From a virus, in IMG/VR virus record IMGVR_UViG_3300027365_000009, positions 85,877-149,876 of that record: a DNA stretch of 64,000 bases; one strand, 5' to 3'. Under the pieces are notes generated by a model that saw only the letters and a list, made by a program, of their open reading frames with translations, did not search any database and had not been told where the DNA came from. The position numbers were made by a program, and so were the translations under genes. Shown here piece after piece: positions 1 to 64,000 of the stretch. Within the stretch, counting starts at the first letter, position 1; the number at the start of each line of letters is the position of its first letter.

Positions 1-1367
1 AAGGGAAGCGAATTATCTCGTTCAAACTCATGATTCAATGGGTAGCGAAGTTCACCCACCACGGTGGTCTTTACGTAGCTTTTTACCGGAATCGAAGAAT
101 ACATGCCTGTCACGGGATAGCGTGTAATAAACGCATGGTTTTTGTACCACATCGAAAGGCCAGTGAGGTATATCAGTTCCACGTACGTGATGGGCCTCAC
201 CCACTGGGTGTCCCACCCCTCAGGGACTTCGTCGATACTCCGGAGGATACGATAGTTCTGTTCATCGTCTACATACACCAGCGCCAGGTAATGGCCTGCC
301 ACTTCCACATAACGGTGACGCTTGTCCACGACTTCTAAGTCGTTGATGACTTTCTCCAACCCTTCGTCTGTACTCCAACGATCCATGTCTTCGTTAGAGA
401 CCTCCACCCACACCCGCTGATAGGTCTTCGGGTCCACCAGCTCGACATTATTCGAGGTACTGGCAAAAATCTCTCCCACCAGGGAGGTTTTCAGGTGATA
501 GATCGTCTTGGGAAGTACTGCCTTGGCAGCCTGATAGAGACCGACTTGGCAGTCGTTAAACCGTGGTCGATTCGGAGCGTCAAGATCGGGCACCGACGTG
601 TCCATGGAGGAGATCACATTTCGGGTACCATTAAATACCCGTCGTGACGCCCAACGCCCCTGAATAAAACCTTTCTTACCAGAAATCAGATTTTCAATGT
701 ATTCATAGATCGCCTGTAGACGTAGAGTCAATACGAAACGCGTTCGATCGTACAGAGGGAGATCGCTTTTACCAATCTGGTCTGGAAGGTTACGGACGAG
801 CATAAGCACGTTTTGGTACAGCTCATTGATCTCATCCATGCTGACGCGGTTATCGCTGTCGATATCAGCGTCCCGGAGTCCCGCCGGCATTACCAACAAG
901 TGTTTCAGGGTGGCCTGTTGACGATACCGATTGATCAGCTCGACACGCATGTCCCGACTGGACGAACCTGTTTTCTTAGGGGACAGCTCCTCCCAGTGTG
1001 TCATGAAGAAAGCATACCCCGTCGCGCCATCCAGTTCAGTGGCGGCTTCAAAATCTTTTTCTTCGGGATTCCATTTGGCGTATTCTTGTCCTGAGAGAAT
1101 TCCTTTATAAAGACTTTTGAGTTTGATCAGTCGAGAGTACATGACGGGATGCAGGACAGCAATCTTTAGTGGGATGTACCCAAAGCGACGATCCCGGTCG
1201 GGGTCACCCACCCGACCAAACGTGACGGTGGAGAAGAGCCCATCATCATGGAAATTTCCACCCGGACCATCAAAGATGTCCAAACTGGTAATCGGACGAA
1301 GGCGTTGTAGCTGTTGTGGGGTGGGTGAGAGTAGGGATAAATTAAAAGGTACACTAACTGATTTCAT
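1..1367 (-). CDS. Virion RNA polymerase beta'-like subunit (phiKZ gp180-like); 3' end runs off the window
   Basis: Not in the ORF track. Manual translation from ATG 1367 (RBS AGGA) stays open to position 1: MKSVSVPFNLSLL...DDGLFSTVTFGRVGDPDRDRRFGYIPLKIAVLHP...LVMPAGLRD...GKKGFIQGRWASRR...FITRYP. These match beta' motifs (DGLF/FG, F-G-x-I-x-L, PxxLR, GKxG). It is divergent from the gp181-like gene. Confidence 0.88.
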   Translation of the reverse strand, partial: MKSVSVPFNLSLLSPTPQQLQRLRPITSLDIFDGPGGNFHDDGLFSTVTFGRVGDPDRDRRFGYIPLKIAVLHPVMYSRLIKLKSLYKGILSGQEYAKWNPEEKDFEAATELDGATGYAFFMTHWEELSPKKTGSSSRDMRVELINRYRQQATLKHLLVMPAGLRDADIDSDNRVSMDEINELYQNVLMLVRNLPDQIGKSDLPLYDRTRFVLTLRLQAIYEYIENLISGKKGFIQGRWASRRVFNGTRNVISSMDTSVPDLDAPNRPRFNDCQVGLYQAAKAVLPKTIYHLKTSLVGEIFASTSNNVELVDPKTYQRVWVEVSNEDMDRWSTDEGLEKVINDLEVVDKRHRYVEVAGHYLALVYVDDEQNYRILRSIDEVPEGWDTQWVRPITYVELIYLTGLSMWYKNHAFITRYPVTGMYSSIPVKSYVKTTVVGELRYPLNHEFERDNSLP

Positions 1368-1461
1368 AGTCTATCCTGTATAAAAGAATCGTCACAGTAT
1401 TAGGTAGAAGCGTGAAAGCGCTAGACGATATGACAGACTTCCTAGCGCCGGAGGATATTCC

Positions 1462-4400
1462 ATGGCGGATAAAAGAAAAGACCTCGAAGAAGAGAACCTG
1501 GATTTACGGATTCTTGACCTCGATGCGTTAGACGATGAATTTGATTTTGATCCCCCGAAAGACGATAAACCCGTTAAACGGTTTGCGGTCAATTTTAAGC
1601 GGGGGTTTTTACAGCAGACCAAATCAAAAGTCCTGCTGCGCAATTTCTTACGCAGTTCTCTACCGGATGGTTATTCCCGACTCTGGGCTGCGGGTGAGAG
1701 TGCGTTCTCTAGCGGTAAGTCCACGGCAGACGACGTCTTCCGGGAAACCGCGCCTGAGCTGGACAGCATTGCCCAAAAGATGGAAGAGGTCTTGCCGAAT
1801 ATTGAAGGCAGGACACCAAAGCGTCTTTATGGGCGTATTGAAAAGGGAGTAGGACGTTTCCGTCGGGCGACTCAGGATCAACAAGACTCAGGATTCTCGC
1901 GTCGCACCCAGGCGGATGACGATAACAGCGAACTTGCCGACGCACTGGATGCGCTTAATGAAACATCGCGTGCTGAAGGTGAACAGGCGTCATTAGAAGC
2001 TGAAGAAAGACGCGTCCGCGATAAGCTGGACGCGGGGCGCTTTGACGTTCTGACGCGCCAGATGGACCGCATCGGGACGGGCGTTGAGCATCAGGTTTCA
2101 TACCAAGACCAGATTCAGTACAAGTTCCAACGCAAGTCCTTAGAACTTCAATACCGTTCTTATTTCGCACTGCGCGACCTGCGTAAGTTTGCAGAAGTCG
2201 CCCAAGACACGCATGAGACGGCTTACAACGCCCTGGTTCACAACAGTGCGTTACCTGATCACCTCAAAATGACGAAAAGTCAGCGGGTGAGGTTTGGAAC
2301 TCAGGACAGCCTCGTCGGTGCCTTGGGTACCCAGATGGCGGCCTCATTGCCTGGGTTCTTGGCTTCCTACTACCCCACCATTATGGAGAATATCCGTAAG
2401 AGTGCGGTGCAGGGCATTCAAGCTGCGGGCGGTATGCTCTCTACCACTGACATGATGAGTGGGATGGGCGGCGACAGCGCCAGCACCGCCGGTCAGGTCG
2501 CCGGAGATGTCGCTGGGGGCTTTTTCCGCAATACCCTGGTGTCACGGGCTGCCATGATGGCCAAGCCTGGTATGGAGCGTTTAGGGGACAAGCTGGGTGG
2601 TGGGCATCACGTAGTGTCCTATTTCCTGAATAACCTCCCCGCATTACTGCAGGAGTACACTCAGGATCACTCCCACTCCACCGGGTTCCGTGGCGTTATC
2701 CAACGGATGGTGCGTGCTATTGTCCCGTCCTATTACCAGGACGATACTTTAGAGGACGGTTCCTTTCAGACCATTGATCGACAAGCGGCCTTTAACCAGC
2801 TGACACAACGTTCCATCGTTGAGGTCATCCCCGGATACCTGTCGCGCCTCCTGCAAGAAACCCGGATGATTCGCACCGGAAGTGACGACGTCGAACGTGA
2901 AGTGTGGGATGTCACCACTGGTCAGTTCACTGGTTATAAAGCGGCGAGAAAAGCCCTTCAGGGTCGTGTCATTAATGAGGCCCAGCGCCGCAACATTGAT
3001 GCCACCCTTAATCAAACCGTCGAGAACTTTGATCCGGATGGCTACCTGTCCGACACGGCACGTGCTGTCCTGAAAGAACGGATGATGCGGGAAGCCTCCC
3101 GTAATGACCGTTTTGATCCCAACACCTATGCGTCGGGTGAAGGTTATGGGGAGGAGGTCGATGACGCCACCCTGAAGGAACTGACGTCGTTCTTTAAGGC
3201 CCAGTTCGATTTTGACGACCAAGGCAGTATGGTAGAGGACGCCGAAAACCGTCGGCGCCGTAATGCCTTTTCGGACGCCTTCCTGGAAGTACGTAATACC
3301 ATCCCCGACCCACGCGCAGAGATTCAGCGGATTTCAGGGGTGGGGATGCAAGAGATCCTCCACGACCTGGGACTGATGACCAGTGATTACGGTCGTAACC
3401 GGGTGAACTACGATCGTGTGTGGGATCTGTATCGTGGCGATGGTCCTTCAACGCCCAACCGTAGCGGTCCGCGTCCTGAGGGACCGATCCCCCGTACCCA
3501 AATCAAGACCGGGTATGACGAGAACGTTACCTTTAAAGAGTCTGTCCAACGGGCTAAAGAGGCGGCCAAGGAGAATCTGCGGTTCAAACGCCTGAAAATT
3601 GAACTGCCTAAGTTCGATGACGCGCTTATCAAGCGTCTACCTGAATTGGATGGGAAAACCCTCGCCAAAGTGGTGGAGTGGCGGCCTGAGCTGCTCGATG
3701 CATTAAAACGTATCGATGGGGATATTGAACTCCGCCTTGCTCCCCATATTGAGAAATTACGCCAACGGGGCAAACCGAAGAAACTGGATCGTGAGACCGC
3801 TGAAGCCCTGTGGACACTCGTATCAGAAAAATCCCGGCATGAGTGGGATGATGTAAAAGCTAAGGCCAAAAAGCACTACGATCAAGCGGAAGAGGCCACA
3901 CGGGATTGGCGGATTAATACCGCAAGCGATGTCCACGAAACCGTAGAGAAAGCCAAGAAAACCTGGGAAGGTGTTGACAAAGACCCTGAGTCTTGGAAAG
4001 AGAAGGCGGCCAAGAAAACTCAAGAAGAGAAACAGCGACTTAAGGAGACTTGGGAAAAGACCCGTACTGCAACTGAGGAGCAAACCGAGCAGCTCAAAGA
4101 GCAAGTTCGGGAACACACCGATCCGATGGTTGAGCAAACGCGTGAGAATGCGAATCGCTGGCGCGAAGAAGCCAGTCGTCGTTCGGAAAATATCCGTGAA
4201 CAGTTCGCCCAACGGGTACGGGATCCACTCCATACACCCAGCGATGAAACGACCCCCGGTTATGGTCAAACCGAATACGATCAATACGTCGATGGTATTC
4301 AGCGTATAGCAGAGCGGCAAGCGGAGACGTCCGATAACATCTTTACCCTGCTACGTGAAGAAATGCAGCGTGGCTTCAAGGTAAGGGAGCTTCCGGAACT

Positions 4401-7400
4401 AACGTTTGCCGATCAGGATGGTAACGCCACCAAAGCGAAAGGTAAGGCCAAACCTGAGAAGAAATGGTCATCCATCCTGAAACGGGGAGCTGATGGTATT
4501 GCGGGGTACTATAAGAACCTATTCCCGGGCATCGGTAAGGGGATGGGTGGTCTCGTTTCAGGTATGGGACGTGGTACGGGTGCTGTGTTCAGTGGAATGG
4601 GACGTGCTGTCGGCCGCATGATTGGCGGTAAAGAGGACGAGGTATTGCCTGATATCTACGTCAAGGCCCGTCCTGACACGCCTGTTCTGCTAGCACGTGA
4701 CATTAAAACCGGGCGTTATATTGACGCCAACACCAACACCGTTATCAAAAGTATTGATGACATCACCGGTGGGGTGTGGGATACCGTTGAAGAACGCATC
4801 GCCATCACCCATACTGAGTTTGAAGAGGGCCTTTTCACACGAGGAGGCGAGAAAATTAAAACTACTCGGGGCCCTGGGATTTTGGGTACCTTGGGGAGTT
4901 TTTATAACAACGCTTACCTCAAGCCCACCCTCTTTGCGGCAAAACAGCTCCCCAATTTAGGGAATGTGGCCAAAGACATGATCTTCTCCGAACGGGATGC
5001 GTATATTCCCGGGGAGAAAGAACCTCGGATTCGGGCGAACCTACTGAAAAAGGGGATTTATTTCGACCAAGCCACAGGTGATCCCATCACCCGCTATAAG
5101 GACATTTCGGGCACCGTGGTGGATGCCAACAACAACGTCGTTGTCAATGCTGCCGAAATCCCTCACCTGGTTGGTTATGACGGACGTCCTCTTGAGACAG
5201 CCGGTACTAAGCTAGGTGGGGTAGCCAAAGCCATCGGTGGGGCGTATGTGGGGGCCCTTAAAGCAGGATGGCACGCTACGAAATCGGTAGCGAAAGGTGC
5301 TTTTGATCTAGGCAAAGCGGTTTCGGATCGTGTGATTGGCATGATTCGTGGCAAGCGAGGGAAGCGTGATGAAGAATCCATGTCCCGTGAAGGTCAGATA
5401 ATCTCCATTCTGGGGGGTATTTACGACCTGCTCGATCAGCGTCTTCCTCAGAACCAAAACTTCCGTAAAGGGTCATGGCAGGAAGAACTTGCCAAACGAG
5501 CTGAAGAACGGGAAGAGGAGAAAGACTTCAAGGAAGAACAAGAGTGGCGAGAAGAAGGTATCTTCGGAAGAATTGGTCGTCGTCTAGGTGGTCTACTGGG
5601 AATGTACCAGGACCGTCAGGATACCCTCGATGAGATCGCCGAAAACACCGAAGACATGGACGATGGTGGGACTGACATACTCGCGACAGGTGGCGGAGAC
5701 GGTCCTGATGGCCGACGGCGTCCTGGTCGCACCCGACGTACCCCTAAGAAGCCTGCACCAAAAGGGTTTTGGCGTAAAGCCGCTCATTACGGCGGTAAAG
5801 GTTTCCGTAGTGTGGGTCGCGGTGCAGCGTCACTTGGACGCGGTGCCCTGAACCTGATGGGTATGGGAGGTCTCGCCAATCCGATCGGTCGTGCCGCCGG
5901 TGGTCTCGGTAAGGGTATGGCCTGGGCCGGTAAGGGTCTGTTCGGTGTTGGGGGCATGCTTGTCCGCGGTGGAGCAATGGCCGCCACGGGCTTGGTCAGT
6001 ATGTTGGGCGCCCCCGTGGTGCTCGCCGGTACTGCTGTCGCCGGTGCTGCGGCTGGCGGTTTTTGGTTGTGGAACCGCCACAAGAAGACGGCCGGTAAGT
6101 TCCGGCAGTTGCGTCTCGCTCAGTATGGTTTCCCCGAAGATGGTGGGTTACAGCGCCGGGTGGTTGCCCTGGAAAACCGCCTGGATGAGGTCACCCAACG
6201 CAATGAAGGTTCTGAGCCCACGCTGAACTTACCGGAAATCGACCCATTAGAGTTAATTGAAATAATGGGCATTTCAGAGGACGATGAACCCGCCCTTCTC
6301 GCCTTGGGGGATTGGTTTGCCAACCGGATGCTTCCCGTTTATCGCAAGTACCAGCAAGTGATGATGACCCACTTCCCCGATACCCCCTTGGGGGAATTGG
6401 ATGACGTGGTGGATCATGATACCGCAGGTGATATTCTGCGCATGGTCTCATTTAGCGACGGTGGGAGTAGTCCTTACCAAGTGCGTGCTAATCCCTTCGA
6501 TCCCGAGACCCCACTGCCGGATGTCACATCCATTATTGAAGAACGTAAGGAGGCAATTCGTAAGGAGTATGATACCCCGGAAGCGGTACGTGACGCTTCC
6601 CGTGCAACCACCGCAGGGGCGGGAAGTACCGCGGCAATCATGACGTCAGTTAATCATGCCGTCGTACAAGCCCGTGAACGTGAGCGACGCAATAGACAGG
6701 CTGAACAGCAAGGAGGGCGTCAGGTATTTGGTAACGTGGGAGCTACTGCTGCGTTAGCGGTTGCGGGCGCTACTAACGTTACTGAACTGGCGAGTCGCCG
6801 CGCGGCGATCCCCGAGTACCGTCGCATGACCGGTAGTAACCTCACGGCCCTTCAAGCCATGCGGGTGCGGGGGTATGGCCTAGTTGACCTTAACCGGTCA
6901 AAGGTCATTGCGCTACTGACCCTTGAGGATACGGTAGTCCCTTACTTAACGTTCAGTGGGGATGGGACAGTTGCCTTTGAGGGGAGTATCAATGATGTTT
7001 TCCGTGAGGTTGCGCCCCTCTTTGGTCTATCGTTGTACGGGTCATCCACAGGGGACGAAACACGAACCGACAAGGAAAAGTTCCGTTTGTGGTTTAGGAG
7101 TCGCTTTTTGAGTGTCTTCCTCACCTACGTCAGTGCAATCCGGCAGATTGACGAAAACGTCGGTATCCCGAACGCGGAGCGTCGATTGGATGACATTGGT
7201 AAACTGGACGTCGGAAAGAGCCTGTACTCCGCCACCTGGGAATCGCGGGAGTCGGGTACCATGTCGGTTTGGGAAGTTCCATGGTTGATCTTTGATCAGC
7301 CCGCGGCCTTCTCTGCCAAGGAATTGGCGAAGATGGAGTTGATGGTATTGGAACAGGCAGTGAGTGGCGAAACCGTAGGGACAGCCGCACAAAGTGCAGA

Positions 7401-8922
7401 GCAGGCACGTCAACAGGCCCAAGGGAATGTAGCGCTGTCGGCATCGGCAATCAATTCTGCACTCCAAGTCGCTAACAGTGGAACGTCATCTCTCGCCTCA
7501 CGTCATCTCCAAGCCTCACGAACTGCAGTGCAACGGGCACAGAACCGTTGGGGAACCGCAGGAGTCGAACCCCCTCGGCGGCCCGGTGGTACCGCTGGCG
7601 CGTTAGGAAATACGTTCTCCGGTATTGTCCAAGGAAATGGAGGGCAGTGGGAGGAGGTCCCCATGCCGCGCGCTAATAAATCCAAGGAAGCCGCGTTACC
7701 GACACTTCAGGCGGTAGAAGCCATGACGGGTGTTGATGCCAACCTTCTCATGACGTTCGCCTCGATTGAGTCGGCGTTTGATTACACGGTAAAGGCACCG
7801 ACTTCATCCGCCACTGGGTGGTTCCAGTTCATTGACGCCACCTGGGATGGCATGATCGAACAACATGCCGACAAATATGGGATTCCTCATACCGGCATGA
7901 CCAAGAATGCCATTCGGGAAATGCGTAAGGACCCCCGTATAAACGCCTTGATGGGGGCGGAGTTCTTGAAAGGGAACTACAAGTACCTGGAACGAAAATT
8001 GGGACGCAAACCCACCGATACCGACCTCTACCTGGCGCACTTCTTTGGTGCAGGCACCGCATACAAGTTCTTGAAGGCGGACCAGAACGCTGTTGCGGCA
8101 AATCTGTTCCGTTCTCAAGCGAACTCTAACCGGAATATTTTCTACCGGGGCGGTCAGCCACGCACCATTGCTGAAGTGTATCAGGTCATGGACGAGAAAG
8201 TGTCGGGACATCGGTTTGGTGGAACCAGCGCCTCTCGTACAGTGGATATGGATGAACCTGATCCGGTGTCGGTTCCGGAAGGGGCGTCCATGGAAGCGGC
8301 GAATGATCCCGAAGCAGGGGATGCGGGGATTATTGAAGAGGGCGGTCGTGAGATGATCCAGCTGGCGCCAGAAGGGGTTAACAATCACCTTCAGGGTGTG
8401 GATAACCCCATGCTGACAGAAGGGCAACGAAATGCCCATCGGCGGCGGCAATCGACCAGTAGTCGCGTTGGGTCAACCATCAATCCAGCAAACGCCGCAG
8501 TGGCGGGCGCTGGCTTGGGTGGACCACTAGGTCAAAACGCCACACCACCGACTGGGGGTAGATTCTACGGGGCGATCGACTCCGATCCTCAGGATGACCC
8601 CGTGGTGCGTCAGCGGGAACGCCAACGCCAACAGGCGGAGGTGGCAGATCTCCAACAGCGCGAGCTTGCCGATCGAGATCGGGAAACCAACCGGAATGTG
8701 GGTCGTGTTCTCAGTCGCCAACTGGAAGTCCAGCAAACGATGGCGGATTACCTTAAAGCTATCGCGGAGAATATTACAGGTGGGGCGCGGGAATCCACGA
8801 CGACGGAACGTCAGGACGACCGTCAGAATCGCAATGATTCCAGTCGGCCCCCTGAACCGCGTGGGGGTGAACGACGTCAGCATCACGTACCGCCCATCAA
8901 CATGAGACGGAATTCTCCGTAA
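1462..8922 (+). CDS. Large tail protein with C-terminal lytic transglycosylase domain (phiKZ gp181-like)
   Basis: 2486 aa with RBS GGAGG. It has coiled-coil and Gly-rich segments. SLT motifs IES(AFD), SSATGWFQF and YLAHFFGAG occur at about 7750-8060. Confidence 0.9.
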   Translation: MADKRKDLEEENLDLRILDLDALDDEFDFDPPKDDKPVKRFAVNFKRGFLQQTKSKVLLRNFLRSSLPDGYSRLWAAGESAFSSGKSTADDVFRETAPELDSIAQKMEEVLPNIEGRTPKRLYGRIEKGVGRFRRATQDQQDSGFSRRTQADDDNSELADALDALNETSRAEGEQASLEAEERRVRDKLDAGRFDVLTRQMDRIGTGVEHQVSYQDQIQYKFQRKSLELQYRSYFALRDLRKFAEVAQDTHETAYNALVHNSALPDHLKMTKSQRVRFGTQDSLVGALGTQMAASLPGFLASYYPTIMENIRKSAVQGIQAAGGMLSTTDMMSGMGGDSASTAGQVAGDVAGGFFRNTLVSRAAMMAKPGMERLGDKLGGGHHVVSYFLNNLPALLQEYTQDHSHSTGFRGVIQRMVRAIVPSYYQDDTLEDGSFQTIDRQAAFNQLTQRSIVEVIPGYLSRLLQETRMIRTGSDDVEREVWDVTTGQFTGYKAARKALQGRVINEAQRRNIDATLNQTVENFDPDGYLSDTARAVLKERMMREASRNDRFDPNTYASGEGYGEEVDDATLKELTSFFKAQFDFDDQGSMVEDAENRRRRNAFSDAFLEVRNTIPDPRAEIQRISGVGMQEILHDLGLMTSDYGRNRVNYDRVWDLYRGDGPSTPNRSGPRPEGPIPRTQIKTGYDENVTFKESVQRAKEAAKENLRFKRLKIELPKFDDALIKRLPELDGKTLAKVVEWRPELLDALKRIDGDIELRLAPHIEKLRQRGKPKKLDRETAEALWTLVSEKSRHEWDDVKAKAKKHYDQAEEATRDWRINTASDVHETVEKAKKTWEGVDKDPESWKEKAAKKTQEEKQRLKETWEKTRTATEEQTEQLKEQVREHTDPMVEQTRENANRWREEASRRSENIREQFAQRVRDPLHTPSDETTPGYGQTEYDQYVDGIQRIAERQAETSDNIFTLLREEMQRGFKVRELPELTFADQDGNATKAKGKAKPEKKWSSILKRGADGIAGYYKNLFPGIGKGMGGLVSGMGRGTGAVFSGMGRAVGRMIGGKEDEVLPDIYVKARPDTPVLLARDIKTGRYIDANTNTVIKSIDDITGGVWDTVEERIAITHTEFEEGLFTRGGEKIKTTRGPGILGTLGSFYNNAYLKPTLFAAKQLPNLGNVAKDMIFSERDAYIPGEKEPRIRANLLKKGIYFDQATGDPITRYKDISGTVVDANNNVVVNAAEIPHLVGYDGRPLETAGTKLGGVAKAIGGAYVGALKAGWHATKSVAKGAFDLGKAVSDRVIGMIRGKRGKRDEESMSREGQIISILGGIYDLLDQRLPQNQNFRKGSWQEELAKRAEEREEEKDFKEEQEWREEGIFGRIGRRLGGLLGMYQDRQDTLDEIAENTEDMDDGGTDILATGGGDGPDGRRRPGRTRRTPKKPAPKGFWRKAAHYGGKGFRSVGRGAASLGRGALNLMGMGGLANPIGRAAGGLGKGMAWAGKGLFGVGGMLVRGGAMAATGLVSMLGAPVVLAGTAVAGAAAGGFWLWNRHKKTAGKFRQLRLAQYGFPEDGGLQRRVVALENRLDEVTQRNEGSEPTLNLPEIDPLELIEIMGISEDDEPALLALGDWFANRMLPVYRKYQQVMMTHFPDTPLGELDDVVDHDTAGDILRMVSFSDGGSSPYQVRANPFDPETPLPDVTSIIEERKEAIRKEYDTPEAVRDASRATTAGAGSTAAIMTSVNHAVVQARERERRNRQAEQQGGRQVFGNVGATAALAVAGATNVTELASRRAAIPEYRRMTGSNLTALQAMRVRGYGLVDLNRSKVIALLTLEDTVVPYLTFSGDGTVAFEGSINDVFREVAPLFGLSLYGSSTGDETRTDKEKFRLWFRSRFLSVFLTYVSAIRQIDENVGIPNAERRLDDIGKLDVGKSLYSATWESRESGTMSVWEVPWLIFDQPAAFSAKELAKMELMVLEQAVSGETVGTAAQSAEQARQQAQGNVALSASAINSALQVANSGTSSLASRHLQASRTAVQRAQNRWGTAGVEPPRRPGGTAGALGNTFSGIVQGNGGQWEEVPMPRANKSKEAALPTLQAVEAMTGVDANLLMTFASIESAFDYTVKAPTSSATGWFQFIDATWDGMIEQHADKYGIPHTGMTKNAIREMRKDPRINALMGAEFLKGNYKYLERKLGRKPTDTDLYLAHFFGAGTAYKFLKADQNAVAANLFRSQANSNRNIFYRGGQPRTIAEVYQVMDEKVSGHRFGGTSASRTVDMDEPDPVSVPEGASMEAANDPEAGDAGIIEEGGREMIQLAPEGVNNHLQGVDNPMLTEGQRNAHRRRQSTSSRVGSTINPANAAVAGAGLGGPLGQNATPPTGGRFYGAIDSDPQDDPVVRQRERQRQQAEVADLQQRELADRDRETNRNVGRVLSRQLEVQQTMADYLKAIAENITGGARESTTTERQDDRQNRNDSSRPPEPRGGERRQHHVPPINMRRNSP

Positions 8923-8934
8923 CGGTATGACCTA

Positions 8935-8964
8935 GGGCCTCCTAGTGAGGCCCTTTTCTTTTTT
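8935..8964 (+). terminator. Intrinsic terminator
   Basis: GGGCCTC-ctagt-GAGGCCC followed by TTTTCTTTTTT. Confidence 0.75.
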
Positions 8965-8976
8965 CCGGAGGTAATT

Positions 8977-10995
8977 ATGGGATCACCCACGAACGACAGG
9001 CGTTGGATTCGTCACGCCTTCTTGTTACCCATCAACTCCACTAGTGCTGAGGTGGGTACTAATTCGCGTCGGCGGCTGGCCACTTCCGCCGCCTATAAAT
9101 TTCAAAACGCTTCCCTAGGAGGTCATTACGCTGTTAATGTCCCACCCCAATTCACACGCTTTGCGGACATCCGCGTGCCCGGTAAGGGACGTTCCGAAGA
9201 CGAGTGGGATAAAGGCATGGGGCGTTATTACAGTGAAGCGATTGATGACCCCAAGCAGATTGTTCACCTTTCGTTTGGTGTCCCTCGGTATTCGTCGTGG
9301 ACAAGTTTCTTCACCAACTTCTATGACCGACATAGTGCGTTATTGGCCAATACCGGTCGCTCCAGTGGGCCGTTCTATAACCTCGGCCTGGCGGGTGGGT
9401 ATATCGTCAGTCTCCCGCTGCAGCCTTTCATTATGGCGTTTAGTGGGGCTTCTAGGGTATGGAACTTCTTGTCCAAAGCCCAACCGAGTAAATGGTACTA
9501 CTTTAAACCCACCATGCATTCGTATTGGTCGTCGGTGAATACCATCGCCAACGAACTGGCCATCAACATGGGATTGATTCCCCGTGTGTTCTCCGATGGT
9601 CAATCATCCCTGCAGGAAGGCGGTGAAATTAGCGATCAAGAAATCAGACGGATGCACGAAATGTTCCCGACCATTTGGCGGGAGGACGGTGGTATTGATG
9701 TCATGTCGCTGGCGCGGGAAGCACAGCGTCGCTCCGATCATGCGGACCTTGCCGCTAAACGCATGAAAGAAAGTGCCACCAACATTCGAGAACTGGGTGA
9801 TGCCTTGGTGCAATTTCAACGCCAAAAAGCAGAAGAGCCCCAACGGAATTTCTCAGATGCAAAAGACTACTTTCTGGCAGCTGTAAAACAAGAAGATTAT
9901 CGGACGGACGATGGTATTGTCACTGAAGGTTTCCAATCAACCGGAACAGGTAACGAAGAAGAACCGACCTTCTCCACTTGGAAAGGGCTGAATGGGATGT
10001 ATGAATTTGTGCGGGCTTCTCAACGTGATGGTTCGCAGTTCGCGTCTTTCTATGTTCAGTATAATGGTTCAGTATCGGAATCATTCAATAACTCAACACG
10101 TGAGTCCAATATCTCCCAGACACTCAATCAAAAGGTCGCTTCTGGACGCTCGGCAAGTTTCGACCTGATGGCCGGTAATATATCCGGTGGGATCGGGGAA
10201 ATTATTAACTCGTTTCAATCTTTCGCTGCTGGATTGTTGGACAGTGTAAATCTGGGTGGTCTAGCAACGCTTGCTGGTACCGCCTATCTTGACATACCTA
10301 AGATGTGGGATGGTTCCACAGCGAACTTACCGCGGGCTGAATACACCGTTCCCCTACCCAGTCCGTATGGGAATCCCATTTCCCGCTACACCAACATGAT
10401 GATTCCGTTGAGCATGCTGCTAGCGGGGGCCTTGCCTTTATCGGCAGGTAAATCCGCCTACACCAGCCCGTTCTTGTGTCAGATCTACCATCAGGGACGA
10501 GTACAAATCCAGTTAGGGATGATTGACTCGATCACCATCACCCGCGGTACCGGCAACGTGGGGTGGAGTGCTGAACACAACATGCTGGGGGCAGAGGTCA
10601 GCTTCTCGGTGGTGGACATGTCATCCATTATGCATGTGCCCATCAAAGGGGGGTTCGCCAGTGCAGATTGGATTGGGACCGCCACGCGGGCGGCTGTCAT
10701 GCAGGGTGCTCAGTCTGGGGGTGGGGATACCGCCGCGGCGATTGCCGGTATGGCCACCAACGGGTCGGTATGGGATGAACAAAACACCTTTACGGATTAC
10801 ATGTCAGTGCTCAGTTCCTTGTCGCTTGATAATATCTATTACGTCGGTAAACGTCTGAACCTTAACATGACGCGTACATTACGTAGCTTCAAAACGTGGA
10901 AATCACCGTCTAATGTTATGTCGTGGATGTTAGATGGTCAACCTGCCCGGACCCTATCGGGTCTTTCCCAGTACAGTAACCGTTTCAACGAATAA
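8977..10995 (+). CDS. Virion structural protein (phiKZ gp182-like)
   Basis: 672 aa with RBS GGAGG, directly downstream of the gp181-like gene. PPQFTRFAD and GMGRYYSEAIDD segments are recalled from this family. Confidence 0.75.
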   Translation: MGSPTNDRRWIRHAFLLPINSTSAEVGTNSRRRLATSAAYKFQNASLGGHYAVNVPPQFTRFADIRVPGKGRSEDEWDKGMGRYYSEAIDDPKQIVHLSFGVPRYSSWTSFFTNFYDRHSALLANTGRSSGPFYNLGLAGGYIVSLPLQPFIMAFSGASRVWNFLSKAQPSKWYYFKPTMHSYWSSVNTIANELAINMGLIPRVFSDGQSSLQEGGEISDQEIRRMHEMFPTIWREDGGIDVMSLAREAQRRSDHADLAAKRMKESATNIRELGDALVQFQRQKAEEPQRNFSDAKDYFLAAVKQEDYRTDDGIVTEGFQSTGTGNEEEPTFSTWKGLNGMYEFVRASQRDGSQFASFYVQYNGSVSESFNNSTRESNISQTLNQKVASGRSASFDLMAGNISGGIGEIINSFQSFAAGLLDSVNLGGLATLAGTAYLDIPKMWDGSTANLPRAEYTVPLPSPYGNPISRYTNMMIPLSMLLAGALPLSAGKSAYTSPFLCQIYHQGRVQIQLGMIDSITITRGTGNVGWSAEHNMLGAEVSFSVVDMSSIMHVPIKGGFASADWIGTATRAAVMQGAQSGGGDTAAAIAGMATNGSVWDEQNTFTDYMSVLSSLSLDNIYYVGKRLNLNMTRTLRSFKTWKSPSNVMSWMLDGQPARTLSGLSQYSNRFNE

Positions 10996-11008
10996 CGCAG
11001 GAGTTCGT

Positions 11009-11254
11009 ATGGGTAATTTTGTCTTAAAGCTGTTGATTTCACAGCTCATTGGTCGTATCATGAAAAACGTCGATCTGGATGCGCTGATCGACTTTGTGGT
11101 GGAGGCAGAGAAGCAGTACGATAATGCCTTTGCCAAGAAAGGTTATGTGTATCGCACCATCAAGGAACTGGAACCTCAAGACATCTCCACCACGGCGGTG
11201 AACCTCGCCATTGAAGCAGGGGTATACTACGCCAAGCGCTACGTCTTTTCATGA
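11009..11254 (+). CDS. Small protein, possibly LL-H-type holin-like
   Basis: ATG 11009 with RBS AGGAG. Pattern V-x-x-AE...KK...AIEAGV recalls LL-H holin C-termini. The N-terminal hydrophobic segment is weak. Confidence 0.4.
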   Translation: MGNFVLKLLISQLIGRIMKNVDLDALIDFVVEAEKQYDNAFAKKGYVYRTIKELEPQDISTTAVNLAIEAGVYYAKRYVFS

Positions 11255-11259
11255 CATAC

Positions 11260-11281
11260 GGCCTCCCCGAATGGGGAGGCC
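11260..11281. terminator. GC-rich hairpin between convergent units
   Basis: GGCCTCCCC-gaat-GGGGAGGCC preceded by GACATA. Confidence 0.65.
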
Positions 11282-11322
11282 AATAAACCGCTGGGGCATT
11301 TTCTATCGGGCGTGGTGGTCTG

Positions 11323-11580
11323 TTAGACCACGAGTTCTAATACGGGTCTCCAACCAATATCCGAAAGCATGTACGACGAAGTATTCGTCTTGAAGTTCGT
11401 CAAGGAAGAACGACCCCGGTAGACACGCCGTGAGGCGTCTGACGCCGAGGTCTCCTGCACCCACGACGCGCGTCCGTACCCCGACCCCACGCCAATGTCT
11501 CCATTGGTGTAGGATGCCCAATGGGTGCCGGTGGGGTCGTCGACGTGGACGCGGTAGATCAAGTCGTTCCATTCACCCCC
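11323..11580 (-). pseudogene. Orphan 3' fragment of an Mtd-like/GWRPVLE-family virion protein
   Basis: GGEWNDLIYRVHVDDP...YTNGD...RG.SSLT...GWRPVLELVV* aligns with the C-termini of 41795-42550 and 52584-53417. Homology stops at about 11580. Confidence 0.75.
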
Positions 11581-11689
11581 TAAACGTCCTCTTCTTGGTT
11601 TAACAAAAAAAAAACGTGTCCGTCACATAACATTGTTAATCTTCACGGGCCTCCGCAATATAATGACACACACCAAAAGGAGGTACCCA

Positions 11690-12091
11690 ATGTCAACTCG
11701 CACGTTACGTTCCCATATCGTCAATCCCGCTAACGATAAGATCACGATCAACGTCACCGACGAGCCCGGAGATGGTGGTGCCAACCATCGTTATGAGATT
11801 AGCGGTTTCAATATCGAATCCAACGCCTCAAAAGAAGACCATGACGGGAACCGAAATCAGGTGAACCTCCTGTTCCAAAATGGTCCGATTCCTGAAAAGG
11901 GTGTCAATGGTATCACCCATGAGGTGTTGCTCGCTATCTTGATTGACCGCCTCCAAGGGTTCCAGGACGGTCCCTTCCGCTGCCGTGAAAATGCCCTGGC
12001 CCTCACCAAACTGGAAGAGGCTCAGATGTGGTTGCAGAAGCGCACACGTGATCGGATGTCAAGAGGGGTCGAGGGGACCCATGAGCAGTAA
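11690..12091 (+). CDS. tad1: Tad1-like anti-defence sponge protein
   Basis: RBS AGGAGG. Motifs GDGGANHRY, FQNGP and DRLQGFQDGPFRCRENALALTKLEEAQMWLQKRTRDRMSRGVEGT match the recalled Tad1 consensus ([48 protein letters not shown].GT). Confidence 0.88.
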   Translation: MSTRTLRSHIVNPANDKITINVTDEPGDGGANHRYEISGFNIESNASKEDHDGNRNQVNLLFQNGPIPEKGVNGITHEVLLAILIDRLQGFQDGPFRCRENALALTKLEEAQMWLQKRTRDRMSRGVEGTHEQ

Positions 12092-12386
12092 CCCCGTTAG
12101 TGACCATGATATCAACGGGATGCCCATACGGCATCTCTATGTGCGGTATCTGATGGCCAGCTACTTGTACTATGTGTGTGATGAAGCCTCACCTTGGTCG
12201 GATTACGAATACGACCTCGCCTGCCGGCGTTTACACACTGAGTGGGAAAGCTTCGATCATCCCCATAAGTACCTATTACGTAATCCCGATAGTCTCTTAG
12301 CGGGGACAGGGTTTGATATCATCAACTACCCCAGCATTGTCCGGGTCTGTTCCTGGTCATGGAAAGAGGGTGAGTTCAACAGATAG
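12081..12386 (+). CDS. Stand-alone NAD-dependent ligase domain Ia-like (Nlig-Ia) protein
   Basis: ATG 12081 (RBS GAGGGG) overlaps the tad1 3' end. SYLYYVCDEASPWSDYEYDLACRRL matches the LigA Ia motif (Y-x-YY...P..SD-x-EYD-x-L). There is no adenylation domain. Confidence 0.75.
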   Translation: MSSNPVSDHDINGMPIRHLYVRYLMASYLYYVCDEASPWSDYEYDLACRRLHTEWESFDHPHKYLLRNPDSLLAGTGFDIINYPSIVRVCSWSWKEGEFNR

Positions 12387-12397
12387 GAGTAGCAACA

Positions 12398-12631
12398 ATG
12401 CGTTTTCAAACCGCGTATGTGTGGATGAAGCATGGTAAGCGGATGCGTGTGCCAGGCTTCAAGGGGTATTGGCGTTTCAATAAAGAAACCGAAACTATTG
12501 AGATTGTCACGAAAGACAATGTTGTCATGGATATCCGTGACACTAAAGACGTTGATTTCACGATGTCGTTCATTAACTCCGACGAATGGGAGTTCTACGA
12601 AGGACATAATGACCCGCGTCAGAACACATAA
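12398..12631 (+). CDS. tad2: Tad2-like (DUF2829-type) anti-defence sponge protein
   Basis: RBS AGGAG. It has the M-x-F-x-x-A-x-x-x-MK-x-G-K N-terminus and a SDEW C-terminal motif typical of the Tad2 fold. Confidence 0.7.
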   Translation: MRFQTAYVWMKHGKRMRVPGFKGYWRFNKETETIEIVTKDNVVMDIRDTKDVDFTMSFINSDEWEFYEGHNDPRQNT

Positions 12632-12636
12632 CTCCA

Positions 12637-12656
12637 AGGGCTCCTGCGGGAGCCCT
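12637..12656 (+). terminator. Hairpin closing the tad1-Nlig-tad2 unit
   Basis: AGGGCTCC-tgcg-GGAGCCCT flanked by ACATA and TATGCC. Confidence 0.65.
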
Positions 12657-12675
12657 ACTATGCCGTCCCACTGTA

Positions 12676-12700
12676 TTTAACATCTATATCACTCTATTGC
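12676..12700 (+). promoter_or_regulatory. Putative phage early promoter TTT-N5-CTATATCAC-N5-TG
   Basis: One of five intergenic copies. It resembles the phiKZ early consensus TATATTAC. Confidence 0.7.
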
Positions 12701-12727
12701 CCACTCACCCAAGGAACTAACACGCTA

Positions 12728-13231
12728 ATGAATACCAATGCTTCGTTAATCACACTAAGTAACCGCATCCCCGACACTGACGTCACTGCGTTTATCGCAG
12801 CCCTTGAAAACAAAGAGGGCCCATACTTCCCCAAAACCGTCGTATTCGATGATCCAGTATCACATTACCAAGTATATTGTGGGAATGTCGAAAAGGGGAG
12901 TCGTCACTGGTATTTGGATTTCACCAGCATTGCCCTCAAAGAAGGGAAAATCGACGCGCGTGAGGTTTTGCGCGTATACAATGACCTGGCGCTGAAAGGC
13001 GGGGATCTCCTCTACGCAGGCGATACCAGTCACTTTATCTTGGACATAGCGCGACGCATTACTAACGGTCCGCGGTTCTACCGTCAGGACGGCATTACCG
13101 TTTATGGCATTGTCCGTGAGTTCTGCCATCGGATGGAAGACCTCAACCATCACCTAGTGGAGATAGGTCCCGTCAATAACCCCAACCACCCTTACGTTAT
13201 CAAGGTCGTCAGCAAGACCAATCGGGATTAG
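12728..13231 (+). CDS. Hypothetical protein
   Basis: 167 aa ORF with RBS AAGGA, downstream of the promoter motif. Confidence 0.75.
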   Translation: MNTNASLITLSNRIPDTDVTAFIAALENKEGPYFPKTVVFDDPVSHYQVYCGNVEKGSRHWYLDFTSIALKEGKIDAREVLRVYNDLALKGGDLLYAGDTSHFILDIARRITNGPRFYRQDGITVYGIVREFCHRMEDLNHHLVEIGPVNNPNHPYVIKVVSKTNRD

Positions 13232-13244
13232 TCATCCCAACGAG

Positions 13245-13269
13245 TTTAACACCTATATCACTACCATGC
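13245..13269 (+). promoter_or_regulatory. Putative phage early promoter
   Basis: TTTAACACCTATATCACTACCATG. Confidence 0.7.
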
Positions 13270-13293
13270 ATCCACTGGAAAAGGAACCCCGTC

Positions 13294-13401
13294 GTGAAAC
13301 AATTTCTCAAAGCCGTCGCCATCGGTACCATCACTGGCGTCGCCATCACGCTGACCATGGAAGAAATCCATAAGTGGCGCCAGCGTAACGCACGTCACTG
13401 A
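13294..13401 (+). CDS. Small membrane protein (35 aa)
   Basis: Not in the track. GTG start with RBS AAGGA. Sequence MKQFLKAVAIGTITGVAITLTMEEIHKWRQRNARH. Confidence 0.55.
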   Translation: MKQFLKAVAIGTITGVAITLTMEEIHKWRQRNARH

Positions 13402-13454
13402 CCCCCATCAAGCCTTAGAATAAACCGAAACACAATCACAGGACACGCAACACC

Positions 13455-13592
13455 ATGGACATCAATACCCTGATCGATCTTGTCGAAGCTCACGATGACC
13501 TCTCCGCTTCCCTGTACGAAGAGCAGTTTCGGCACGTCGATCCCGAGCAAGTTTCCCTCTCCACCAACGACAAACTCGTTGATGTGGAATAA
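13455..13592 (+). CDS. Small acidic protein (45 aa)
   Basis: Not in the track. RBS AGGA. Sequence MDINTLIDLVEAHDDL...LVDVE. Confidence 0.5.
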   Translation: MDINTLIDLVEAHDDLSASLYEEQFRHVDPEQVSLSTNDKLVDVE

Positions 13593-13673
13593 CCATGGCG
13601 GGGAAACTACCCGCCAGCACCATCCGATGAGGGGTAATGCCCTCACCACTGACCCAGAGAAGAGAGAACTGTA

Positions 13674-14087
13674 ATGAGCGAACTCAAGTCCCGCAAGTAC
13701 GCCGACAAACATGGCCTGGCTGACAAGCTGAAGGTGGACGCCAAAACTGGCGAGATCACCCCCAGTGATGATTACTACGAGGCCACACTCGAGGGAACGG
13801 GTGTGACCCTGGACCAACTCAAGAAGGTCCAGAATAACAATGCCGAGCTACTTTCATCCACCACCCTGGTGGCTGGGGAAATGGCTGCCGAACATTTCAA
13901 GGAACACCCCGAGACGAACGAGCTGTCGCTGCGCTATTCCGCTGGACGCGATACCTATGCGATGAACTTCTCCCGCGCGGAAGACGCCAAGCCAGTCCGG
14001 CATGAGATCAGCATCTATGGCGCTGAAGACAAAGGTGAGCTCAAGAAGGTGAAAAAGCTCGTCAAGGGTCTCTTTGACGAGATCTGA
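13674..14087 (+). CDS. Hypothetical protein
   Basis: 137 aa ORF followed by a UUCG hairpin. Confidence 0.8.
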   Translation: MSELKSRKYADKHGLADKLKVDAKTGEITPSDDYYEATLEGTGVTLDQLKKVQNNNAELLSSTTLVAGEMAAEHFKEHPETNELSLRYSAGRDTYAMNFSRAEDAKPVRHEISIYGAEDKGELKKVKKLVKGLFDEI

Positions 14088-14113
14088 TCACAGCGTGTCA
14101 AAACCTGTTGCTA

Positions 14114-14146
14114 ACCGTTCCACCTTCGGGTGGGGCGGTTTATTTG
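14114..14146 (+). terminator. Intrinsic terminator with UUCG loop
   Basis: ACCGTTCCACC-TTCG-GGTGGGGCGGT followed by a T-rich tail. Confidence 0.75.
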
Positions 14147-14218
14147 TTACCTCCTTTCTTTTTTAGGTTCCGTAATCGTATGTCATCCCCTGTTACTTTG
14201 TTACCTAAGGTTCCTATT

Positions 14219-14860
14219 ATGCAACACCAACCTCTTTTCATTTGTTTTGAGGGTATTGATGGTGCGGGTAAAACGACCCAACTGGATCGACTTTACACCT
14301 ACTTGGTGGACTGTGGTATCGATGTTATCAAGACACGCGAGCCTGGCGGGACCCCATTGGCAGAACATATTCGAGAAGGTATGCTATCAACTGACTTAAC
14401 CGAGTCCGTCAGTCCGATGACGGAACTTCTCATGGTTTATGCGGCTCGTCAACAACACCTCGATAATGTGATTCGTCCCGCCCTTACCAATGGCACATGG
14501 GTGTTATGCGACCGTTTTATCGATACCACCTACGCGTACCAAATCCGCGGACGCTGTCTATCCCCAGCCCTATTCCATCAGCTAAACGACATCGTAGTGC
14601 GGGACACGAAACCCGATCTGACGCTATTCTTCACTCTCCCCGACGAGGTCTACCAGGCACGTCTCGCTGGACGGACCGAGAAGTCCGATCGTCTTGATCG
14701 TGAATCCCACTTATTTGCCGAGAGGGTCATTGGCGGCCTAAAAGAACGAGCCCGGTTCTGTGGGCATCCGACGGTTATGGCCGATGGGGCGATTGAAGAA
14801 GTTACCGAACGCATGCTTGACACACTGCGTCGTTATATTAACCTCCCGGAGGCCGCATGA
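14219..14860 (+). CDS. tmk: Thymidylate kinase
   Basis: Motifs FEGIDGAGKTTQ, TREPGGT, CDRF and YQ. The likely start is ATG 14219. Confidence 0.95.
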   Translation: MQHQPLFICFEGIDGAGKTTQLDRLYTYLVDCGIDVIKTREPGGTPLAEHIREGMLSTDLTESVSPMTELLMVYAARQQHLDNVIRPALTNGTWVLCDRFIDTTYAYQIRGRCLSPALFHQLNDIVVRDTKPDLTLFFTLPDEVYQARLAGRTEKSDRLDRESHLFAERVIGGLKERARFCGHPTVMADGAIEEVTERMLDTLRRYINLPEAA

Positions 14861-15108
14861 ACCCCGACCTGTATTTACTACAACAGAACTCTAAGGGATT
14901 CTGGCAACACCCACGGACCGAGCGGGTCTATCAAGTGCTCACGGTCGCCAACAAACACAGCACCCGACCTGACGAGTTTCCGATAACTGTGGTTTATCAA
15001 GATATCGTTGATGAACGTATCTGGTCCCTTCCCATCAAGTGTTTTGTCGATAAGTTCGACCCTTGGCAACCACATACCCCCGAGACCGCTCCAGGAGGCC
15101 GTCAGTGA
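14857..15108 (+). CDS. DUF1653-like small protein
   Basis: W.H....YQV...A...VVYQ.....WS.P...F..KF pattern. ATGA overlap with tmk. Confidence 0.6.
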   Translation: MNPDLYLLQQNSKGFWQHPRTERVYQVLTVANKHSTRPDEFPITVVYQDIVDERIWSLPIKCFVDKFDPWQPHTPETAPGGRQ

Positions 15109-15527
15109 GCTTTTCACCCACTCCCTGTGACAAGCACCCGGGGTTTTATGAAATACCCGGATATCGCCGCTACGGAGCAAATAGAAAGGGGGAGATCCTC
15201 TTTAAGGATACGGGTCATGTGACTGCTGGTGGAAATGCCGGTCGTTACCTTAAGGTTGCGGTTTTCCGAGACGGAGATAGTGAGAGAACGCTACAGTATG
15301 TCCACGATCTCATCTGTCGGGCGTTTCGTGGGAAACCCAAACCTGGTCAGGTTGTATTGCATGCCGATGATGATCGCCGCAATAATCGCCCAAGTAACCT
15401 GGCATGGGGGACGCAGTCCTCTAACATTAAGGCGACCTATGATAATGGTTTGAGAAAGCCCACCACCGGACCACGCCCGAGTAAGGAAGAGTATCGCCAC
15501 TCTCCTTTCGTGCGACCTTGTCTATAA
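15105..15527 (+). CDS. HNH endonuclease (NUMOD4/HNH_3-like)
   Basis: GTG 15105 with RBS AGGAGG. Motifs IPGYRRY, YVHDLICRAF and VLHADDDRRNNRPSNLAWGT...N. Confidence 0.85.
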   Translation: MSFSPTPCDKHPGFYEIPGYRRYGANRKGEILFKDTGHVTAGGNAGRYLKVAVFRDGDSERTLQYVHDLICRAFRGKPKPGQVVLHADDDRRNNRPSNLAWGTQSSNIKATYDNGLRKPTTGPRPSKEEYRHSPFVRPCL

Positions 15528-15536
15528 ACCAAATAC

Positions 15537-15561
15537 TTTCACGCCTATATCACTATGGTGC
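15537..15561 (+). promoter_or_regulatory. Putative phage early promoter
   Basis: TTTCACGCCTATATCACTATGGTG. Confidence 0.7.
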
Positions 15562-15609
15562 AGGACTTTGACTGCCCTAACGTAACACTAAGTGACTCAA
15601 GGAACTCAC

Positions 15610-15804
15610 ATGGCTGTTAATGCAATCGAACAAAACCTCAACAAACTGTTCGTTAAAGAGATGTACGGGCAAACCACCGAAGCCATTCTACGAGAAATCC
15701 GTAAGAAGAAAGTCGTACTTCAGTGTCCTAAGCGAGAGGACAGCTACACGATCCCTGTCGCTGAATTCAATAAGAAGTACCGCCTGGCAGCCATGGCTCC
15801 TTAA
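15610..15804 (+). CDS. Hypothetical protein
   Basis: RBS AAGGA. Followed by a hairpin at 15811-15828. Confidence 0.7.
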   Translation: MAVNAIEQNLNKLFVKEMYGQTTEAILREIRKKKVVLQCPKREDSYTIPVAEFNKKYRLAAMAP

Positions 15805-15954
15805 GTAAGGCCCTCCCCGCGGGGAGGGTTTTATGACGTCACCGCTGTCTAAACGTTCTGTTCGCGGTAAAAACTACTGGTTGTTGCAATGATACACCGG
15901 GGGTCGTTTGACCTCCACTTATTCAGGCCCTACCAAAGGAAGGATTGCGTTATC

Positions 15955-16350
15955 ATGTTGATTCCGGCTCACGAGCGGCGTGTGATGCGTCACGACAGCG
16001 AAACCCTGATGCACACCCCGTCGTCCAAATCCCCCTTCGATATGTTCCATAAGGACGCCGTGTCACACCCCAGTGACAGTTATTCCGAGAACGAACTCGA
16101 GGCCATGTCCCACAGTGAGTTGGCTGACCTCAGTGACTTTAGCGTTACCACCATCCGCATTCGGCGTGAGAAGAAAGGGCTATGTGCTCGGGATTCGGTC
16201 GTTCGTGCGACGTTAACCTCTTCCAGTCATTACCGGGCCCTTGCCCAAGACAATGATATCACCTATCACAAGTTAATGGCGGCTCGACGTAAGTACCCGG
16301 ATGTTGCACTAACGGACATCGTTGAACGTCTCAAGATGGGGAAGAAGTGA
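15955..16350 (+). CDS. Putative HTH DNA-binding protein (paralog of the next gene)
   Basis: YSENELEAMSHSELADLSDFSVTTIR aligns with the next ORF. Confidence 0.6.
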   Translation: MLIPAHERRVMRHDSETLMHTPSSKSPFDMFHKDAVSHPSDSYSENELEAMSHSELADLSDFSVTTIRIRREKKGLCARDSVVRATLTSSSHYRALAQDNDITYHKLMAARRKYPDVALTDIVERLKMGKK

Positions 16351-16353
16351 TCC

Positions 16354-16746
16354 ATGCGTTTATCCGCCCATGAGAAATCCCGACTTACGCAATCACGATA
16401 CAGTGAAGAAGAACTAAGTAAGATGAGCTGGCGCGAGTTATCTAAACTCAGTCGGTTCAGTCATCAGGCGATCCGTTACCGGGTAGTCGAAATGGGGATG
16501 TCCTACCGGGATGCTATCACCAAACCACAGACACCTCGAACGTCTAAGGTGTCTCAGTTGGCAGAAGAACACAATCTCGGGTATTCCACACTGATGAGCC
16601 GTAAACGCCGAAACCCCAACGTTCCGCTTGAGGTACTCGCTAAACAACCGTTACTTGACCCCTGTGAGTCCTCCCGCCGCGCTAACGATCAGAAAAGGAG
16701 GCGTCTTGAGCAAAACCAAACAACGTCGTCAAGCAGCGTACAATGA
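16354..16746 (+). CDS. Putative HTH DNA-binding protein
   Basis: YSEEELSKMSWRELSKLSRFSHQAIRYR and LAEEHNLGYSTL look like tandem HTH units. Confidence 0.65.
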   Translation: MRLSAHEKSRLTQSRYSEEELSKMSWRELSKLSRFSHQAIRYRVVEMGMSYRDAITKPQTPRTSKVSQLAEEHNLGYSTLMSRKRRNPNVPLEVLAKQPLLDPCESSRRANDQKRRRLEQNQTTSSSSVQ

Positions 16747-16894
16747 AGGGTATCGTGATGGACAGGCGGGTGTTCGCCCCAAGCGTCGACATAAACTCCC
16801 CGGCTTTTACCGCCGGGGATATAATCGGGCTATCCGAGAAGAACGTCTGAAACGACCTAAACACCTATCTTTCGATGACGACTATCTGGATTGA
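16706..16894 (+). CDS. Small basic protein with YxxGYxDG motifs
   Basis: TTG start with RBS AGGAGG. Contains AYNEGYRDGQAG...FYRRGYNRA. Confidence 0.6.
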   Translation: MSKTKQRRQAAYNEGYRDGQAGVRPKRRHKLPGFYRRGYNRAIREERLKRPKHLSFDDDYLD

Positions 16895-17178
16895 CCATGG
16901 GACGCCATCACCATAAACGAGGTCGTCAAACATTGGATACCCTTTACTATCAGGGACGTGCCGATGGACGACGGGGACGACCTTACACGATGATACATGC
17001 CAAGAAACTCCGTGGGGTATGGTACTGGCATGAAGATCGGTATTGGCAAGGGTATCGGGATGGGAAATGTGAAGGAACACCGTGGGTACTTGCGATTTGG
17101 CAGAAACGATGGGCGCGCCAAGTCTGCTACCTTTTCCTCGCTTCCGGTCTCACTGTTGCCATCCTTAGTTTATTATAA
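16891..17178 (+). CDS. Small basic YxxGxxDG-motif protein with C-terminal TM helix
   Basis: YYQGRADGRRG...YWQGYRDG and a hydrophobic tail. Confidence 0.6.
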   Translation: MTMGRHHHKRGRQTLDTLYYQGRADGRRGRPYTMIHAKKLRGVWYWHEDRYWQGYRDGKCEGTPWVLAIWQKRWARQVCYLFLASGLTVAILSLL

Positions 17179-17293
17179 CCATAGCGAAGAAATCATTCGG
17201 TTAATGGACGGACCTTCCGATAGCATCCACCATTCCAGGGAGTATTTTGATGCAACGGACGGTAAATAAAACACCTTACTAGGAGGTGGTGTT

Positions 17294-17485
17294 ATGTTCA
17301 AACACATTAACATTCCCAATGTTGGTTATTTTTCCGTGACTGAAAACAGCGCCAAAGGTCGCCACCGGTGCGTGGGTATGCGCCCACTACTGACGGAAGA
17401 ATCAACCCGCCCAATTACTGAAGAAAAGCAACGCTATATCAATGAGATTCAACAGCGAATCATGAGAAAACCCAATGACCGATAA
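17294..17485 (+). CDS. Hypothetical protein
   Basis: RBS AGGAGG, 63 aa. Confidence 0.65.
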   Translation: MFKHINIPNVGYFSVTENSAKGRHRCVGMRPLLTEESTRPITEEKQRYINEIQQRIMRKPNDR

Positions 17486-17529
17486 CATCCGTAACACCAT
17501 GTTCGGACCGAATGCAACGTTCGGTAGAA
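17475..17529 (+). repeat. 55-bp exact direct repeat, copy 1 (upstream of folA)
   Basis: ATGACCGATAACATCCGTAACACCATGTTCGGACCGAATGCAACGTTCGGTAGAA is identical to 19599-19653. Confidence 0.95.
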
Positions 17530-17557
17530 ACGCACTTTTTGATATGGGAATCCCTTT

Positions 17558-18082
17558 ATGATGATTTCGCTAATTGCGGCAGTAGGGACCAACCGTGTGA
17601 TCGGTCACGAAGGAAAGATTCCTTGGTACGTGCCGCGGGACTTCCGGTTCTTTAAGAAGGCCACCACGGGGTGTCCGTGTATCATGGGACGAAAGACGTT
17701 CGACTCATTGCCAGGGCCCTTACCAGAACGCCTCAACCTCGTTTTGACGCGCCACCCTCATCTGGTGAACGTCAAAGGGGGTAACGTACTTCCCCATGCT
17801 GAGTGGAGGCATCTCCTGAACAAGGCGATCCAGTATGCCGAGAACAACCACTCCCCTCGAATCGTCATCATGGGCGGTGAAGACGTCTACCGTCAGTTTA
17901 TGCCCCTTGCCCACGAATTGCTCTTGACTCGCATTCGCTATGATGGACCGGGCGATACGTTTTTCCCCGAACTACCACCCAACGAATGGGAGCTTGTCGA
18001 AACGATGGACATCTCCGAAGAGGCGCTTGTGCAACGATACGGGCGCTGTTTTCCCGAGACTATTATGCCGTTATTCCCGTGA
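17558..18082 (+). CDS. folA: Dihydrofolate reductase
   Basis: Motifs IAAV..NRVIG..GKIPW..P.DF.FFK..T, IMGRKTFDS, PLPER.N.V, MGG..VY and GDTFFP. Confidence 0.97.
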   Translation: MMISLIAAVGTNRVIGHEGKIPWYVPRDFRFFKKATTGCPCIMGRKTFDSLPGPLPERLNLVLTRHPHLVNVKGGNVLPHAEWRHLLNKAIQYAENNHSPRIVIMGGEDVYRQFMPLAHELLLTRIRYDGPGDTFFPELPPNEWELVETMDISEEALVQRYGRCFPETIMPLFP

Positions 18083-18378
18083 CGCGGCGCGCCCAACGAG
18101 AGCGCACGGTGTTTGAGCAGGGGTTTGCTGACGGACAAAAAGGACGCCCTTTCCGTTACAACAAACCCACCAAGCGTCGGCGTGGGCACGATGGAATACC
18201 GGGGCGATACTCCCATCTGTACTGGTATTACACCAAATATCAAGCTGGTTACAAGCTAGGGAAAGAAAGTCGGGGCACCTACTGGCTCCATCAACCAAAA
18301 GTGTCCAAGTGGGTAGTGAAGTGCCTCATAGGGGCACTAGGAGCTCTTCTGGTGGTTTCTTTTTATGCGGCACTGTAA
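18079..18378 (+). CDS. Small basic FxxGxxDG-motif protein with C-terminal TM helix
   Basis: GTGA overlap with folA. Contains FEQGFADGQKG...YQAGYKLG and a hydrophobic tail. Confidence 0.6.
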   Translation: MTRRAQRERTVFEQGFADGQKGRPFRYNKPTKRRRGHDGIPGRYSHLYWYYTKYQAGYKLGKESRGTYWLHQPKVSKWVVKCLIGALGALLVVSFYAAL

Positions 18379-18389
18379 GGGGTGGAGTC

Positions 18390-18560
18390 ATGACAAAAAA
18401 CAAACACGAGCGCTTGTTGATCGAAATACAGCGTGAGTTAGAAATCTTACAGCGAGACCTTAAAATAGCCATTAACACCCGTCCCGAGGACGCCATCGGG
18501 ATTTGTATCAGGACACGGCGAGTTATTAAACGACTGTCGGTCATGAAAGAGCCCACCTAA
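18390..18560 (+). CDS. Hypothetical protein
   Basis: RBS GGAG, short helical ORF. Confidence 0.55.
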   Translation: MTKNKHERLLIEIQRELEILQRDLKIAINTRPEDAIGICIRTRRVIKRLSVMKEPT

Positions 18561-18577
18561 TCAAAGAGGACCACCTC

Positions 18578-19330
18578 GTGAGCAATGACAACATCACACA
18601 GCTTAACTCGTTTCGCAGCAAGAAACGCAACCGCGAACGGCTTGAGGACAATCAGGCGTTCAACCAAAGACTAGTGGATGACGTGGCCGCACTGAACCGG
18701 ATCTTGAATCCTCAGCGATTAGCGCTGGATGGGTTTGTAGAGGCCATCCGGGGGTATATGCGCTTGTCCGCTCGGACATTGGCCGAAGATCCCCACAATC
18801 CGATAGCCGGCCAGTTTATTGGAGGTGTTGAACAAGGAGGTGACGACCCCAATAGCGTGGTCCTCGTTTTTTACAACGGCTTTGTTGTTGATGGTGCAGT
18901 GACCGTTGAGGACCTCCCTAACTACCAGATCAACCGTCTTGCCTGTACAGTCCTTGACACTCCCCAGTGGTTTCCTACGGTCCTTGATGACGACGCGGTA
19001 TTCGCCGCTATGGAAAACGACATTGAGACGTTCCACGAGGGGCGTCCGATTCTGCAGGAGTTTGCCCACCTGTATTTGCTGTCAATTACGGCACTTCAGC
19101 GCCTTGAGTTCAAAATGACCCACTACGTTTTCCATGACGGCGTGATGGAACTGACCCTGGTTAACCGAGCGGAGCAGGTCGCCATATCTCTCGATGTGAA
19201 ACAACTAATCCTCTCGGCCGAAAAGGTAGCCAGGAAGTACCGAGAGGGTCTTCATCACATCACCCAAGAAGAGGCTCGGGACCTGGGGGTGGAAGTTGAG
19301 AAAGACTGGCTGGAAGAGAACCCGAAGTGA
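18578..19330 (+). CDS. Hypothetical protein
   Basis: 250 aa with RBS GAGGA. Confidence 0.8.
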   Translation: MSNDNITQLNSFRSKKRNRERLEDNQAFNQRLVDDVAALNRILNPQRLALDGFVEAIRGYMRLSARTLAEDPHNPIAGQFIGGVEQGGDDPNSVVLVFYNGFVVDGAVTVEDLPNYQINRLACTVLDTPQWFPTVLDDDAVFAAMENDIETFHEGRPILQEFAHLYLLSITALQRLEFKMTHYVFHDGVMELTLVNRAEQVAISLDVKQLILSAEKVARKYREGLHHITQEEARDLGVEVEKDWLEENPK

Positions 19331-19367
19331 CGTAGCCGTAAATCGATAATTGAAAAAGGATATCCCC

Positions 19368-19571
19368 ATGTCAGACAGCTCCCACCGTATTCCGGAAGCC
19401 CTCAACATCAATAGCCTTATGTCGTGCGCTATGTACAACCCCAACCCCGGGATTGGGCGAGACGCAATGTTCTCCACCCCCGCAGAAAGACAGAGGTCGG
19501 CTGTCCAATTCGCTGAGCGGGATTTGAAGAAAATCGCCGACATTCAGAAAAAGATTGCTCGCCGTACTTGA
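19368..19571 (+). CDS. Hypothetical protein
   Basis: ATG 19368 with RBS AAGGA. Confidence 0.6.
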   Translation: MSDSSHRIPEALNINSLMSCAMYNPNPGIGRDAMFSTPAERQRSAVQFAERDLKKIADIQKKIARRT

Positions 19572-19595
19572 TTCAACCCAACCGAAAAGGAATGT

Positions 19596-21140
19596 ATGAT
19601 GACCGATAACATCCGTAACACCATGTTCGGACCGAATGCAACGTTCGGTAGAACCTATGTCGACACTCAAACCCCCAACAGTAAGGACATCACAGTGACC
19701 AAGCGTTTTGAACTTCCCAAATCCCTAGTTAACGTCGCCAAAACCCAGAAGGGCCAGGAGATCCTGAAGAAAGCGCAGCAGGGCATACCGCAAACCATGG
19801 AAGAACACGATGCTGACATCTTTCCGAAGTTTCCCGAAAACAACTACGAGGAACACCAATACCTATCGCTCCTGGAGCATATCCTTGAGAATGGTCAATA
19901 TAAGGGAGACCGTACTGGGGTGGGATGTTACTCCGTGTTCGGTGAGATGATGCGGTTCGACCTCAAGGGCGGAAAGATCCCGCTACTGACTACCAAGAAG
20001 ATGGGGATTAAATCCATCATCGCTGAACTGCTGTGGTTCCTGGAAGGATCTACCGACAATCGCCGACTCAACGAGCTCGGTGCGACTATCTGGGACGAGT
20101 GGGCACTAGAGAACGGCGACCTGGGTCCCATTTATGGGAAGTGGTGGACGGCCTGGGAAGTGGTGGACAACCACCACATCGAAACAACCCTCCATGAGGC
20201 ACTAAACGACCTTAATAGTGATAAGGAAATCGCGAGAGCCCGTCTGTCGGGACTTCTTGAGTACATTAAAAACCCACCCAAGATTAACCAGATTCAGGAG
20301 CTAGTCACCGCGCTTAAGGAGAACCCCACCTCGCGCCGGATGCTGGTGACTGCTTGGAACCCGGCAGTTCTTCCCCGTGATGTCAAGTGGGAGTATAATT
20401 GGCTTGACCCCATGGCGGCGACGGAAGCGGTACATACTCGCTGGGAACCCATGTCGTTTGACCAGCGGGCGGACTGGCTCTGGGAAACCAAAGGAATCGG
20501 TAACGGTGTTTTTGAAGAGGACTACCTCGAAGAGTACAATGCTCCCACTCACCGACGGCGTGTGAAAGTATCGCCTCAGGATAACGTCAAGGAAGGACGC
20601 GCAGCACTTCCGGCATGTCACACCATGTTCCAGGTTCATACTCGGGAGCTATCGGTGGATGAACGCCTTAACATAGCAGAACGCACAGTCAGTGACGGGG
20701 TGGCGTTAGACGAAATGTTCGAGTTGGCAATTTGTGGTTTGGTCGACGATGACAAAGAGGTCATCCAACGGGAACTTGTTGAAAAACTGGACGCAGTGTC
20801 GGTTCCCAAGAGGGCCCTGACGCTACAGTTCTACGCTCGTTCCCAAGACACGCCGCTTGGAACACCGTATAACATCGCTTCCTACGCAATCCTTGCCCAC
20901 ATGCTGGCGCAATCGGTTGGGATGGTTGCCGAAGAGTGCATCTGGATGGGAGGCGATTGCCATATCTACAGCAACCAACTCGAAGGCGTCAAAGTCCAAT
21001 TGGAGCGTGAACCCAGAAGTTGGCCAACGATTAAACTTAACCCTGACGTAAAGGATATTTTCTCCTTTACAACTGAAGACATTGAACTGATCGGGTACGA
21101 ACCTCACCCCAAGATTGATTTTGGGCCGGTTGCGATATAA
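19596..21140 (+). CDS. thyA: Thymidylate synthase with large insertions (alternative GTG start at 19695)
   Basis: Motifs DRTG.G, PLLTTKK, ELLWFL.G, IWDEW, GDLGPIYG, SRR....AWNP, ALPACH, RSQD..LG.PYNIASY and GDCHIY.N. Confidence 0.95.
   Translation: MMTDNIRNTMFGPNATFGRTYVDTQTPNSKDITVTKRFELPKSLVNVAKTQKGQEILKKAQQGIPQTMEEHDADIFPKFPENNYEEHQYLSLLEHILENGQYKGDRTGVGCYSVFGEMMRFDLKGGKIPLLTTKKMGIKSIIAELLWFLEGSTDNRRLNELGATIWDEWALENGDLGPIYGKWWTAWEVVDNHHIETTLHEALNDLNSDKEIARARLSGLLEYIKNPPKINQIQELVTALKENPTSRRMLVTAWNPAVLPRDVKWEYNWLDPMAATEAVHTRWEPMSFDQRADWLWETKGIGNGVFEEDYLEEYNAPTHRRRVKVSPQDNVKEGRAALPACHTMFQVHTRELSVDERLNIAERTVSDGVALDEMFELAICGLVDDDKEVIQRELVEKLDAVSVPKRALTLQFYARSQDTPLGTPYNIASYAILAHMLAQSVGMVAEECIWMGGDCHIYSNQLEGVKVQLEREPRSWPTIKLNPDVKDIFSFTTEDIELIGYEPHPKIDFGPVAI
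19599..19653 (+). repeat. 55-bp exact direct repeat, copy 2 (thyA 5' end)
   Basis: Identical to 17475-17529. Confidence 0.95.
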
Positions 21141-21146
21141 GAAGAC

Positions 21147-21172
21147 GAGGGGAGGGCTATAGCCCTCCCCTC
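21147..21172. terminator. GC-rich hairpin after thyA
   Basis: GAGGGGAGGGC-tata-GCCCTCCCCTC. Confidence 0.65.
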
Positions 21173-21259
21173 TACCGTGACGCTGTACTCATTATAACCA
21201 ACCTTTCTAAAGATGCTAACCGCGTTCCAAGTCAATCATCACCCCAAGAGGAAATTAAG

Positions 21260-21955
21260 ATGGCAGAGCAAATTGTAAGTAACCTGTCCCACCATGACGC
21301 AATCGAATGGGCGATCAATGGCATCGGGGTAAACACCAGTCCCCAAGTCGTATTCGAAGAAGGCAAACAATGCCAAATTGGCCTGACCATGGTAAATGGA
21401 GGTGAGGTCGATTTAGGGCCCAGTGACTATACCCACACGTTTACCTTGGTGAAAACCCTAGATGAGCTACGTTTTCATGCTAGAACGAATTGTCCCGAGA
21501 ATAAGCGGGTCGTTTACATTCGTGTCTACCCGTCCGAAGAGCCGCTCGATACCGTGAAGGAAGTCCACGACAGTTCCTTTCATTTCTTCTGGGAGGAATA
21601 CGCCTTCTTTAGCGGTGGACCTCACCCTAGCCCGTATGACCAAGGCTATGCAGTGACGGAAGAGAAAAACGATTTTCTCAATCTTGTTTACACCGAAGGT
21701 CGCCATGCGATTAAAGAGCTATGGGATAAACGCGATAAATACGGTACATCCGAAGAAAACGTAAAAGAATTGTTGGCCGATTCGGTGCGGCTTGGTCAAC
21801 GCTCCGTGTTTAACGTACTAGATGGGGATCCTGAAATCCACGACTCCGGGTATCATGTCATCGCGCGAAAATACAACACTCCCGATGAGTGCATTAAGAA
21901 AAGTGTCTCGGGGGACCTTAAAGCCACTATTAGGTTGTTGTTCGACAACATCTGA
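21260..21955 (+). CDS. Hypothetical protein
   Basis: 231 aa with RBS GAGGA. Its C-terminal domain resembles 26227-26628. Confidence 0.8.
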   Translation: MAEQIVSNLSHHDAIEWAINGIGVNTSPQVVFEEGKQCQIGLTMVNGGEVDLGPSDYTHTFTLVKTLDELRFHARTNCPENKRVVYIRVYPSEEPLDTVKEVHDSSFHFFWEEYAFFSGGPHPSPYDQGYAVTEEKNDFLNLVYTEGRHAIKELWDKRDKYGTSEENVKELLADSVRLGQRSVFNVLDGDPEIHDSGYHVIARKYNTPDECIKKSVSGDLKATIRLLFDNI

Positions 21956-22051
21956 TATCGTTCCGTCACAACCTATTGGTACCACCTAAAAACATTGGCA
22001 TGGGGTTTCCTATGCCAATCATAGCCCAGTTCATTCATAGAGGGTATTGTC

Positions 22052-22867
22052 ATGGCCACCCGTCGCCTTGAACGCATCAAAACTCGAATCGATGAAGAAC
22101 GTCGAGAACTCAAACATAGTTCGTCGTCGTACGATGTCGAACGCATCGCCGACCTACACAAAGTTTTCAATAGCCTCAACAAACTTAGGGATGAAGTTAT
22201 TCGGAATTTGGTGCATGTTGGCGGTAATTCGCTTGATGATGTGACCAAACTTTTTGATATATCTTCCGCTGAAGTGTACCAAATCGCCCATGGGAAACAC
22301 GCCAGCACTAGATTGGTTAATGCCCTGGCCGCACGCTTTGTTAATCTTGACGAAACCCAATACATTGCTACTCAGAAATTCAACAATGCAAAACCAACAA
22401 CGACAGAAACGTGCTACCCAGTGACCCTCACATTTAGCGAAGACGAGTCATACACCATTGTCACTGACGGTGAGGGGTATGTACGAACCCTGGATGATTC
22501 AGTGGTGGTAAAATACACCACATTTGAAGATGCCGACTATCAGCCGAACAATCGGCCAGTCATCATGTTGTCGCCGGTACCGAATATGGCATTTGATGAC
22601 ATGGAAAGCGAATTTGACGGTACGCGCTATTGTGAATATAACGCCTATGTCAACGATGTTCACCTCAGCGAAGAAGCAATCCGACACACTATCGGGCTAC
22701 TCATCGCGGTAGATCGGTTCTACCGGGATTCGAATCGCCCAGGGCGCTTTGTGACCTGGGTCTTCGATGACGTCAAAAACGACCTCTTTGAAAACCAACC
22801 CATCCCCGTCCCCGAGTTCGATCGCGAGTATCAACTCGATATCGGGGTTAACTACACCTATAAGTAG
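22052..22867 (+). CDS. Hypothetical protein with a possible N-terminal HTH
   Basis: SLDDVTKLFDISSAEVYQIAHG is an XRE-like segment. Confidence 0.7.
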   Translation: MATRRLERIKTRIDEERRELKHSSSSYDVERIADLHKVFNSLNKLRDEVIRNLVHVGGNSLDDVTKLFDISSAEVYQIAHGKHASTRLVNALAARFVNLDETQYIATQKFNNAKPTTTETCYPVTLTFSEDESYTIVTDGEGYVRTLDDSVVVKYTTFEDADYQPNNRPVIMLSPVPNMAFDDMESEFDGTRYCEYNAYVNDVHLSEEAIRHTIGLLIAVDRFYRDSNRPGRFVTWVFDDVKNDLFENQPIPVPEFDREYQLDIGVNYTYK

Positions 22868-22888
22868 GTCCTAGGGGAAACCACAACA

Positions 22889-23191
22889 ATGAAAACATTA
22901 CACATCGTCAAGTATAGCCCGCCCAGTACACCGGCCTGTTATACCGTGCCCATTCCCGACCGTCATGAGAAATGGGGATATAAGACCGAACTGTCGCTGA
23001 ATGCGTTCATGAAAGCGCAGTCCTATCTGAAACAACAGGGATGTACCTACGCAGTGATCATGGAGGACTGTCATGGTAAGGAAACCAACATACCTAAATT
23101 CCCCTGTGAGGATCTGTGGGATTTCTACCAAAAGACCCATTGGGATGCGTCTCACCGTGCGTTCACCGGTCTGGGTGATCGGTGGAATTGA
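22889..23191 (+). CDS. Hypothetical protein
   Basis: Co-oriented ORF with RBS AGGGG. Confidence 0.7.
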   Translation: MKTLHIVKYSPPSTPACYTVPIPDRHEKWGYKTELSLNAFMKAQSYLKQQGCTYAVIMEDCHGKETNIPKFPCEDLWDFYQKTHWDASHRAFTGLGDRWN

Positions 23192-23231
23192 GTTAATTCG
23201 ATCACCAATGTCAGTGCAAAGAGAAACTACC

Positions 23232-23600
23232 ATGTCAACCACCACTGAAATTGTTAACCACCCTTCAGAATTTGAGCATGACTTTCTGAAGAATATGGTG
23301 GGGGTTCCGGCGATAGACCCAGAACGATATTCGCCGTTCTATACGTACCTGGCAGTGTTTGATAAAACACGGAATTACCCGGGCGAAAAGTACAACGAAT
23401 TGTTAAAAGACAGCTTTTCACCTGAGGCGATCGTTGACGTTATCCTTAACCAAACGTCCCATAGGCAGTATGAGTTTAGTATTGGTGGATACGACGGTCT
23501 TGTCGACACGTGGTTTTTTCAGGATGGCGCTGCCGACCAAGAAAAACCGCAGATCGAGGTCGTTACCGTAATCGACGTCACTACCCGCCAGGAGACATGA
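23232..23600 (+). CDS. Hypothetical protein
   Basis: The likely start is ATG 23232. Confidence 0.7.
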   Translation: MSTTTEIVNHPSEFEHDFLKNMVGVPAIDPERYSPFYTYLAVFDKTRNYPGEKYNELLKDSFSPEAIVDVILNQTSHRQYEFSIGGYDGLVDTWFFQDGAADQEKPQIEVVTVIDVTTRQET

Positions 23601-23603
23601 AAC

Positions 23604-23927
23604 ATGCAAAAGCCCATTAAGGGAATCGATCGACTTCTCGCCCAACTCCAACAGCTTGTCCATCACGACGAATACCCGGAGAATCCCGGGTTTGATCTAA
23701 GTGCAGCACTCCCATTCCTCAATCTTTCCGACGGAGCACGGAGACTTGTGGAAGACATCATTCGCCTTGCTGCCGAGGAGTGTTTCGGCGAGTCCAATAA
23801 TGTCATTTGGTCACAGCTCGACTACTTGCGACAGTACGGCTTTCCCTGCGACCTAGGCTACGATCACGAGGGTCTGGGTCGTTTGAGTTTAGTGATCTAC
23901 ACCACCAAAGGTGCCATTGAAGTTTAG
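23604..23927 (+). CDS. Hypothetical protein
   Basis: RBS AGGAG. Confidence 0.7.
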   Translation: MQKPIKGIDRLLAQLQQLVHHDEYPENPGFDLSAALPFLNLSDGARRLVEDIIRLAAEECFGESNNVIWSQLDYLRQYGFPCDLGYDHEGLGRLSLVIYTTKGAIEV

Positions 23928-23977
23928 TGTTTTACTCAGTTCACCAATAGCATGACCCACCCATCGAAGGAGCTTCC

Positions 23978-24358
23978 ATGTCCGCAAGTGCTGTTTATTC
24001 AGATAACGTCCTGATTGATCTCATCGCTGAGAAGCTGTCCCAGTACCAGGAGATTCTGATCTCCCGCGTAGCAAGCGGACGTACACAAGACCAATCCATT
24101 GAACCCACCATGATCCTGTCAATCGATGAACTCAAGACCTTGACGGGTCGTCGTCGTGGTCGTCAAGCATTCATCGAAGCATTCATCGAAGGACTTGAAG
24201 AAAAGGGCCTTTCTGTGGAACGTCTCAAACACAACCGTTTTGCGGTAACAAAACCCGCAGATAACCTCCCCACTGAGTTTGATTCATTTGAAGAATTCAG
24301 TGAGCTGTATGATGAGGTCATCAGCGAGTTAGAACTCGAACAGGAAGAAGCCGCTTAA
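23978..24358 (+). CDS. Hypothetical acidic protein
   Basis: RBS AAGGAG. Followed by a hairpin at 24368-24387. Confidence 0.75.
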   Translation: MSASAVYSDNVLIDLIAEKLSQYQEILISRVASGRTQDQSIEPTMILSIDELKTLTGRRRGRQAFIEAFIEGLEEKGLSVERLKHNRFAVTKPADNLPTEFDSFEEFSELYDEVISELELEQEEAA

Positions 24359-24421
24359 CTTATAAACGCCCTCCCGCCGGGGAGGGCTATCTATATTCAC
24401 TTTCACTTTTTTGGAGTTGTT

Positions 24422-25357
24422 ATGAGTTCGGTTGAGGCCCGTTTAAAAAACTTAGAAGATGCTTTTCGTTATCTCTCTTCTCAGCTCGATGCGGCCTTCC
24501 CCACCATGGGACTTGGCGGGGAGAGCGATGTAATGGACGCCACCCTACGGGAGATTCGTGATTTAACTGCAGAGCAACAGCTTCGCGGGGAAACGGAATC
24601 CGCTGAACTCTTCCGTCGTATTGTCCCGAAACTGGATGCTTCGGTAGGAAAACGTAACGAGACATTCTATCCGCGCGACCTTCTGCGTCCCACAATAGAA
24701 CGGTACAGTGGGATTCATGCTGTTGAACGGTGGATGAAGGATTTCTATCTGGGTCGGGGTTTTGATCTTCCTATCATTGCCAGCTTTGCGAAGCAACTCC
24801 GAGAGACTTTCATTCGTAAAGCCCGGGAGAATCCTGTTGAGGAACCACCAACCACAGCCAAGGAAGGTGTGGTATTTCGTCACCGTATGGGACTCTGGTT
24901 TCGTATGACAATCGAACACCGGACAGGAGAACGTCATCAGGTTGATGTCGGGTGGGAGGATGCCAATAAGTTCGGCTTTGATCTCCAGTGGCCCACCATT
25001 CTGATCACCACAGAAGTGGAATGGGAACCTCGTCCGATTGGACCCCACCGCCGCATTGAGTTACTGCGTTACGATGACCTCACTCGGGTTTTCCGCCAGC
25101 TGGCGAAGACCGTAGGAATTGAACTCCCCTTCCAACACACCAGCCATTTTAAGCCTGGTCCAATCGACAACCCCGTCGCGGTGGTAGGCTTTGGGAAAAA
25201 GGCCCTCAACTGGTCTGTCCATGGGGAAGTCCTGATCAATAACAGTACCATCGGGACCCCGCATTGGGTACGTATCCCATATGCAGGACTCCATGAACTC
25301 CACATGCTCCATCCTGACCACCCCATTTCTCAGAAGGTAACCGATGATGATGGATAA
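24422..25357 (+). CDS. Hypothetical protein
   Basis: 311 aa with RBS GGAG. Confidence 0.8.
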   Translation: MSSVEARLKNLEDAFRYLSSQLDAAFPTMGLGGESDVMDATLREIRDLTAEQQLRGETESAELFRRIVPKLDASVGKRNETFYPRDLLRPTIERYSGIHAVERWMKDFYLGRGFDLPIIASFAKQLRETFIRKARENPVEEPPTTAKEGVVFRHRMGLWFRMTIEHRTGERHQVDVGWEDANKFGFDLQWPTILITTEVEWEPRPIGPHRRIELLRYDDLTRVFRQLAKTVGIELPFQHTSHFKPGPIDNPVAVVGFGKKALNWSVHGEVLINNSTIGTPHWVRIPYAGLHELHMLHPDHPISQKVTDDDG

Positions 25358-25895
25358 GTATTACACCGGCGTAGGGAGCCGCAATACCCCAAAGGAAATT
25401 CAAGCTTGGGAGAGCCGTCTAGCGACCGAACTTGAACAACGTGGATATAAGGTACGCACAGGCGGCGCACAAGGCTCTGACAAGGCATTCGAATGGGGAG
25501 TAGGGAATGTGTTCCGCAAAGAGGTTTACGTCCCTTGGGAGGGCTTTAACGGCTATTCTGAAGGACCTGGAGTCATTGTCGCCCCAACCTTGAACAATTA
25601 CCATCAAGCGGTTGAGATTGCCGCCTCCATACACCCCGCTTGGAACCGCCTTACCAGGGGCGCACGCGCGCTACATATCCGCAACGTCTACCAGGTATTG
25701 GGACAGGACCTTAATACCCCCAGTCAGTTTCTTCTGTGCTGGGCCGAGTATCAGGGTAAAACGAGAACGGCGGTAAAAGGCGGGACAAACACTGCCGTGC
25801 AGCTGGCACGCCAACATCATGTTCCAGTGATTAACCTTTTCGGCGCCCCTAGCTACGACGCCATTTACGAAAAAGTCCAACCGTACCTCATTTGA
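25344..25895 (+). CDS. SLOG-superfamily (DprA/Smf-like) stand-alone protein
   Basis: Motifs YTGVGSR.TP, RTGGA.GSD.AFE.G and GGT.TAV.LA...VPV.NL. Confidence 0.8.
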   Translation: MMMDKYYTGVGSRNTPKEIQAWESRLATELEQRGYKVRTGGAQGSDKAFEWGVGNVFRKEVYVPWEGFNGYSEGPGVIVAPTLNNYHQAVEIAASIHPAWNRLTRGARALHIRNVYQVLGQDLNTPSQFLLCWAEYQGKTRTAVKGGTNTAVQLARQHHVPVINLFGAPSYDAIYEKVQPYLI

Positions 25896-25932
25896 TCTAA
25901 CCGAGAGAGTCCCCACGATAGGAGGGTCTCGT

Positions 25933-26628
25933 ATGGCGCTTCAAATTGGTAAGTTAATAAGGAAGACGTTTGAAAGCCCGGATGGCTTATTTCATCTCTA
26001 CACCTTATACTGTCCAGGGGGTCATTTCGAGACGGCCGTTTACCGTGGAGACGATGCACCACCTCCCAGAAAAACGGTGGAGTATCAACTCAGTGGGGAA
26101 TGGATCACCCATCCTCGATACGGCAAAGAGTTCGAGATTTCCCGATGGCAGAAAACAGGCCGACCCGACCATCGTGGAGAAAGTAAAGTCATGTTGCGGG
26201 TCATGAAAAAACTCAAGGAGTCCGATGTGAAAGACGAAGCATACTACCAGCAAGACCAAGACGTCATCTGGAAACATGAGCGCGATGTATTCATGGAGCA
26301 GGTGATCGATGCTGTCGATAAACGGATCGTACAGGCTGAAGAGGATCTCAACGAGTACCCCGCTGATAAACTCCATGAGTTGATGACTAACCATATCCGC
26401 GGTACAGCAGGTGACGTCCTCGGTGTGTTGGATAACGGCGGATCAGGTCATGGGTATTTTGTTATCGAGAAAACCGACGACCTGGGGATGTTGCCGGCTT
26501 CTCAGGAAGTCTATCATCAGTCCCGAGATAAAGACCAGATGAAGGTGGGTCTGGATATTGCCGAAAAAGGATCTCTTGCAAAAGAACTCCTGGATCGAGT
26601 ATCTAATCAGGACGACATCGAAGAGTGA
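25933..26628 (+). CDS. RecD2 N-terminal OB-like domain fused to an uncharacterised domain
   Basis: LSGEWITHPRYGKEFEI is typical of RecD2 N-termini. There is an internal AAGGAG plus in-frame GTG at 26227. Confidence 0.6.
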   Translation: MALQIGKLIRKTFESPDGLFHLYTLYCPGGHFETAVYRGDDAPPPRKTVEYQLSGEWITHPRYGKEFEISRWQKTGRPDHRGESKVMLRVMKKLKESDVKDEAYYQQDQDVIWKHERDVFMEQVIDAVDKRIVQAEEDLNEYPADKLHELMTNHIRGTAGDVLGVLDNGGSGHGYFVIEKTDDLGMLPASQEVYHQSRDKDQMKVGLDIAEKGSLAKELLDRVSNQDDIEE

Positions 26629-26634
26629 CATAAC

Positions 26635-26664
26635 AAGCCTCCTTATCGGGAGGCTTTTTTTTTT
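26635..26664 (+). terminator. Intrinsic terminator
   Basis: AAGCCTCC-ttatcg-GGAGGCTT followed by a T run. Confidence 0.85.
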
Positions 26665-26677
26665 ACATTCCAACCAT

Positions 26678-26702
26678 TTTTAGGTCTATATCACAGACAT
26701 GA
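26678..26702 (+). promoter_or_regulatory. Putative phage early promoter
   Basis: TTTTAGGTCTATATCACAGACATG. Confidence 0.7.
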
Positions 26703-26740
26703 AGAAGCCCACATAACTAAGAACCCCAATGGAGTTTCCC

Positions 26741-26869
26741 ATGACCATCGAACAGAAAGTCGCCATGCGCCAAGCCCTTCGCCGCCTGGATCGTCAAGAC
26801 CTACATAAGAAACGCGAAGAACAGCGCCGTAAGGCCGCTTTGGCCCGTATTCTGCGCCAACACCAATAA
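26741..26869 (+). CDS. Small basic helical protein (42 aa)
   Basis: Not in the track. RBS GGAG. Sequence MTIEQKVAMRQALRRLDRQDLHKKREEQRRKAALARILRQHQ. Confidence 0.6.
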   Translation: MTIEQKVAMRQALRRLDRQDLHKKREEQRRKAALARILRQHQ

Positions 26870-26914
26870 ATGCTACATACACCATAAAACGAAAGAACCA
26901 TAAGGAGTACGATC

Positions 26915-27454
26915 ATGAACTTCAACTTCGCCAATGCCTCTCTTGCCGGTGAGATGGGTATCCCTGTTAACGAAGAGTATGACATCAACCAGGTTATGAG
27001 TGTCTTTAATAACATCAGTGACGCGGCACGCTCCCGCATTCACGAACTGATTGATGACACACCTGTTGTAGTAATTGACCACATGGAAGTACCAATGGCG
27101 GCCGTTGTTGTGTTGAACAATGAGCCCCACTTTGCCCTGAATGCCGACACCTTCAACAACCTCTTTGAAGGCGAGGAAAACGCCGTCATTGAGATCATTG
27201 CGCATGAAGCCTGCCATCTACAGCAGGTGCGGGATGGACGCCTTATCATCGACAACACTACCCGCACCCTCACCTGGGAAGGGAAAGCGTACGACGCGGA
27301 TGAGATTGACCCCTACGACGAATCCTATCTGGATCTCCCATGGGAGTTTGAAGCCCATGAGGCGGGACTCAAAGAACTGGTTAAACTCGGCCGGTTTGAT
27401 TCCTTAGACGAAGGGTGGGCTACCCTTCGTGAAGCATACCAGAACCTGATCTAA
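26915..27454 (+). CDS. Zincin-like metallopeptidase
   Basis: IIAHEACHLQQ (HExxH) with downstream YLDLPWEFEAH. RBS AAGGAG. Confidence 0.8.
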   Translation: MNFNFANASLAGEMGIPVNEEYDINQVMSVFNNISDAARSRIHELIDDTPVVVIDHMEVPMAAVVVLNNEPHFALNADTFNNLFEGEENAVIEIIAHEACHLQQVRDGRLIIDNTTRTLTWEGKAYDADEIDPYDESYLDLPWEFEAHEAGLKELVKLGRFDSLDEGWATLREAYQNLI

Positions 27455-27481
27455 CCCAACGAAAGAAAAAAGGAAACCAAA

Positions 27482-27745
27482 ATGACCACTATCGCTATCC
27501 TCGATATCGCTCTCTTCATCGCCTTCACCGGCATGGCCGTACTGAAAGCGGCCAGTTGCTGGGATCATAAAGACATCCCCGATCGTCGGGATATCGCTGC
27601 TTGGACCGTTGCCCTGTGTGTTATCGCCTACGGACTGAGCGCCATCCTAGGACTCGTCTTTGCTGCGCTTGGCATGTTTGTATGGGCCCTCTCTGTTGTA
27701 GTAAAAGGTTTGACGTTACGTTTCAATCGTCATCTCGCGGAATAA
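27482..27745 (+). CDS. Membrane protein
   Basis: Two to three hydrophobic helices. Confidence 0.75.
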   Translation: MTTIAILDIALFIAFTGMAVLKAASCWDHKDIPDRRDIAAWTVALCVIAYGLSAILGLVFAALGMFVWALSVVVKGLTLRFNRHLAE

Positions 27746-27802
27746 CATCAAGGGCCCACAACGGGCCCTTATTTTTTACTTGTAAACCCGAAGGTACTGA
27801 CC

Positions 27803-28369
27803 ATGTACACCGATATGTCTTTATTCAACGCCGATACCCGCCAATGTTTTCAAGACTTTCTTGGCGAGCTTCTTCTCGCACATGGGGAGGGGGAAGTCCC
27901 GGACTTTGCACTGAAGGAAAACGACCGCCCAGATAAATGTGATCGCAATACCCTGTATGTTGATATATGCCGCGATGTAGTTGAGTTACGTCGTCCTTTC
28001 CCCCAAATGCATGGACTGATTGATCACTTGGTCGAGCGTGTAAGTCTTCCTTACCTGTTGACTAAAAAACCTGATCAAGGTGTTGTCTCAATCACAGATG
28101 CGATGTCGGGACTCCTTCAACGGCTCTACCCGAGTCATCAAAAGATTCATCGCCTTAAGTTAGACCATGACAACCGATTTGGGCGCGATGTGGTCAACTA
28201 TGCAACTTTCCGAAATGAACTGCGAGCGTCGTTCTATCGGTTAGAGAAAGAACCCGCCGTAAAGGCGGTAAGGATCGCCATCACCTCTTCGGGCATGGTG
28301 TCGATCACAGTAATGAGTAGCCGTGGAATTCCCATTTCCGAATACACCCGCCGTTTCACTTTCCAATAA
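27803..28369 (+). CDS. Hypothetical protein
   Basis: 188 aa ORF. Confidence 0.7.
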   Translation: MYTDMSLFNADTRQCFQDFLGELLLAHGEGEVPDFALKENDRPDKCDRNTLYVDICRDVVELRRPFPQMHGLIDHLVERVSLPYLLTKKPDQGVVSITDAMSGLLQRLYPSHQKIHRLKLDHDNRFGRDVVNYATFRNELRASFYRLEKEPAVKAVRIAITSSGMVSITVMSSRGIPISEYTRRFTFQ

Positions 28370-28379
28370 AGGAATACTC

Positions 28380-28541
28380 ATGGCCGATAATAGTCTTAAT
28401 GCCCTGATGAAACAGTATCAGGATACCAATCGGGAACATCCGGAACCGTCACCACAGAAGGTGTTGAAAAACGAACTCGATCGGGCCTTCGAGCGTAGCC
28501 GTACTCACCGAACGGTGGAAATCAACTTTATCGGTCTCTAA
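28380..28541 (+). CDS. Hypothetical protein
   Basis: ATG 28380 with RBS AAGGA. Confidence 0.6.
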   Translation: MADNSLNALMKQYQDTNREHPEPSPQKVLKNELDRAFERSRTHRTVEINFIGL

Positions 28542-28551
28542 GGAAAACATC

Positions 28552-29352
28552 ATGAAAACGTTCATCTACATTGTACTAAGCTTTCTGTTTTTCGGTATCA
28601 CGGCCGAAGCCCATGCCGACTGGTGGTATAAAGAAACACCCTCTTTTCTGAGCGACCAGTACCCTGACACGCTTTCCTGCCGTACAGACGGTTTAAACCA
28701 CTCGGGGAAATTGAGTGTTCTCTGTTATCCTAAAGGGATTGCAGCTACGGAACAAGTCCTGGTGAAAACCACCGACGGGAAGGTTCAGGTCGAAAGCCAT
28801 GACACTGTGGCCATAGCGAATTGCAGTCAGGGTCTGTGTGTGGATACGCGCTACGGCGATTACATGGGAAAACTGGACCTTTCGCGTCTTCCCGACGCTT
28901 CAAGAAAAATACTCGGGTTAGATTTCATTAAGGTCTTCAGTGGGTACTACCTCCATCTCAACGACGACGATATCATCGTTGCCTATCGGGTGGGGACAGG
29001 TCCGTTAGCGGACGATTTCCCGATTCCACTGATCGAAGACGACGCTGGTGCATTCTATCATGACCTGGCGGGTGTCGAGGAGACCACTGAGTCGGCGATC
29101 ACCGTCAGCGCACCCCAGGGATCGTCCATGTCCGGAGGTCAAACTGACGAAACCTACGATCTCTGGTGCGACCCTCGAGGAGATTACTGCTATTACACTA
29201 CCGACGATGGGACGGGATACGAGCTCACACGTGAAGAGCTCACTACGTACATCCCGATCGCACAGGACACCAGTGATTGCGACATGGAAGTGTGCTATGA
29301 TGCTGACATGAATGTCATTGGTCTCAATCCTCAATATCACCTCTACGATTGA
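28552..29352 (+). CDS. Secreted Cys-containing acidic protein
   Basis: Signal peptide MKTFIYIVLSFLFFGITAEAHA-D with an A-x-A site. Paired cysteines. Confidence 0.75.
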   Translation: MKTFIYIVLSFLFFGITAEAHADWWYKETPSFLSDQYPDTLSCRTDGLNHSGKLSVLCYPKGIAATEQVLVKTTDGKVQVESHDTVAIANCSQGLCVDTRYGDYMGKLDLSRLPDASRKILGLDFIKVFSGYYLHLNDDDIIVAYRVGTGPLADDFPIPLIEDDAGAFYHDLAGVEETTESAITVSAPQGSSMSGGQTDETYDLWCDPRGDYCYYTTDDGTGYELTREELTTYIPIAQDTSDCDMEVCYDADMNVIGLNPQYHLYD

Positions 29353-29408
29353 CCTACGCAGCACCGATTACCGAAGTTACTCACCAACGAAATTATAAAG
29401 AGGACTCT

Positions 29409-29999
29409 ATGTCAAATCTGCTGGCCAACATCCTGGAAGAGGACGTTCGCATGACCCAATACAAAAAAGCGCTGAAGGCGCTGGAGGACGTCATCCGTGA
29501 TGACGAGTATCGGACCATTGAGGACTCCGCTGTCGCGCAAGCTGGAGTGGTTGTCGCGGACTTCACGTTGGGTGCTGTCGCCCTGCGGTGGATCTTCACC
29601 AACTACACCTATTTCTTCATTGATCTGATGAAGGAAATGGGTCGGCTGAGTTACGTCCTTAAGGATCGTCAAACCAAGTACGATCCCTATAAGACATCGG
29701 TGTCGATGATCGCCACATTCTGCTTGTGGGTAGTAAAAGATTATGCCGCTGAGCGGGAAGGTCGTATCACACCCGCAATGGGTCTCAGAGAAGCGAACCG
29801 CGTGATGCGTTCACTGAAAGTCCCGGATGACATTCAAATTCACGTTCGGTCGGCGTTCCGACACCATTTCAGGCTGTACATCTCGGAATCCGGATGCTAC
29901 CACTGTGGTCTTACCCAGATGGTAGCGGAGGGTACAGTCTCCCCCAAAACGGGCTGGGGGAGCGGCACGGTCGTTCGCCTTCCCTCAGGTAACAAGTGA
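29409..29999 (+). CDS. Hypothetical protein
   Basis: ATG 29409 with RBS GAGGA. Confidence 0.75.
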   Translation: MSNLLANILEEDVRMTQYKKALKALEDVIRDDEYRTIEDSAVAQAGVVVADFTLGAVALRWIFTNYTYFFIDLMKEMGRLSYVLKDRQTKYDPYKTSVSMIATFCLWVVKDYAAEREGRITPAMGLREANRVMRSLKVPDDIQIHVRSAFRHHFRLYISESGCYHCGLTQMVAEGTVSPKTGWGSGTVVRLPSGNK

Positions 30000-30008
30000 G
30001 TGATCCAT

Positions 30009-30051
30009 GAGGCCCCCGCGGGGGTCTCTTTTTTTTTTCGTTTTTTTTTTT
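30009..30051 (+). terminator. Intrinsic terminator
   Basis: GAGGCCCC-cgcg-GGGGTCTC followed by two long T runs. Confidence 0.85.
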
Positions 30052-30089
30052 GTTCCCAATCACATGTACTAACTACAACAGGGAACAGA

Positions 30090-30476
30090 ATGATGCCATC
30101 TACCACCTACGCAGCCACTGAGCGTGTTAAACTCCAAGATCCGCTATTATTAAAGTATGCTGCATTGGCTGCCAATTACACCATTCATGACGTATTGCCT
30201 TCAGGGGAATTGCTCATCGGTGAATATCCCGAAGGTTACTGGAATCCCCTATCCTGTAGCGTAAGTGCCCTACACCTGACAGGAACGCTCAGTATGAGTG
30301 TCTCTTCGGTATTACAGCAAGGTCACGGCGTGATGCCCTATTACCAGATTACGGTGTGGTCGCCTTATCTCCCCGGACGACCATTGATTCTCCACGGAAG
30401 CCAATACCCGCAGCTTTATCGGGACGCCGTCACGCTCCTGGCGGCACAATGCTACATCGCGACCATCGACGATTAA
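30090..30476 (+). CDS. Hypothetical protein
   Basis: ATG 30090. Confidence 0.65.
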   Translation: MMPSTTYAATERVKLQDPLLLKYAALAANYTIHDVLPSGELLIGEYPEGYWNPLSCSVSALHLTGTLSMSVSSVLQQGHGVMPYYQITVWSPYLPGRPLILHGSQYPQLYRDAVTLLAAQCYIATIDD

Positions 30477-30487
30477 AAGGAAACCCC

Positions 30488-30919
30488 ATGTACTTCTTTA
30501 TTGATTGTGAGTTTAACTCGTTAGGCGGGAACCTCATTTCTTTGGCGCTAGTAGCGGAAGACGGAGTGCATGAGTTCTATGAGGTGTTAAAACTCAACGA
30601 ACCGATAGATCCCTGGGTCGAAGAAAACGTCATGCCTCATCTTGAGAAAGACGCCATCGAATATGCGATCTTCCAAGACAAGCTAAAGAAGTTCCTCAAG
30701 CAATTCCCTAAAGTCCACGTGCTTGCCGATTACCCCATCGATTTGAAACACTTCTGTCAATCGATCGAAACGGGTGCCGGAGATTGGATGGAAATTCAGC
30801 CCCTGGTACTTGAAATTGACGACGATTTGTCAGCTAAGGCATCCAAGGTCCCACACAACGCTCTACATGATGCTCGGGCCCTGAGGGAGTCATGGTTGAA
30901 AAAGGAAGGAGTACTTTAA
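30488..30919 (+). CDS. DEDDh 3'-5' exonuclease
   Basis: FIDCEF...LISLALV and HNALHDARAL. Confidence 0.85.
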   Translation: MYFFIDCEFNSLGGNLISLALVAEDGVHEFYEVLKLNEPIDPWVEENVMPHLEKDAIEYAIFQDKLKKFLKQFPKVHVLADYPIDLKHFCQSIETGAGDWMEIQPLVLEIDDDLSAKASKVPHNALHDARALRESWLKKEGVL

Positions 30920-30920
30920 G

Positions 30921-31652
30921 ATGTCCAAGCCACACACTCGCCACACAATGAAATATCAAAAACCCCTGTCGCCTGAAGAGTTGGTGGTTAAGAAACCTCA
31001 ACGCAGAAGCTCGGGCGAAGGATTGCTACGCCGATTGATGGCGAGTAGCTACCCTCACGCCATATTTGCCAACACAGCTTATAAGCTGGTAGATGGGATC
31101 GATAAAGAACAATTCGAGCTTTCTCAAGAACAAATCCTCAGTGAGTTGGCTAAAGTGGAAGGAGAATTTAGCTTTCTCGACTTCCCACGTTACATCGAAC
31201 TAAAGCGTCACGACGAGGGTATAGTTGTTACCTTTCGCCGCCTAATACTCGACGATTCCGCATCGACCATTAAAGACCAACGCCACCACCATGAGGATTT
31301 AGCGGAATACCACCTCAATGTTGATGATTCTGTCGTAATTGATCGGGTTGAAGACATTGTTATGGAGTGGGCTAATGCCCATTATCACGTAGCCGTTCCG
31401 TTCCAGCTTCGGACGAAGAACATTAATGATTCAGAATGGGTTCTTCAGAGCAAAGTAATGAAAGCGGAACGTAACACATGGGACCTTAGAGATGTGAAGT
31501 TTGCAAAAGAAGCCCACAACGGCGTGTTTTCTGATGTAGTAAACGCGATGAAAGCGAGTATGGAGAAACCGCGGTTTCATGTCGCCATGACCCCCAAAGC
31601 CATCTTCTGTTTTGATCAGGGTCTAAAGATCACTACTGCCCGTATTAAGTAA
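30921..31652 (+). CDS. Hypothetical protein
   Basis: 243 aa ORF. Confidence 0.75.
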   Translation: MSKPHTRHTMKYQKPLSPEELVVKKPQRRSSGEGLLRRLMASSYPHAIFANTAYKLVDGIDKEQFELSQEQILSELAKVEGEFSFLDFPRYIELKRHDEGIVVTFRRLILDDSASTIKDQRHHHEDLAEYHLNVDDSVVIDRVEDIVMEWANAHYHVAVPFQLRTKNINDSEWVLQSKVMKAERNTWDLRDVKFAKEAHNGVFSDVVNAMKASMEKPRFHVAMTPKAIFCFDQGLKITTARIK

Positions 31653-31653
31653 C

Positions 31654-31691
31654 GGCATACACTCCCTCCCGGTATGGGAGGGAGGTATGTC
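31654..31691. terminator. Bidirectional hairpin with CATA/TATG flanks between convergent genes
   Basis: GGCATAC-a-CTCCCTCCC-ggtat-GGGAGGGAG-GTATGTC. Confidence 0.75.
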
Positions 31692-31692
31692 A

Positions 31693-33486
31693 TTAAATGG
31701 GAGTGAGACCCACGCCATCGTAATTAAACGGATTGCCTGTGGACGCGGATTGAATGGTGCAGGGGTACGGTAGTATCTTTTTCAATTCAGAAAATGCCTT
31801 AAACTCCCACGACCCCACAACTGGATCAAACACACCAAAGGTTATTCCCTGTTCATCCATGATGTACCATGTATCGTCACCAACTACATTTAGTTCGGCA
31901 TCAATATCCCCACTCGTTGCCACTGTATGTGGAGTGACAGTGGGGAACGTATTACCCCCACCCTCTAACAAAGCGCGCTGCTCTAGGCTGATTCTCTGCA
32001 ACACCGCCGCCAATGAGAGATAACTGCCACCGTAGTGTCGCGTTACATAATCCGCTAACTCCTCGACGAGGCTATAGCGATTTAGTCCTGACGCATCGAC
32101 ACTTTGAAGCTCTTCTAGTGTTAGTGATGTGTTGTAAGAGCCTGACAGAGGGATGGGTTGCGTTTCTACCGAATGCGTTGATGCATACCGGATTGGGGCA
32201 TCAATCTGTATATCGACAGTGACGTTATCGAAAGTTGGGAACCCAGTACTTCCTGGAATTGCCCATTGATAAGTGGTACCATCGGTCTGGTTTGTCTGAA
32301 ACGTGCCCGCAAACACCCCGTCGACGTAAATGCGCCCAAATAACGTACCCAATTCCGCATCAAGATTTTCGATGCGTATATCGCCGATACCACGAAATGT
32401 GGTTAGTCCTCTGGCGGTAGGGACGGTTCGATCCAGCCTTCCTGGATAGATAAACTCTCCGTCCACCACCGTGAAGGCATAACGTTCGGTTACCACAGAG
32501 CCATCGTCCATCAAGCCCAGGAAATTAACTTCATGCTTTCCTGGAATGGTCAGGTCGGTAGGTGGGATTGATGTCGGACTATACGTCGTGACTTCTGTCA
32601 CCACCACACGGGATTCTGATCCCCCCGCCCAAATGTCTTCTGCGTCAGCCATTCCACTGTAAAGTGGGTGGTCGCCGTACGTACTCCTTAAAAACCCCAC
32701 ATTGACTGGTGTGCGATCATAGTCATCCGTGAAATAAGCGCCGAAGTTAACAGCAATCCGATTCACTAGCGTAAAGAACCCAGTGTGGGGGAGCATTGCC
32801 GCATCCATCCCCGAGAGTACCGGACCATGATCTGTAATCAAGATCATTCCATTACCCTGTTCTCTGTATGTCACAATATCCTGAACAGAAGAGTTAGTAA
32901 TAACGTCGAAGTTATCGGTAGCGACACTTGCCATGACAATGATGCATGCGTACTGATCAAGTTCAGCAAACGTGGGGGTGAGAGTACCACCCCAGTCGTC
33001 TCGGTCTTTTATTGTGAGCGTAAATCCCGCAATATTACACAATCGCTCAAAACTCGTTCTAAAGTCGCTTGCGTTGGTCCCCTTTAGTGAATATGATTGG
33101 CCTAATATAGCATCACCGAAGGCCAGGACTTTTTTATTGCCCGCTGCAACTTTTTCGGGGTTAGCGGTAAAGTTCAACGCGTTATATAGAAACTTGAAAC
33201 TCCCATTAAGATCCCCGAACGTGGTGTCGGTACTCAATGGACCATTTGTGTTGTAAAATTTAGGGAATCCCCCGTCATACACTACATTCCCTTTCCCGTC
33301 TTGGGTGACAGCAAGGAAGGGATTCGGGGGGTTGAGAGTATCGTACGCAATATACTCGGAAATGGCAGGAGGAAGGGAGTTAATCGAACTCGCCACTTGA
33401 CGTACTGACGGATTAGCAGTCCAGTTGATGGTCTGGGTGGTACTATAATAGCGAGGTTCTTTATCCGGGGTAAAGACAGCCATCAT
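31693..33486 (-). CDS. Putative virion structural (tail fibre-associated) protein
   Basis: 597 aa, Thr/Gly/Asp-rich, with RBS AGGAGG. Product is inferred from composition and context. Confidence 0.6.
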   Translation of the reverse strand: MMAVFTPDKEPRYYSTTQTINWTANPSVRQVASSINSLPPAISEYIAYDTLNPPNPFLAVTQDGKGNVVYDGGFPKFYNTNGPLSTDTTFGDLNGSFKFLYNALNFTANPEKVAAGNKKVLAFGDAILGQSYSLKGTNASDFRTSFERLCNIAGFTLTIKDRDDWGGTLTPTFAELDQYACIIVMASVATDNFDVITNSSVQDIVTYREQGNGMILITDHGPVLSGMDAAMLPHTGFFTLVNRIAVNFGAYFTDDYDRTPVNVGFLRSTYGDHPLYSGMADAEDIWAGGSESRVVVTEVTTYSPTSIPPTDLTIPGKHEVNFLGLMDDGSVVTERYAFTVVDGEFIYPGRLDRTVPTARGLTTFRGIGDIRIENLDAELGTLFGRIYVDGVFAGTFQTNQTDGTTYQWAIPGSTGFPTFDNVTVDIQIDAPIRYASTHSVETQPIPLSGSYNTSLTLEELQSVDASGLNRYSLVEELADYVTRHYGGSYLSLAAVLQRISLEQRALLEGGGNTFPTVTPHTVATSGDIDAELNVVGDDTWYIMDEQGITFGVFDPVVGSWEFKAFSELKKILPYPCTIQSASTGNPFNYDGVGLTPI

Positions 33487-33493
33487 AGCCTCC

Positions 33494-33856
33494 TTAGGTC
33501 AGACGTGGGACGTCGATGCGGACATGACATGTCACACTGCTGGTTCGGTAGTTATGTAGTCTTACCGTCCCAGTGGCGTTGGCACCAACGGTGATTACGC
33601 CCTCTGAGTTGATGTACAAATTATGCGTTGGTGATGTGGTTTCATCATCTAATACTTTAACTTCAACACGTGCGGAGAGTAGATCATAGTTGGCGGAATC
33701 CGCCCCAATCAGGGCGGCGACATCATAGTCTTTAGTTCCATTGCCACTTAATGTGACTTGCTCCGATATCAGAGCGATACCTAGGTTGGATCTAAGGTAG
33801 TCTTTTATTGCCTGGGTATAGTTGCTAATCGACGTGGTTAAGTCAGCTAGTGCCAT
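33494..33856 (-). CDS. Putative virion structural protein
   Basis: 120 aa with RBS AGGAG, co-oriented with the preceding gene. Confidence 0.6.
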   Translation of the reverse strand: MALADLTTSISNYTQAIKDYLRSNLGIALISEQVTLSGNGTKDYDVAALIGADSANYDLLSARVEVKVLDDETTSPTHNLYINSEGVITVGANATGTVRLHNYRTSSVTCHVRIDVPRLT

Positions 33857-33871
33857 AAGGAATGCTCCTGT

Positions 33872-35920
33872 TTACCATGTGGTGTACACGGGTCGGGTGT
33901 TTATCAATTGACGCTCCAGGGTTTTGAGATCGTAGGTCTCTTCCAATTCGTACGCCTCACTAGACACCGTCATGGTACCGTTATCCTCAGATACGTCGAA
34001 CGGAGACTTAATCCCTAGGATAGCCTCCACTTGTTGTTGAGACCATGCCAAGATATCGCCGGAGCGTGTGGAGATGTTAGGTTCATTTCCAGTGTCGAGG
34101 AAACATTCCCACACCGTCGTTTGGGTGTCAGCTCCGAGGCGATGAATCCGGCTGATCGCTTGTTCACGAATGTACGCACGGAACGGTGCGTTAATCATGA
34201 TCATCGTATCGGCCATAGTGAGTGGGACTGCGGTGGACAGTGACTGATAGGTCGCGATGAGGGGGTTGAGGTCTTCCTGTCGGTCAAACTGCTGGACCGT
34301 TTTATTCAGTTCACTGTTATTCTTTCCGTACACCATCACCGGGTTCATTTCCTGTTTGGTGAGGTGGTCATAGGACGCCTCGAGTGCCTCAACAAATGAC
34401 GTAAATACCACGGTCTTCTTCGGGGTCGATCCACACACCCCTTTGAAGTCAATGTGGGGTACCATGTCCACATGACACTGAATGCGTTTACGTCCTAGAA
34501 TGCGACCTAACGCCTCACCCTGGATTTTCAAGTTTACGTACTTAACGATAGACTTGATGTCCTTGAACTCATTGCGAAGTTCTTTGGGGAGACTTGGGAT
34601 AATATACCGTTTCTCGTAGTCGTTAGATCGTTTGATCTCTTCGGCACAGAACCGCGCGTCCCCATTGAACTTCTGGACCTTCTTAACATCTTCCCGATAG
34701 ATCGCTAGGTCGGCTGCGTGCTTACGGTCCTTGACTTGGTCAGCATGGATCTTCATACATTTGTCGTAAAACGCATGATCGTCCTTTTTCCGACTCTGGT
34801 AATACTTAGTCCTTTCCGCAATAAACGCTTTCATGTCTTTGCGGATTTCCGTTAAGGTATAATCCCTACCGTTCGGGATTACCACCGGGAGTTTCTTCAT
34901 CACTGGCTTATCTAGACCAAGTTGATGTTTCTCGACCTTAAAAGCGATCTTTCCAATACGATGTTGAAGAATGTCCAAAGCACGCAGACCGTCACGTCCA
35001 TAGATTTTCTTGAACCGTTCCTCTACGTCCTTGGTGAAATAAGGATCAATCGCCCTGAGAAGCGGAATCGCTTCACTACCAATACTCTTGAACGGCGTCC
35101 CTGAGGCGTATAGCGTATCAGTGGGCTCAAGCTTTTCCAGCAAGGTAAGGAACTTCTGGGTACGTTGACTACCGATGTCGTTCAGATTATGGGATTCATC
35201 CAGGATCACTACCGTACGTTCGGTGCGTAGGTCATTGGCGAGATCCAATGCTTTATCTAGCGCCTCATAATGGAAGATCGCAACATGTTCGTTTTTGAAC
35301 GGTTTGTCGTGCTGGGCGACCCAACTCGACGGGGCTTTCTTGAATAGTTTATTGACCTCACTTTCCCAGACACGCTCTGTGGCATTTTTAGGGCAGACCA
35401 CCACAATCCGTTCAGCCTTTAAACAGTTGGCAATAGTGAGGCCCATCAGGGTCTTACCACTACCCGCTACCGCAGCAAGAAGGTATCCTTTAAGTTGGTA
35501 CTGCTGGGTGAGTCGATCATATTCTTCATAAAACGTCTGTTGGTAATCCAACGGACGGTAGATCATGTCATTGACAAGGGACAAATCCATTCTCGGCTTC
35601 GGTTCCAACTGTGTGTCTTGGAGCCAGGTGTGTTCGAGAAGTAGATCCTTGATCTTAGTCAGAGTACGGACATTGGTCCACCGGGAACGATGGGTAGTCA
35701 TCGTCTCCAACATGTAATAAATGTCGGTCGCAAAAAAGATAGGAAACGCCAGCGTGTTACGTGACGCGGTCGTGAACATGTACTGGTTAATGCGCGATGT
35801 CTTCCAAATGCGTGAAATATCGCGGGCCATGGTATCAGCAGGAATCCCGCTGATCACAATTTCTTTTTCGGTCTGAGTGACTTTAATGTTGCCAAGAATG
35901 CGGCGGATTTTAGAGAACAC
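33872..35920 (-). CDS. SF2 (SNF2-like) helicase
   Basis: Motifs AGSGKT, VVCP, ILDESH, SGTP and QAISRIHRLG. Confidence 0.92.
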   Translation of the reverse strand: MFSKIRRILGNIKVTQTEKEIVISGIPADTMARDISRIWKTSRINQYMFTTASRNTLAFPIFFATDIYYMLETMTTHRSRWTNVRTLTKIKDLLLEHTWLQDTQLEPKPRMDLSLVNDMIYRPLDYQQTFYEEYDRLTQQYQLKGYLLAAVAGSGKTLMGLTIANCLKAERIVVVCPKNATERVWESEVNKLFKKAPSSWVAQHDKPFKNEHVAIFHYEALDKALDLANDLRTERTVVILDESHNLNDIGSQRTQKFLTLLEKLEPTDTLYASGTPFKSIGSEAIPLLRAIDPYFTKDVEERFKKIYGRDGLRALDILQHRIGKIAFKVEKHQLGLDKPVMKKLPVVIPNGRDYTLTEIRKDMKAFIAERTKYYQSRKKDDHAFYDKCMKIHADQVKDRKHAADLAIYREDVKKVQKFNGDARFCAEEIKRSNDYEKRYIIPSLPKELRNEFKDIKSIVKYVNLKIQGEALGRILGRKRIQCHVDMVPHIDFKGVCGSTPKKTVVFTSFVEALEASYDHLTKQEMNPVMVYGKNNSELNKTVQQFDRQEDLNPLIATYQSLSTAVPLTMADTMIMINAPFRAYIREQAISRIHRLGADTQTTVWECFLDTGNEPNISTRSGDILAWSQQQVEAILGIKSPFDVSEDNGTMTVSSEAYELEETYDLKTLERQLINTRPVYTTW

Positions 35921-36062
35921 GAAAATTGCCTCGGGCGTGGATAGGTTGCGAAATCATAAGATTGACGACATAACCGGATGACCTCCCTGCGCGTGGGAGG
36001 TCGGTACCACAACTGTAACAGTGTGTCTTACATAGTATTACGTATAATGCCCTAATGTTATA

Positions 36063-36233
36063 GCACTGGTAGGGTTCGGCGTAATGCCCTACGTTAAGGA
36101 AGGTGATCCAGTCGCTAAAGGTCGGTAGGAGGATGAGTTCCGCACTACCGGCTGGGGGTCAACCAATCACCGTGAGGTGACCGTATCCCCACCCTAGGCT
36201 ACCGGTGCGCATCGCCCTCCCTTCGGGGAGGGC
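36063..36233 (+). ncRNA. Putative structured ncRNA A plus terminator hairpin
   Basis: Closing helix GCACTGGTAG (36063-72)/CTACCGGTGC (36199-208). Inner helices GTAGGG/CCCTAC, GTCGGTAG/CTACCGGC and TCACC-GTGA-GGTGA (GNRA loop). UUCG hairpin at 36214-33. Confidence 0.55.
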
Positions 36234-36260
36234 CCCTATTCCAACTCTTAGGTGTTAACC

Positions 36261-36401
36261 ATGGATATTCCTCCTGAAGGTACATCCCCTGAGGAAACGA
36301 TCAACCATTGTTTACATGAGCTTCTGTCTCGACAACGACCTCTTGATGAAGAATTTCAGCGTGTCTTAAACGAAGAGGCGTTCGACCTCTACGAGGAGTA
36401 G
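36261..36401 (+). CDS. Small acidic protein (46 aa)
   Basis: Not in the track. RBS AGGTG. Sequence MDIPPEG...QRPLDEEFQRVLNEEAFDLYEE. Confidence 0.55.
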   Translation: MDIPPEGTSPEETINHCLHELLSRQRPLDEEFQRVLNEEAFDLYEE

Positions 36402-36804
36402 TTATACGCACAGTACCCATGATGTGCTGAGGTACATAACTACCGAAGCATTTTAGAAAGTTCGCCGCCCATTGGCTTAGTGGCAGGCGAGCACCACTAA
36501 ACAAGAACGGTAGTATGAATTGTTCCTAAACCCATTTCTCGTGTTTCTATCGTCTCTTTTGGTTCTTCTTTGGTTAACCCGACCCTGTGGTGGGCAGTTG
36601 GGGTTTACCTGGTCTGAAGAGCATCGTGAAACGCGGGACACACTAAAGATTGGGTGTTCATTACACCGCAACGCTCTGGCCGTTGTATGGATAATGACGC
36701 TTAGTCTAGGCCCACCACCCAGTAAGTCGTGGTTAAAACGAAACACTCCCCTGCGGGAGTGATACCCGACGCGGGTATAAGGAGCCTCCCATGTGGGAGG
36801 CTCC
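36398..36804 (+). ncRNA. Putative structured ncRNA(s) B/C
   Basis: Rod at 36435-36517 and long-range helices 36574-95/36710-36 enclosing several hairpins. Serial hairpins continue to 36804. No convincing ORF. Confidence 0.5.
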
Positions 36805-36912
36805 TATGTCGTAGGGTAGTATTATTACGATAAAGATAATCTTATGACGAGATGTGTGAGTCTCATAATACCAAACCAAAACGCAATCACGCAGCACTGA
36901 AGGATACCACCC

Positions 36913-37101
36913 ATGGATTTACCCAATGATACCTTTTTAGTTGACCAACATGTGTTAGATCTCCCGGTACAGGCCATTAGCCTCGACTGCAATTTCTGGC
37001 AGGGAATGGACCCCTACATGGAAGTCCCACAAGAAATGACTCGCTATGTCCCAGACCTTATCGACTGTGGGGAGTTTGGTCAGCGCCTACTAGAAAACTG
37101 A
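36913..37101 (+). CDS. Hypothetical protein
   Basis: RBS AAGGA. Confidence 0.6.
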   Translation: MDLPNDTFLVDQHVLDLPVQAISLDCNFWQGMDPYMEVPQEMTRYVPDLIDCGEFGQRLLEN

Positions 37102-37123
37102 TTATCGTCTAAAAGGTATTGTA

Positions 37124-37606
37124 ATGTACGCCATATCACAAGAACGATTTCTGGCTCGCGTGAGCGACACATTCGACATTGAACTCACCAACAGTCAACC
37201 CGATAGCATCGAAAGCTACCAGGTCACGCCGATGTGGCTAGGGAATGGCTGGTTCCAGTTGGACGATCACCACCCGCGATTGTTGTCGATCACCACCCGC
37301 GATCGACATTGGGGCGTATTGGTATATTTCTTGAATGGCGCAACACACAAACCCTACATGACGGTACATGGTGCTAATGTTACGTGTTGGGATGATTTCC
37401 CTTCAGAAGTCCAGTGGGCGCTTTGGAAGATCCTTCATCATTTCCATCGCCCGGACAGCGATCTTCATCCCAAACATCTAACACAACACACGTTACACCT
37501 CTTACAAGAGAACGGTACTTTATCGAAGCGAAAGTGCGCTAAGATACGTCCCATCATGGAGCGTTGGTTCTATCGACTGAATCCCGTGTATCAACCACCC
37601 ATGTAG
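37124..37606 (+). CDS. Hypothetical protein
   Basis: 160 aa, followed by a UUCG hairpin at 37618-37635. Confidence 0.7.
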   Translation: MYAISQERFLARVSDTFDIELTNSQPDSIESYQVTPMWLGNGWFQLDDHHPRLLSITTRDRHWGVLVYFLNGATHKPYMTVHGANVTCWDDFPSEVQWALWKILHHFHRPDSDLHPKHLTQHTLHLLQENGTLSKRKCAKIRPIMERWFYRLNPVYQPPM

Positions 37607-37717
37607 ATGGCGCCCCGCCCTCCCTTCGGGGAGGGATTTTCTGTCCTTAACGTGAAAATACCCACTTGCCTGATGATCTGCTAATGACTTTCTGTCTGTC
37701 ACTTGACTACTAAGGAT

Positions 37718-38215
37718 ATGTCCATGGATATGCAATCACCCAATGAGACCCCTGCGGTGTTCGTTCAATCACGGCCTTTTACCATCAAGATGGGGGAGTC
37801 CTGCTTTGGCCTACAAACCACGGACGCTGATAGCGTTCAACACACGACGCTTACCCTGTATCAGGAAGAAGGCGGTGCCAATACCATTATTCAAGCCGAA
37901 GGGCAGGTGGTAGCCACTACAGTCGAACCCATCATGGGCGTTGATGAAGAAGGCAAGGTTATTGCTGACCGGTCAGTCGGGGCCTATATTGGTGTCCTCA
38001 CCCAGTGTCAAGACGACGTTTTTATTGTCACCCTCATCATCGAGGGTACTGATGGAATCTTCCATGAGCAACGGTCGGTGTCCGTGGAGTGTGATCGGAA
38101 AGACGACCTAGTGTTAAGTTATCATCACCACCATAACTGCGTTTTCATTACGTCTAACCGAAAGAACGGGACCTTGGCCCGCATCGATAACATCCGCAAA
38201 GGAGTCGCCGCGTGA
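37718..38215 (+). CDS. Hypothetical protein
   Basis: GTGA overlap with dcd. Confidence 0.7.
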
Positions 38216-38871
38216 TCCTTTCTGACCGCACCATTCGTAATCTTTGTCAACACCCTTATCAACACGAACATGTTATTGAACGGAAGACATACGAGAGTGG
38301 GTTAGAGGCTGTACGTATCGACGATAACCTGTCGATCTACAACAACCAACGCCCAATGATTCAGCCGTTTGTCGATGGTCAAGTGCGGGAAGTGGAAGGA
38401 CAGAAGATCGTTAGCTATGGCTTGTCGTCTTATGGATACGATGTCCGACTGGCCGACGAATTCAAAATTTTCACTAACGTCAGAAACGCCGTGATTGATC
38501 CTCTCAATCCTGACCCGGATTGTTTTATCAGTCACAAGGGTGATTCCTGCATTATCCCGCCGAACAGCTACATCCTGGGACACACGGTAGAAACCTTTCG
38601 TATCCCTCGCAATGTCATGGTGGTGGCGGTTGGGAAAAGTACCTATGCACGTCTCGCCGGTATCATTAATGTGACACCGATCGAACCTGAGTTCGAAGGA
38701 AATGTGGTCATCGAAATCGCAAACGCGTCCACGCTTCCATTGAAGGTTTATGCAGGTCAAGGCATTGCGCAGTTCATGTTTTTCAAAGGCGATGCGGAAT
38801 GTGAAACCTCTTATGCGGATAAGGATGGAAAATACCAAGGTCAGACGGGCTTGACGCTCGCTCGTCTCTAA
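38212..38871 (+). CDS. dcd: dCTP deaminase
   Basis: Motifs [37 protein letters not shown] and [12 protein letters not shown]. Confidence 0.96.
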
Positions 38872-38928
38872 ATATACCCTCCCCAATATGGGGAGGGAGT
38901 CTATGCCGATAAGAAAAAGGAACACGTA

Positions 38929-39405
38929 ATGACGCACACTATAATGACCAAACACCGGCCACACCTTCTAGATTTCTTTATGCCGTTAAATGGGTACTGT
39001 GGGTCGGAACTCCACATCCAGCTCACCATGACTCCCATTGAGATTGTCACCAAAACAAAGTATCATGACTATCTATCTGAGGTAGTGGTAGAAGGAGACC
39101 TTGGGATTTATCGATACACGGTGATATTCCCAACAGCGGAATGGGACCATTTGCACATATACGACGCCCTGGACATCCAACGCGAATGTTTGGCCAAAAT
39201 CGGAGATAACCACGGTGTTGTGTTACGCTATGTAGGACCGGCAGTGAAACATCGGGCGTGTCCCAGTAACATGCTGTCCCCTACGGATGACCTGCCAATC
39301 TTCAACCAATACTACGATCCAGAAGACTATACCGATTGGCGTTTGGGAATTGAAGCCCATCCTCAGCGAGAAACCCTGTTTCTTCCTTACCGTATCACAC
39401 GGTGA
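38929..39405 (+). CDS. Hypothetical protein
   Basis: RBS AAGGA. Confidence 0.7.
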   Translation: MTHTIMTKHRPHLLDFFMPLNGYCGSELHIQLTMTPIEIVTKTKYHDYLSEVVVEGDLGIYRYTVIFPTAEWDHLHIYDALDIQRECLAKIGDNHGVVLRYVGPAVKHRACPSNMLSPTDDLPIFNQYYDPEDYTDWRLGIEAHPQRETLFLPYRITR

Positions 39406-39434
39406 GCCTTAAGGGTGGGTGTGAGTCAACCAGT

Positions 39435-39459
39435 AATAAAACCTATATCACTGACATGA
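39435..39459 (+). promoter_or_regulatory. Putative phage early promoter
   Basis: AATAAAACCTATATCACTGACATG. Confidence 0.65.
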
Positions 39460-39486
39460 CCCATCCACCCTAAGAAGGACACCGCC

Positions 39487-40410
39487 ATGTTGTTCTGTAC
39501 CCGCCAACCGCTGTTCGTCGATATCACCAAGCATATTTTGGTGTGGCTTGCCGATCTGTCTATCACCCCGGATAGTGTTATCCAAAACACCCTTAGTGCA
39601 TTACCCAAATGCCAGGATTATCAGATTCGACTCTCGTCGGCGACGGTAGAGGTCGTCGCGATTGACGATGACGAGTATCCTTACGGGTTTACGTTGGCTA
39701 AACGTGATCTCCCCCTCCGAGATAAAGCAATCCAGTTCAGCACTGCCGACGCAACCGCTCAGCAGATTGCACAGATTATCACGGAAAGCAGCGTGGTAGA
39801 CGACATGCCACTTCAACACGCTCATTTCGGGACCGCAATGACATACGCCTTGATGCGCCATGTTGGCGAGGACCTTCGGCTGACGCTGCATTTTCGCTCC
39901 TCCATTGTAGGTCTCCATCTTGGTATTGTGGGGAAAACCCGCACAGGGAGAGCGGTGGTGAATGAAGGGTTCGATTACCCCATCGAGATGGACAGTGCTC
40001 TTACGCCAAACGACCTACCGTTGGTTGATACAGGGAAAGAACACTTCTTCCGTCTCCACTACCTAGGGAAAGGGAATCAGGATATCGTTTATATGGCTTC
40101 AGAATGCGATCTGGAGGCTGTTCTCTTCCAAGGTAGGGACTTGTCCTACCTAGCAGGACAATGGCCTTATAAGGCGTTTACGGCCCTTTGTCGAGGGGAT
40201 AACACAAAACGCCCTGGACTTGCATTAAAAACTCCTAAAGGTTGGATCGTTTTGCTTCACGATTCACGCCATGATTCAGCTCCGTTTTATGTCTATCGTC
40301 TCCCTGATGCCTACAAAGGACAGTATGGTATATCTAATGGCATGTACCTGGGAAGTGAGATGACACAACTCCTGCTGGCTAGCCAGCCGTTCCACGTTCT
40401 TACCCATTAA
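39487..40410 (+). CDS. Hypothetical protein
   Basis: 307 aa with RBS AAGGA. Confidence 0.75.
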   Translation: MLFCTRQPLFVDITKHILVWLADLSITPDSVIQNTLSALPKCQDYQIRLSSATVEVVAIDDDEYPYGFTLAKRDLPLRDKAIQFSTADATAQQIAQIITESSVVDDMPLQHAHFGTAMTYALMRHVGEDLRLTLHFRSSIVGLHLGIVGKTRTGRAVVNEGFDYPIEMDSALTPNDLPLVDTGKEHFFRLHYLGKGNQDIVYMASECDLEAVLFQGRDLSYLAGQWPYKAFTALCRGDNTKRPGLALKTPKGWIVLLHDSRHDSAPFYVYRLPDAYKGQYGISNGMYLGSEMTQLLLASQPFHVLTH

Positions 40411-40456
40411 CCACACGCCCTTCTACGGAAGGGCCTCTCTACCGAGGATCGATACC

Positions 40457-41005
40457 ATGATGATTCGTGCTGCACTGTATAACCTTTACCTGACGCTTGT
40501 CGCATTGGCATATGGAATAGTTCACCGAATACCGGGCTGGAAATATCCATTGACCCACCAGATTGATCAAGGGGATACCTTCCACACCCATGGGTCGTCG
40601 ATGGAACTCTTTGCTTTTAATCGTCTAAAACACGCCAAACAGCTGACATTGCTATCGTGGGTAAACGCCCCACTGGTGTTGGTCACCACGTTCCAGGGCA
40701 ACATCATGTATGTAACAGCCTTTCGGTTAGTGAAAGACATTGGCCAAACCGATATCGCCGTTGCCACTCGGGGCGTGCAGGGTAAAGACGGCCGTTTCTT
40801 CTACCACTATACCAACGGCCAACTCCAACGGGCGCTCCGCCCGACCGGGAAAAGTCGGCATATGGGATTCCTTCCGAACGATCCCCTCTTCACTGTTGTG
40901 GAGCCACTGACCGACCGCGATAGAGCAGCGATTGATAATTATCGTGATAAGGCCGACGGACCACTTCTTCCGGATGTCGGTCCAGAAACGATCATCTCCC
41001 ATTAA
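40457..41005 (+). CDS. Hypothetical protein with hydrophobic N-terminus
   Basis: RBS GAGGA. Confidence 0.7.
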   Translation: MMIRAALYNLYLTLVALAYGIVHRIPGWKYPLTHQIDQGDTFHTHGSSMELFAFNRLKHAKQLTLLSWVNAPLVLVTTFQGNIMYVTAFRLVKDIGQTDIAVATRGVQGKDGRFFYHYTNGQLQRALRPTGKSRHMGFLPNDPLFTVVEPLTDRDRAAIDNYRDKADGPLLPDVGPETIISH

Positions 41006-41016
41006 TTCCCGTACTG

Positions 41017-41436
41017 GTGAACACGATGTTAACGACCCCCGACTTACTGAAACTTATCGCCACCAACGGCGGAATCGAACAACAAAAAAACAACGCAGTA
41101 ACCGCCTTAGTCAACCACCTTCATCTCGATCACGATGAGAGTCCCCTGAAGCGCCGTCTTCAAGCCATTTTCCTAGACAATGTTTTCGGTTATGTGGCGA
41201 TTGAATACATCGAGAAAACTCGTCCAGTTGGCGTATTATGGATAGGTAGTAAACAGATCATGGTATTTGTACATCCCGATCATCGTCGGTGTGGTATTGC
41301 CAAAAAACTAATCGGTCGGGTAACGGGTATTCTCGATGACCGACCCAGTCTGTGGTATGATAATAGCGAGGGCCTCTATCGTCTAATGGATCCATTCTGT
41401 ACGTTGAGTGGCCCCACTCAACGACAGCGCGCCTGA
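41017..41436 (+). CDS. GNAT-family acetyltransferase
   Basis: VFVHPDHRRCGIAKKL is acetyl-CoA binding motif A. Confidence 0.75.
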   Translation: MNTMLTTPDLLKLIATNGGIEQQKNNAVTALVNHLHLDHDESPLKRRLQAIFLDNVFGYVAIEYIEKTRPVGVLWIGSKQIMVFVHPDHRRCGIAKKLIGRVTGILDDRPSLWYDNSEGLYRLMDPFCTLSGPTQRQRA

Positions 41437-41482
41437 TTGGCGTCATAGAAGAAGGGTCCTGCGGGGCCCTCTTTTTTTTTGT

Positions 41483-41737
41483 TTAACGGCGTTGGTTTCG
41501 GTATTGATATCGGTACATGGCCAGTTCGGTCACCAGTCTCACTGCCGGTTCACTGTTCCCATGTTCGATACCTCGAAGGCGATCTTTCACATAGTGGCGT
41601 TTTGCTGCAGTGGTACTCTGCCATCGATGGGCATTGATCACGATATCATGCAGTGCTTCTCCGGTTAGTGCCGATAACTGAGAACGAATTAAAAAATCAA
41701 TCGCAACATGCATGGCGATCTGTTTGACGTCTTTCAT
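41483..41737 (-). CDS. Hypothetical protein
   Basis: 84 aa with RBS AAGGG. Confidence 0.55.
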   Translation of the reverse strand: MKDVKQIAMHVAIDFLIRSQLSALTGEALHDIVINAHRWQSTTAAKRHYVKDRLRGIEHGNSEPAVRLVTELAMYRYQYRNQRR

Positions 41738-41794
41738 TTTAGTACCCTTCAGGATAGTAGTGAAATCCTTCAGGTTCCCTGGTTTTTTTTTGGT

Positions 41795-42550
41795 TTACTC
41801 AACGGATCGCAGCACCGGCCGCCAACCATGGACGGCGACAGCATAATCTGTTCTTACTGAACTGAAGGCCGTCAAGGAAGAATGACCACGGAATATTCTA
41901 TCCCCGTAGGTATCGGTTTCACTTGCCGATGTCCAAGTGGCTCGCCCATCTCCCTCGCCAATAGATAAATCGCCATTCGTATAGTTAATACCCCACTCCA
42001 AACCGTCCGGATCGTCAATATGTATTGGATACATCAGTCTATTCCACTCACCCCCAGGACTCGATGCTGGATTGGTATCACCGCCAGTGAGTAGGGTGAC
42101 TTTAAAAACATTATCATTTACCGTGACCGTTGAGGTGCTACTATTTTCAACTGTCAGATGCTGGTCGTTAATCTCCCGCGCTGTAATTGTGTGGCGAATG
42201 GGTTTCTTCGCCACGTAAACCACACGTCCATCTAGACTAAATTTCAACCACGCTGACTCGGCGTCATGTTGTAGGGTCCCGGCACTCAAGCCCACTTGGT
42301 ACGACAAGGAACTATATGTTATAAAATCAGAACCGACTATTTCGCCGTAAAATCCTGTTAGTTCGTCGCCTGCAATTATGGTGGACCCCGGAGGTACATA
42401 GGCTTGAGTCCCGAGGATCTCAAAACACCCTAAGGTACTCCCGTCGTGCAACCTGAGTGCACGCTTCTCCAGATCGATAGAAAGCTCCCCATTGGGAAGT
42501 GTCAAGCCATTATTCTGTGTCGTATCGCCTCTCAAGAAACGCGTTCTCAT
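41795..42550 (-). CDS. Mtd-like virion protein (Mtd N-terminal domain plus GWRPVL C-terminal domain)
   Basis: ATG 42550 with RBS GAGGAG. The N-terminus RFLRGDTTQ...GELSIDLEKRALRLHDG resembles BPP-1 Mtd (QFRGGTTAQH...EITVDTDKNTVVVHDG). The C-terminus has WLKF, EWNRL and GWRPVL. Confidence 0.75.
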   Translation of the reverse strand: MRTRFLRGDTTQNNGLTLPNGELSIDLEKRALRLHDGSTLGCFEILGTQAYVPPGSTIIAGDELTGFYGEIVGSDFITYSSLSYQVGLSAGTLQHDAESAWLKFSLDGRVVYVAKKPIRHTITAREINDQHLTVENSSTSTVTVNDNVFKVTLLTGGDTNPASSPGGEWNRLMYPIHIDDPDGLEWGINYTNGDLSIGEGDGRATWTSASETDTYGDRIFRGHSSLTAFSSVRTDYAVAVHGWRPVLRSVE

Positions 42551-42607
42551 AATCTTACTCCTCAAAGTCTTCATAAAACCCCTCCCCGTGGGGAGGGGTG
42601 TATACGG

Positions 42608-42763
42608 CTACAGCTTCAAGCGCCGTTCGGCGCCACGTTCCAGTTGAGACACCAAACCAACTTTCGCCTCCGCCACATTACGCGCTACCTGATTCGGGTA
42701 GTTAATTTGACGGGTGTTCACGTTAGCCTGCTGTCCACGGGGAGTAACTGGACCAGATGCCAT
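42608..42763 (-). CDS. 51-aa protein resembling the tail-tube C-terminus
   Basis: Not in the track. RBS AGGGGG. VAEAKVGLVSQLERGAERRL compares with tube [20 protein letters not shown]. Confidence 0.6.
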   Translation of the reverse strand: MASGPVTPRGQQANVNTRQINYPNQVARNVAEAKVGLVSQLERGAERRLKL

Positions 42764-42779
42764 ACTTACCCCCTATGCC

Positions 42780-43643
42780 TTAATAGCTGATCCGATTGCT
42801 GGCACCTTGCTCCAGCTGAGACGCAGTGCCGTTATCGGCCGCCTCAACATCAGCACCGATGTTCTCGAGCCACAGCGGATTCTCATTGGGGTTCATGCCT
42901 GCCAGGTTCAGGTTCTGGAGAATCTGTTTGGCAAAGAGCTGAGTGCCCAGTGAGACATCTGAGGTCGCAGTGAACTCGATGTTGATGTCGAGGTTCTGAC
43001 CCAGTTGCGAAGCATCCTTGGAACCTTCCCATGCCGGAGTAGCGGTCGGGTACATGTTGGTGCACAGCCAAGCACTGACCACATCGGTGAAGGTGGGGTC
43101 AGGCTCAACGTACAGGACCGTTGCGCCATAGAAGGTCGCGTCGTAGTCCTCAGCTGTCACCTGACCGTTAGAGACCACCAGCGGGACCTTGGTGTTCTCG
43201 TCCCCGATACCATAGGTGATCCACCACCGCATGAACTTGGTGATGGCACGGCCCTGGAGTTCCCAGGTACCGTGAGTCGGGTTGGAGACCGCACGGGTCA
43301 CGTTGGTCGGAGTCTGGATACGCTCACCAGAACCACCCACCGGTGATTCGGCAGTATCCACGGTCAGCTGCTGGTTGAGACCATCGATAGTCCGGGTATG
43401 GTTCTCGATGAACGCTTTCAGGCAGCGGACCATCAGGGCCGGGTCAGGAGCGAACTGAAAGAAACGCGGCGCTTCGATCAGGAAAGGGACGACATTACGG
43501 CGAACGTAAGGAGTGTTCGCTGCCAGGTTGGCCAGGTTCGGCGCAAACTGTTTGGTCCCCGATTGGGACATGTCGATCGTATTTGCCGCTTGGCCCGCGC
43601 CATAAGCGCGGTTACCAATGAACGGGTTCGTATAACGTGCCAT
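42780..43643 (-). CDS. Tail tube protein (phiKZ gp30-like)
   Basis: 287 aa, immediately downstream of the sheath. Contains PYVRRN and WLCTNMYP. Synteny supports the call. Confidence 0.8.
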
Positions 43644-43673
43644 TCGAGTTATCCTCTATGCGCTTATGGGGGG

Positions 43674-45761
43674 TTACTGGTTGAGGTCTTCCATCCGACG
43701 AGTTTCCAGATCGAAGATCATCACCGTCTTCGGGTTGTTGGCGTAGACCGTCACCCGACAGTGCCAGCTGAAACCACGCTGGTCGTCTGCCTCGGTGAAG
43801 TAGGTCTCTGGCACCACCACCACACGGTCATTGTAACGACCTTCCACCAGCTGCAGCACAAGGTTATCACAGCGCTCGATGAACTGCGGACGAGTCAGCT
43901 TAGCGTTACCAGACAGCTCAGCATGGACACGACGAACCAGGCGCATCACGTCACAGCAGATAGACACCGTGATCGGAGAGATCAGCACGGAGGTGTCATC
44001 GTTGTAGACAGAATGCAGGGCCGGGTAGTACTGACTACGGCGGTCGTAAGAGAGGGTGTAAGTAGCACCGTTCTCCCACAGGTCGGACTGGGTGCGCTCG
44101 TTGAAGAACTTAACGTTCAGGTCCTTCACCAGCTCCACGCGGTTGTTCGGGCTGACGTCGATATCAGCGCCTTCACGCATGTTGCCGGTACCCGCGCCAG
44201 CAAACCGCGCCCAGCGTTGGGCGTAGTCGAGCACCAGGGGCACTGGCTTGGTATAACCGCCACCTGCCAGACGACCAGTCTGCTGGATGATCTCAGCGCG
44301 ACACACCGGGGTCGAATACAGTGTGGACTCCGGGTAAGCCCGCAGACGCGCCATCAATGCCTGGGAACGGGAGATCTCCTCGGACTTGGTGGGCGAACGA
44401 CCTTCAGCTTCCACGTATGTGGTGAAGATAGCGCGGATGTCTTGACGTCGACCCAGGATGTTCATCATCTGGTACTTACCGTCCATGGAAAGGCCGGTAT
44501 CATATACCACTGAGAACGGATAAACCGCGAGGTTATCGTACTCGTCACCGAGATCGCCGAAGTTGAGGTTCTCGCGATTCACGAGTTTCTCATATTCGGC
44601 AAGGCTAGTGGTACCATCGCCGCCACCAGAAGCGTAAACGGTGGTTTCCTTACCCATGCTGATGCCGCCTTTCAGCGGACCTTCCAGCACGAGGGCGTGG
44701 TAGGGGTCGCCATCGATGTCCACGCCAGTGAAGACATCAAACTGACCCGGATCTTCCATATGCGCGGTTGCAGCGGGGTTCACGGCCATTTCGGCGTTGA
44801 ACAGGTGCATCTGGACAGACTCCAGATTCTCCTGGTATACATAGAACTCACTGAACGGCGCGTAGAGGGGCGGAGTACCAGACTCGATACCGTCGTCCTC
44901 GTAGGACTGGACCACCACTTCAGGAGCGTAATACTCCTTATCAGTAGACTCGCTATAAGCCCCCGGAGTGAAGCAGAAATCCACGTAGTCCTCACCGGAA
45001 GCAGTACGCACCACCACGGGGGAAGAACTTTCGCGATCGCGCCGCATAAACTGCGCGCGGTACATGCGCGTTTTAAAGGTGTTGTAGGTCTGCTCATCAA
45101 AGGGCAGAGCGTCTTCTGTGGTCGGGGCCCACATACGGAAACCGAGCAGATTACCCATTTCACCAAAGAAGCTGGCAGGCATCTCGAGCAGCGGTACCAG
45201 AGTTGACTGGGCACCATCGCGGTTGGCCACAAAGCTACCATCGACAGTCTCTTGCTTGCCGACATTGGTACCATTGTCCTCAATCAGAACGATCTTGGCC
45301 CGCACCCCGTCGACCATGACGACGTTACCGTCTTCATCATACTCGTAGTCGTCTTCCACGGTACCGGGGTAGTTGAAGCCGCTCAGTTTCATGGAGCGCT
45401 TCGGCACCTCATCGTCAACCATATCGATGGCCACGATGATGCGCGCGGGATTGGGGGCATCTTCCGGACGCAGGCGCTTCACAAAGAAGCTATTGCCCTC
45501 CGCCAACAGGGTCTCCGCCAGCAGAGACTGGAGGTTGAAGAATTTACCCCGCCGGCTCAGGGTTTCCATACCGAACAGGTCATTGAAATAACCACTGTTC
45601 TGGTTCACCAGGGTGGTCTCTTCAGGACCGGTTTGGGTGAACAGGCGCAGCAAGGGCATATGCTGCGGATACGTTTCCGGCTCAAGGACCATTGTCCGAC
45701 GGGACAGGTCATTGATACCACCGAAGATAAACTTCGGGGCGGCGTTAGTCATAGTCGCCAT
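43674..45761 (-). CDS. Tail sheath protein (phiKZ gp29-like)
   Basis: 695 aa. Contains NAAP...GINDLS, YPFS.VYDTG, YPES..Y.TPVCRA and SVY.DDTSVL.S. Confidence 0.88.
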   Translation of the reverse strand: MATMTNAAPKFIFGGINDLSRRTMVLEPETYPQHMPLLRLFTQTGPEETTLVNQNSGYFNDLFGMETLSRRGKFFNLQSLLAETLLAEGNSFFVKRLRPEDAPNPARIIVAIDMVDDEVPKRSMKLSGFNYPGTVEDDYEYDEDGNVVMVDGVRAKIVLIEDNGTNVGKQETVDGSFVANRDGAQSTLVPLLEMPASFFGEMGNLLGFRMWAPTTEDALPFDEQTYNTFKTRMYRAQFMRRDRESSSPVVVRTASGEDYVDFCFTPGAYSESTDKEYYAPEVVVQSYEDDGIESGTPPLYAPFSEFYVYQENLESVQMHLFNAEMAVNPAATAHMEDPGQFDVFTGVDIDGDPYHALVLEGPLKGGISMGKETTVYASGGGDGTTSLAEYEKLVNRENLNFGDLGDEYDNLAVYPFSVVYDTGLSMDGKYQMMNILGRRQDIRAIFTTYVEAEGRSPTKSEEISRSQALMARLRAYPESTLYSTPVCRAEIIQQTGRLAGGGYTKPVPLVLDYAQRWARFAGAGTGNMREGADIDVSPNNRVELVKDLNVKFFNERTQSDLWENGATYTLSYDRRSQYYPALHSVYNDDTSVLISPITVSICCDVMRLVRRVHAELSGNAKLTRPQFIERCDNLVLQLVEGRYNDRVVVVPETYFTEADDQRGFSWHCRVTVYANNPKTVMIFDLETRRMEDLNQ

Positions 45762-45924
45762 GTTACAATCCTCCTCCGGGTATGGAGCGTTCTAACTGGA
45801 TGTTATGAATCGAAACTTCACATGCGGGTCATAGTATTACCGCCACATGACTATAATAGTCACTTAGGTAAAGTTTCCCACGGTGTCGTTTTCTCCCTCT
45901 TTTTACTCACCAAGGATATTGGCT

Positions 45925-46845
45925 ATGTTGGTTTCTCCCTATCACACACTGATCTGTCAAATGTATCCGGTGGAACGACTGCGCCGTGAGCTGCAGCGTA
46001 TGGATATTGAATACCCTCTCCCTCCGCTCACCACACCGGCAGGTAATGTAATCGCCGATGCTGTGGTCGTGGTACCTCGCGACCACTACCAGACTCAAGC
46101 GGCATTTACCCAATTCCTGAACCTGGGCGATACCAAAACCAGCAAGTGGGTCGTCGACGGGCGCGCTTACATGCGCTGGAACCATCGGGATGATTCATAT
46201 CGTCTAACAGCCGAGAACGATTATTCGTTCCAGGCGTCTCGGCTGGCGTTGTCTCAAGTGGCCGAACAAGAAGGGGATCGTCCCTTCCGCCGGTTAGGGG
46301 ATCTTCCGGTTAAAACCTTTGTAAGGTGGATTACGCTTGCCGTTGCCCAGCGGTTTAATCTTCCACTGGAGGATCAGATCCGCGTATCGGTCATTGTGGC
46401 GTATTACTATTTCACTCAGCTCAACGACACTCGCGAACAGACCGAAGATGAACGAAATCGCCTCGCCAACATGGTCAGCCGCATTGTGGGGGCACCGGTA
46501 CCCACCGTACTCGAGGCCATTGACCCCGTGGGGGCACTGACTGATCCCAAGGCACTCTCACAAGCGATTGCGGATCACAGCGGGAATGTCCGTCTGGCTA
46601 ACCTGAAATTCACTGACCTCTATATGGTACTCGCCTCTTCCTGGATTGGTGTCAATAGCCGGGAAAACGTCGGCGTTGCCCTCGAGCATATCCCGACGTT
46701 CATCGCCACGGTCTACATGGCGCTGGGGGATCGGAGTTACCGGAAAACCGTGATCACACGTCGTGCCGAATCGTCCGGTCGTCTAAACGATCAGAAACAG
46801 TTCGTCACCCAAGTCTATCGCCTGGTGGAGTCACGCTTCGCGTAA
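45925..46845 (+). CDS. Virion structural protein (phiKZ gp28-like)
   Basis: Divergent from the sheath and first of a three-gene unit, as in phiKZ-like phages. The likely start is ATG 45925. Confidence 0.7.
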   Translation: MLVSPYHTLICQMYPVERLRRELQRMDIEYPLPPLTTPAGNVIADAVVVVPRDHYQTQAAFTQFLNLGDTKTSKWVVDGRAYMRWNHRDDSYRLTAENDYSFQASRLALSQVAEQEGDRPFRRLGDLPVKTFVRWITLAVAQRFNLPLEDQIRVSVIVAYYYFTQLNDTREQTEDERNRLANMVSRIVGAPVPTVLEAIDPVGALTDPKALSQAIADHSGNVRLANLKFTDLYMVLASSWIGVNSRENVGVALEHIPTFIATVYMALGDRSYRKTVITRRAESSGRLNDQKQFVTQVYRLVESRFA

Positions 46846-46860
46846 GCCACAGGAGGGAAT

Positions 46861-49539
46861 ATGAACGATTACCTGCTGCGGCATGCCGTGGCCAACGTCT
46901 GGTGTAATCCGGGTCAGGATCGCCAGTTCGTTTACCACCTGTCGCGTTTATCACCAAAATATGGTGTACGACATACCATCAATCTTTTTTACGAGCGTTT
47001 AACGCTGCCGACGCAAGGGGACACGTACCACGTCTACCAGATCGGTCAAGCATTGCCCTCCCGTATTGGGGTACCGCATACCAAACGTCAGTGGATGAGT
47101 TTGGCCTATCTGGCCAATGAGCATCTTCTTCACACTGATTTGTACACCGAAGAGGGGATTCAGTTCCCCCGGTTTGAGTCCTTTATCTGGATCACGCCCA
47201 GCCGTAATGTGATCGTGGCGGTCAAGATCAACCCCCGTATCTACGATCTGGAAAGCGGTCCTCTGTACCTGCGATTTTACAGCAACGCTTATTTCCAATC
47301 GGAGCGTTCTGATCTGGATCGCTATCTGATTGTTAAGGGCATGCAGGTCACCGATGATAATGCCCTACTTACGTTCCAGCGGGAAGTCCGCACAATCGTA
47401 AATGAACGGGGTGGGTTTCCCCAATACTTCGTCAATGGTCGTTTTGTCCACAACATCTCATTGGTCACGGCTGAGAAAGACGACGTCGTTGAGTTTGTGC
47501 TGGATAGTTCCATCAAACGCATGGTGGAATTCAAGCCTTCTGACCTTAAGGAATTCGAGTCTACCTTAGATCAAGAGCGCAAATACATCCTGCATTACGA
47601 TGAGCCTGACGTCGATACCATCGAGTACCTGGACGACGTGGATCTATACCTGTATAAACCAGGGATTCAAGATCGTTTTATGGGAGTGTATTACCACCAC
47701 AATGAGGGTACCTGGCTGCGAATGCTGACGCATAAGGACTACAGCATCTCGATCGAGCGGTTGGGTAGCTTTGTAGATACTCACCCTACCGACCCGCGTC
47801 ATCAGCTTAATCCCGAACGTTGGGGAAAAGACGACTGGCAAAGTCTTCAGGAAGTAGTGCTTCGTCTATACATCCGTGAATCCGGTTATCACCGTCCTCT
47901 GGTGGCAGACTCCCACCGTATTCAAGAGCTCTATCGTTTATCCAGCGATAAGATCCTTGATGCCATGACCGGGCTCAATGCAGTCAATCCCCTGTGGAAG
48001 GCCGAGGCGTTAGAACAGTCCCCCTACGTGCGGTTCATGTCGGCGTCAGATGACGTGGTTTATCCCATCGCATACAATGACCCCTACGTCGGTTCCGATG
48101 GGGAGAAGGCTGCACAGGAGTTCGTAGGGGATGTCTATGGGTATCATGCCGCGGCGACCCATTTGGCCAAGACACCGTCCGCTGTGTATACCTACGCCGG
48201 TAACCGGTACGCGGACCTCGCCTTTGAGCACCAACTCAACAGTACTGTGTTTGAGTATGATACCGACGGCGTGTTGCTGGAATGGCACTATCACGTCAAC
48301 GGAACGTATTACATTCCACGCAATGCCAACACGGTTAAGGTCGAGGCATTGACCGGGAAGGGGGGTTTCCACTCCAACACGGTATTCGGTAATGGCCCAG
48401 TGGAAATTGCCTACGGCCATAACTTCCGGGTGTACGTCAAGGACGTATGGGCCCTGACCCCGGTGGGGGAGTGGTCCGACATTACCGACGCCGCGGATCG
48501 ACACACCTATGGGTTCCTGGACACGACAGTTACCCCGAACCGATGGGTCTGGACATTGGATGACACGACCCATTATGGGGCGGTTGCCGTCGACGATGGC
48601 TTTCTGTGCTACGATCTCATGTTGACCCGTACCGACGGTCACCTTAGGTTTAGTTTGGCGTCTGTCGAGGTTCATGACGGTGTCGAGGATGAGCGGGTAT
48701 TGGATCTCCCCTTTGGGCAGTTAGATGTATACCTGGATGGACGTCCGTTGATTGAGGGACTGGATTACGTGGTCCACTGGCCCGAGGTGGTGTTGTCGCA
48801 TCTCGAGTATCTGGGGGAGAGCACGACCCACAAACTCACCATTCGCGGCTACGGGTTTGCGGACAGTTCACTGTCACGCCTCCCCACCACCGAAAGTGGG
48901 TTTATCCGGTATGGGGTGCTCTCCATGGACCGGGTGTACAACATCTGGACCCACAAAGTCCTGCGGTTGGTGGTGGATGGACACTACCACGATCCGGCAG
49001 ATCTGGTCTTTGACGAAGACCGTGGGGTACTGACCATCGATGGAGAGCGTAACGGGGCCCCATATGCGATCCAGACGCCCCCGGTGGTCTTCCGGGACGT
49101 CTACCCCCATGACCGACAGGCACGGGCCGACGATGACCAACGGGATGAGTACGTCGCTAACTACATGGACGAATACTTCCCGAAACCGGTCCGCCCTAAC
49201 CCGGACTTCATTGAAACCCAGTACCACATCATCTCCCCGTTCGCCAACAAGGTACTTCACGATCTACTGGAAGGGCATTTCTACCCCCCGGGGATTGAAG
49301 ACCAGTACAGCGAACACGAAATCCGGGAATGGTGTAAGGACTACGAGTGGCTGTTGCCGTATGACCTGTGTAATCAGGAGTACGTCGATAGTCATATCGA
49401 GATTTACCCGCACTGGCATCCCGAACCGGTGGAGTTGAATCTGTACCAATACAACTTCTATGTTCGTATCCTGGAGACGTACCTGCGTCATCCGCCCGAT
49501 GTCACTCCCTTTGTTGCTGTTAAGAGCCTACGAGGTTAA
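46861..49539 (+). CDS. Virion structural protein (phiKZ gp27-like)
   Basis: 892 aa with an NVWCNP.QDRQ N-terminus. Synteny supports the call. Confidence 0.78.
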   Translation: MNDYLLRHAVANVWCNPGQDRQFVYHLSRLSPKYGVRHTINLFYERLTLPTQGDTYHVYQIGQALPSRIGVPHTKRQWMSLAYLANEHLLHTDLYTEEGIQFPRFESFIWITPSRNVIVAVKINPRIYDLESGPLYLRFYSNAYFQSERSDLDRYLIVKGMQVTDDNALLTFQREVRTIVNERGGFPQYFVNGRFVHNISLVTAEKDDVVEFVLDSSIKRMVEFKPSDLKEFESTLDQERKYILHYDEPDVDTIEYLDDVDLYLYKPGIQDRFMGVYYHHNEGTWLRMLTHKDYSISIERLGSFVDTHPTDPRHQLNPERWGKDDWQSLQEVVLRLYIRESGYHRPLVADSHRIQELYRLSSDKILDAMTGLNAVNPLWKAEALEQSPYVRFMSASDDVVYPIAYNDPYVGSDGEKAAQEFVGDVYGYHAAATHLAKTPSAVYTYAGNRYADLAFEHQLNSTVFEYDTDGVLLEWHYHVNGTYYIPRNANTVKVEALTGKGGFHSNTVFGNGPVEIAYGHNFRVYVKDVWALTPVGEWSDITDAADRHTYGFLDTTVTPNRWVWTLDDTTHYGAVAVDDGFLCYDLMLTRTDGHLRFSLASVEVHDGVEDERVLDLPFGQLDVYLDGRPLIEGLDYVVHWPEVVLSHLEYLGESTTHKLTIRGYGFADSSLSRLPTTESGFIRYGVLSMDRVYNIWTHKVLRLVVDGHYHDPADLVFDEDRGVLTIDGERNGAPYAIQTPPVVFRDVYPHDRQARADDDQRDEYVANYMDEYFPKPVRPNPDFIETQYHIISPFANKVLHDLLEGHFYPPGIEDQYSEHEIREWCKDYEWLLPYDLCNQEYVDSHIEIYPHWHPEPVELNLYQYNFYVRILETYLRHPPDVTPFVAVKSLRG

Positions 49540-49541
49540 TC

Positions 49542-51200
49542 ATGGCTGAACCACATAAGACGTTCTACCGGGACCCCGATCGGGGGTTCCGTATCTGGAA
49601 CCGCGATGAAATCGTCCGCGATGACGGCGGGGGTCGTTGGGTTCCCAATGTTGGGGACCTGGTGTTTGATCCTGACCAAGGCTTCATGCAGGTCATTGAG
49701 GTCGATTACACCACCGGGTACTCCGTGCTGAAACTCTGGCAGGCTCCCGCTGAACCTGAAGAGGCCGAAGTCGAGGATGTCCTGCTGGGTATCGGGCCCG
49801 GCTACGCGTCCGAGTCCTATCGGATTTTCCTGGACCAGTCGGTGACGCCCCATATCCTGGCCCCAGATAGCCGTCTGCATTTCTACGGCTCCATGGTTCA
49901 CTCTTACAAGGTGTTTCTGGGAACGGACATCAGTGAGGAATACGGGAAAGTTATCTCGTCGTTCTTTGATCCGTCTGGGAATTTCCTGGGTAATGCCATT
50001 CCGGTTGAGTCCATTGAGGTCCCTGGGGCCACCAACCAGGTGATCAAGGCCCCAACCGTAGGGTACACCAGCGAGGCGATGGAAGACGGTGAGATCGTCA
50101 CGCTGGTGGCCTATGACGACGAGGGGGGTGTGGTGTCGCGTGCGCAGCTGCTCGTGAACAACACCGAAGCGATTCGTCAGGGTGAAGCGTCACGTAAATA
50201 CGTGAAAGCGATCCAGATTGATTCGCCATTTGTGAGCAGTGCTGACCCGCAGACCATCGAGTTCCCAATTAACGTCACTGTGGAATCCCTACCCATGACG
50301 GGGGTGGTCCACTATAGTGATGGTAGTCGGATTCGTCTACCCATTGATGGCTCGAAGTTCACCCTGTACGGCTTACGTAACTACGTGGCGACCATTGTAG
50401 GGCAGGAGTTCCCTATGGTACTCGCTTACAATATGGCCGAAGATGAGATTTCCTATAACCTGGAACCGTCAGCTAACCGTCGTCTGACCATGTCGTATCA
50501 GGCACGGACAACGACCGCCGATGGGTCGTACGAAGTCAAGCTCTTCGTCTACCCGGTGTGGGTCAGCGAAGCGGTGGGTTACCGTCTGGAATACTGGCTC
50601 TATAACCTGGATCGTCAGACCTACTACAACGTCACGCCGTACATTGAACTGGGCACAACCTCCGCGCCGTTTAACCCGACCCAATACGGTACGACCCAGA
50701 CCATCACGGTGGCGTTGGATCTCAATAAGGTCGATGGTAAATTCGCACCGTATCGTCACGTACAGACCTTCCAGATCGCCCTGCTGTCTCGTGGGGACCA
50801 GAACCAGGATAACTGGATTATCTACTTTACCCCGGATCAAGTCGACGGCTTTGGGCGGAGCGTGAAGGCGGAAGTAGAGTACGTCAATACCAACTATTGG
50901 CACCTGCGTCTGGATCAAGGTCTGCCCTCGAAAGAACTGTGGCTGAAGGAACTCTATGAACGAGTAGAGCCGCTGGTGAATAGCCAGGTCGAAGCGTGGG
51001 CGCCCGTCCCCACCCACTTCGTGGTCAAGACCCTCCACAATACTTACGAGTTTAGTGTGGAGCAGTGGAACGAAGAGTTGGTCATTAACAACGATCTGGA
51101 TGAAGGTGAGCTCCTTTATGTACATTGGATTCGTAAGAACTATGACACCTCACTTCAGTTGGCTGTTACTGCCCTTCCCATTCACCAAATAGGTAATTGA
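49542..51200 (+). CDS. Virion structural protein (phiKZ gp26-like)
   Basis: 552 aa, syntenic between the gp27-like gene and the terminase. Confidence 0.78.
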   Translation: MAEPHKTFYRDPDRGFRIWNRDEIVRDDGGGRWVPNVGDLVFDPDQGFMQVIEVDYTTGYSVLKLWQAPAEPEEAEVEDVLLGIGPGYASESYRIFLDQSVTPHILAPDSRLHFYGSMVHSYKVFLGTDISEEYGKVISSFFDPSGNFLGNAIPVESIEVPGATNQVIKAPTVGYTSEAMEDGEIVTLVAYDDEGGVVSRAQLLVNNTEAIRQGEASRKYVKAIQIDSPFVSSADPQTIEFPINVTVESLPMTGVVHYSDGSRIRLPIDGSKFTLYGLRNYVATIVGQEFPMVLAYNMAEDEISYNLEPSANRRLTMSYQARTTTADGSYEVKLFVYPVWVSEAVGYRLEYWLYNLDRQTYYNVTPYIELGTTSAPFNPTQYGTTQTITVALDLNKVDGKFAPYRHVQTFQIALLSRGDQNQDNWIIYFTPDQVDGFGRSVKAEVEYVNTNYWHLRLDQGLPSKELWLKELYERVEPLVNSQVEAWAPVPTHFVVKTLHNTYEFSVEQWNEELVINNDLDEGELLYVHWIRKNYDTSLQLAVTALPIHQIGN

Positions 51201-51235
51201 CAACATAAGCGGAGGGCATTAATGCCCTCCGCTCT

Positions 51236-52417
51236 TTATTTCAAAAACACAACGTCTATTCCAGGCAATGTATTCTGTTGAGCTTTGTATCTCACCCAAT
51301 GCGTGGGATTATCATATTCTTCCGATAGTTCATGAACACTCAAATAATACTTAACTTCGCCTGTTTTATTATTACGTGTTTTCAGTGGATGTGCTTTACC
51401 GGGGATACCTAACAAACTTATTTGGATTTGGTCTTCGTTATAAGGCAGAAATTCTTCGTTTTTGTGAGGTCTTCTGATATGATGACCTTTTAGGAAACGT
51501 GCGCGCCCACTGTCCAACCATCCGCTCAATTGGTTTTCTGTTATTTCTAAATAATTAATAACCTCCCTACTCGTGGAAAATACCCGGATAGTATCGGTTA
51601 GATAATTCTTAACTTCAAAAGTACCCCCACGGCTAGCTCTTCGCTGGCTGTATTCTTTGACTGAATCATCAATGTCTTTTTTATTGATTCCATTTAATAT
51701 TTTTCTCCATGATTTGTCACCATGTCTGAATATAATCCATCCATTGACCAAAATGCTCTTTTCTAACGATTCTCTTAGTCTCGTATCGGATAACCCCGTC
51801 ATGAAACTAAGTTCAAATATCGAGTTAGCTGTAATTGAAATATTGTTCGATAAATTAAGTGCAAATACGGGAATGCGTCTTTTAAGTTGAACTGAAGAAT
51901 ATTTTATTACGCTCACTATAAATTTATCGAGATAGGGCTGCCTGCTGTTGTTATAAGTCCTTAATATCGAATACGCCTCATTTTTGGTTAAACCAAAGTA
52001 ATCCCCAAATTCACGCATGGAATAAAAATCTGTTATCTTCTTATCCTCAACATTAGTGATTTGTATATGTGTCGTTGATTTAATTAACCTGTTTCTAACG
52101 GCGTGTAATTTATTCTCCGTTGGTGTAGTCCATTCCACATTGTCTTTATGGTTATTATCTTTAATACCGTCCTTATGGTTGACATTTGTTTTATCCGGAC
52201 TATCGGGCATGCCGTGGAAGCTAAGACAGACTAGGCGGTGAACGGTCTTATTGTACCGTTTGCCATCACGGTAAGGGTGGACTCTAAGATAACCAAAACG
52301 TTTATCTATATATTGTTTGAGAAGTCGTCCGGTATTTTTTCTTCGGACTCTCCCGATTGACGAAATTTCATATAAAGGGAAGTCATACATGTCAACCCAT
52401 ATTTCTTCTTCACACAT
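51236..52417 (-). mobile_element. Free-standing NUMOD4-HNH homing endonuclease gene
   Basis: EIW....FPLYEISSIGRVR (NUMOD4), VHRLV..SF and VNHKDGIKDNNHKDNVEW.T..EN..H (HNH). Visibly AT-richer than the flanks and opposite in orientation. Confidence 0.9.
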
Positions 52418-52484
52418 GTTCGTTTAATCCATTTAAAATATAAACCATATTATATGGCACTAGTATATTTTTGTTTGTTTAGGC

Positions 52485-52532
52485 CTGCAGCTCGCGGTAA
52501 CAGCGTTACCTGTTCATCAGGTAGGATCTTAA
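52485..52532 (+). pseudogene. Stranded duplicate of the last 15 codons of the gp26-like gene
   Basis: Encodes LQLAVTALPVHQVGS* versus LQLAVTALPIHQIGN* at 51153-51200. Confidence 0.85.
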
Positions 52533-52583
52533 CGACATAGTCGGGCCCTCATGACGAGGGCCCCCTAATTGGAGTCTTTAGCA

Positions 52584-53417
52584 ATGAGAACACGGTTTTT
52601 ACGCGGGAATACCGCGGAGAATAATGGACTCACACTCCCGAACGGGGAGTTGAGCATTGATCTGTAGAAGAAAGCCCTCCGTCTTCATGATGGTCAGACC
52701 CCCGGTGGCTTTGAGATGGTGGGCCAGAAAGCTTACATACCACCTGTGGGGCCCGGACCCACCACCCTAGTCGCCGGCGACACCGCGGCGGGCTTTTATG
52801 GTGAGGTAACTGGGGAGGAACTGATAACCTATGGGGCGTTATCGACGTCGGTAGGACTGTCTGCCGGTACTCTTATTAATGATTCTACATCGGTGTGGCT
52901 CAAGTTTGCCCTTGATGGAAAAACATTATTTATTAGTAAGAAACGCGTACGTAATGAAATTAGTTGGGAGGATATCTACAATATAGGTGCGGTTTATGGA
53001 ACGGGGGACACCGGCACGCACCCCATTAACGGAGGAGTTATTCAGGATCGAACGGTAACCATCGGACAAAACATCTTTAAAGTCCGCAATTTGAAAGGCG
53101 CCGCGGAAGACCCAGTCCCTAATCTCGCCTATGCCACTCATACCGACCCAATTGAAACAGCAGGCTCCGAGTGGAACCGACTACTTTACCCCGTACATAG
53201 AGATGACCCAGCGGGTTGGGCAACGTACAATAATGGGGATTTAGAATTCGGCACCGGTGTTGTTAGTTATGGAAGTCATGTACAAGAAACGTTTGAAACC
53301 GATACCACAAAACGCATATCCCGTGGGGTAAATGGCTACAATACCTTAGGGGGTGTGGAACTCACCACTAACCGTGTCATTGAGGGTTGGCGTCCCGTGT
53401 TGGAACTCATTGAATAA
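52584..53417 (+). pseudogene. Mtd-like virion protein paralog interrupted by an in-frame TAG at codon 28
   Basis: ATG 52584 (RBS GGAG) gives MRTRFLRGNTAENNGLTLPNGELSIDL*KKALRLHDG, colinear with the 42550 paralog, which has E at the stop position. The downstream ORF 52716-53417 is intact. Confidence 0.75.
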
Positions 53418-53450
53418 CTACATAGGGAGGCCCCCACTGGGGGCCTCGTT

Positions 53451-55622
53451 TTATGCCACAAAGCGTAGATGTTTTCCTGCCCGTGAAGTAAAGCGTTTCA
53501 GTTTCGAGTTACGACTGCGCTCTTCTTGAGCCTGCTTGATCATCGCATCAATACCTACCCCCATCATCTCCTGGACGTCAATGCGACCTGACAGACGACG
53601 CAGTTTCATCTCCAGTTTCTGTACCACCATTGGATCTTGGGCTCCTTTGAGTTCTTCGACTAAGGCGTTAAACTCATGCTGGTACTGTTGCTGCTGCTGG
53701 CGCTTGTATTGCTGCTCAGGACTCATCTCTCGCGTATTGTTCACGGCTTCGGAGAATACACGAGCGGAATCAATCCCGTAATACTGCAAGTGGCGAGCCT
53801 TTGTACAGAACCAGTGAGCTAACAGCCAGGAGATGACCATGTCATCGTGGTTACCTGCTGAGTGGTCAATGCGACCATTCTTGATGGTCAGTGATAACAG
53901 CTCATTGATCAAGGTCTTGTCATTGACCCGTTTGGCTCCTAACCGTAGCGCGGACTTCAATGCTTCACCGTACAGGGCATCGCGGGAATGACGACCGGCT
54001 CCCGTTGTATTGAACCCGAAATACTTCTTGAAACGGTCATAGAAGTAAGACGGGCGAGACGACAACGGCTTCTGAATTTCCGCATACTCTGTCTTGTAGG
54101 ATTCTGGTTCATCCACAATCCGGTTGTAGATCCGTTTGAAGGGATCAACACCCTTAATCGGTAAATGAATGAACATGGTATCCAGAATCGCCGTGCCCAT
54201 GGATTTCCGCTCAGGAATCATGGTGAGTTTTGGGAAACGGATCAACAGGTTAGCAAAGAACATCCCCAGTTTGGTGATGTTGGTTTCGTTATACCGTCCA
54301 GTGGCTAGAACATCATGAGTATATGAATCAATGATCACCATGCCGGTGGCATCGGTATCCTCCCCTAACGCCTCACTGGGGTCATTCCCCAGTACCGGAT
54401 GGCAGTTATTCATCCGCTCGGCAATTTCATGGTGAGGAATGTACCAACGGATCACATACCCATCGTCACTGATCTCCGTGTACAGAACTTCACGCTCGCT
54501 GTTCTTGACGTTGTGTTTCTCTTCGGTGGACAGCGGCGTACCCTCGGTACCCGTGGTCCAGATGTTAAAGTAGTCACGATCCGCCAGCTCGCCTGAGGAG
54601 TTGGATTCACGCAACTTACGGTACAACCACTCATCGGTTTTACCCAGCTGACGATGGTTGAATGCTCCGTAGATCAAGGGTTTGAGGCCCGTGGAGTTCT
54701 TCTCAACGATCTTGGCGTACTCTTCTCGACTCCCTGCATCGTAGTAGGTCTCACTCCAAGGTGCTCCTCCGGTCATAAAGCGGTAGGCAAACGCACCATC
54801 GCGCGAGTTGATGTTACCCGCCGTCGTCGTGTAGACGTTACCATAAGGTTGGTCGGCAGCGGCCGCCTCATCGCGCGCCGCCGAGCCAGACGACAGGGCA
54901 ACGGGAAGTGAGAGTTCGACCAAGTTAATGAACGCCAACTCGTCAAAGTGGAGCACGGGTACTGTTAGACCACGGCCCAGCTTATCAGCACCCACCTTGT
55001 CATTACGACCTACCGCGGTTTTGTAATAATTACCCGCCACGACATTGGTCAACATTTCATTGTTGTCAGCGTCATTACGGTTAGGGTAATAGATGTACTC
55101 GGGAAGGAGGTCACGAATCTCTTTGAGTCGTTCGATGTTGTTGTTACGTAGTGCGTTGTCTTTCGTAATCAGGTATACGGTGGTGTTTGCTGCCCAGATA
55201 AATTGGAGGCCCACCATCAGACAATCAGTGGAGACCGACTTACCGGTCTGACGGGGTTGGAGAAGCCCAAAGTCCACATGGTTAAAGAACGACCAATACA
55301 TGGCGATATTACCGCGATTGGCTTGGAAACGAATCGGCTCCGTACCCGCGTTCGGTGGTATGCGCATCAACTCACGAAATACGTACCATGGATTATAGCG
55401 GGCCTCCAATGCTATCTTGAACTTTTCTTCTTTAGTCAGTGTGGGACTGAACGGATCAATCCCTGAGAGTTCCGGCTGCATTAAGGCCAGGGGAAACTCC
55501 GCATTACGGATTCCCATTTTCTTGTACAAATACACCAGGCGTTTGAAGGATTCGTTGGTGGTGTTGTAATCAACAACTGCGTTGGGAAACCGCTCCCAAT
55601 CGCTTAGGTGGAGAATGGCCAT
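53451..55622 (-). CDS. terL: Terminase large subunit (phiKZ gp25-like)
   Basis: Walker A QPRQTGKS, Walker B FDELAF, YTTTAG coupling motif, and nuclease motifs GNDPSE and HDDMVISWLL. Confidence 0.92.
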   Translation of the reverse strand: MAILHLSDWERFPNAVVDYNTTNESFKRLVYLYKKMGIRNAEFPLALMQPELSGIDPFSPTLTKEEKFKIALEARYNPWYVFRELMRIPPNAGTEPIRFQANRGNIAMYWSFFNHVDFGLLQPRQTGKSVSTDCLMVGLQFIWAANTTVYLITKDNALRNNNIERLKEIRDLLPEYIYYPNRNDADNNEMLTNVVAGNYYKTAVGRNDKVGADKLGRGLTVPVLHFDELAFINLVELSLPVALSSGSAARDEAAAADQPYGNVYTTTAGNINSRDGAFAYRFMTGGAPWSETYYDAGSREEYAKIVEKNSTGLKPLIYGAFNHRQLGKTDEWLYRKLRESNSSGELADRDYFNIWTTGTEGTPLSTEEKHNVKNSEREVLYTEISDDGYVIRWYIPHHEIAERMNNCHPVLGNDPSEALGEDTDATGMVIIDSYTHDVLATGRYNETNITKLGMFFANLLIRFPKLTMIPERKSMGTAILDTMFIHLPIKGVDPFKRIYNRIVDEPESYKTEYAEIQKPLSSRPSYFYDRFKKYFGFNTTGAGRHSRDALYGEALKSALRLGAKRVNDKTLINELLSLTIKNGRIDHSAGNHDDMVISWLLAHWFCTKARHLQYYGIDSARVFSEAVNNTREMSPEQQYKRQQQQQYQHEFNALVEELKGAQDPMVVQKLEMKLRRLSGRIDVQEMMGVGIDAMIKQAQEERSRNSKLKRFTSRAGKHLRFVA

Positions 55623-55704
55623 AGAGGTATCCTAGAAGGTTAACATAGTCTATACCATCTCACTATGGCGGCATAACAGGGCTCCCGTAGGAGCCCTGGA
55701 TATA

Positions 55705-56175
55705 TTACGTCCCTACTTCGATGACCTTTGTGTAATTATCTCCCACCATCGCCGCCCACTGGTATATTTTTGACGGTTTGATCCGCTGATTGATAACTTT
55801 GGACTCGTCCACGAGGATATACCGTGCTCTAATCGGCCGCCGATAATTAAGGTCATTTAAATTATCGAGTATATCGATGGGCGTCAACACCTGACGATCG
55901 CGGATATGTCCGGTGGTATTCTCCAAATATAGGTCTTTATGCTCGGCGTTGATGGTAAGTATATACACCCCATTATTATGATTAGCCCAGTTGATCAGGG
56001 CGGCAGTTTTTCCACATTGACGCGGTAACGTAAGACCGATGGTATTGTATTCCCGCAAGAAAGTGGGGAGTGCTATACCCTCAGACATCCATGAAACATC
56101 GTGGATCGACGGGGTGAACGCTAACAGCTCATTCAGGACAGCACTGATATCAGTGTTCCTCTGAGACGTGATCAT
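55705..56175 (-). CDS. Small P-loop protein with terminase-like Walker motifs
   Basis: LPRQCGKT and ILVDES within 156 aa. Confidence 0.65.
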   Translation of the reverse strand: MITSQRNTDISAVLNELLAFTPSIHDVSWMSEGIALPTFLREYNTIGLTLPRQCGKTAALINWANHNNGVYILTINAEHKDLYLENTTGHIRDRQVLTPIDILDNLNDLNYRRPIRARYILVDESKVINQRIKPSKIYQWAAMVGDNYTKVIEVGT

Positions 56176-56180
56176 AGCAA

Positions 56181-56279
56181 TTAATCCTTTTGGTTCGGAG
56201 AAGAGTGTCGGCCCAACCGGATAACCAACACCAGAAACGCCAACACCACCATGCTACTGGAGAAGAGTAGCATAATCAT
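56181..56279 (-). CDS. Small membrane peptide (32 aa)
   Basis: Not in the track. Sequence MIMLLFSSSMVVLAFLVLVIRLGRHSSPNQKD. Confidence 0.4.
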   Translation of the reverse strand: MIMLLFSSSMVVLAFLVLVIRLGRHSSPNQKD

Positions 56280-56297
56280 TCACCCCGTGGGTAATTT

Positions 56298-56489
56298 TCA
56301 TTTTCGAGAGAACAGACGACGCCACCAAGGAAGACGTTTCTTGGGAAATGGAGTTGATGGAGGATATTCCACATGGTGGGTGGTGATGCTCTCACCCAAT
56401 CCCGGTCCAATGAATCGTGATTTCTCGTCAGAAGAAATAGTCCGTTTTATATCCAGCTTCGGTTTCATTACAATGATTTCGTAAGACAT
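56298..56489 (-). CDS. Hypothetical protein
   Basis: Co-oriented short ORF ending LPWWRRLFSRK. Confidence 0.5.
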   Translation of the reverse strand: MSYEIIVMKPKLDIKRTISSDEKSRFIGPGLGESITTHHVEYPPSTPFPKKRLPWWRRLFSRK

Positions 56490-56821
56490 TGCCGGCACAG
56501 GCATTTATCCCCATCGGCAATATCGGGGTTATAAGTTTTGGGTTTGTCCATACACCAGCAAGTACTCGAGGATTTACCGGCGTCGATGGCACAATAAGCA
56601 GGACCACCACAGGAGGGGCAATCGTGCGTGGATATCTGGCCTTTCAATTGTTCCATAAGCTGCATACGGTCGCCCACGGGTAATCCTCCCCACTGCATGA
56701 TTTCGGTACGTGTACGATAACACCCCCGACAAAGAAACTCCCCTACCAGACGACACTGTTTAATACAGGGCGTGAGGGGTTTCTCTACCGGGAGTGTCTT
56801 ACCGCAAGGGCGCTTAGCCAC
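56468..56821 (-). CDS. DUF1289-like plus Cys-rich CWC-like fusion protein
   Basis: GTG 56821 (RBS GGAG). TPCIKQC...CRGCYRT..EI..W followed by CPSCG...C...CWC...CLC..CL. Confidence 0.75.
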   Translation of the reverse strand: MAKRPCGKTLPVEKPLTPCIKQCRLVGEFLCRGCYRTRTEIMQWGGLPVGDRMQLMEQLKGQISTHDCPSCGGPAYCAIDAGKSSSTCWCMDKPKTYNPDIADGDKCLCRQCLTKSL

Positions 56822-57575
56822 ACTTACTCCAACCACACCCTTCCACGCAGGTGGGACACCCATCCATCAGGACGAGATCCGAGCTACACTCAGGACATTT
56901 GCCTACAGACTTAGCAGCGGGCTCATCTTTCCCACCAATCGGGGTAACCTCGGGTTCCGGTTGGGGAGCTTTCGCTTCCGGTTCCGGGGTATAACCCGAC
57001 AGCTTTTGGGTATAACGTCCCACGATGTCCTGAAGTGGTGCTTGGAAGCCATCCTCGTCCAGGAAGCCACGCTTAAACAGGATCTGTTGGATCGACCAGG
57101 CGATAGCCGCCACCTCGGAGTCATGGAATGCCGGCTTACCGTACTTGTTCCAGCCACAACGCACCAGGCCCTTATCCCAAGCGACTTTACGTAGGTCCTG
57201 GAGGGCTTGGGTAGCATACCCACCGCGAGCGGCCAGGGACAGGCTACGCATGGTGGCGGTCACCCACTGGTGCTCGGTGGAGAGTTGACCTGACGGGATG
57301 AAGAATTCGATGGGACGCTCGATAGTGAGTTCCTTACCGTCCACCACACCGGTGACTGGCATGAACGACACCACCACGTAGAGTTTCTTCTTGCCTTCAG
57401 CACCGACCATGCTGATCTTTTCAGAGACCGCCTCCAGTGATCCCTCGGGACGAGACTCAACACGGGAGGTTAAGGGGTTATCGTCCGGGATCGCAACATC
57501 AACGGTGGCGTCATCCGGGTTAGCCTTGGTCGCCACTTGATAGCCCACGATCTTTGAGGTAATTTCAACAGTCAT
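56814..57575 (-). CDS. nrdJb: Class II ribonucleotide reductase, C-terminal split subunit
   Basis: I..KIVGY.V, RPEG.L and ERPIEFF motifs, ending CPEC....LMDGCPTC...CGWSKCG. Directly after nrdJa. Confidence 0.88.
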   Translation of the reverse strand: MTVEITSKIVGYQVATKANPDDATVDVAIPDDNPLTSRVESRPEGSLEAVSEKISMVGAEGKKKLYVVVSFMPVTGVVDGKELTIERPIEFFIPSGQLSTEHQWVTATMRSLSLAARGGYATQALQDLRKVAWDKGLVRCGWNKYGKPAFHDSEVAAIAWSIQQILFKRGFLDEDGFQAPLQDIVGRYTQKLSGYTPEPEAKAPQPEPEVTPIGGKDEPAAKSVGKCPECSSDLVLMDGCPTCVEGCGWSKCG

Positions 57576-57653
57576 GATATCTTCCGAAATTATATTACTG
57601 GATAGGGGAGGGGACCCCGTAAGGCCCCCTAGGTTTATCTCGATAAATGGGAC

Positions 57654-60581
57654 TTACCACTTACCATAGGTGCCTTCCTTGAGGGCGTCGTAGAGATTGG
57701 CCACGACATGCTCCTCTCCTTCGTAGATGACTTTCTCGTTGCCTGCCAACTCCACCTTCTCGCCGTTCTCCAACGTGAAGATATACGAGGTATCCTTCAG
57801 GTCATCTTCGCGCACTAAGACGCCCTGGAAAGCGGTTGGGTTGAACCGAAAAGTGGTTGCGCCCTTCAGCCCGCGCTCATAAGCGTCCAGGTACAGGTTC
57901 TCGAAACGCTCAAAAGCGAAATCCGTCGGAACATTCACCGTCTTGGAAATGGAGGAATCAATCCAATACTGGGACGCGGACTGAATCGACACGTGCTCTT
58001 CTGGGGTGATGTCATCGGAGACCACGAAGTAATCGGGGAGATCCTCTTCAGTGGCGTCAGGCTTCACGAAGTGGCGATAGGCGAGCAGTTCGAACGAGAC
58101 AACTTCCACCTGTTCTTTCGTCTTCTTACCCGACTGGATGATGTTGCGGTAGTAGCGATGCGAGAACGACGGTTCAATGCCATTGGAGGCATTATTGCCC
58201 AGAGACAGGGAGATAGTGCCTGTCGGCGCAATGGAACTGTGGTGGGTAAATCGCGCACCCACTTCCGCCAGTTCCGCTACCAGTTCGGGATTGGCTTTCG
58301 CAATGCGCTTCATGTACTCGCTGTACTTGGCATGCAGAATACGACCCGGGATCTTATCGCCCACTTCATAACCATCCTTCACCATTTCAGGACGCTGACG
58401 AAGCATCTTCGGGGTGACGGCAAACTCTTCGGTCATGATCGGTGCCGGGCCCTTCTCCTTGGCGAGTTGCAGGGCTTGTTGCCAGCCCACCAGGGCCAGT
58501 TCCTTGGTGACCTGGGTGGTGAAGCCCACAGAATCAACTTTACCGTAGGGCATCCCCAACATGGTCAGCGTAGAGCCCAGGCCCAGATACCCCATGCCAT
58601 GGCGACGTTTGGAAGTGATCTCCTTACGTTGATTCTCCAGGGGCAGGCCATTGATCTCCACCACATTGTCAAGCATGCGGGTAAAGATGGCCACCACCTT
58701 ACGGTAGCGCTCCCAATCGAAACGTGCCTTATCGGTAAAGGGATCAATCACGAACTTGGTCAGGTTCACTGACCCGAGCAGACACGCACCTTCTGGGGGG
58801 AGGGGTTGTTCACCGCAGTTGTGAACCAGAACCCCGTCATTATCTCCGGTGGCTACAAAGAAACGACTGAACTCGTCGACACTACCACAATAAACATCCT
58901 CGTTATAATCTAGAAACCGCACGCATTCTACCCGATGATTAGCTTCAGTAACGCGCTTGCGTACAGTATATGGGGAACACCCCAGTTGAGACGCGATCGT
59001 TCTATACGAAGCACCGCCCTCCCGCAGTTGAATCATTGTTTGGGTATTTAAATCGTTTCTATAACGACCGTTATTACCACCACTAAAATCAGTAGTTAAG
59101 AAGTGATTGCGTTCTGGGAAACGACGCATCGGATTTAAATCTCCGCGCATGTGCATTGAATTATGCTCGTTAGCCACCATTAATTCAATGTTCTCAGGTC
59201 TGTTATCCCATTTAATTCCATTTTTATGGTGTGCGTGATATCCATCAGGAACGCCATTCTCAAAAGGAACGTGGTGTTCTAAGGGCAAATGCTTCCCATT
59301 GGTTAGCCGCAAGTAACCTTTCTGATTTGCCTTATAACGGTAAACACTTTCAAGCGACATTCCGGGCTGAAGGTGCTGCGCCTCAACTTGACTGCCGTCT
59401 TTCAAAAAGAAGCGGTGTTCTGGTGTGCACCGTACCGTCTGACCATCGCCCAGAGAAACTTCGACTAAACGCGCATTTCGCTGGGTTACTCGAATATTGC
59501 GCATTGGGCGGTAAACCATTTGACCTTGGTGATTCTGAGTCAATACGTTTATATCAGTGCCCACTAACTGGTTGAATGGAATGTGTCCACGATCAGTCCA
59601 AACCCGAGTGTCTCCTGTGAAACATGGGTTCGTTGCGGTGATGGTCTCACACCACCAATTATTGTTCATGCGGTTGACCGCATCGATCAGGATAAAGCCG
59701 GGTTCTGCATAGTCATACGTCGAACGCATGATCTTCTTCCACAGGTCGCCAGCATTAATTCGTTGATACACCTTACAGGCCACCCGACCCTGATCGTCCA
59801 GGATGTAGTCGTCCTCAATGACCGGCCAATCGCGGTAGATGATGTCATCCTTAGACAGATCGTCGAACTCGGCTGCTTTGGTCGGGAAGACCAGGGGCCA
59901 CTCACTTCGGTTCTTGACCGCCTCCATGAACTCATCGGTAATGAGAAGGCTCATGTTGAATTGACGCAGCCGACCGTCTTCGCGCTTGGCGTCGATAAAC
60001 TCCTCGACATCGGGATGGGAGACATCAAACGTCGCCATCTGGGCACCCCTACGACCACCGGCAGAGGCTACGGTAAAGCACATCTTGTCGAAGATGTCCA
60101 TGAACGCAATCGGACCGTTCGTTCCAGCGCCAGCGCCATGAACGTACGCGCCGCGAGGACGGATGGTGCTGAATGAATACCCGATACCACAACCGGCTTT
60201 CAAGGTAATCCCCGCATCGGAGACCGCCGACAGGATCTCGGCCATGCCATCACGGACATTTTTGGAAACGGTACAATTTATAAGGGATACCGCGGTCTTA
60301 TGATCGGAGGCTCCGGCATTGGAGGTAATGCGTCCCGCGGGGATAGCACCATTCTCCAGCGCCCACAGGAACCGTTCTTCCCAGAACTCTCTTTCTTCTT
60401 CATGCTCGATACTGGCCAGTGTCTTGGCCACCCGCTTGTAGGTATCCTCTACCGTCTGGTCGACCGGTTCTCCATGACGATCCCGAAGGCGATACTTCGA
60501 ATCCCAAATATCATAAGAGGGTAACTGCATCGGGACATCATTGGTAGAATTAAGTTCCGGCTGCGAGACGTGTTCAGTCAT
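57654..60581 (-). CDS. nrdJa: Adenosylcobalamin-dependent ribonucleotide reductase containing an intein
   Basis: Motifs IPAGRI..NAG, SLINCTV, GGRRGAQM, TNP|CGEQPLPP.GACLLGS, SIAPTGTISL and IDSSISKTVN. Confidence 0.95.
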   Translation of the reverse strand: MTEHVSQPELNSTNDVPMQLPSYDIWDSKYRLRDRHGEPVDQTVEDTYKRVAKTLASIEHEEEREFWEERFLWALENGAIPAGRITSNAGASDHKTAVSLINCTVSKNVRDGMAEILSAVSDAGITLKAGCGIGYSFSTIRPRGAYVHGAGAGTNGPIAFMDIFDKMCFTVASAGGRRGAQMATFDVSHPDVEEFIDAKREDGRLRQFNMSLLITDEFMEAVKNRSEWPLVFPTKAAEFDDLSKDDIIYRDWPVIEDDYILDDQGRVACKVYQRINAGDLWKKIMRSTYDYAEPGFILIDAVNRMNNNWWCETITATNPCFTGDTRVWTDRGHIPFNQLVGTDINVLTQNHQGQMVYRPMRNIRVTQRNARLVEVSLGDGQTVRCTPEHRFFLKDGSQVEAQHLQPGMSLESVYRYKANQKGYLRLTNGKHLPLEHHVPFENGVPDGYHAHHKNGIKWDNRPENIELMVANEHNSMHMRGDLNPMRRFPERNHFLTTDFSGGNNGRYRNDLNTQTMIQLREGGASYRTIASQLGCSPYTVRKRVTEANHRVECVRFLDYNEDVYCGSVDEFSRFFVATGDNDGVLVHNCGEQPLPPEGACLLGSVNLTKFVIDPFTDKARFDWERYRKVVAIFTRMLDNVVEINGLPLENQRKEITSKRRHGMGYLGLGSTLTMLGMPYGKVDSVGFTTQVTKELALVGWQQALQLAKEKGPAPIMTEEFAVTPKMLRQRPEMVKDGYEVGDKIPGRILHAKYSEYMKRIAKANPELVAELAEVGARFTHHSSIAPTGTISLSLGNNASNGIEPSFSHRYYRNIIQSGKKTKEQVEVVSFELLAYRHFVKPDATEEDLPDYFVVSDDITPEEHVSIQSASQYWIDSSISKTVNVPTDFAFERFENLYLDAYERGLKGATTFRFNPTAFQGVLVREDDLKDTSYIFTLENGEKVELAGNEKVIYEGEEHVVANLYDALKEGTYGKW
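58818..59624 (-). mobile_element. 269-aa intein with an HNH endonuclease
   Basis: Starts CFTGDTRV after NP, contains CTPEHRF (block B), and ends VLVHN before CGEQ. Internal HHKNGIKWDNRPENIEL....H...H. Confidence 0.93.
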
Positions 60582-60701
60582 GACATTTTACTCGTTGAAG
60601 GTGAACGAAAGGTAATACAAAACTGGTCTGATCCTTTCTCAGGCATAGTATAGTACGCTAAGTAAACTAACGGGAAACGCCCGTCTCATGCGGGTTTCAG
60701 G

Positions 60702-60739
60702 GACATATAGCGAGGCGCTCCTAGGAGCGCCTCTATGCC
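60702..60739. terminator. Hairpin with CATA/TATG flanks
   Basis: GACATAtagc-GAGGCGCTC-ctag-GAGCGCCTC-TATGCC. Confidence 0.65.
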
Positions 60740-60804
60740 ATTTTAGCCGTTACCTTACCCTAGGTACTACCTCACTACCTTAAGGCGAACTAAAGGGCCT
60801 TTGG

Positions 60805-61884
60805 TCAGCGAATGGAGGCATCAATCCAGATGGCGTATGACCTTACGACCGAATAGATAATTTCCTTGAACTTGGTGGTGATGGGGGGAGGGGTTCCTTT
60901 AAACGGACGAAGGAGAGACATCCAGGCTTTGGCACGATTTTCATCGGTCAACATATCCCGGGCCATGTCGGTACCCACCTCGGAAAGAATCCGGGTTCCC
61001 ATGTTCAGCCAAGGATTGTCGGTCTGGGGAATTTCAACCTCACTTCCTTTGGGGATGTGTTTGGCAATGTTGTTCTTCCCATACAGGTATTCGTTGATCT
61101 GAGTCCACCCATGCCAACTCTGGTCGGCAGCAAACGATACCGTACGGTTAGTGGAAAGGTCGCGAATTTGTCCCCAGAAAGCATCCATCACGTCCAGATA
61201 CTCTAACATGACCTGTGCGTGGGCAATGATCTCCTGTTGTGTCATGGCAGGGACATGCCGCACGGATGTGCGCATGGGTTCGGTAAAACCGCGTTTTACG
61301 TAAATGCGATTTCCCAGTGGGAACTCAAACTTACGTTCCATCTCCCGAGCAATTGCCGTTTCTGGAAGGGTCAAGGCATTCACACGGTCTGAAATATCTC
61401 GAAGGGTCTCATCGTTAACTTCCGAACGGGAAAGGTCACGAGCAATGGGCTCCAGGCGTCGATAGTACGCCGCGACCTCTTTGGTGGTCTTGTCCATCCA
61501 CACTTTGAGGTCGTTCAATGCATCACGTGCCTGTTCGGGAGTTGCCACCTCATTATTAACCGCCAAGTAGGGAATGGCGTGAGTGAGTTTTAAATCCTTC
61601 TCTACGAAACGTCGCTTCTCCAGCCATTGTGGATTGGCATAGTAGAGTCGAATCGCTTCTCTGACATGTTTGATGCTGTATTTCCAATCGGTGGGCTTAC
61701 CGCCCTCCTTGAAATTGCGTTTGATATCACCAAAGAAATTGGCAACGGCTTCGGAGATACCCTCATTGGAAATTTCCAGTTCCTGATCCTGACCAAACAG
61801 ATCCGGGAAAAAGGATTCCAATGATGGGGTTTCTTCGGTGGTACCGAGAGGGAACTGAGTTTCGAGAAGATTACGAATTGACAC
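60805..61884 (-). CDS. Putative internal head protein
   Basis: Acidic N-terminal segment with S-x-E sites (SLE, SNE) of the type cleaved by phiKZ-like prohead proteases. Confidence 0.6.
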   Translation of the reverse strand: MSIRNLLETQFPLGTTEETPSLESFFPDLFGQDQELEISNEGISEAVANFFGDIKRNFKEGGKPTDWKYSIKHVREAIRLYYANPQWLEKRRFVEKDLKLTHAIPYLAVNNEVATPEQARDALNDLKVWMDKTTKEVAAYYRRLEPIARDLSRSEVNDETLRDISDRVNALTLPETAIAREMERKFEFPLGNRIYVKRGFTEPMRTSVRHVPAMTQQEIIAHAQVMLEYLDVMDAFWGQIRDLSTNRTVSFAADQSWHGWTQINEYLYGKNNIAKHIPKGSEVEIPQTDNPWLNMGTRILSEVGTDMARDMLTDENRAKAWMSLLRPFKGTPPPITTKFKEIIYSVVRSYAIWIDASIR

Positions 61885-61896
61885 GGGTATTTTCCT

Positions 61897-63135
61897 TTAT
61901 GATGAATAGTAGCTCTTTGTTAACGTCCGGAGCGCTACATAGAGCAGCACTCCTGTACGCACGGAGGCAATGACGGGTTGGTTACGGGTCTTGACTGCAT
62001 TACGCACCAGTTTCTCTGTCCATTCACGCAGTTTCAGCACGGTGGGATCAGAGGATCGGGAGGCCATCAGTTGATTACGTAGGCGTACCATCAATCCCGC
62101 CAGGTCGTTATTATGCTTCAGTAGCTGGCGCTGACTGTGGAGGTAATCGAAGACATACAACAAGTCTTCCTTCACAATGTCTTCCAGATAACTTTGACCA
62201 CGCTGTCGATAGTTTTTCGACATGTAGGACAGAGTGTCTCGAAGAAGGGGCTCGGGTAACGTCCGCATGGCGTTAACCACCACCTCAACTAACTCGTCAC
62301 GAATGAAGTTACGTTCGTTTTGCACGACTTCATTGGCATAACGCAGATAGCTACTATACCCGTTACGACGATCACGGAGGACGGTTTCGCCATCGGTACT
62401 GACCATGGTGGCTGACACGGTATTCACCCGAGTGTTGGACTGGAGGGTTGTGAGATACACCGCATAGATCTTCTTAACGACTTCGCGAATCCGACCTTGG
62501 GTGTCGGTCACCACACGAATGATCATCGGATCTGGGGCAAACTTCTTGATTGGTTGGCGGTAGATGGAATTAGGGGAGATCAGGTCTTCACTACGCGCTT
62601 CCAGCAGGGCACGCCATGATCCGTAGCGGCGGATGTCATACCGTCCTGAGAGCATCCCGTACGTCGCTCGGGCGACCGCAGGATCAGCCGGGTACTTAAA
62701 ACGAGGAATCAGAAGACTGGTCAGGAACCGGTAATGCATGACCATGAAGGCGTGCTTCGCCGCTTCTTTGCGCAGCTTTTGGGGAATCGATGTTTCATTC
62801 TCCAGGCGGTGGGCAATGTAGACTGGCGTGTAGTTAAATACATCGCCCATTACCTTGAAGTCGTGGTTAACCGATCTCACCTGACGGAAGGCATTGATCA
62901 ACAATCCTTCATCGACGTCCAGGACCTCTTCATACCAGGCGTCACGGTCGGACTCCAGGAAGCGAATCGGATGGACACCTAATAAGACCCCACCGAAGAA
63001 CGCACTGTGGTCCTCGTTACGTGTCATGAACTGATTGGAAAAGCGGATAATGCGCTCACACAACTTTCGATCGAACTTAACCTGATCGAACTGTTCGTCG
63101 AACACATCCTTCAATGTAGGGGAAGACATGGCCAC
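61897..63135 (-). CDS. Conserved jumbo-phage protein
   Basis: 412 aa with RBS GAGGT. NEDH..FFGG.LLGV segment is recalled from phiKZ-like phages. Confidence 0.7.
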   Translation of the reverse strand: MAMSSPTLKDVFDEQFDQVKFDRKLCERIIRFSNQFMTRNEDHSAFFGGVLLGVHPIRFLESDRDAWYEEVLDVDEGLLINAFRQVRSVNHDFKVMGDVFNYTPVYIAHRLENETSIPQKLRKEAAKHAFMVMHYRFLTSLLIPRFKYPADPAVARATYGMLSGRYDIRRYGSWRALLEARSEDLISPNSIYRQPIKKFAPDPMIIRVVTDTQGRIREVVKKIYAVYLTTLQSNTRVNTVSATMVSTDGETVLRDRRNGYSSYLRYANEVVQNERNFIRDELVEVVVNAMRTLPEPLLRDTLSYMSKNYRQRGQSYLEDIVKEDLLYVFDYLHSQRQLLKHNNDLAGLMVRLRNQLMASRSSDPTVLKLREWTEKLVRNAVKTRNQPVIASVRTGVLLYVALRTLTKSYYSS

Positions 63136-63233
63136 CTCGTAGGGATAGATAGGATCAGAAGATTGAACGCAATCCCACGAAGTTACAGACCTAGATCATC
63201 TCTATGCAATCCCACTACTAGGAATGTACCCCC

Positions 63234-63617
63234 ATGAGTCATTACCTGTACCACTCGGTTATACTTAGCGTCCCCAACACCCAACAGTTGGACGTCGTTA
63301 CTCAAGAACTGGACAAACGGGAGCTTGAATATGCCGTCTCTCAAAAAACCGTGAACGAGACCTGCAGTGTTTGTGTCTTCCCCTCTGGGTCGAAAGCCGG
63401 TTGGGATGAATGGAGAGAACACGCAAGGAAGATCCAGGCCTTTGTCGCCAATTTAAAGAGTCACTCCCCTTCCGTGGAATGGGCCTGGGTCTGTTTTGGT
63501 GACGACACCAATAATCGAGCTTACGCGGACATCCACGACTTCCACGGAAACCCTAACGTTTCTCCAGAACCCCATCAAGCAGGTCTCGCCGTAGTCACCG
63601 AAACCCGTTACGAATAA
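63234..63617 (+). CDS. Hypothetical protein
   Basis: RBS AGGA. Confidence 0.65.
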   Translation: MSHYLYHSVILSVPNTQQLDVVTQELDKRELEYAVSQKTVNETCSVCVFPSGSKAGWDEWREHARKIQAFVANLKSHSPSVEWAWVCFGDDTNNRAYADIHDFHGNPNVSPEPHQAGLAVVTETRYE

Positions 63618-63634
63618 CCGAAAAGGAGATCCCC

Positions 63635-64000
63635 ATGCAAGCACTTGCTCTCCCCAACACCGATTCCCTTAACCGCCTGATCGAATCCCAGGCGAGTCAC
63701 CGTCGGTCGCTTCCTAAAGCGCACTTCGAGGTACCTCAGATTGATGAGGGGAAAGCCCAACACTTGGAACTCAATGCCCTCCTGCGTCACCTACTGTCGA
63801 TTCGTCGGGTCGTCGAAATCGAGAACCGGCTCGGAACCCTGCGGGGTGGTGATATCACTCCATTCGTAGATGCCATCGTACCGGACGCAGTAGAACGCAT
63901 CGGGGACATCACTGAGGGGCACAACCTGGACGTCGAGAACCGTCTCTTTGAGCAGGGATTTCTCTACACTTGCCTAGCCCACGAGGGTCCGCGTCTGTAC
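63635..64000 (+). CDS. Hypothetical protein, truncated by the window end
   Basis: RBS AAGGAG and ATG 63635, open to the end (MQALALPNTDSLNRLIES...). Confidence 0.65.
   Translation, partial: MQALALPNTDSLNRLIESQASHRRSLPKAHFEVPQIDEGKAQHLELNALLRHLLSIRRVVEIENRLGTLRGGDITPFVDAIVPDAVERIGDITEGHNLDVENRLFEQGFLYTCLAHEGPRLY

Follow-up and report, generated by a model that had tools for sequence, protein, structure and literature searches.

What does the NAD+-binding N-terminal domain of a DNA ligase do when a phage encodes it alone, between a homologue of the Thoeris anti-defence protein Tad1 and a second putative sponge? The question is raised by a 101-residue protein encoded in the window, by which we mean the whole 64,000-nucleotide stretch analysed here (positions 85,877 to 149,876 of IMG/VR record IMGVR_UViG_3300027365_000009). 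The original prediction described this protein as a stand-alone ligase domain Ia without a KxDG motif, retaining the Tyr and Asp residues that contact the NMN half of NAD+, and proposed from its position between two sponges that it is a new sponge for NAD-derived signals. Our analysis bears out the domain, the residues and the position; it speaks against the newness and lends no support to an ADPR-type ligand. We tentatively favour a nicotinamide nucleotide, NAD+ or NMN, as the ligand. The features concerned all lie on the plus strand of the window:

11690 to 12091, plus strand: Tad1 homologue of 133 aa, first gene of the putative operon, starting at ATG 11690 (PDB, Pfam and PHROG matches)
12071 to 12076, plus strand: GAGGGG, a Shine-Dalgarno-like motif for the Nlig-Ia gene, read from the sequence within the 3' end of the Tad1 gene
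12081 to 12386, plus strand: Nlig-Ia gene (PF22745), from ATG 12081 to a TAG ending at 12386, encoding a stand-alone protein of 101 aa
12092 to 12385, plus strand: 294-nt cassette that related phages lack at the syntenic position (DNA alignment)
12398 to 12631, plus strand: gene for a 77-aa protein with a predicted Tad2 fold, third gene of the putative operon (AlphaFold2 model and Foldseek)
12728 to 13231, plus strand: gene for a 167-aa protein in the same co-directional block, with no family match
13674 to 14087, plus strand: gene for a 137-aa protein (phrog_16459, E 3.6e-21), the last ahead of the first terminator-like hairpin
14113 to 14140, plus strand: terminator-like hairpin, the first on this strand past the putative operon, with a 12-bp stem, 7 G-C pairs and a T-rich tail
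14219 to 14860, plus strand: dTMP kinase gene (TIGR00041, E 9.5e-42), which opens a nucleotide-metabolism block

The open reading frame at 12081 to 12386 is intact, with 101 codons and SYLYYVCDEASPWSDYEYDL present in its translation. The protein contains the segment RYLMASYLYYVCDEASPWSDYEYDLACRRL, and inspection of its whole sequence finds no KxDG motif. Residues 22-81 match the Pfam family PF22745 ('Nlig-Ia, DNA ligase-like N-terminal NAD+-binding domain') at 34.5 bits, against a gathering cut-off of 27 (E 3.3e-8). A six-frame search of the genome with PF22745 returned the same single match, and among PHROG families the protein matches phrog_19233 (E 1.2e-17). Its membership of the phage solo Nlig-Ia family, far above chance, is confirmed. 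An exhaustive phmmer search of 1.84 billion representatives of 50% identity clusters yielded a family of 587 clusters at E<=1e-3. The best 150 of these 587 are all 72-302 aa long, with a median of 108 aa, and therefore constitute a stand-alone family rather than fragments of ligases. The window's protein is acidic (pI 5.4, net charge -5). Basic C-terminal tails (+6 to +14), of a kind like those that bind nucleic acid, occur in 12 of the best 150 of 587 representatives, and the window's own protein has no strongly basic C-terminal tail. A sliding-clamp-binding motif shows no enrichment in these 150 representatives, with 1 occurrence where shuffled sequences give an expectation of 0.87. Megablast with the 3 kb surrounding the gene gave no match in 50,697 phage records.

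The family is known and has its own Pfam entry. Iyer, Burroughs, Anantharaman and Aravind (Viruses 2022; PMC9503650) described solo Nlig-Ia in 81 phages, which with one exception carry no ligase, and suggested a role for the domain as a sensor of NAD+ or as its shield against NADase effectors. The claim that the family and the idea of NAD+ sensing or shielding were new is thus not supported. Our literature search, which included recent sponge screens and reviews, found no experimental paper on solo Nlig-Ia.

A domain that is only part of a ligase raises the possibility of a split enzyme, with Nlig-Ia acting in trans as a subunit and the catalytic part of the phage NAD+-dependent ligase encoded at another site. 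Our comparison sample comprised 28 viral loci with Nlig-Ia relatives, together with cultured phages (Pseudomonas Samunavirus, Vibrio Mardecavirus, the Vibrio jumbo phage pVa-21, and Rhizobium, Rhodobacter and Xanthomonas phages). Neither the adenylation domain of NAD+-dependent ligases (PF01653) nor that of ATP-dependent ligases (PF01068) was found in any of the 28 Nlig-Ia-bearing records (0/28 for each), the window's record included. Twelve of these are IMG/VR records that are at least 90% complete, and four are GenBank records titled 'complete genome'. Nor do homologues sit beside split ligase genes, an arrangement that would have spoken against an anti-defence role. This count rules out a split ligase for the family, and Iyer et al. 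report the same for their 81 phages, with the one exception (PMC9503650). Some homologues in GenBank are labelled 'putative NAD-dependent DNA ligase', which would favour a split enzyme; the label is wrong. The window's own genome record (150 kb) is 51% complete, so a ligase, or a separate catalytic module, may still lie in the missing half. We consider a split ligase very improbable indeed, and we regard the ligase-less pattern of Nlig-Ia phages as suggestive only. The 150-kb record contains none of the NAD salvage genes that we looked for (NAPRTase, NMNAT-type and Nudix).

What the family has kept is a pocket. The five contact residues, Y30, Y31, D41, Y44 and D45, are all present in the window's protein. 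We counted conservation over the best 150 of the 587 representatives, each from a separate 50%-identity cluster. In that set Y30 is kept in 149/150, Y31 in 146/150, D41 in 150/150 and D45 in 145/150, while position 44 is Y in 97/150 and F in 53/150. The pocket is under strong purifying selection. We take Y30, Y31, D41, Y/F44 and D45 to be the equivalents of Y22, H23, D32, Y35 and D36 of E. coli LigA, residues that are reportedly needed for the reaction of that enzyme with NAD+. The requirement for a set of domain Ia residues in the NAD+ reaction of LigA is credited to Sriskanda and Shuman (2002) in an excerpt of PMC4797296, and a review describes the nicotinamide as stacked on a tyrosine pair in the pocket between domains Ia and NT (PMC7470946).

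Other conserved positions are the family's own. H60 (148/150), H62 (138/150) and K63 (134/150), an A-G-T-G loop and a Y-P pair are near-invariant in the best 150 of 587 representatives. The H-P-H-K motif, the AGTG loop and the Y-P lie in a C-terminal element that is not found in LigA. This element, through H60, H62, K63 and AGTG, may complete the pocket and take the place of the missing NTase half. The pocket as predicted is acidic and aromatic, and by analogy would suit a cationic nicotinamide riboside moiety rather than an anionic cyclic nucleotide.

We also compared the family and the single protein with solved structures. A profile built from 60 family members and searched against the PDB gave 22 rows, 21 of them N-termini of NAD+-dependent ligases, with the SY-YY...D-EYD-L motif aligned. 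Only residues 13-64 of the window's protein match LigA; phmmer with the single sequence found nothing in the PDB, and LigA was reached by the family profile only. An AlphaFold2 model of the protein has four helices and a mean pLDDT of 93.6. Its top structural match among 48,161 PDB representatives is domain Ia of S. aureus LigA (3jsl_A, residues 5-60), with Z 4.3 and, for the 51 residues aligned, an rmsd of 2.7 A and 26% identity; unrelated helical structures come close behind at Z 4.0. Foldseek with the model found nothing in the PDB at E<=1e-3; all E-values exceeded 1, and LigA chains were among the weak rows. A complex predicted from two copies of the protein and two of NAD scored 0.03 against a mark of 0.42, and carries no weight in either direction on whether the protein oligomerises.

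The genes on either side are, respectively, a clear and a predicted member of the Thoeris anti-defence repertoire. Upstream, the 133-aa protein matches 8kbb, 'Thoeris anti-defense 1', in a phmmer search of the PDB (E 3e-24) and other Tad1 chains at about 1e-18; it also matches PF24729 (Acb2_Tad1_hairpin; 32 bits, cut-off 27) and phrog_2428 (E 1.6e-36). Downstream, the 77-aa protein has no match in Pfam (PF11195 included), in NCBIfam or in a PDB sequence search, and its assignment comes from structure prediction. Its AlphaFold2 model (pLDDT 88) was compared with the PDB by Foldseek, and the top 22 matches are all Tad2 (SPO1, Myroides, Hgm, Spt) or AcrIIA7, with TM 0.65-0.67 and a best E of 9e-3. 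In a language-model search of the Atlas, 19/30 matches fall in clusters that carry PF11195 as a minority annotation, which 23% of the members bear in one such cluster. We conclude that the 77-aa protein probably adopts the Tad2 fold and is of sponge type, which places Nlig-Ia between a Tad1 homologue and a likely second sponge, as originally claimed. The 167-aa protein farther downstream has no Pfam, PHROG, NCBIfam or usable Atlas match.

The layout of these genes suggests a single transcription unit. The Nlig-Ia reading frame overlaps that of Tad1 by 11 nt, its ATG at 12081 lying within the last Tad1 codons (CAT GAG CAG TAA) and 4 nt past GAGGGG. The 77-aa gene starts 11 nt past the Nlig-Ia stop and has its own GGAG ribosome-binding site. 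A consensus scan of the plus strand from 11690 to 14087 found no terminator-like site. Judged from this arrangement, the Tad1, Nlig-Ia and Tad2-like genes probably share one tight operon; the 11-nt overlap, the 11-nt gap and the lack of a terminator-like site before 14113 point to co-expression of Nlig-Ia with the anti-Thoeris genes. Beyond the hairpin and the dTMP kinase gene lie genes for an HNH protein (HNH_3), DHFR (DHFR_1) and ThyA (Thymidylat_synt).

Two related phages, L038 and L039, reveal how Nlig-Ia came to be there. When the window is aligned with both at the DNA level, homology ends with the Tad1 stop codon and is picked up where the 77-aa gene has its GGAG, and 294 columns between are gapped in both. 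Their gene tables agree: a Tad1-like gene is followed directly by the counterpart of the 77-aa gene (80 aa in L038, 77 aa in L039). At the position of the Nlig-Ia start, L038 reads CAC GAG AAA TAA, with no ATG. The order in L038 is otherwise syntenic, with genes for proteins of 2404, 660 and 79 aa, the Tad1-like protein and the 80-aa protein, and then, farther on, dTMP kinase and HNH; a 139-aa gene occupies the position of the window's 137-aa gene, and three different genes (287, 204 and 179 aa) stand where the window has its 167-aa gene. Since the Tad1-like and Tad2-like genes are adjacent in both relatives and the 294 nt are found only in the window, Nlig-Ia was gained as a precise cassette, inserted cleanly into a conserved Tad1/Tad2-like pair. 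The family of the 77-aa protein has few relatives. One of them, of 91 aa, lies between ThyA and DHFR and near an Acb3 gene in a further locus (L040), which marks the locus in the window as a variable anti-defence hotspot.

Is a sponge neighbourhood typical of solo Nlig-Ia? The original prediction asked whether homologues are enriched beside known anti-defence genes, and in our sample they are not. The Tad1/Acb2 hairpin domain (PF24729) occurs in 0/25 other Nlig-Ia-bearing viral records, and a Tad2-like gene (PF11195) occurs in 4/26 records, 6-44 kb from the Nlig-Ia gene. The 145 co-directional genes within 2.5 kb of Nlig-Ia genes match 50 Pfam families in a Pfam scan, and none of the 25 commonest is an anti-defence family. 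The sponge neighbourhood is peculiar to the lineage of the window. To our knowledge, this locus is the first direct genomic link between the solo Nlig-Ia family and anti-Thoeris genes; what is new is the Nlig-Ia cassette between a Tad1 homologue and a gene for a predicted Tad2 fold in a jumbo phage, the family itself being known. In DUF488-N3a (PF22751) we note a recurrent partner of another kind: it is fused to Nlig-Ia in the protein P0143 and encoded by the next gene downstream in two jumbo-phage contigs. A literature search on DUF488-N3a returned nothing usable. Some Vibrio phage records label the Nlig-Ia protein 'terminase small subunit', a name we reject because the family carries the ligase Ia motif and elsewhere sits in replication modules.

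These results bear directly on the proposal that Nlig-Ia, as a sponge, covers an immune signal that escapes Tad1 and Tad2 and is of ADPR type or otherwise derived from NAD, whether a gcADPR isomer, His-ADPR, N7-cADPR or another. The proposal draws on the apparent operon with a Tad1 homologue and a putative Tad2-fold protein, on the cassette-type gain in a variable anti-defence hotspot, on a size as small as that of known sponges, and on the fact that hotspots of this sort keep yielding new sponge folds, RyR-Tad of N4-like phages among them (bioRxiv 10.64898/2026.06.04.730250). However, the rest of the family in our sample has no association with sponges or anti-defence genes, and the protein is acidic, whereas published sponge predictors seek positively charged pockets. 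Its conserved residues, moreover, are those that hold the nicotinamide-ribose in LigA. Thoeris signals are ADPR derivatives, and the known ones, gcADPR and His-ADPR, contain no nicotinamide. As they lack the nicotinamide-ribose half, a sponge for ADPR-type signals does not follow from the homology, and we think such a sponge improbable. A variant would make the locus an array of three sponges, Tad1, Nlig-Ia and the Tad2-like protein, in which a pocket completed by HPHK and AGTG sequesters an NAD-derived signal beyond the reach of the other two, or a so far undescribed messenger that contains nicotinamide. We hold this to be improbable to a similar degree.

The neighbours that do recur across the family are of another sort. 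In a clustering of neighbours, DNA polymerase A recurs most often, at 7 loci, and primase-helicase next, at 6; ThyX and a 5'-3' exonuclease also recur, as does the large terminase in a T7-like group, and the 25 commonest neighbour families include SSB, UvrD, an SNF2 helicase, a dNMP kinase, PhoH and methylases. The gene for the homologue nearest in sequence (62% identity) directly follows that for DNA polymerase A; its phage also has a T7-type helicase-primase and a head-tail connector. The homologue in pVa-21 lies in an island running from ThyA to DHFR, accompanied by genes for an HD-domain protein and for a Nudix protein that is annotated as ADP-ribose pyrophosphatase.

Such company could mean that Nlig-Ia assists replication independently of immunity, as a helper of the host NAD+-dependent ligase, and that its place in the Tad operon is an accident of cassette movement. 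Free domain Ia would capture NMN, the product of ligase adenylylation and its back-reactant, or pass NAD+ to LigA at the fork; either would raise the capacity to seal nicks when phage DNA synthesis surges. The recurrent replication and nucleotide-metabolism neighbours fit this account, as do the lack of a ligase in 28/28 records, the basic tails of 12 of the best 150 of 587 representatives, and the dTMP kinase, DHFR and ThyA genes that follow the window's operon. The association with replication genes is weak, however, because small early genes of all kinds cluster in replication modules. The window's protein has no basic tail, the sliding-clamp motif is not enriched in the 150 representatives, and the precise insertion into a sponge operon would be left unexplained. 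We regard a role confined to replication as rather unlikely, though the likeliest of the rivals.

Alternatively, the partner of Nlig-Ia could be a protein. Free domain Ia might dock on the NTase domain of host LigA and inhibit or re-program it, or it might block a SIR2 or TIR NADase effector. Domain Ia packs on the NTase domain in the closed state of LigA (PMC7470946), some known phage inhibitors plug the active sites of NADases (Nip and aRad1 block NADase effectors), and the link to DUF488-N3a is reproducible. Yet near-invariant residues of the kind that contact a small molecule fit ligand binding better than a protein interface, and inhibition of LigA would hurt a phage without a ligase of its own. 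We give modulation of a protein partner little credence.

We return, then, to nicotinamide-nucleotide binding. Beside the identity of the domain, the conservation of its pocket, its place in the operon, the cassette insertion and the absence of ligases from 28 records, our preferred reading, to which we would assign somewhat less than an even chance, is that Nlig-Ia binds NAD+ or NMN and acts in NAD+-directed conflict. The protein would be a non-catalytic binder. Tad1 and the Tad2-like protein would mop up Thoeris signals, and Nlig-Ia would buffer the damage downstream, namely the loss of NAD+ to NADase effectors. It might keep a modest, protected reserve of NAD+, or capture NMN, such that NAD+-dependent steps continue. 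The main step kept running in this way would be nick sealing by the host ligase, because no ligase gene was found in the phages with Nlig-Ia. Bulk NAD+ concentrations in bacteria lie in the millimolar range, which makes it implausible that the protein shields the entire pool stoichiometrically; a small private reserve, or the less abundant NMN, would be the realistic target.

Solo Nlig-Ia is a large phage family with a clear, testable ligand hypothesis, and the locus described here is well suited to a first bench test. If the protein instead supports host LigA, it would show how phages without a ligase secure nick sealing.

How does this protein compare with systems already described? Its nearest counterparts are the solo Nlig-Ia proteins of other phages (PF22745, with ECBP2_0056 as the exemplar), which share a length of about 100 aa, the Y-Y/D/Y-D pocket and the absence of a ligase. 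Unlike them, the window's gene is a cassette between a Tad1 homologue and a gene for a predicted Tad2 fold, a setting not seen in the 25 other records and not described in the available part of PMC9503650. With domain Ia of LigA (PDB 3jsl, 1ta8/1tae and 5tt5), Nlig-Ia has in common the motif and equivalent contact residues and, as far as its model goes, probably a two-helix core. It differs in lacking the NTase, OB, Zn, HhH and BRCT domains, and would therefore not ligate, and in having extra conserved features: HPHK, the AGTG loop and a C-terminal YP...A...W element.

Like the sponges Tad1, Tad2, Acb2, Acb4 and Sequestin, Nlig-Ia is small, and its gene apparently forms one operon with those for a Tad1 homologue and a putative Tad2-fold protein. 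By analogy with Tad1, Tad2 and Acb2, it may bind a small NAD-related molecule without catalysis. Its fold and sequence are unrelated to theirs, and in our sample its family has no general association with defence genes. NARP1/2/3 and the NADase inhibitors Nip and aRad1 address the problem that we propose for Nlig-Ia, NAD+ depletion, and are likewise found in accessory gene islands. They are enzymes or direct protein inhibitors, whereas Nlig-Ia has no recognisable catalytic domain. If Nlig-Ia does bind NAD+ or NMN and protects the phage from NADase effectors, it would represent a non-enzymatic strategy that stands beside the NARP pathways and the NADase inhibitors.

The solo DNA ligase domain Ia family (Nlig-Ia) has a Rosetta-stone-type link to DUF488-N3a (PF22751), in which a fusion in one protein is matched by adjacency elsewhere. 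In P0143, a metagenomic Nlig-Ia protein of 254 aa, DUF488-N3a is fused on the N-terminal side of Nlig-Ia, and in two jumbo-phage contigs (L035 and L036, each ~210 kb) the two are adjoining genes:

10661-11062 of L035, DUF488-N3a gene immediately downstream of Nlig-Ia
10733-11107 of L036, DUF488-N3a gene immediately downstream of Nlig-Ia

C-terminal tails that are Arg/Pro-rich and strongly basic (net +6 to +14) occur in 12 of the 150 Nlig-Ia representatives, including P0009, P0035, P0066, P0084, P0086, P0100, P0122, P0129, P0138 and P0140; three other representatives have very acidic tails. The basic tails point to a subset of the family that binds nucleic acid or a partner. In GenBank, Nlig-Ia homologues of Vibrio Mardecavirus are labelled 'terminase small subunit' or 'putative NAD-dependent DNA ligase protein' (e.g. 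PQ602151.1, PQ582221.1, OQ680630.1 and OK625546.1). Both labels look wrong, because the protein, as in SSP002, is ~148 aa long and has the Ia domain only.

In the Vibrio jumbo phage pVa-21, Nlig-Ia lies between ThyA and DHFR:

3531-9747 of the pVa-21 locus, ThyA-DHFR interval

Also in this interval are an HD_4 gene (SpoT-like hydrolase), which is listed as a ppGpp synthetase, and a Nudix gene of 299 aa, whose annotation reads ADP-ribose pyrophosphatase. A ThyA-DHFR interval in the viral locus L040 holds Acb3 and, close to it, a gene of the Tad2-fold family described below. The interval may thus be an accessory hotspot common to both viruses.

We found the small Tad2-fold gene of the window to have relatives in four further viral loci:

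12398-12631 (+) of the window, fold match to Tad2
6001-6243 of L038, relative
6001-6234 of L039, relative
2714-2989 of L040, relative
1240-1473 of L041, relative

Members are 77-91 aa long and were unmatched in a search with Pfam PF11195; the model of the window member aligns with SPO1 Tad2 at TM 0.65-0.67. The family is likely a divergent Tad2 subfamily, unannotated so far. In L038 and L039 its gene lies immediately downstream of a Tad1-like gene, and the two likely form a conserved Tad1/Tad2-like pair.

Between the Tad2-like gene and dTMP kinase, gene content differs among the relatives. This part of the locus resembles a variable accessory island and may contain more anti-defence genes. In the window (12728-14087) it holds one 167-aa orphan, without matches in Pfam, PHROG, NCBIfam or Atlas, whereas L038 (6348-9277) has three genes there, 287, 204 and 179 aa long. 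On the 5' side of the Tad2-like gene, two loci carry the following genes:

530-1234 of L041, 234-aa gene, no recorded Pfam match
5406-5987 of L039, 193-aa Tad1-like gene

The L039 protein is longer than canonical Tad1, and its extra length may represent an N-terminal extension or a fusion.

Follow-up and report, generated by a model that had tools for sequence, protein, structure and literature searches.

In the gap between the start of a helicase gene and a 46-codon ORF at position 36261, a stretch of viral DNA holds a segment (36063-36233, plus strand) that an initial annotation had described as a candidate for a multibranched, novel noncoding RNA of ∼150 nt under selection at the RNA level. 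The stretch, which we call the window, comprises 64,000 nucleotides and forms the right half of an IMG/VR record of 149.9 kb that is ∼51% complete. The locus raises the question of whether such an RNA gene exists, how widely it is shared, and what its product may do in an infected cell. Phage small RNAs are few and their function is mostly unknown, and the known tactics by which phages act on translation rely on proteins, tRNAs, and ribosomal-protein genes.

Judged by its genes, the source is a fragment of a phiKZ-like jumbo phage, that is, a nucleus-forming phage of the Chimalliviridae type. The helicase gene (33872-35920, minus strand) encodes a 682-aa SNF2/DEAD protein, which is identified by Pfam and PHROG hits as the homologue of PHIKZ203; it shares 52% identity with Noxifer gp231 and 44% with PHIKZ203. 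Its start codon lies 143 nt from the start of the RNA in the window, and the gene, which is outside the RNA itself, serves as the synteny anchor for the RNA family described below. The sequence and coordinates of 36063-36233 agree with the earlier description.

The RNA Gene and Its Fold

Rfam 15 covariance models run over the whole window gave no match at gathering score, the same collection at E ≤ 10 over 35850-37200 gave nothing overlapping 36063-36233, and ARAGORN found no tRNA or tmRNA genes in the window; the initial statement that the element matches no known family holds on these searches. The annotation had also asked whether the fold is any better than those of dinucleotide shuffles. 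It is for the plus strand, at −80.4 kcal/mol versus −64.8 ± 4.7 kcal/mol for the shuffles (z = −3.3; none of 200 shuffles did as well). For the minus strand the result is nearly the same (z = −3.1), and energy alone therefore cannot choose the strand.

Homologues were collected by way of the neighboring protein: a protein search returned helicase relatives graded from 98% to ∼55% identity, and their contigs were then compared. Seven distinct clade sequences resulted, among them L011 and L013; patterns and a covariance model (R1) added L025 (IMG/VR G001), L028, L038, and L040. Across the seven distinct homologues, 97.1% of the cells are standard pairs and 25 of the 40 pairs have changed on both sides, in an alignment that was fitted to the model and hence favors structure; MAFFT alignments made without such fitting nevertheless show the compensatory changes clearly. 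When the partners were slid by 1-3 columns, 35-45% remained paired, and no shuffle equaled the observed values. The paired columns hold 29 G·U cells versus 4 A·C cells, with pairing of 97% on the plus strand versus 88% on the minus strand, as the annotation had argued when it took the G-U pairs to favor the plus strand. The plus strand is fixed by these G·U pairs and, in addition, by the conserved motif upstream and the directionality of the terminator (see below). The covariation supports the proposal of a novel multibranch RNA selected at the RNA level on that strand, and we read 36063-36233 (+), on its sequence, as encoding a stand-alone structured RNA of ∼170 nt with a four-way junction and a GNRA hairpin.

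The best-supported helices in the seven homologues are the closing helix and the GNRA hairpin. The closing helix, P1, joins the 5′ strand GCACUGGUAG (36063-36072) to 36199-36208, and 9 of its 10 pairs are compensatory; the 10-bp helix drawn initially between GCACTGGTAG (36063-36072) and CTACCGGTGC (36199-36208) is thus real. Its 3′ strand, CUACCGGUGC, follows the junction ACCCUAGG, and the two together (36191-36208) hold a conserved heptamer, GGCUACC. P2 (36073-36093) is a hairpin of variable sequence that is found in every member, with consensus pairs 36074-75/36091-92 and 36078-81/36085-88 in the numbering of the window; Noxifer and G003 are fully compensated relative to each other (GGCUAC/GUAGCC against GGUUUC/GAAACC). 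The GTAGGG/CCCTAC helix of the initial annotation was correct insofar as a hairpin follows the closing helix in all homologues; its register was right only in part, since the consensus places GTAG in the closing helix.

P3 (36120-36153) pairs GGUCGGUAG with CUACCGGCU and carries an apical GGA/UCC mini-helix and a conserved AGGAGGAU bulge. Four of nine pairs in its stem show compensatory changes, by which the inner helix GTCGGTAG/CTACCGGC (36121-28/36145-52) that had been proposed is confirmed; the hairpin is replaced or absent in phiKZ-type members. We note that the P3 bulge (36130-36137) is a second Shine-Dalgarno (SD)-like sequence, AGGAGGAU, which is kept in six of the seven clade members and missing from L028 and the phiKZ-type RNAs. 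The P4-P5 arm (36154-36190) consists of a GGGGG/UCCCC stem, an internal loop, and a GNRA-capped UCACC-GUGA-GGUGA hairpin; compensatory changes are seen in two of five pairs of the outer stem and in five of five of the hairpin. This hairpin (TCACC-GTGA-GGTGA, 36167-36180) had been recognized from the outset, and its loop is always GNRA (GTGA, GCGA, or GAGA). An alternative long pairing, GGTGATCCAGTCG with CGGCTGG..., had also been suggested; it is not conserved and is impossible in L028 and L040, and we rejected it.

Reach of the Family

The region and the L025 RNA, used as blastn queries against GenBank phages, gave no match. The divergence of the family is too great for blastn, and only the covariance model and the motif led to the isolates. 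The first four IMG/VR helicase relatives likewise had no DNA-level similarity, and pattern scans of IMG/VR added only two phages, G001 and G002; a further five pattern hits were dismissed as chance matches on the evidence of the model and Rfam. A second covariance model (R2), derived from the clade of the window, found a copy in phiKZ (AF399011.1:212851-212972, plus strand) between genes 203 and 204, with 37 bits and E = 2e-7, and another in HPP-Temi at the equivalent site beside the helicase, with 31 bits. Both copies carry the upstream motif AATGATATAG, a closing helix, a 5′ hairpin, UUUAAGGGGGUGAUCCAG(UC/CC)G, and a terminator. A motif scan added 201phi2-1, Phabio, Psa21, Noxifer, and four Noxifer-like contigs, all with, upstream of the helicase, the layout P1-P2-segment A-terminator, where segment A is the unpaired stretch considered in the next section; the Noxifer-type members were detected only through motif and layout. 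A 13-bit hit at 76.7 kb in Noxifer was discarded in favor of the syntenic, motif-found copy. The minimum-energy folds of the phiKZ, HPP-Temi, Noxifer, G003-5, and Psa21 RNAs all contain P1.

In every member found, the RNA lies within ∼1.6 kb of the SNF2 helicase gene, and in almost all of them it adjoins the gene; the 201phi2-1 copy, between gp304 and gp305 (near 229.0-229.2 kb, plus strand), is ∼1.6 kb away. The phiKZ RNA resembles that of the window in having (A)ATGnTATAG, the closing helix, the 5′ hairpin, the unpaired AGG(A/G)GGUGAUCCAG, a terminator with TTAT, and a position next to the helicase. The two differ in the 3′ domain, which is larger in the window clade (P3 and P4-P5 with the GNRA loop) and a single hairpin in phiKZ, and in the window copy segment A carries a bulged A and the terminator tail is degenerate. 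Every cultured phage with the RNA infects Pseudomonas. When the DNA up to 2.5 kb from the helicase was scanned, the motif turned up in none of the Erwinia, Ralstonia, Xanthomonas, Klebsiella, E. coli, Serratia, Vibrio, and Aeromonas phages, and the exact motif was absent genome-wide from five of those non-Pseudomonas chimalliviruses, a search that divergent versions could escape.

The RNA is also absent from beside the helicase in several close relatives, including L012 (88% helicase identity), and is therefore dispensable or mobile. By its distribution, the RNA has the character of an accessory module; the variable region in which it lies also holds homing endonucleases and inteins. The helicase/dCTP deaminase neighborhood is a hotspot of selfish elements (L012:179-922, L026:4588-5388, L013:1-250), with GIY-YIG/I-TevI-like endonuclease genes and an intein inside the dCTP deaminase, and LAGLIDADG inteins are found in several helicase homologues of ∼1030-1050 aa (P0011, P0021, P0042, and P0053 relatives). 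In L012, the closest relative whose sequence covers this region, no more than 211 nt separate the helicase from a 56-aa ORF. In the window, the ∼720 nt 3′ of the 46-aa ORF (36402-37123) hold no convincing ORF, and a single 28-nt match (in L013) is all that aligns with relatives. Given the short gap in L012 and this lack of alignment, the whole block, including the RNA, looks like an insertion.

Absence from some close relatives, together with a minus strand that folds nearly as well, could be taken to favor a chance structure or a nonfunctional relic of captured rDNA. We regard this as extremely improbable in view of the strong covariation, the conserved promoter-like motif and terminator, and conservation across phages whose helicases share 44-59% identity. 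On comparative grounds, the family of structured phage RNAs is real, conserved from uncultured phages to phiKZ, and unpublished; our full-text search of the literature found no description of an RNA family of the 203-204 gap type. The family also corrects existing annotation, which has tiny CDS calls across the RNA in HPP-Temi and an empty gap in phiKZ. In HPP-Temi (L044:1225-1507; PP968062.1:92645-92927), HSP1_CDS0188 and HSP1_CDS0189, both labeled "hypothetical protein", overlap the RNA on the opposite strand, and they are probably misannotations.

Complementarity to the 3′ End of 16S rRNA

The only invariant unpaired segment of the RNA is (U)AAGG(A/G)GGUGAUCCAG.., whose core, AGG(A/G)GGUGAUCCA, is unchanged in 17 of 17 family members. 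This is segment A (UAAGGAAGGUGAUCCAGUCGC, 36095-36115 in the window), which complements the 3′-terminal ∼20 nt of 16S rRNA; its target comprises the anti-SD tail and the 3′ strand of helix 45. The window copy makes 15 contiguous pairs with the 16S tail and 5 more past a one-base bulge (A). All 17 members form 14-21 contiguous pairs (ΔG of −31 to −42 kcal/mol) with a Pseudomonas-type tail, which may not be that of the hosts of the metagenomic members. The 16S target sequence was taken from E. coli rrsH (...CCUGCGGUUGGAUCACCUCCUUA), and the Pseudomonas-type 41-mer is found exactly in many Pseudomonas genomes; exact copies of the variant AAGGTAGCCGTAGGGGAACCTGCGGCTGGATCACCTCCTTA are present in numerous Pseudomonas, Acinetobacter, and Halomonas genomes.

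The changes that segment A does tolerate leave the complementarity in place. The replacement of AAGGAGG by AAGGGGG keeps the 16S pairing (A-U to G·U), and CCAGUCG, CCAGCUG, and CCAGCCG each pair with CGGCUGG, wobble preserving the match. Mean identity is 0.97 in segment A versus 0.57 in the other unpaired columns. Within the 150-kb phage genome, segment A is the top match to the complement of the 16S tail and is unique, and no conserved partner for it was found inside the RNA. The GGTGATCCAGTCG stretch, for which the annotation had proposed an internal partner, is therefore, as far as conservation can tell, a complement of the 16S rRNA 3′ end that has no partner within the RNA. Two features count against such a duplex: ∼5-8 nt of the complement fall in the helix 45 stem, which is paired in the mature 30S subunit, and in thermodynamic ensembles segment A is only ∼50% unpaired, owing to weak local hairpins.

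The reading that we favor, and to which we give somewhat better than an even chance, is that of a trans-acting antisense RNA that would bind the 16S tail on 30S or late pre-30S particles. A more conventional role would be that of an ordinary sRNA, whose seed would recognize C/U-rich, anti-SD-like sites in mRNAs of the phage or the host, such as 5′UTR sequesters or the CCCUCCC arms of terminators. Those arms in the phage could indeed pair with AGGGAGG-like sequences, and most sRNAs act through seeds of 6-8 nt. Here, however, the complement runs for 14-21 nt and tracks 16S rRNA through GGAUCACC into helix 45, which the terminator arms do not contain, and no site of comparable complementarity exists elsewhere in the 150-kb phage fragment; we consider an mRNA target improbable. 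Hfq-dependent, trans-acting sRNAs also carry a 3′ U-tail, and a U-tract follows the terminator hairpin neither in the window nor in its homologues; the conserved complement is directed at rRNA and is not a short mRNA seed.

A protein-binding scaffold or sponge for RsmA/CsrA-type GGA binders, ribosomal protein S1, or a phage protein would account for the SD likeness as a byproduct of mRNA-leader mimicry. Pseudomonas uses RsmY/Z sponges, the window copy has several GGA motifs (AAGGAAGG, AGGAGGAU), phiKZ has an AGGA hairpin loop, and a fold this complex and conserved hints that the structured domain has a protein partner. What speaks against this explanation, and leaves it unlikely in our estimate, is that the GGA of segment A is lost (AAGGGGG) in L013, L040, phiKZ, and HPP-Temi while the 16S pairing is kept, and that GGA-binding proteins do not explain the invariant UGAUCCAG. 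The several conserved GGA loops of RsmY/RsmZ-type RNAs are likewise missing, the AGGAGGA bulge of P3 being absent in L028 and in the phiKZ type.

A second complementarity to 16S rRNA involves the 3′ part of the RNA. The heptamer GGCUACC (in 36191-36208) complements GGUAGCC, on the 5′ strand of helix 45, and in phiKZ and HPP-Temi the match of this part (GGCUACC/CUACGGUGCCUUG) to 16S ∼1497-1515 exceeds shuffles (z = −3.1 and −2.3, respectively). In the remaining members it is not above shuffles (z of about 0). The phiKZ sequence (L045:1600-1625) and that of HPP-Temi (L046) read CCCCAACUACGGUGCCUUG(CUAC/ACGAC) and complement the 5′ strand of helix 45 and the linker; the window clade shares only GGCUACC, which is not significant. 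We record the matches in phiKZ and HPP-Temi as an observation and do not count them as evidence; a two-sided clamp around helix 45 is possible.

In the full-text literature that we searched, we found no bacterial or phage RNA that targets the anti-SD tail through long antisense pairing. Elsewhere, the archaeal Val-tRF acts on the 30S subunit (PMC11009984) and C/D-box guides pair with rRNA (PMC4644070). These small RNAs likewise act on the small subunit or pair with rRNA, and they differ from the window RNA in sequence, structure, organism, and binding site.

Predicted Transcription Unit

A promoter-like motif, TAATGTTATAG (consensus WATGnTATAG; 36053-36063, plus strand), lies directly 5′ of the RNA in seven of seven clade members. 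The corresponding motif is AATGATATAG in phiKZ, HPP-Temi, and Phabio, and TGTATG in the Noxifer-type members. The late promoters of phiKZ are TATG with the +1 position at the G (PMC4666361), and by this analogy transcription is predicted to start at or near G36063, the first base of P1. At the 3′ end, the hairpin GCCCUCCC-UUCG-GGGAGGGC (36214-36233, plus strand; DNA GCCCTCCC-TTCG-GGGAGGGC) is one of more than 15 copies in the genome. The published phiKZ terminator motif is a hairpin, BCCYCCCC-loop-GGGRRGG, followed by YTTATKYYGT (PMC10914365). The hairpin at 36214-36233 fits this motif exactly, and its tail is CCCTATTCC (CTAT) instead of YTTATKYY; the clade homologues have the full hairpin and a TTATGCC tail a few bases beyond the closing helix. 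What had been noted as a "UUCG terminator-like hairpin" is hence one copy of a genome-wide type that fits the phiKZ terminator, with a degenerate tail.

CCYCCC-loop-GGGRGG hairpins that match the published phiKZ motif occur genome-wide, usually followed by TTATG(C/T)CGT; copies lie at 11262-11279, 15811-15828, 24369-24386, 31665-31681, 36785-36800, 37618-37635, and 42580-42597, and the left half of the genome holds more. Several of these hairpins appear to be bidirectional. The TATG of the tail equals the phiKZ late-promoter core, and terminator and promoter may thus be fused.

The borders of the unit are sharp, since 36053-36242 aligns at 88% with L011 and 79% with L013 and the similarity stops ∼10 nt outside the unit, the flanking noncoding DNA having no alignment to either contig. 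The unit is intact in L013 and L028, although its orientation with respect to the helicase is reversed there, and L013 has a second promoter-like copy 3′ of the terminator. The inverted unit there (L013:1990-2235/L016:2727-2990) sits between two copies of TTAAGTATTTGTTTGTGTA..TATAG, the second of which opens another unit that begins with TATAGTGCTGG and lies upstream of a 173-aa ORF. As for coding capacity, a small ORF from a GUG in segment A was considered and rejected, as it lacks SD spacing; it is the sole frame that starts in the segment, it is unconserved after "MIQ", and its length varies from 4 to more than 26 codons. We conclude from this that the RNA is noncoding.

Segment A has no AUG, GUG, or UUG at 5-12 nt and is thus SD-like without a usable start codon, as is STAB-SD of the Bacillus thuringiensis cry3A mRNA (Agaisse and Lereclus 1996, reviewed in PMC4113751). 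STAB-SD is likewise SD-like and noninitiating, and its effect depends on a bound 30S subunit, with whose 16S 3′ end it pairs. The RNA could accordingly be a STAB-SD-like or leader element in cis, in which the start-less segment docks a 30S subunit and stabilizes the transcript or a read-through mRNA, or else an attenuator with a regulated terminator; the gene served would be the 46-aa ORF in the window and gene 204 in phiKZ. A precedent exists for mRNA stabilization by an SD-like sequence that lacks a start and pairs with the 3′ end of 16S rRNA (PMC4113751), a codirectional gene follows the terminator in the window, phiKZ, L028, and L040, the terminator tail is degenerate in the window, and many 5′UTR-derived small RNAs of phiKZ arise by premature termination, according to Putzeys et al. 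(PMC10914365).

In L025 and L038, however, the next gene is convergent with the RNA unit, so that no gene lies downstream for the RNA to lead or stabilize. L013 has its new promoter copy past the terminator, the downstream genes are nonhomologous between members, and 14-21 nt of complementarity with an elaborate covarying fold exceed what a stabilizer needs. STAB-SD itself is a short motif in the 5′UTR of a long mRNA, and its Gram-positive host has RNase J1, whereas the window RNA has a 14-21 nt segment in a dedicated, phage-encoded structured RNA with its own terminator, and some members of its family have no downstream gene and hence no 5′UTR location. On balance, a role in cis seems to us a minor possibility.

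Small RNAs have been published for phiKZ and 201phi2-1, namely, 3′UTR_PHIKZ298, 5′UTR_gp40, and an sRNA upstream of gp182/gp277 (PMC8545117, PMC10914365, PMC11512511). They share with the RNA described here a noncoding nature, the same promoter and terminator types, and conservation among relatives; they differ in their loci and sequences, and complementarity to 16S rRNA has been reported for none of them. The phiKZ Grad-seq study sought phage RNAs that do not comigrate with ribosomes (PMC8545117). By that design, a 30S-bound RNA would have escaped it.

Proposed Role

In the antisense reading that we favor, transcription would begin at the phage promoter-like motif with the first base of P1 and end at the phiKZ-type terminator hairpin, and the junction of P1, P2, P3, and P4-P5 would hold the long unpaired segment A, UAAGGAAGGUGAUCCAGUCGC. 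This segment would serve as the antisense seed for the host 16S 3′ end, that is, the anti-SD tail and the adjoining strand of helix 45, and through it the RNA would base-pair in trans with 30S subunits or late pre-30S particles in the cell. The pairing may occupy or remodel the site at which mRNA docks and at which late assembly factors and 3′-end RNases act, while the role of the structured domain would be to stabilize the RNA and perhaps to bind a protein. We infer an effect on ribosomes, for which several candidates can be named. The RNA may block, reserve, protect, or mark ribosomes; it may block initiation on a fraction of subunits, interfere with Era, RMF, bS21, or 3′-end maturation, or shield the 3′ end from exonucleases. 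Against the antisense reading stands the observation that the phage's own genes have ordinary SD sites (80 of 120 versus a 14% background), so that wholesale blocking of the anti-SD would harm the phage too, and the lack of the element beside the helicase in several close relatives also counts against it.

A bolder form of the antisense reading, which we put forward tentatively and think rather less probable, is that nucleus-forming jumbo phages of Pseudomonas, including phiKZ, reprogram or disable small subunits by means of an antisense RNA that clamps the anti-SD and invades helix 45. In phiKZ and HPP-Temi, the second segment would pair with the other strand of helix 45 and create an RNA-rRNA junction. 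Such a junction might block initiation on a subset of ribosomes, stall late 30S maturation, or shield or mark the 16S 3′ end for or against RNases.

The presence of the RNA in phiKZ makes the idea directly testable, as antisense-oligomer genetics, Grad-seq, cappable-seq, and cryo-EM are already established for this phage. If the clamp is real, it would be a host takeover by direct RNA-rRNA pairing, which has been described for no phage. If the antisense reading is true, the family would represent a new viral route to act on host ribosomes, through a long complement of the tail on which mRNA docks.

Follow-up and report, generated by a model that had tools for sequence, protein, structure and literature searches.

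The stretch of DNA analyzed here (the window, 64,000 nt) is the final 64 kb of a 149,876-nt IMG/VR virus contig whose estimated completeness is 51%. A minus-strand gene at 33872-35920 encodes an SNF2/ResIII helicase of the gp203 type, which shares 52% identity with the helicase of Pseudomonas phage Noxifer and 44% with phiKZ gp203. Based on these identities, the source genome is assigned to the phiKZ-like (chimallivirus), nucleus-forming jumbo phages. Element C, the subject of this report, sits in the gap at 35921-36912, with the helicase gene on its left and small rightward genes from 36913 on its right. The first of these, the next gene after element C, encodes a 62-aa protein (36913-37101, plus strand). 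The gap is the contig's longest stretch without a credible long ORF and its largest non-coding gap, and it coincides with a switch to divergent transcription. The equivalent gap measures 350 nt in phiKZ and 214 nt in Noxifer. Among relatives, the gap on the helicase side varies widely: three lineages have 72-81 nt, L020 has 211 nt and L022 has 886 nt.

Element C shares this gap with a second folded RNA element, element A (36063-36233), which is likewise unannotated and has its own terminator. Element A is inverted relative to the helicase gene in L022 (4016-4203, flanked there by ~35-nt direct repeats) and in L027 (3096-3403), and it is displaced in L068 (4007-4151). Element A carries a signature segment with complementarity to the 16S 3' end, and this segment could be recognized in phiKZ, Noxifer, L027 and L068. 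Both elements flip orientation between phages. However, they differ in sequence and fold, and element A is widespread, whereas element C is confined to five uncultured lineages.

Between the two lies an ORF of 46 codons (36261-36401, or 49 codons from a GTG at 36252) with a Shine-Dalgarno-like AGGTG upstream. It would encode an acidic small protein; the codon score is 0.18 and no Pfam family was matched. Compared with L077, a close relative, pN is 0.36 and pS 0.88, and the C-terminal tail, of the EEFQRVL...FDLYEE type, is identical. This ORF looks like a true small gene. An earlier note on this DNA had described ~750 nt here as almost non-coding, which has to be corrected for this ORF.

LAGLIDADG inteins (L022:346-2250; helicases P0011, P0021 and P0042) lie in a dCMP-deaminase-like gene in one relative and in the helicase in several, and GIY-YIG homing endonuclease genes are found near this locus in L020 and L026. 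To judge from the sequences, the helicase neighborhood in relatives is a hot spot for mobile elements.

Relatives carrying element C

A blastn search with the gap against 50,697 phage records returned no match, and helicase relatives of 50-54% identity in IMG/VR and JGI shared no DNA with the window in the gap. We reached closer uncultured relatives through a helicase protein search (62-98% identity) and then compared the contigs. One of these, L022 (helicase 72% identical; the locus is identical to IMG/VR locus L025), contains a clear homolog of element C, in which conserved blocks alternate with divergent ones. Using the 62-aa downstream protein as the query led to a group of closer relatives that share the gene order of the window (L077, L079, L080 and L078). 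The first covariance model, built from the window and L022, recovered two further members, G004 and L068. In G004 (helicase 54% identical) the element is ~30 kb from the helicase gene, and in L068 (64% identical) it is directly upstream of that gene and on the same strand. In the window, L077 and L022, the element adjoins the helicase gene on the opposite strand. In total, five uncultured phage lineages were found to carry homologs. These occupy three genomic positions, lie in either orientation with respect to the helicase gene and have different flanking genes in different phages. The earlier note had proposed conservation next to the SF2 helicase as a check. Adjacency turned out not to be a rule, as the element is absent from that place in most relatives and distant from it in G004.

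A second covariance model (R2) was built from six sequences, with an effective sequence number of 3.45, which is that of a small family. With this model, neither the five cultured chimalliviruses phiKZ, Noxifer, 201phi2-1, Phabio and PhiPA3 nor three complete genomes of uncultured relatives gave a match. Degenerate motif scans (four on IMG/VR and one on 185,579 species genomes) returned only the known members plus chance matches, which were discarded by sequence inspection or with the covariance model. L020, whose helicase is 88% identical, is without the whole island of element A, the small ORF, element B (the segment just upstream of element C) and element C; for L020 and similar loci, absence means absence within ~5 kb of the helicase gene. 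When L020:4770-5010 is compared with 36003-36850 of the window, the difference resembles a deletion from ~36040 to 36815 between two TAGTATTAC-like motifs. This suggests that the island is gained or lost by recombination between repeated TAGTATTAC-like promoter motifs.

The Rfam check that the earlier note had called for was run, and element C belongs to none of the families covered: the Rfam 15 covariance models gave no match at the gathering threshold in the whole window. The best sub-threshold match, to Phe_leader on the minus strand (25.7 bits against the 55 needed, E 0.098), stems from the terminator hairpin alone. ARAGORN found no tRNA or tmRNA genes in the window.

The 80-codon frame within element C

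An 80-codon open frame (ORF80, 36520-36762, plus strand) overlaps element C. It starts with TTG, has no Shine-Dalgarno sequence and was judged non-coding. The codon score of ORF80 is -0.107, which is like that of non-coding open frames, while the 5th percentile of real genes is 0.038. Its dN/dS is 1.4 against L077 and 1.17 against L079, with pS of 0.21-0.24 and pN of 0.27. In the right-hand genes, pN is 0.14-0.15 and pS is 0.80-0.86, and their synonymous sites are saturated, as are those of the left-hand 46-codon ORF with its pS given above. Yet element C is 74% identical to L077 without a single indel, compared with 73% for the neighboring protein gene and 44-53% for true spacers. Since neutral sites are saturated on both sides and element C is nevertheless conserved, the constraint is on nucleotides and not on amino acids.

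These data bear on the reading of element C as the mRNA of a small hydrophobic protein of 80 aa with a structured coding region, for example a type I toxin-like membrane peptide. An open frame is retained in the window and all close relatives, L077 and L079 among them, and L022 has a 63-codon frame from the homologous GTG. The N-terminus is hydrophobic, the spacing between 36527 and 36719 differs from that of L022 by multiples of three, and the first 19 codons show 5 synonymous codon changes relative to L022, against 0-2 in the other frames. However, the L022 frame ends before two of the most conserved pieces of the element (the 3' arm and hairpin H1, described below), and an extra loop base together with altered spacing breaks the frame in G004. 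The start codon is TTG or GTG in relatives, without a conserved Shine-Dalgarno sequence. A search of ~5.8 billion protein clusters returned no homolog of ORF80, nor did a profile search of 1.84 billion representatives, and no Pfam family was matched. The pS of only 0.21, next to genes with pS of 0.8-0.9, and the dN/dS of 1.2-1.4 are not what a maintained protein would leave. On Pfam, codon statistics, homolog searches, frame counts and dN/dS, we rejected the protein reading and regard it as improbable; a short translated peptide, or a dual function alongside the RNA, is conceivable.

The earlier note had itself named protein-level conservation of this frame as evidence that would count against an RNA, and none was found. 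Its main proposal, an undescribed structured non-coding RNA of a jumbo phage, agrees with the lack of protein-level selection on the 80-aa ORF and with the conserved base pairs. The roles which that note had suggested for the RNA (decoy, antitoxin mimic or scaffold) are speculative. Element C is non-coding and constrained at the level of its nucleotides, and selection has maintained its base pairs rather than a protein.

We also considered element C as the decayed N-terminus of a 320-aa ORF in G004, and this was rejected because the first 150 codons of that ORF score as non-coding and cross a terminator. The 320-codon ORF (L074:2623-3585) is an artifact, its first ~150 codons running across the RNA element and a terminator. 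The real gene there probably starts near codon 150-168.

Fold, strand and borders of element C

All of the complementary segments named in the earlier note are found in the window, although GAAACAC, the partner of GTGTTTC, had been placed one base off (true position 36741-47). From these segments that note had assembled three nested long-range helices, and the minimum-energy fold of 36538-36746 alone gives the same model. Comparison with relatives retains one of the three. The helix 36587-95/36710-18, a perfect 9-nt inverted repeat in a repeat search, is kept across relatives, but the other two are lost in the closest ones: just 6 of 10 pairs of 36574-83/36726-36 are retained in L077, and a U-A pair of 36541-47/36741-47 becomes G.G. 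Segment 36541-47 keeps a local partner, 36628-34, instead, with a U.G to G.U double change in the closest relatives. The pairings TCATTA/TAATGA and GCAACG/CGTTGT both belong to a conserved second hairpin, and the three serial 3' hairpins exist, the third being a canonical phiKZ-type terminator. In place of the three nested long-range helices, the conserved fold predicted from these comparisons has two local hairpins and a single long-range pairing.

For the close relatives, an RNAalifold consensus of four sequences comprised Domain 1, Domain 2, an invariant hairpin (36727-41), H1, H2 and H3. In this consensus 94.8% of cells were paired and there were 5 double changes, compared with 1.5 +/- 1.0 in shuffles (1/500), a result that is supportive and not independent because the structure was derived from those same sequences. 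Sliding the partners by 1-3 columns reduced pairing to 32-46%.

Domain 1 (36537-36638, plus strand) is a long imperfect hairpin of 34 pairs, with 90-98% of cells paired, 3 double changes and an alifold z of -3.4; L022, G004 and L068 are each predicted to form a long hairpin equivalent to it. The apex of Domain 1 (columns 65-77 of alignment A9, that is, 36584-36596) is 92% invariant among close relatives and contains the 5' arm of the long-range helix (36587-36595, plus strand). This arm co-varies across lineages with the 3' arm (36710-36718, plus strand), its perfect complement, which lies just past Domain 2. In L022 the terminal C-G pair is U-A, in G004 two internal pairs are swapped, and in L068 one base is gone from each arm, a coordinated one-pair deletion. 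In each of these three relatives, the 5' arm again sits atop a long local hairpin made of unrelated sequence. A 5' arm at a hairpin apex is the architecture common to four independent lineages with differing sequences.

Domain 2 (36648-36706, plus strand) has 22 pairs, seven with one-sided changes via G.U and one with a double change, and an alifold z of -2.6. Its tip is a 6-bp stem (36668-73/36681-86) with two compensated pairs in G004 and L068, where the flanks are kept; in the L077 group one of its pairs is a C.A mismatch. Hairpin H1 (36744-36761, plus strand), which has a YWGC loop, is the most conserved piece of the element, at 94% identity to L077. Four lineages have an unchanged H1 stem; in L068, four of the six pairs are replaced by compensated ones and the YWGC loop is kept. 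H2 (36763-36777, plus strand) is a small GC hairpin with one compensated pair among close relatives; its position in L022 and L068 is taken by a hairpin of different sequence, and no counterpart was seen in G004. When H1 is read on the minus strand, a T-rich tail follows and the hairpin scores as a classical intrinsic terminator; in L022, H1 on that strand is followed by a TATGCG-like tail. A short antisense RNA, which a type I toxin-antitoxin locus would require, might end at this point.

MAFFT misaligned the helix arms, and we therefore used anchored and covariance-model alignments in its place. On the MAFFT alignment of the window with L022, the alifold z was -1.1 on the plus strand and -2.9 on the minus strand, which is weak and strand-ambiguous. 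In the six-sequence alignment, which covers five lineages and was fitted to a covariance model that favors pairing, the long-range helix, the Domain 2 tip and H1 were 95% paired. Nine of the 21 core pairs had changed on both sides and still paired (2.2 +/- 1.2 in shuffles, 0/500), and the covariation score was 0.305 against 0.087 in shuffles (0/500). The base pairs of element C are conserved. With this covariation support, element C is best described as a new family of structured RNAs, one that is limited to a few uncultured chimalliviruses.

Fold energies gave a mixed picture. The best duplex between the 5' and 3' flanks has -44.1 kcal/mol, compared with -29.6 +/- 3.9 in shuffles, none of which (0/500) was equal or better. 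The fold z for 36538-36804 is -3.8, driven mainly by the three terminal hairpins. These hairpins (36740-36812) reach a z of -6.6 and rank 1 and 3 of 852 for structure among 150-nt plus-strand windows in the 64 kb. The body at 36538-36746 is not unusually stable (z -1.0; 32 of 200 shuffles fold equally well), and the body of the L022 element gives no thermodynamic signal, with a z of 0.0. An unexceptional body, and long-range helices of which two out of three are not conserved, are what spacer DNA with a terminator stack only would look like, the helices having arisen by chance. Against this stand the identity of the element, which matches that of a neighboring protein gene and not of true spacers, the covariation in three helices over five lineages, and the movement of the whole unit as a block. 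We consider the spacer reading very unlikely.

The strand can be read from the substitutions. Among the close-relative pairs there are 45 G.U cells and 5 A.C cells, many differences being transitions absorbed by G.U wobble. Pairing falls from the plus-strand value given above to 83.3% if the minus strand is read, and the alifold energy is lower on the plus strand than on the minus strand. Because this compensation is rich in G.U and strand-specific, and because of the orientation of the terminator, element C is assigned to the plus strand, and RNA is favored over DNA as the form in which it acts.

The same observations weigh on a DNA-level element, whether a replication origin, a packaging site or an array of protein-binding sites. 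The position at a divergent-transcription switch, in the contig's largest non-coding gap, and the many inverted repeats in which the region is rich would suit such an element, and the earlier note had offered an origin-like locus as its alternative. However, there are no iterons, no direct repeats longer than 13 nt and no AT-rich stretch at the element (GC 0.48-0.53), and GC skew shows no turn there beyond that of the strand switch. On these grounds the origin reading was rejected. The G.U compensation works on one strand only, and an element that is absent from most relatives, including complete genomes, and that varies in place and orientation is a misfit for an essential origin. We hold any DNA-level reading to be highly improbable.

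Element C ends in a phiKZ-type intrinsic terminator (36780-36812, plus strand), which marks the RNA 3' end. It consists of H3, an 11-bp hairpin at 36780-36805, followed by TATGTCGT, and it fits the phiKZ terminator motif, which covers H3 only. As described for phiKZ by Putzeys et al. (2024, PMC10914365), this motif combines a CCYCCC/GGGRGG hairpin with TTATKYYGT directly 3' of it. A terminator of this type lies 3' of the element on the plus strand in all five lineages, and a mirror copy on the minus strand (36002-35964) lies just before the helicase gene. A GC-rich hairpin followed by TATGYCG recurs genome-wide on both strands (for example, at 12637-12665, 31662-31684, 38877-38908 and 55675-55698 of the window), and at convergent gene ends the terminator tail is present on both sides of the hairpin. 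This is the same terminator grammar as in phiKZ.

On the 5' side, a TTRTAY-type motif at 36399-36409 (plus strand) is a possible promoter and may mark where the transcript begins. Its sequence is similar to the TATATTAC core of the phiKZ gp203-204 gap, and short TTRTAY-like motifs also occur upstream of the element in L077/L079, L022 and L068. The segment between this motif and ORF80 (element B, 36402-36519, plus strand) is 68% identical to L077 without indels, compared with 55% for the adjacent ORF and with the spacer values given above; against L022, element B had no conserved structure. Element B is probably the 5' part of the same RNA as element C. Because of the upstream motifs in several lineages and the constraint on element B relative to L077, the RNA may start near 36400.

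The right border is marked by promoter-like motifs of the 62-aa gene (36817-36847, plus strand), which are outside the RNA and near-invariant in close relatives. A perfect 10-nt inverted repeat, 35954-63/36838-47, contains TTATGA and lies ~40-75 nt before the starts of the helicase gene and the 62-aa gene. Its halves are probably two TATG-type promoter copies facing outward from the island, each lying beyond one of the two outward-facing terminators. Going by these motifs, the gap would accordingly be an island that carries its own transcription stops, both pointing outward, and is bordered by the promoters of the genes on either side. A CATAGTATTAC promoter-like motif has a third copy at 45832-45845, 51 nt before a gene start, and there are other intergenic copies at 36033 and 36817.

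Probable role of element C

Because position, orientation and neighbors vary while the unit and its terminator stay intact, we favor a self-contained RNA gene over the leader of any one gene. It is reasonably probable, in our judgment, that element C is such a plus-strand, non-coding structured RNA gene and that its product most likely binds protein. Under this model, 36537-36812 would be the body and 3' end of an RNA transcribed from left to right by the phage's own RNA polymerases. With a start probably at ~36400-36520, the RNA would be ~0.3-0.4 kb long. It is predicted to fold into the long hairpins of Domain 1 and Domain 2, and the apical loop of Domain 1 (36587-95) would pair with 36710-18, the strand just after Domain 2. 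This 9-bp pairing could make the molecule more compact, as a long-range or pseudoknot helix, or could join separate copies of it. H1 with its YWGC loop, then H2, then the terminator H3 would complete the 3' part. The RNA would presumably be released as a separate, stable molecule and act as RNA, most likely by binding a protein partner, with the invariant segments of the loop, the tip and H1 as contact sites.

A cis-acting leader or attenuator would use the same parts differently. The fold would sense a signal or a protein and set the balance between a stop at H1-H3 and read-through, and the short RNA would be a by-product, which is what has been proposed for many short RNAs of phiKZ that derive from 5'UTRs. 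Transcriptional switches are usually laid out in this way, as a structured domain with hairpins and a terminator directly behind it, and a same-strand gene begins ~60-150 nt past the terminator in every lineage. Segment 36541-47 has two alternative partners in the window, 36628-34 and 36741-47, and prematurely terminated short RNAs have been reported in phiKZ and 201phi2-1 (Putzeys et al. 2024, PMC10914365; PMC11512511). However, the long-range alternative with 36741-47 is lost in L077 and so is not kept in the closest relatives. One downstream gene class would be expected of a riboswitch or attenuator, but the genes downstream are unrelated, namely a 62/56-aa protein, the SNF2 helicase and an unrelated ~150-aa protein. 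In addition, the next gene is preceded, past the terminator, by a separate promoter-like block of high conservation, which makes read-through unnecessary. We think the leader unlikely, though it deserves to be kept in view.

Returning to the self-contained RNA gene, a more far-reaching form of this reading is that element C represents a mobile RNA gene class of nucleus-forming jumbo phages. Each copy would be a ~0.3 kb terminator-capped cassette able to hop from one intergenic site to another. The co-varying pairing of loop and strand would either act between molecules and assemble a multimeric RNA scaffold, or hold a compact fold that captures a protein of the host or the phage, and with element A it would make up an island of RNA effectors produced early in infection. 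We put this forward as speculative and doubtful.

The nearest known RNAs are the short terminator-delimited ncRNA candidates of phiKZ and 201phi2-1, which are ~70-250 nt long and come from RNA sequencing, and of which one is shared by different genera (Putzeys et al. 2024, PMC10914365; PMC11512511). Like element C, they belong to the same phage group, are located in intergenic regions or 5'UTRs and end in a phiKZ-type hairpin terminator. They are also bounded by a phage promoter, whereas for element C the promoter is putative. Element C differs from them in being larger, in having two long hairpins plus a long-range helix and in being defined by comparative structure alone. The phiKZ-type terminator explains the last 33 nt of element C, but not Domains 1 and 2, the long-range helix or H1.

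Among known families, the ROOL, GOLLD and raiA-type motifs in Rfam were recognized by covariation, are often borne by phages or prophages, do not code for protein and lack an assigned function. The resemblance of element C to these is one of category only, since element C is much smaller, has a much narrower distribution and has no Rfam match.

To our knowledge, the RNA biology of jumbo phages is almost unexplored, and we know of no function assigned to the short RNAs of phiKZ and 201phi2-1. To these, element C adds a larger, covariation-supported RNA that behaves like a portable cassette. RNAs of this kind can end up as spurious proteins in gene calls and ORF lists; the 80-aa ORF of the window and the 320-aa ORF of G004 are examples. 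The analysis also yields a covariance model and a set of mutational targets, namely the long-range helix, the Domain 2 tip and the H1 loop. If element C does bind a host factor or assemble into a particle, it would give nucleus-forming phages a new, RNA-based route for acting on their hosts.

Follow-up and report, generated by a model that had tools for sequence, protein, structure and literature searches.

An HNH endonuclease gene between two versions of a virion gene end in a phiKZ-like jumbo phage

A free-standing HNH endonuclease gene of an uncultured phiKZ-like giant (jumbo) phage lies between two versions of the 3' end of a gp26-like virion structural gene, one in use and one stranded. 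It probably (roughly 60%) belongs to a cassette of the gene-end-replacing kind, the finished arrangement of which reached the present lineage inside a 6.1-kb tract. Elements with this layout occur in fungal mitochondria and yeast, whereas in phages it is little described. Homing endonucleases are generally described as gaining access to essential genes only when sheltered by an intron or an intein. Bringing a substitute gene end would be a third route, with bench support in the WHO elements of yeast; for the mORFs (mobile endonuclease ORFs) of mitochondria only the elements' endonuclease has been assayed. The present locus has this layout with a predicted HNH nickase in a phiKZ-like jumbo phage, together with natural empty alleles for comparison.

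Anatomy of the locus

The DNA analysed, referred to here as the window, is one strand of 64,000 nt (IMGVR_UViG_3300027365_000009, positions 85,877-149,876). A full-length gp26-like gene with its in-use end is followed by a free-standing endonuclease ORF on the minus strand and then by a duplicated 3' fragment of the same gene, the stranded end. The features, in window coordinates, are the following:

49542-51200, plus strand: hybrid gp26-like virion structural protein gene, 552 aa (ORF, homology)
51113-51200, plus strand: foreign in-use 3' tract, 29 codons including the stop
51153-51200, plus strand: in-use copy of the duplicated end, last 15 codons and stop
51208-51233: hairpin 1, 11-bp stem, bidirectional terminator common to the converging gp26 and HNH genes
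51236-52417, minus strand: free-standing HNH homing endonuclease gene of the I-HmuI type, 393 aa (domains)
52418-52484: AT-rich region upstream of the HNH gene, right-hand cassette end, without counterpart in the HNH-free contig L005
52485-52532, plus strand: stranded, untranslatable gp26 3' end, 15 codons and TAA
52543-52563, plus strand: hairpin 2, behind the stranded end, 8-bp GC stem, -20.4 kcal/mol
52584-53417, plus strand: extra Mtd-like/tail-fibre-like gene, 278 codons, in-frame amber at codon 28
53427-53447: hairpin 3, homologue of the native gp26/TerL bidirectional terminator; GAGGCCCC..GGGGCCTCGTTTTATGCCACAAA matches the L005 intergenic terminator
53451-55622, minus strand: terminase large subunit (TerL) gene, foreign allele (PHROG 2, named homologues)
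51113-57231: divergent block of 6.1 kb with the HNH cassette at its left edge (sliding identity to L005)

The gp26-like protein is 56% identical to PHIKZ026 and 58-60% identical to virion structural proteins of the PhiPA3 group, and it matches PHROG 3430 at 1.9e-217. Its ORF terminates in LQLAVTALPIHQIGN, with the stop TGA. The stranded end reads LQLAVTALPVHQVGS, with the stop TAA; upstream, its frame is blocked by a TAG at 52461, without ATG, GTG or TTG between. Could two ends of this length be alike by chance? The stranded peptide is identical at 15/15 residues to the C-terminus of P0001, a 99%-identical protein of HNH-free relatives (12/15 for the in-use end), and the gp26 end is the sole C-terminal 15-mer repeated within 4 kb in a scan of the whole 150-kb record; the likeness is therefore not due to chance. 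The duplication is invisible to a DNA-level repeat finder, and a megablast search with the region had zero matches among 50,697 phage records. All the features that an earlier sequence-only reading had described at this locus are present where it had placed them.

The HNH protein carries NUMOD4 at its N-terminus (PF07463, 37.1 bits, cut-off 23.4), HNH_3 with the His...Asn...Asn/His motif (PF13392, 30.9 bits, cut-off 24.8) and, further on, the helix-turn-helix NUMOD1 (PF07453, 26.2 bits, cut-off 22.8), and it matches PHROG 59 'HNH endonuclease' at 2.5e-41. Residues 7-125 align with I-HmuI (1U3E; E 4e-10), including the HKDG..DNN..N motif, which is intact (NHKDGIKDNNHKDNVEW against DHKDGNKDNNLSTNLRW of I-HmuI). 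Since both the N-terminal DNA-binding strands and the HNH motif align, the enzyme is probably a strand-specific nickase. I-HmuI of Bacillus phage SPO1 has 174 aa and sits inside a group I intron, whereas the present protein has 393 aa and is free-standing, with no intron detected. An intron or intein was rejected, since 50800-53600 matches nothing in Rfam even at E values as high as 1 and the nuclease is encoded on the other strand, past the stop codon and terminator. The gene has a GC content of about 36% (0.33-0.44), against about 0.55 in the flanks, and the AT-rich region upstream presumably holds its promoter. A search of 5.8 billion proteins gave no close homologue and none above 30% identity beyond the phage's own record, and the cassette was not found at the same site in other genomes. 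With no second copy in the databases searched, mobility of this particular cassette was not observed.

HNH-free relatives and the imported block

The empty alleles come from five contigs of one near-identical phage (L005-L008 and L014). These are about 100% identical to the window in long flanking stretches and lack the HNH gene at the locus, gp26 and TerL being 39 nt apart; the nuclease gene is thus optional. The window's gp26-like gene is intact and of normal length (552 aa, as P0001). It is near-identical to that of the relatives up to 51112 and foreign from 51113 in the mismatch map against L005, with 67 of 88 bases matching (76%) in 51113-51200 and only few differences in the preceding 500 nt. 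Third-position mismatches occur in five consecutive codons (51113-51125) and at 51134, the in-use and empty alleles do not differ over the 24 nt of 51135-51158, and from 51159 onward most codons differ (15/48 bases). The foreign tract starts 40 nt upstream of the duplicated part.

The divergence does not end with the gene. Clustered mismatches set in at 51113, and after the final mismatch, at 57231, the next 1.7 kb are 100% identical. The block between these positions contains both gene ends with the HNH gene between them, the extra Mtd-like gene and a divergent terminase allele, 78.0% (nt) and 88.4% (aa) identical to that of L005. Distances to the outgroup L015 identify the window's block as the import: the window TerL is 75.0% identical (nt) to that of L015, against 81.1% for L005, a value also found for gp26 between L005 and L015. 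The donor was a phage 75-80% identical to the present one. Both gene ends lie inside the imported block, so that they entered jointly, and the duplication goes back to an earlier host. A TerL search returned no allele above 88% aa identity, and so no nuclease-free phage with a window-type right flank. Six paralogues of the Mtd-like gene (PHROG 1062 at 3e-44, also 'virion structural protein' PHROGs), 270-297 aa long, occur in the record; the gene itself is missing from all relatives (L005, L015, L016) and is bracketed by TAACGACATAG and TAACTACATAG.

Was the nuclease gene instead a passive passenger of ordinary homologous recombination between co-circulating phages? A second related phage (L016) is present in the same sample, and the left flank holds small divergent patches far from any nuclease gene (44041-44290, 46791-47290, 48041-48290 and 50041-50540). 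Recombination with divergent relatives is thus frequent in this region, and the block edge may lie where it does by coincidence. However, about 120 nt separate the start of by far the largest block from the nuclease gene, its HNH motif is preserved, and homing endonucleases of phages are known to promote co-conversion of flanking DNA and to be located at exchange boundaries (PMC10448857, PMC12724721), which makes a passenger role distinctly unlikely.

A metagenome assembly chimera, which might produce both the duplication and the mosaic, is very improbable. The phage's other contigs all end at window position 54293, inside TerL, and the 149,876-base record is the only source of the exact TerL protein, as a chimera would predict. 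Nevertheless, three assemblies (JGI, ENA k141 and Logan), although probably all from one sample, are identical over 43542-54293 or part of it and agree base for base across both junctions, for which the chimera was rejected. The longest stretch shared at the left junction is 24 nt, far below assembly k-mer sizes; furthermore, no empty-type contig was retrieved from the sample, and the co-occurring L016 is only 74-77% identical.

Hardly credible, finally, is a local gene-end duplication that diverged in place, or an HNH protein serving as packaging co-factor of the adjacent terminase. The copies are indeed in tandem order, and the HNH gene lies about 1 kb from TerL. Divergence in place is ruled out by the 18/48 bases at which the copies differ while the flanking kilobases are about 100% identical to the relatives, and by the fact that the untranslated copy differs from the relatives' end only synonymously. 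A packaging function was rejected because the gene is absent from the relatives' locus and the domain set NUMOD4/HNH_3/NUMOD1 is that of I-HmuI, unlike the small packaging-associated HNH proteins.

The two gene ends

The in-use and stranded copies share 12/15 residues and 30/48 bases (80% aa, 62.5% nt), with CAG as the single common codon; at the variable residues the stranded copy has V, V and S and the in-use copy I, I and N. The sequence-only reading had predicted that the gene end of HNH-free relatives would resemble 52485-52532. For the protein this proved correct, since the relatives' gp26 ends in the stranded peptide, V, V and S included. At the DNA level the resemblance is only marginal (36/48 bases for the stranded copy against 33/48 for the in-use copy, both compared with L005), and neither copy matches the empty allele. 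All 12 differences between the stranded copy and L005 are synonymous and none is non-synonymous, which indicates that the differences accumulated while this copy still served as a gene end and that it has not decayed afterwards. As far as these comparisons go, it does not appear to be the window lineage's own former end. Which copy was native in the earlier host? Given the terminase distance (88% aa), the donor lineage could as plausibly have a 12/15 tail as one of 15/15, and GC3 (about 5/15 in each end) does not separate the two.

The same reading had described the in-use end as recoded. At 11 of the 12 conserved residues the codons do differ, against 46-57% among sampled orthologues (nominal P 0.003-0.02, for a comparison chosen after the data had been seen). 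Set against saturated synonymous sites the difference is not significant (P ~0.085, calculated by hand with synonymous codons taken as equally used), and the codon argument is weak. The same picture would arise from three lineages that are each about 25% apart, and the difference is explained if both ends sit on separate branches either side of the L005 type; on the present alignments, 'recoding' and ordinary lineage divergence are indistinguishable. Donor-type matches were sought for both ends. With degenerate back-translated patterns of the stranded-type end, viral contigs gave no match, and JGI metagenomes gave no allele other than the empty one of L005 type. For the in-use end the pattern had zero matches, so that no other contig searched encodes it, and a scan of viral contigs with the gp26 protein found only a 56% relative. 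Neither donor lineage thus appears to be sampled.

Each copy is followed by a strong hairpin, as had been noted, but the ACATA-hairpin is a generic terminator of this phage rather than a special mark of the duplicated ends: most strong GC hairpins in the window have (A/G)CATA on their 5' side and in many cases also TATG on their 3' side, and a third (A/G)CATA-hairpin unit lies at 53415-53447. Hairpin 1 (-22.8 kcal/mol, z -7) is followed by CTTTATTT on the plus strand and by TTATGTTG, the usual tail in this phage, on the minus strand. Before hairpin 2, CGACATAGTCGGGC resembles the native post-stop sequence CGGCATAATCGGGC of L015 at 12/14 bases.

These comparisons bear on an unlikely alternative, in which the nuclease gene is merely intergenic, the in-use end is native to the block donor and the stranded 48 nt are a fossil from an earlier nuclease-bearing host, without present role. 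Two homologous crossovers can account for the whole of 51113-57231, the in-use tract is about as close to L005 as the rest of the block (76%, with 78% for TerL), and GC3 gives no distinction between the copies. On the other hand, the sequence after the stop is nearer to a native terminator of the L015 lineage in the stranded copy (12/14) than in the in-use copy (9/14), and TAACGACATAG recurs as TAACTACATAG ahead of the TerL-side native terminator, which suggests that the stranded end once abutted that terminator. An ordered and oriented fragment beside a nuclease gene still requires an earlier end-replacing insertion, and the fossil explanation therefore alters the timing of the event, not its kind.

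Proposed course of events

In the gene-end-replacing reading, the cassette would consist of a foreign, functional gp26 3' end, the bidirectional terminator and the opposite-strand nuclease gene with its AT-rich upstream region, and beyond it would lie the previous gene end, orphaned. We infer that the nuclease nicks or cuts nuclease-free genomes within the last 50-90 bp of gp26. Repair would then copy the donor: the left end would invade within gp26, so that the gene is rebuilt with the donor's end, while the right end would once have been joined without homology, stranding the recipient's end. If so, the break would lie approximately at the stranded copy's left border (52484/52485, which corresponds to 51152/51153). 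The sequence-only reading had held that the element replaces the gene end, and the optional nuclease, the normal gene length and a layout that fits known elements speak for this; the part that did not hold is that the stranded end would be this lineage's own. The window lineage probably did not undergo the primary event and would have received the finished arrangement within 51113-57231 from the 75-80% identical relative. This transfer, which also swapped in the foreign terminase allele and the extra Mtd-like gene, was probably co-conversion of flanking DNA during homing, with the nuclease as its putative cause.

Cleavage resistance of the in-use allele would follow from the model, as would the target site. 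I-HmuI-type enzymes can also nick alleles already carrying their gene. Moreover, because the 24 nt of 51135-51158 are the same in both alleles, resistance is not assured. A bolder version, which is tentative and on balance doubtful, is that the cassette homes actively in nucleus-forming jumbo phages. The divergent end would have been selected both for nickase resistance and against direct-repeat deletion, and homing would drag kilobases, including the terminase allele and the adhesin-like gene, between 75-80% identical lineages. If true, this would be a splicing-free way for selfish nucleases into essential virion genes, driving the exchange of packaging modules. The cassette is linked to a 6-kb replacement that includes the terminase gene, which bears on mosaicism and on competition among co-infecting giant phages. 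The locus also points to a definite region as the putative target of a new I-HmuI-type enzyme and is a possible source of nickases with new specificities.

Relation to known elements

Free-standing endonucleases of T4-type and ICP1 phages (SegF, SegG, SegE, MobE) resemble the present gene in lying between conserved genes, in being optional among close relatives and in sitting at the boundary of an exchanged tract beside essential genes (virion protein, terminase). In ICP1 phages, nuclease genes are found at exchange boundaries (PMC10448857). Intronless homing and co-conversion by these enzymes differ from the present case in that insertion is between genes and leaves no duplicated gene end. 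Literal literature searches found no published phage case with a stranded or duplicated gene end, which is weak negative evidence.

The WHO elements of Torulaspora and Lachancea likewise pair an endonuclease gene with a replacement 3' end of an essential gene, FBA1 (PMC7282813). There too, old 3' ends are displaced downstream and the host gene is chimeric, its ends having different histories. The WHO endonuclease is independently transcribed and may lie on the opposite strand, and resistant and sensitive FBA1 alleles have been shown at the bench (PMC7282813). Unlike the present enzyme, WHO proteins are intein-like LAGLIDADG-zinc-finger fusions acting in meiosis. A further difference is that the 48-nt stranded fragment here is too short and divergent to have served as an arm in the last transfer, the right crossover of which lies 4.7 kb away from it.

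The nearest known parallels, together with the WHO elements, are the mORF gene hybrids of fungal mitochondria, reported for atp6 of Allomyces macrogynus, atp6, atp9, cox2 and nad3 of Glomus sp., atp9 of Rhizopus and cox2 of Mortierella (PMC3630166); C-terminal duplications with mitochondrial mORFs are also described in PMC6279837. These combine a full-length gene with a foreign C-terminus, a free-standing endonuclease ORF and a stranded native C-terminus downstream (PMC3630166), and, there as here, the native-type copy corresponds to the relatives' end at the protein level, with synonymous differences only. Divergence is similar as well, the copies of Glomus atp6 having 63.5% nt and 91% aa identity (PMC3630166) against 62.5% and 80% here. 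Differently from the jumbo phage, the fungal mORFs encode LAGLIDADG or GIY-YIG enzymes, are often in phase with the host gene and reside in organelle genomes. The phage gene is of the I-HmuI-type HNH class, lies on the opposite strand and has a bidirectional terminator in common with its host gene, and the stranded end differs from that of the nearest relative at the DNA level. For annotation, hybrid gene ends of such a kind can mislead gene phylogenies.

Structure of the gp26 locus

The window, the final 64 kb of a 149,876-base IMG/VR virus record, comes from an uncultured phiKZ-like jumbo phage. Its 552-aa gene at 49542-51200 matches PHROG 3430 and is a homologue of phiKZ gene 26 (56% identity); its identity to the "virion structural protein" genes found in Pseudomonas phages of the PhiPA3 group is 58-60%. 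Homologues of phiKZ sheath, VTX and DUF7193, and also the large terminase (TerL), lie around it. The sequence-only reading had described an HNH gene between two versions of the gp26-like C-terminus, and each element was found where it had been placed.

Features of the locus
51153-51200 (+), in-use gp26 end, LQLAVTALPIHQIGN, stop TGA
51208-51233, hairpin 1, strong
51236-52417 (-), nuclease ORF between both end copies, 393 aa
52485-52532 (+), stranded end, LQLAVTALPVHQVGS, stop TAA
52543-52563, hairpin 2, strong
52584-53417 (+), Mtd-like or tail-fibre-like gene, 278 codons, in-frame amber at codon 28
53427-53447, hairpin 3, strong

The two ends share 12/15 residues and 30/48 bases, with one codon in common, and the stranded copy is untranslatable, an in-frame TAG at 52461 being followed by no start codon. 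The ORF between them (GC 0.33-0.44, against ~0.55 in the surroundings) contains NUMOD4, HNH_3 and NUMOD1 domains, each above the Pfam cut-off, matches PHROG 59 ("HNH endonuclease") and aligns with I-HmuI (1U3E; E 4e-10), including the catalytic motif. A homologue search of 5.8 billion proteins returned no second copy of the nuclease. A DNA repeat finder did not detect the duplicated end. Could it have arisen by chance? A whole-record scan for C-terminal 15-mers repeated within 4 kb gave a single case, the gp26 end, and the stranded peptide is the real C-terminus of a relative, so a chance origin is ruled out.

Empty alleles in HNH-free relatives

P0001, the gp26-like protein of HNH-free relatives (552 aa), is 99% identical to the window protein in a protein search and ends in ...LPVHQVGS, the stranded version. 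Six contigs encode it, and four of them (ENA and Logan) were examined; the same end also turned up, separately, in a JGI metagenome contig. Those contigs that extend beyond the gene end carry gp26, 39 nt forming one bidirectional hairpin and then the converging terminase gene, with no HNH gene, second gene end or extra gene. The compact arrangement recurs in the more distant relatives L015 (an outgroup) and L016 (a co-occurring phage). From these contigs it follows that empty alleles exist and carry the stranded peptide. The expectation that HNH-free relatives would resemble the stranded copy thus holds for the protein, where they encode this end and not the one in use. At the DNA level, however, the empty allele differs from both and forms a version of its own, sharing 36/48 bases with the stranded copy (all 12 differences synonymous) and 33/48 with the in-use copy.

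An imported 6.1-kb block

Alignment with L005, a near-identical relative with an empty allele, shows five differences over 50541-51112, divergence throughout between 51112 and 57232, and 100% identity from 57232 over 1.7 kb. The divergent block spans 51113-57231.

Parts of the block compared with L005
51113-51200, in-use tract, 67/88 bases identical
HNH cassette, without counterpart
Stranded end, 75% identical
Mtd-like gene, 834 nt, without counterpart
Terminase gene, 78.0% nt and 88.4% aa identical
55660-56400, differing gene content
Right part, partly similar stretch climbing to identity at 57231

Foreign sequence at the in-use end sets in 40 nt ahead of the duplicated part, with third-position changes in five successive codons (51113-51125) and another at 51134, next to a 24-nt core (51135-51158) identical to L005. 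Polarity can be read against L015, to which gp26 and TerL of L005 are each 81.1% identical; window gp26, 95% native in length, is 79.7% identical and window TerL 75.0%. Because window TerL is the more distant from the outgroup, the block is the import, the compact L005 arrangement being ancestral for the pair. The two gene ends arrived in a single import whose donor, 75-80% identical, is an unsampled phage; the event that made the duplicate took place earlier, in that donor or its ancestors.

At 55705-56175 the window has a 156-aa ORF (PHROG 2586); an unrelated gene of 260 aa takes its place in L005. Position 54293, inside the terminase gene, is the exact end of all three other assemblies (JGI, ENA, Logan), perhaps because of strain heterogeneity or a branch in the assembly graph; the complete TerL protein is recorded solely from the 149,876-base record. 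To the left, short patches at 44041-44290, 46291-47290, 48041-48290 and 50041-50540, within the sheath/VTX/gp27/gp26 genes, are 5-10% divergent from the otherwise near-identical L005 and indicate frequent patchy gene conversion in the phage population.

Origin of the in-use end and its neighbours

Is the in-use end recoded, as had been proposed? Different codons are used at 11/12 conserved residues between the two ends, against 46-57% among real orthologues of the group (nominal P 0.003-0.02), an excess that is non-significant when compared with fully saturated synonymous sites. Such a difference would also be expected if the ends lie on separate branches, each ~25% from the L005 type. The in-use end is therefore read as having belonged to a diverged orthologue and been picked up along with the nuclease gene, as in the mitochondrial mORF cases, and not as recoding for which selection can be demonstrated. 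Selection may still have favoured divergence, either to avoid self-cleavage or to keep the direct repeats from deleting the nuclease gene. The original interpretation is partly supported: the empty alleles with the stranded peptide stand, selected recoding is not demonstrable, and both ends came in together.

Strong hairpins do follow each copy, but their ACATA motif is common: (A/G)CATA lies upstream of the majority of the window's strong GC hairpins (for example 11260, 12637, 16797, 31662, 35980, 55677 and 60712), and TATG often mirrors it downstream, lengthening the palindrome. The motif appears to mark the phage's bidirectional terminators in general, and its presence after the in-use end means that this end was taken from a similar kind of phage. 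Hairpin 1 is common to the converging gp26 and HNH genes, just as the native hairpin is to gp26 and TerL, and hairpin 3 is homologous to that native terminator in L005. On either side of the Mtd-like gene stand TAACGACATAG and TAACTACATAG, which points to a further insertion, distinct from the first, that parted the stranded end from the terminator once behind it. The gene is absent from the gp26/terminase locus in all relatives and has six paralogues in the record (270-297 aa, 40-47% identity); a restart at 52716 would yield 233 aa.

Proposed mechanism

The locus is best read as a gene-end-replacing endonuclease cassette. The sequence comparisons show its structure, its presence/absence polymorphism, the block and the block's polarity; nuclease activity, target, resistance and causality are what we infer. 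In a naive genome the nickase would attack gp26 in its terminal part, and donor-templated repair would rebuild the gene with the donor's end. Without homology on the right, the recipient's own end would be left stranded from the break onward, so that the border 52484/52485 is the best guess for the break site. The right crossover of the most recent transfer lies 4.7 kb away, so that a terminase allele and other genes would have been co-converted. The 24-nt core common to in-use and empty alleles tempers the claim of resistance, and I-HmuI-type enzymes can nick occupied alleles as well. The divergent patches elsewhere in the left flank likewise qualify nuclease-driven exchange.

Mitochondrial mORF gene hybrids (PMC3630166; PMC6279837) have this same architecture, as do the FBA1-targeting WHO elements of yeasts; for the latter, bench work showed resistant and sensitive alleles and the downstream fragment was proposed as a homology arm (PMC7282813). 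The locus is a further example of a known gene-end-replacing layout; literature searches found no published phage with a stranded gene end. Free-standing phage endonucleases co-convert flanks and mark exchange boundaries (PMC10448857; PMC12724721), and a homing endonuclease shapes competition between phiKZ and PhiPA3 (PMC12908238). The natural empty alleles make the locus directly testable.

Other nuclease genes

Two further ORFs, at 15171-15473 (+) of the window and at C1:81200-81535 (-) of the whole record, in open frames of 157 and 540 aa, are 30-34% similar to the N-terminal part of the HNH protein, and the phage therefore has several HNH_3-type nuclease genes; no duplicated neighbour gene end lies within 4 kb of either. 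An HNH_3-containing intein lies within the ribonucleotide reductase large subunit (57654-60581 (-), 975 aa), which the HNH-free relative shares at 100% identity (L005:12343-13659). Gene calling splits this subunit into two ORFs in L016 (325 and 386 aa); the L015 version has 925 aa and shows no more than a faint intein signal.
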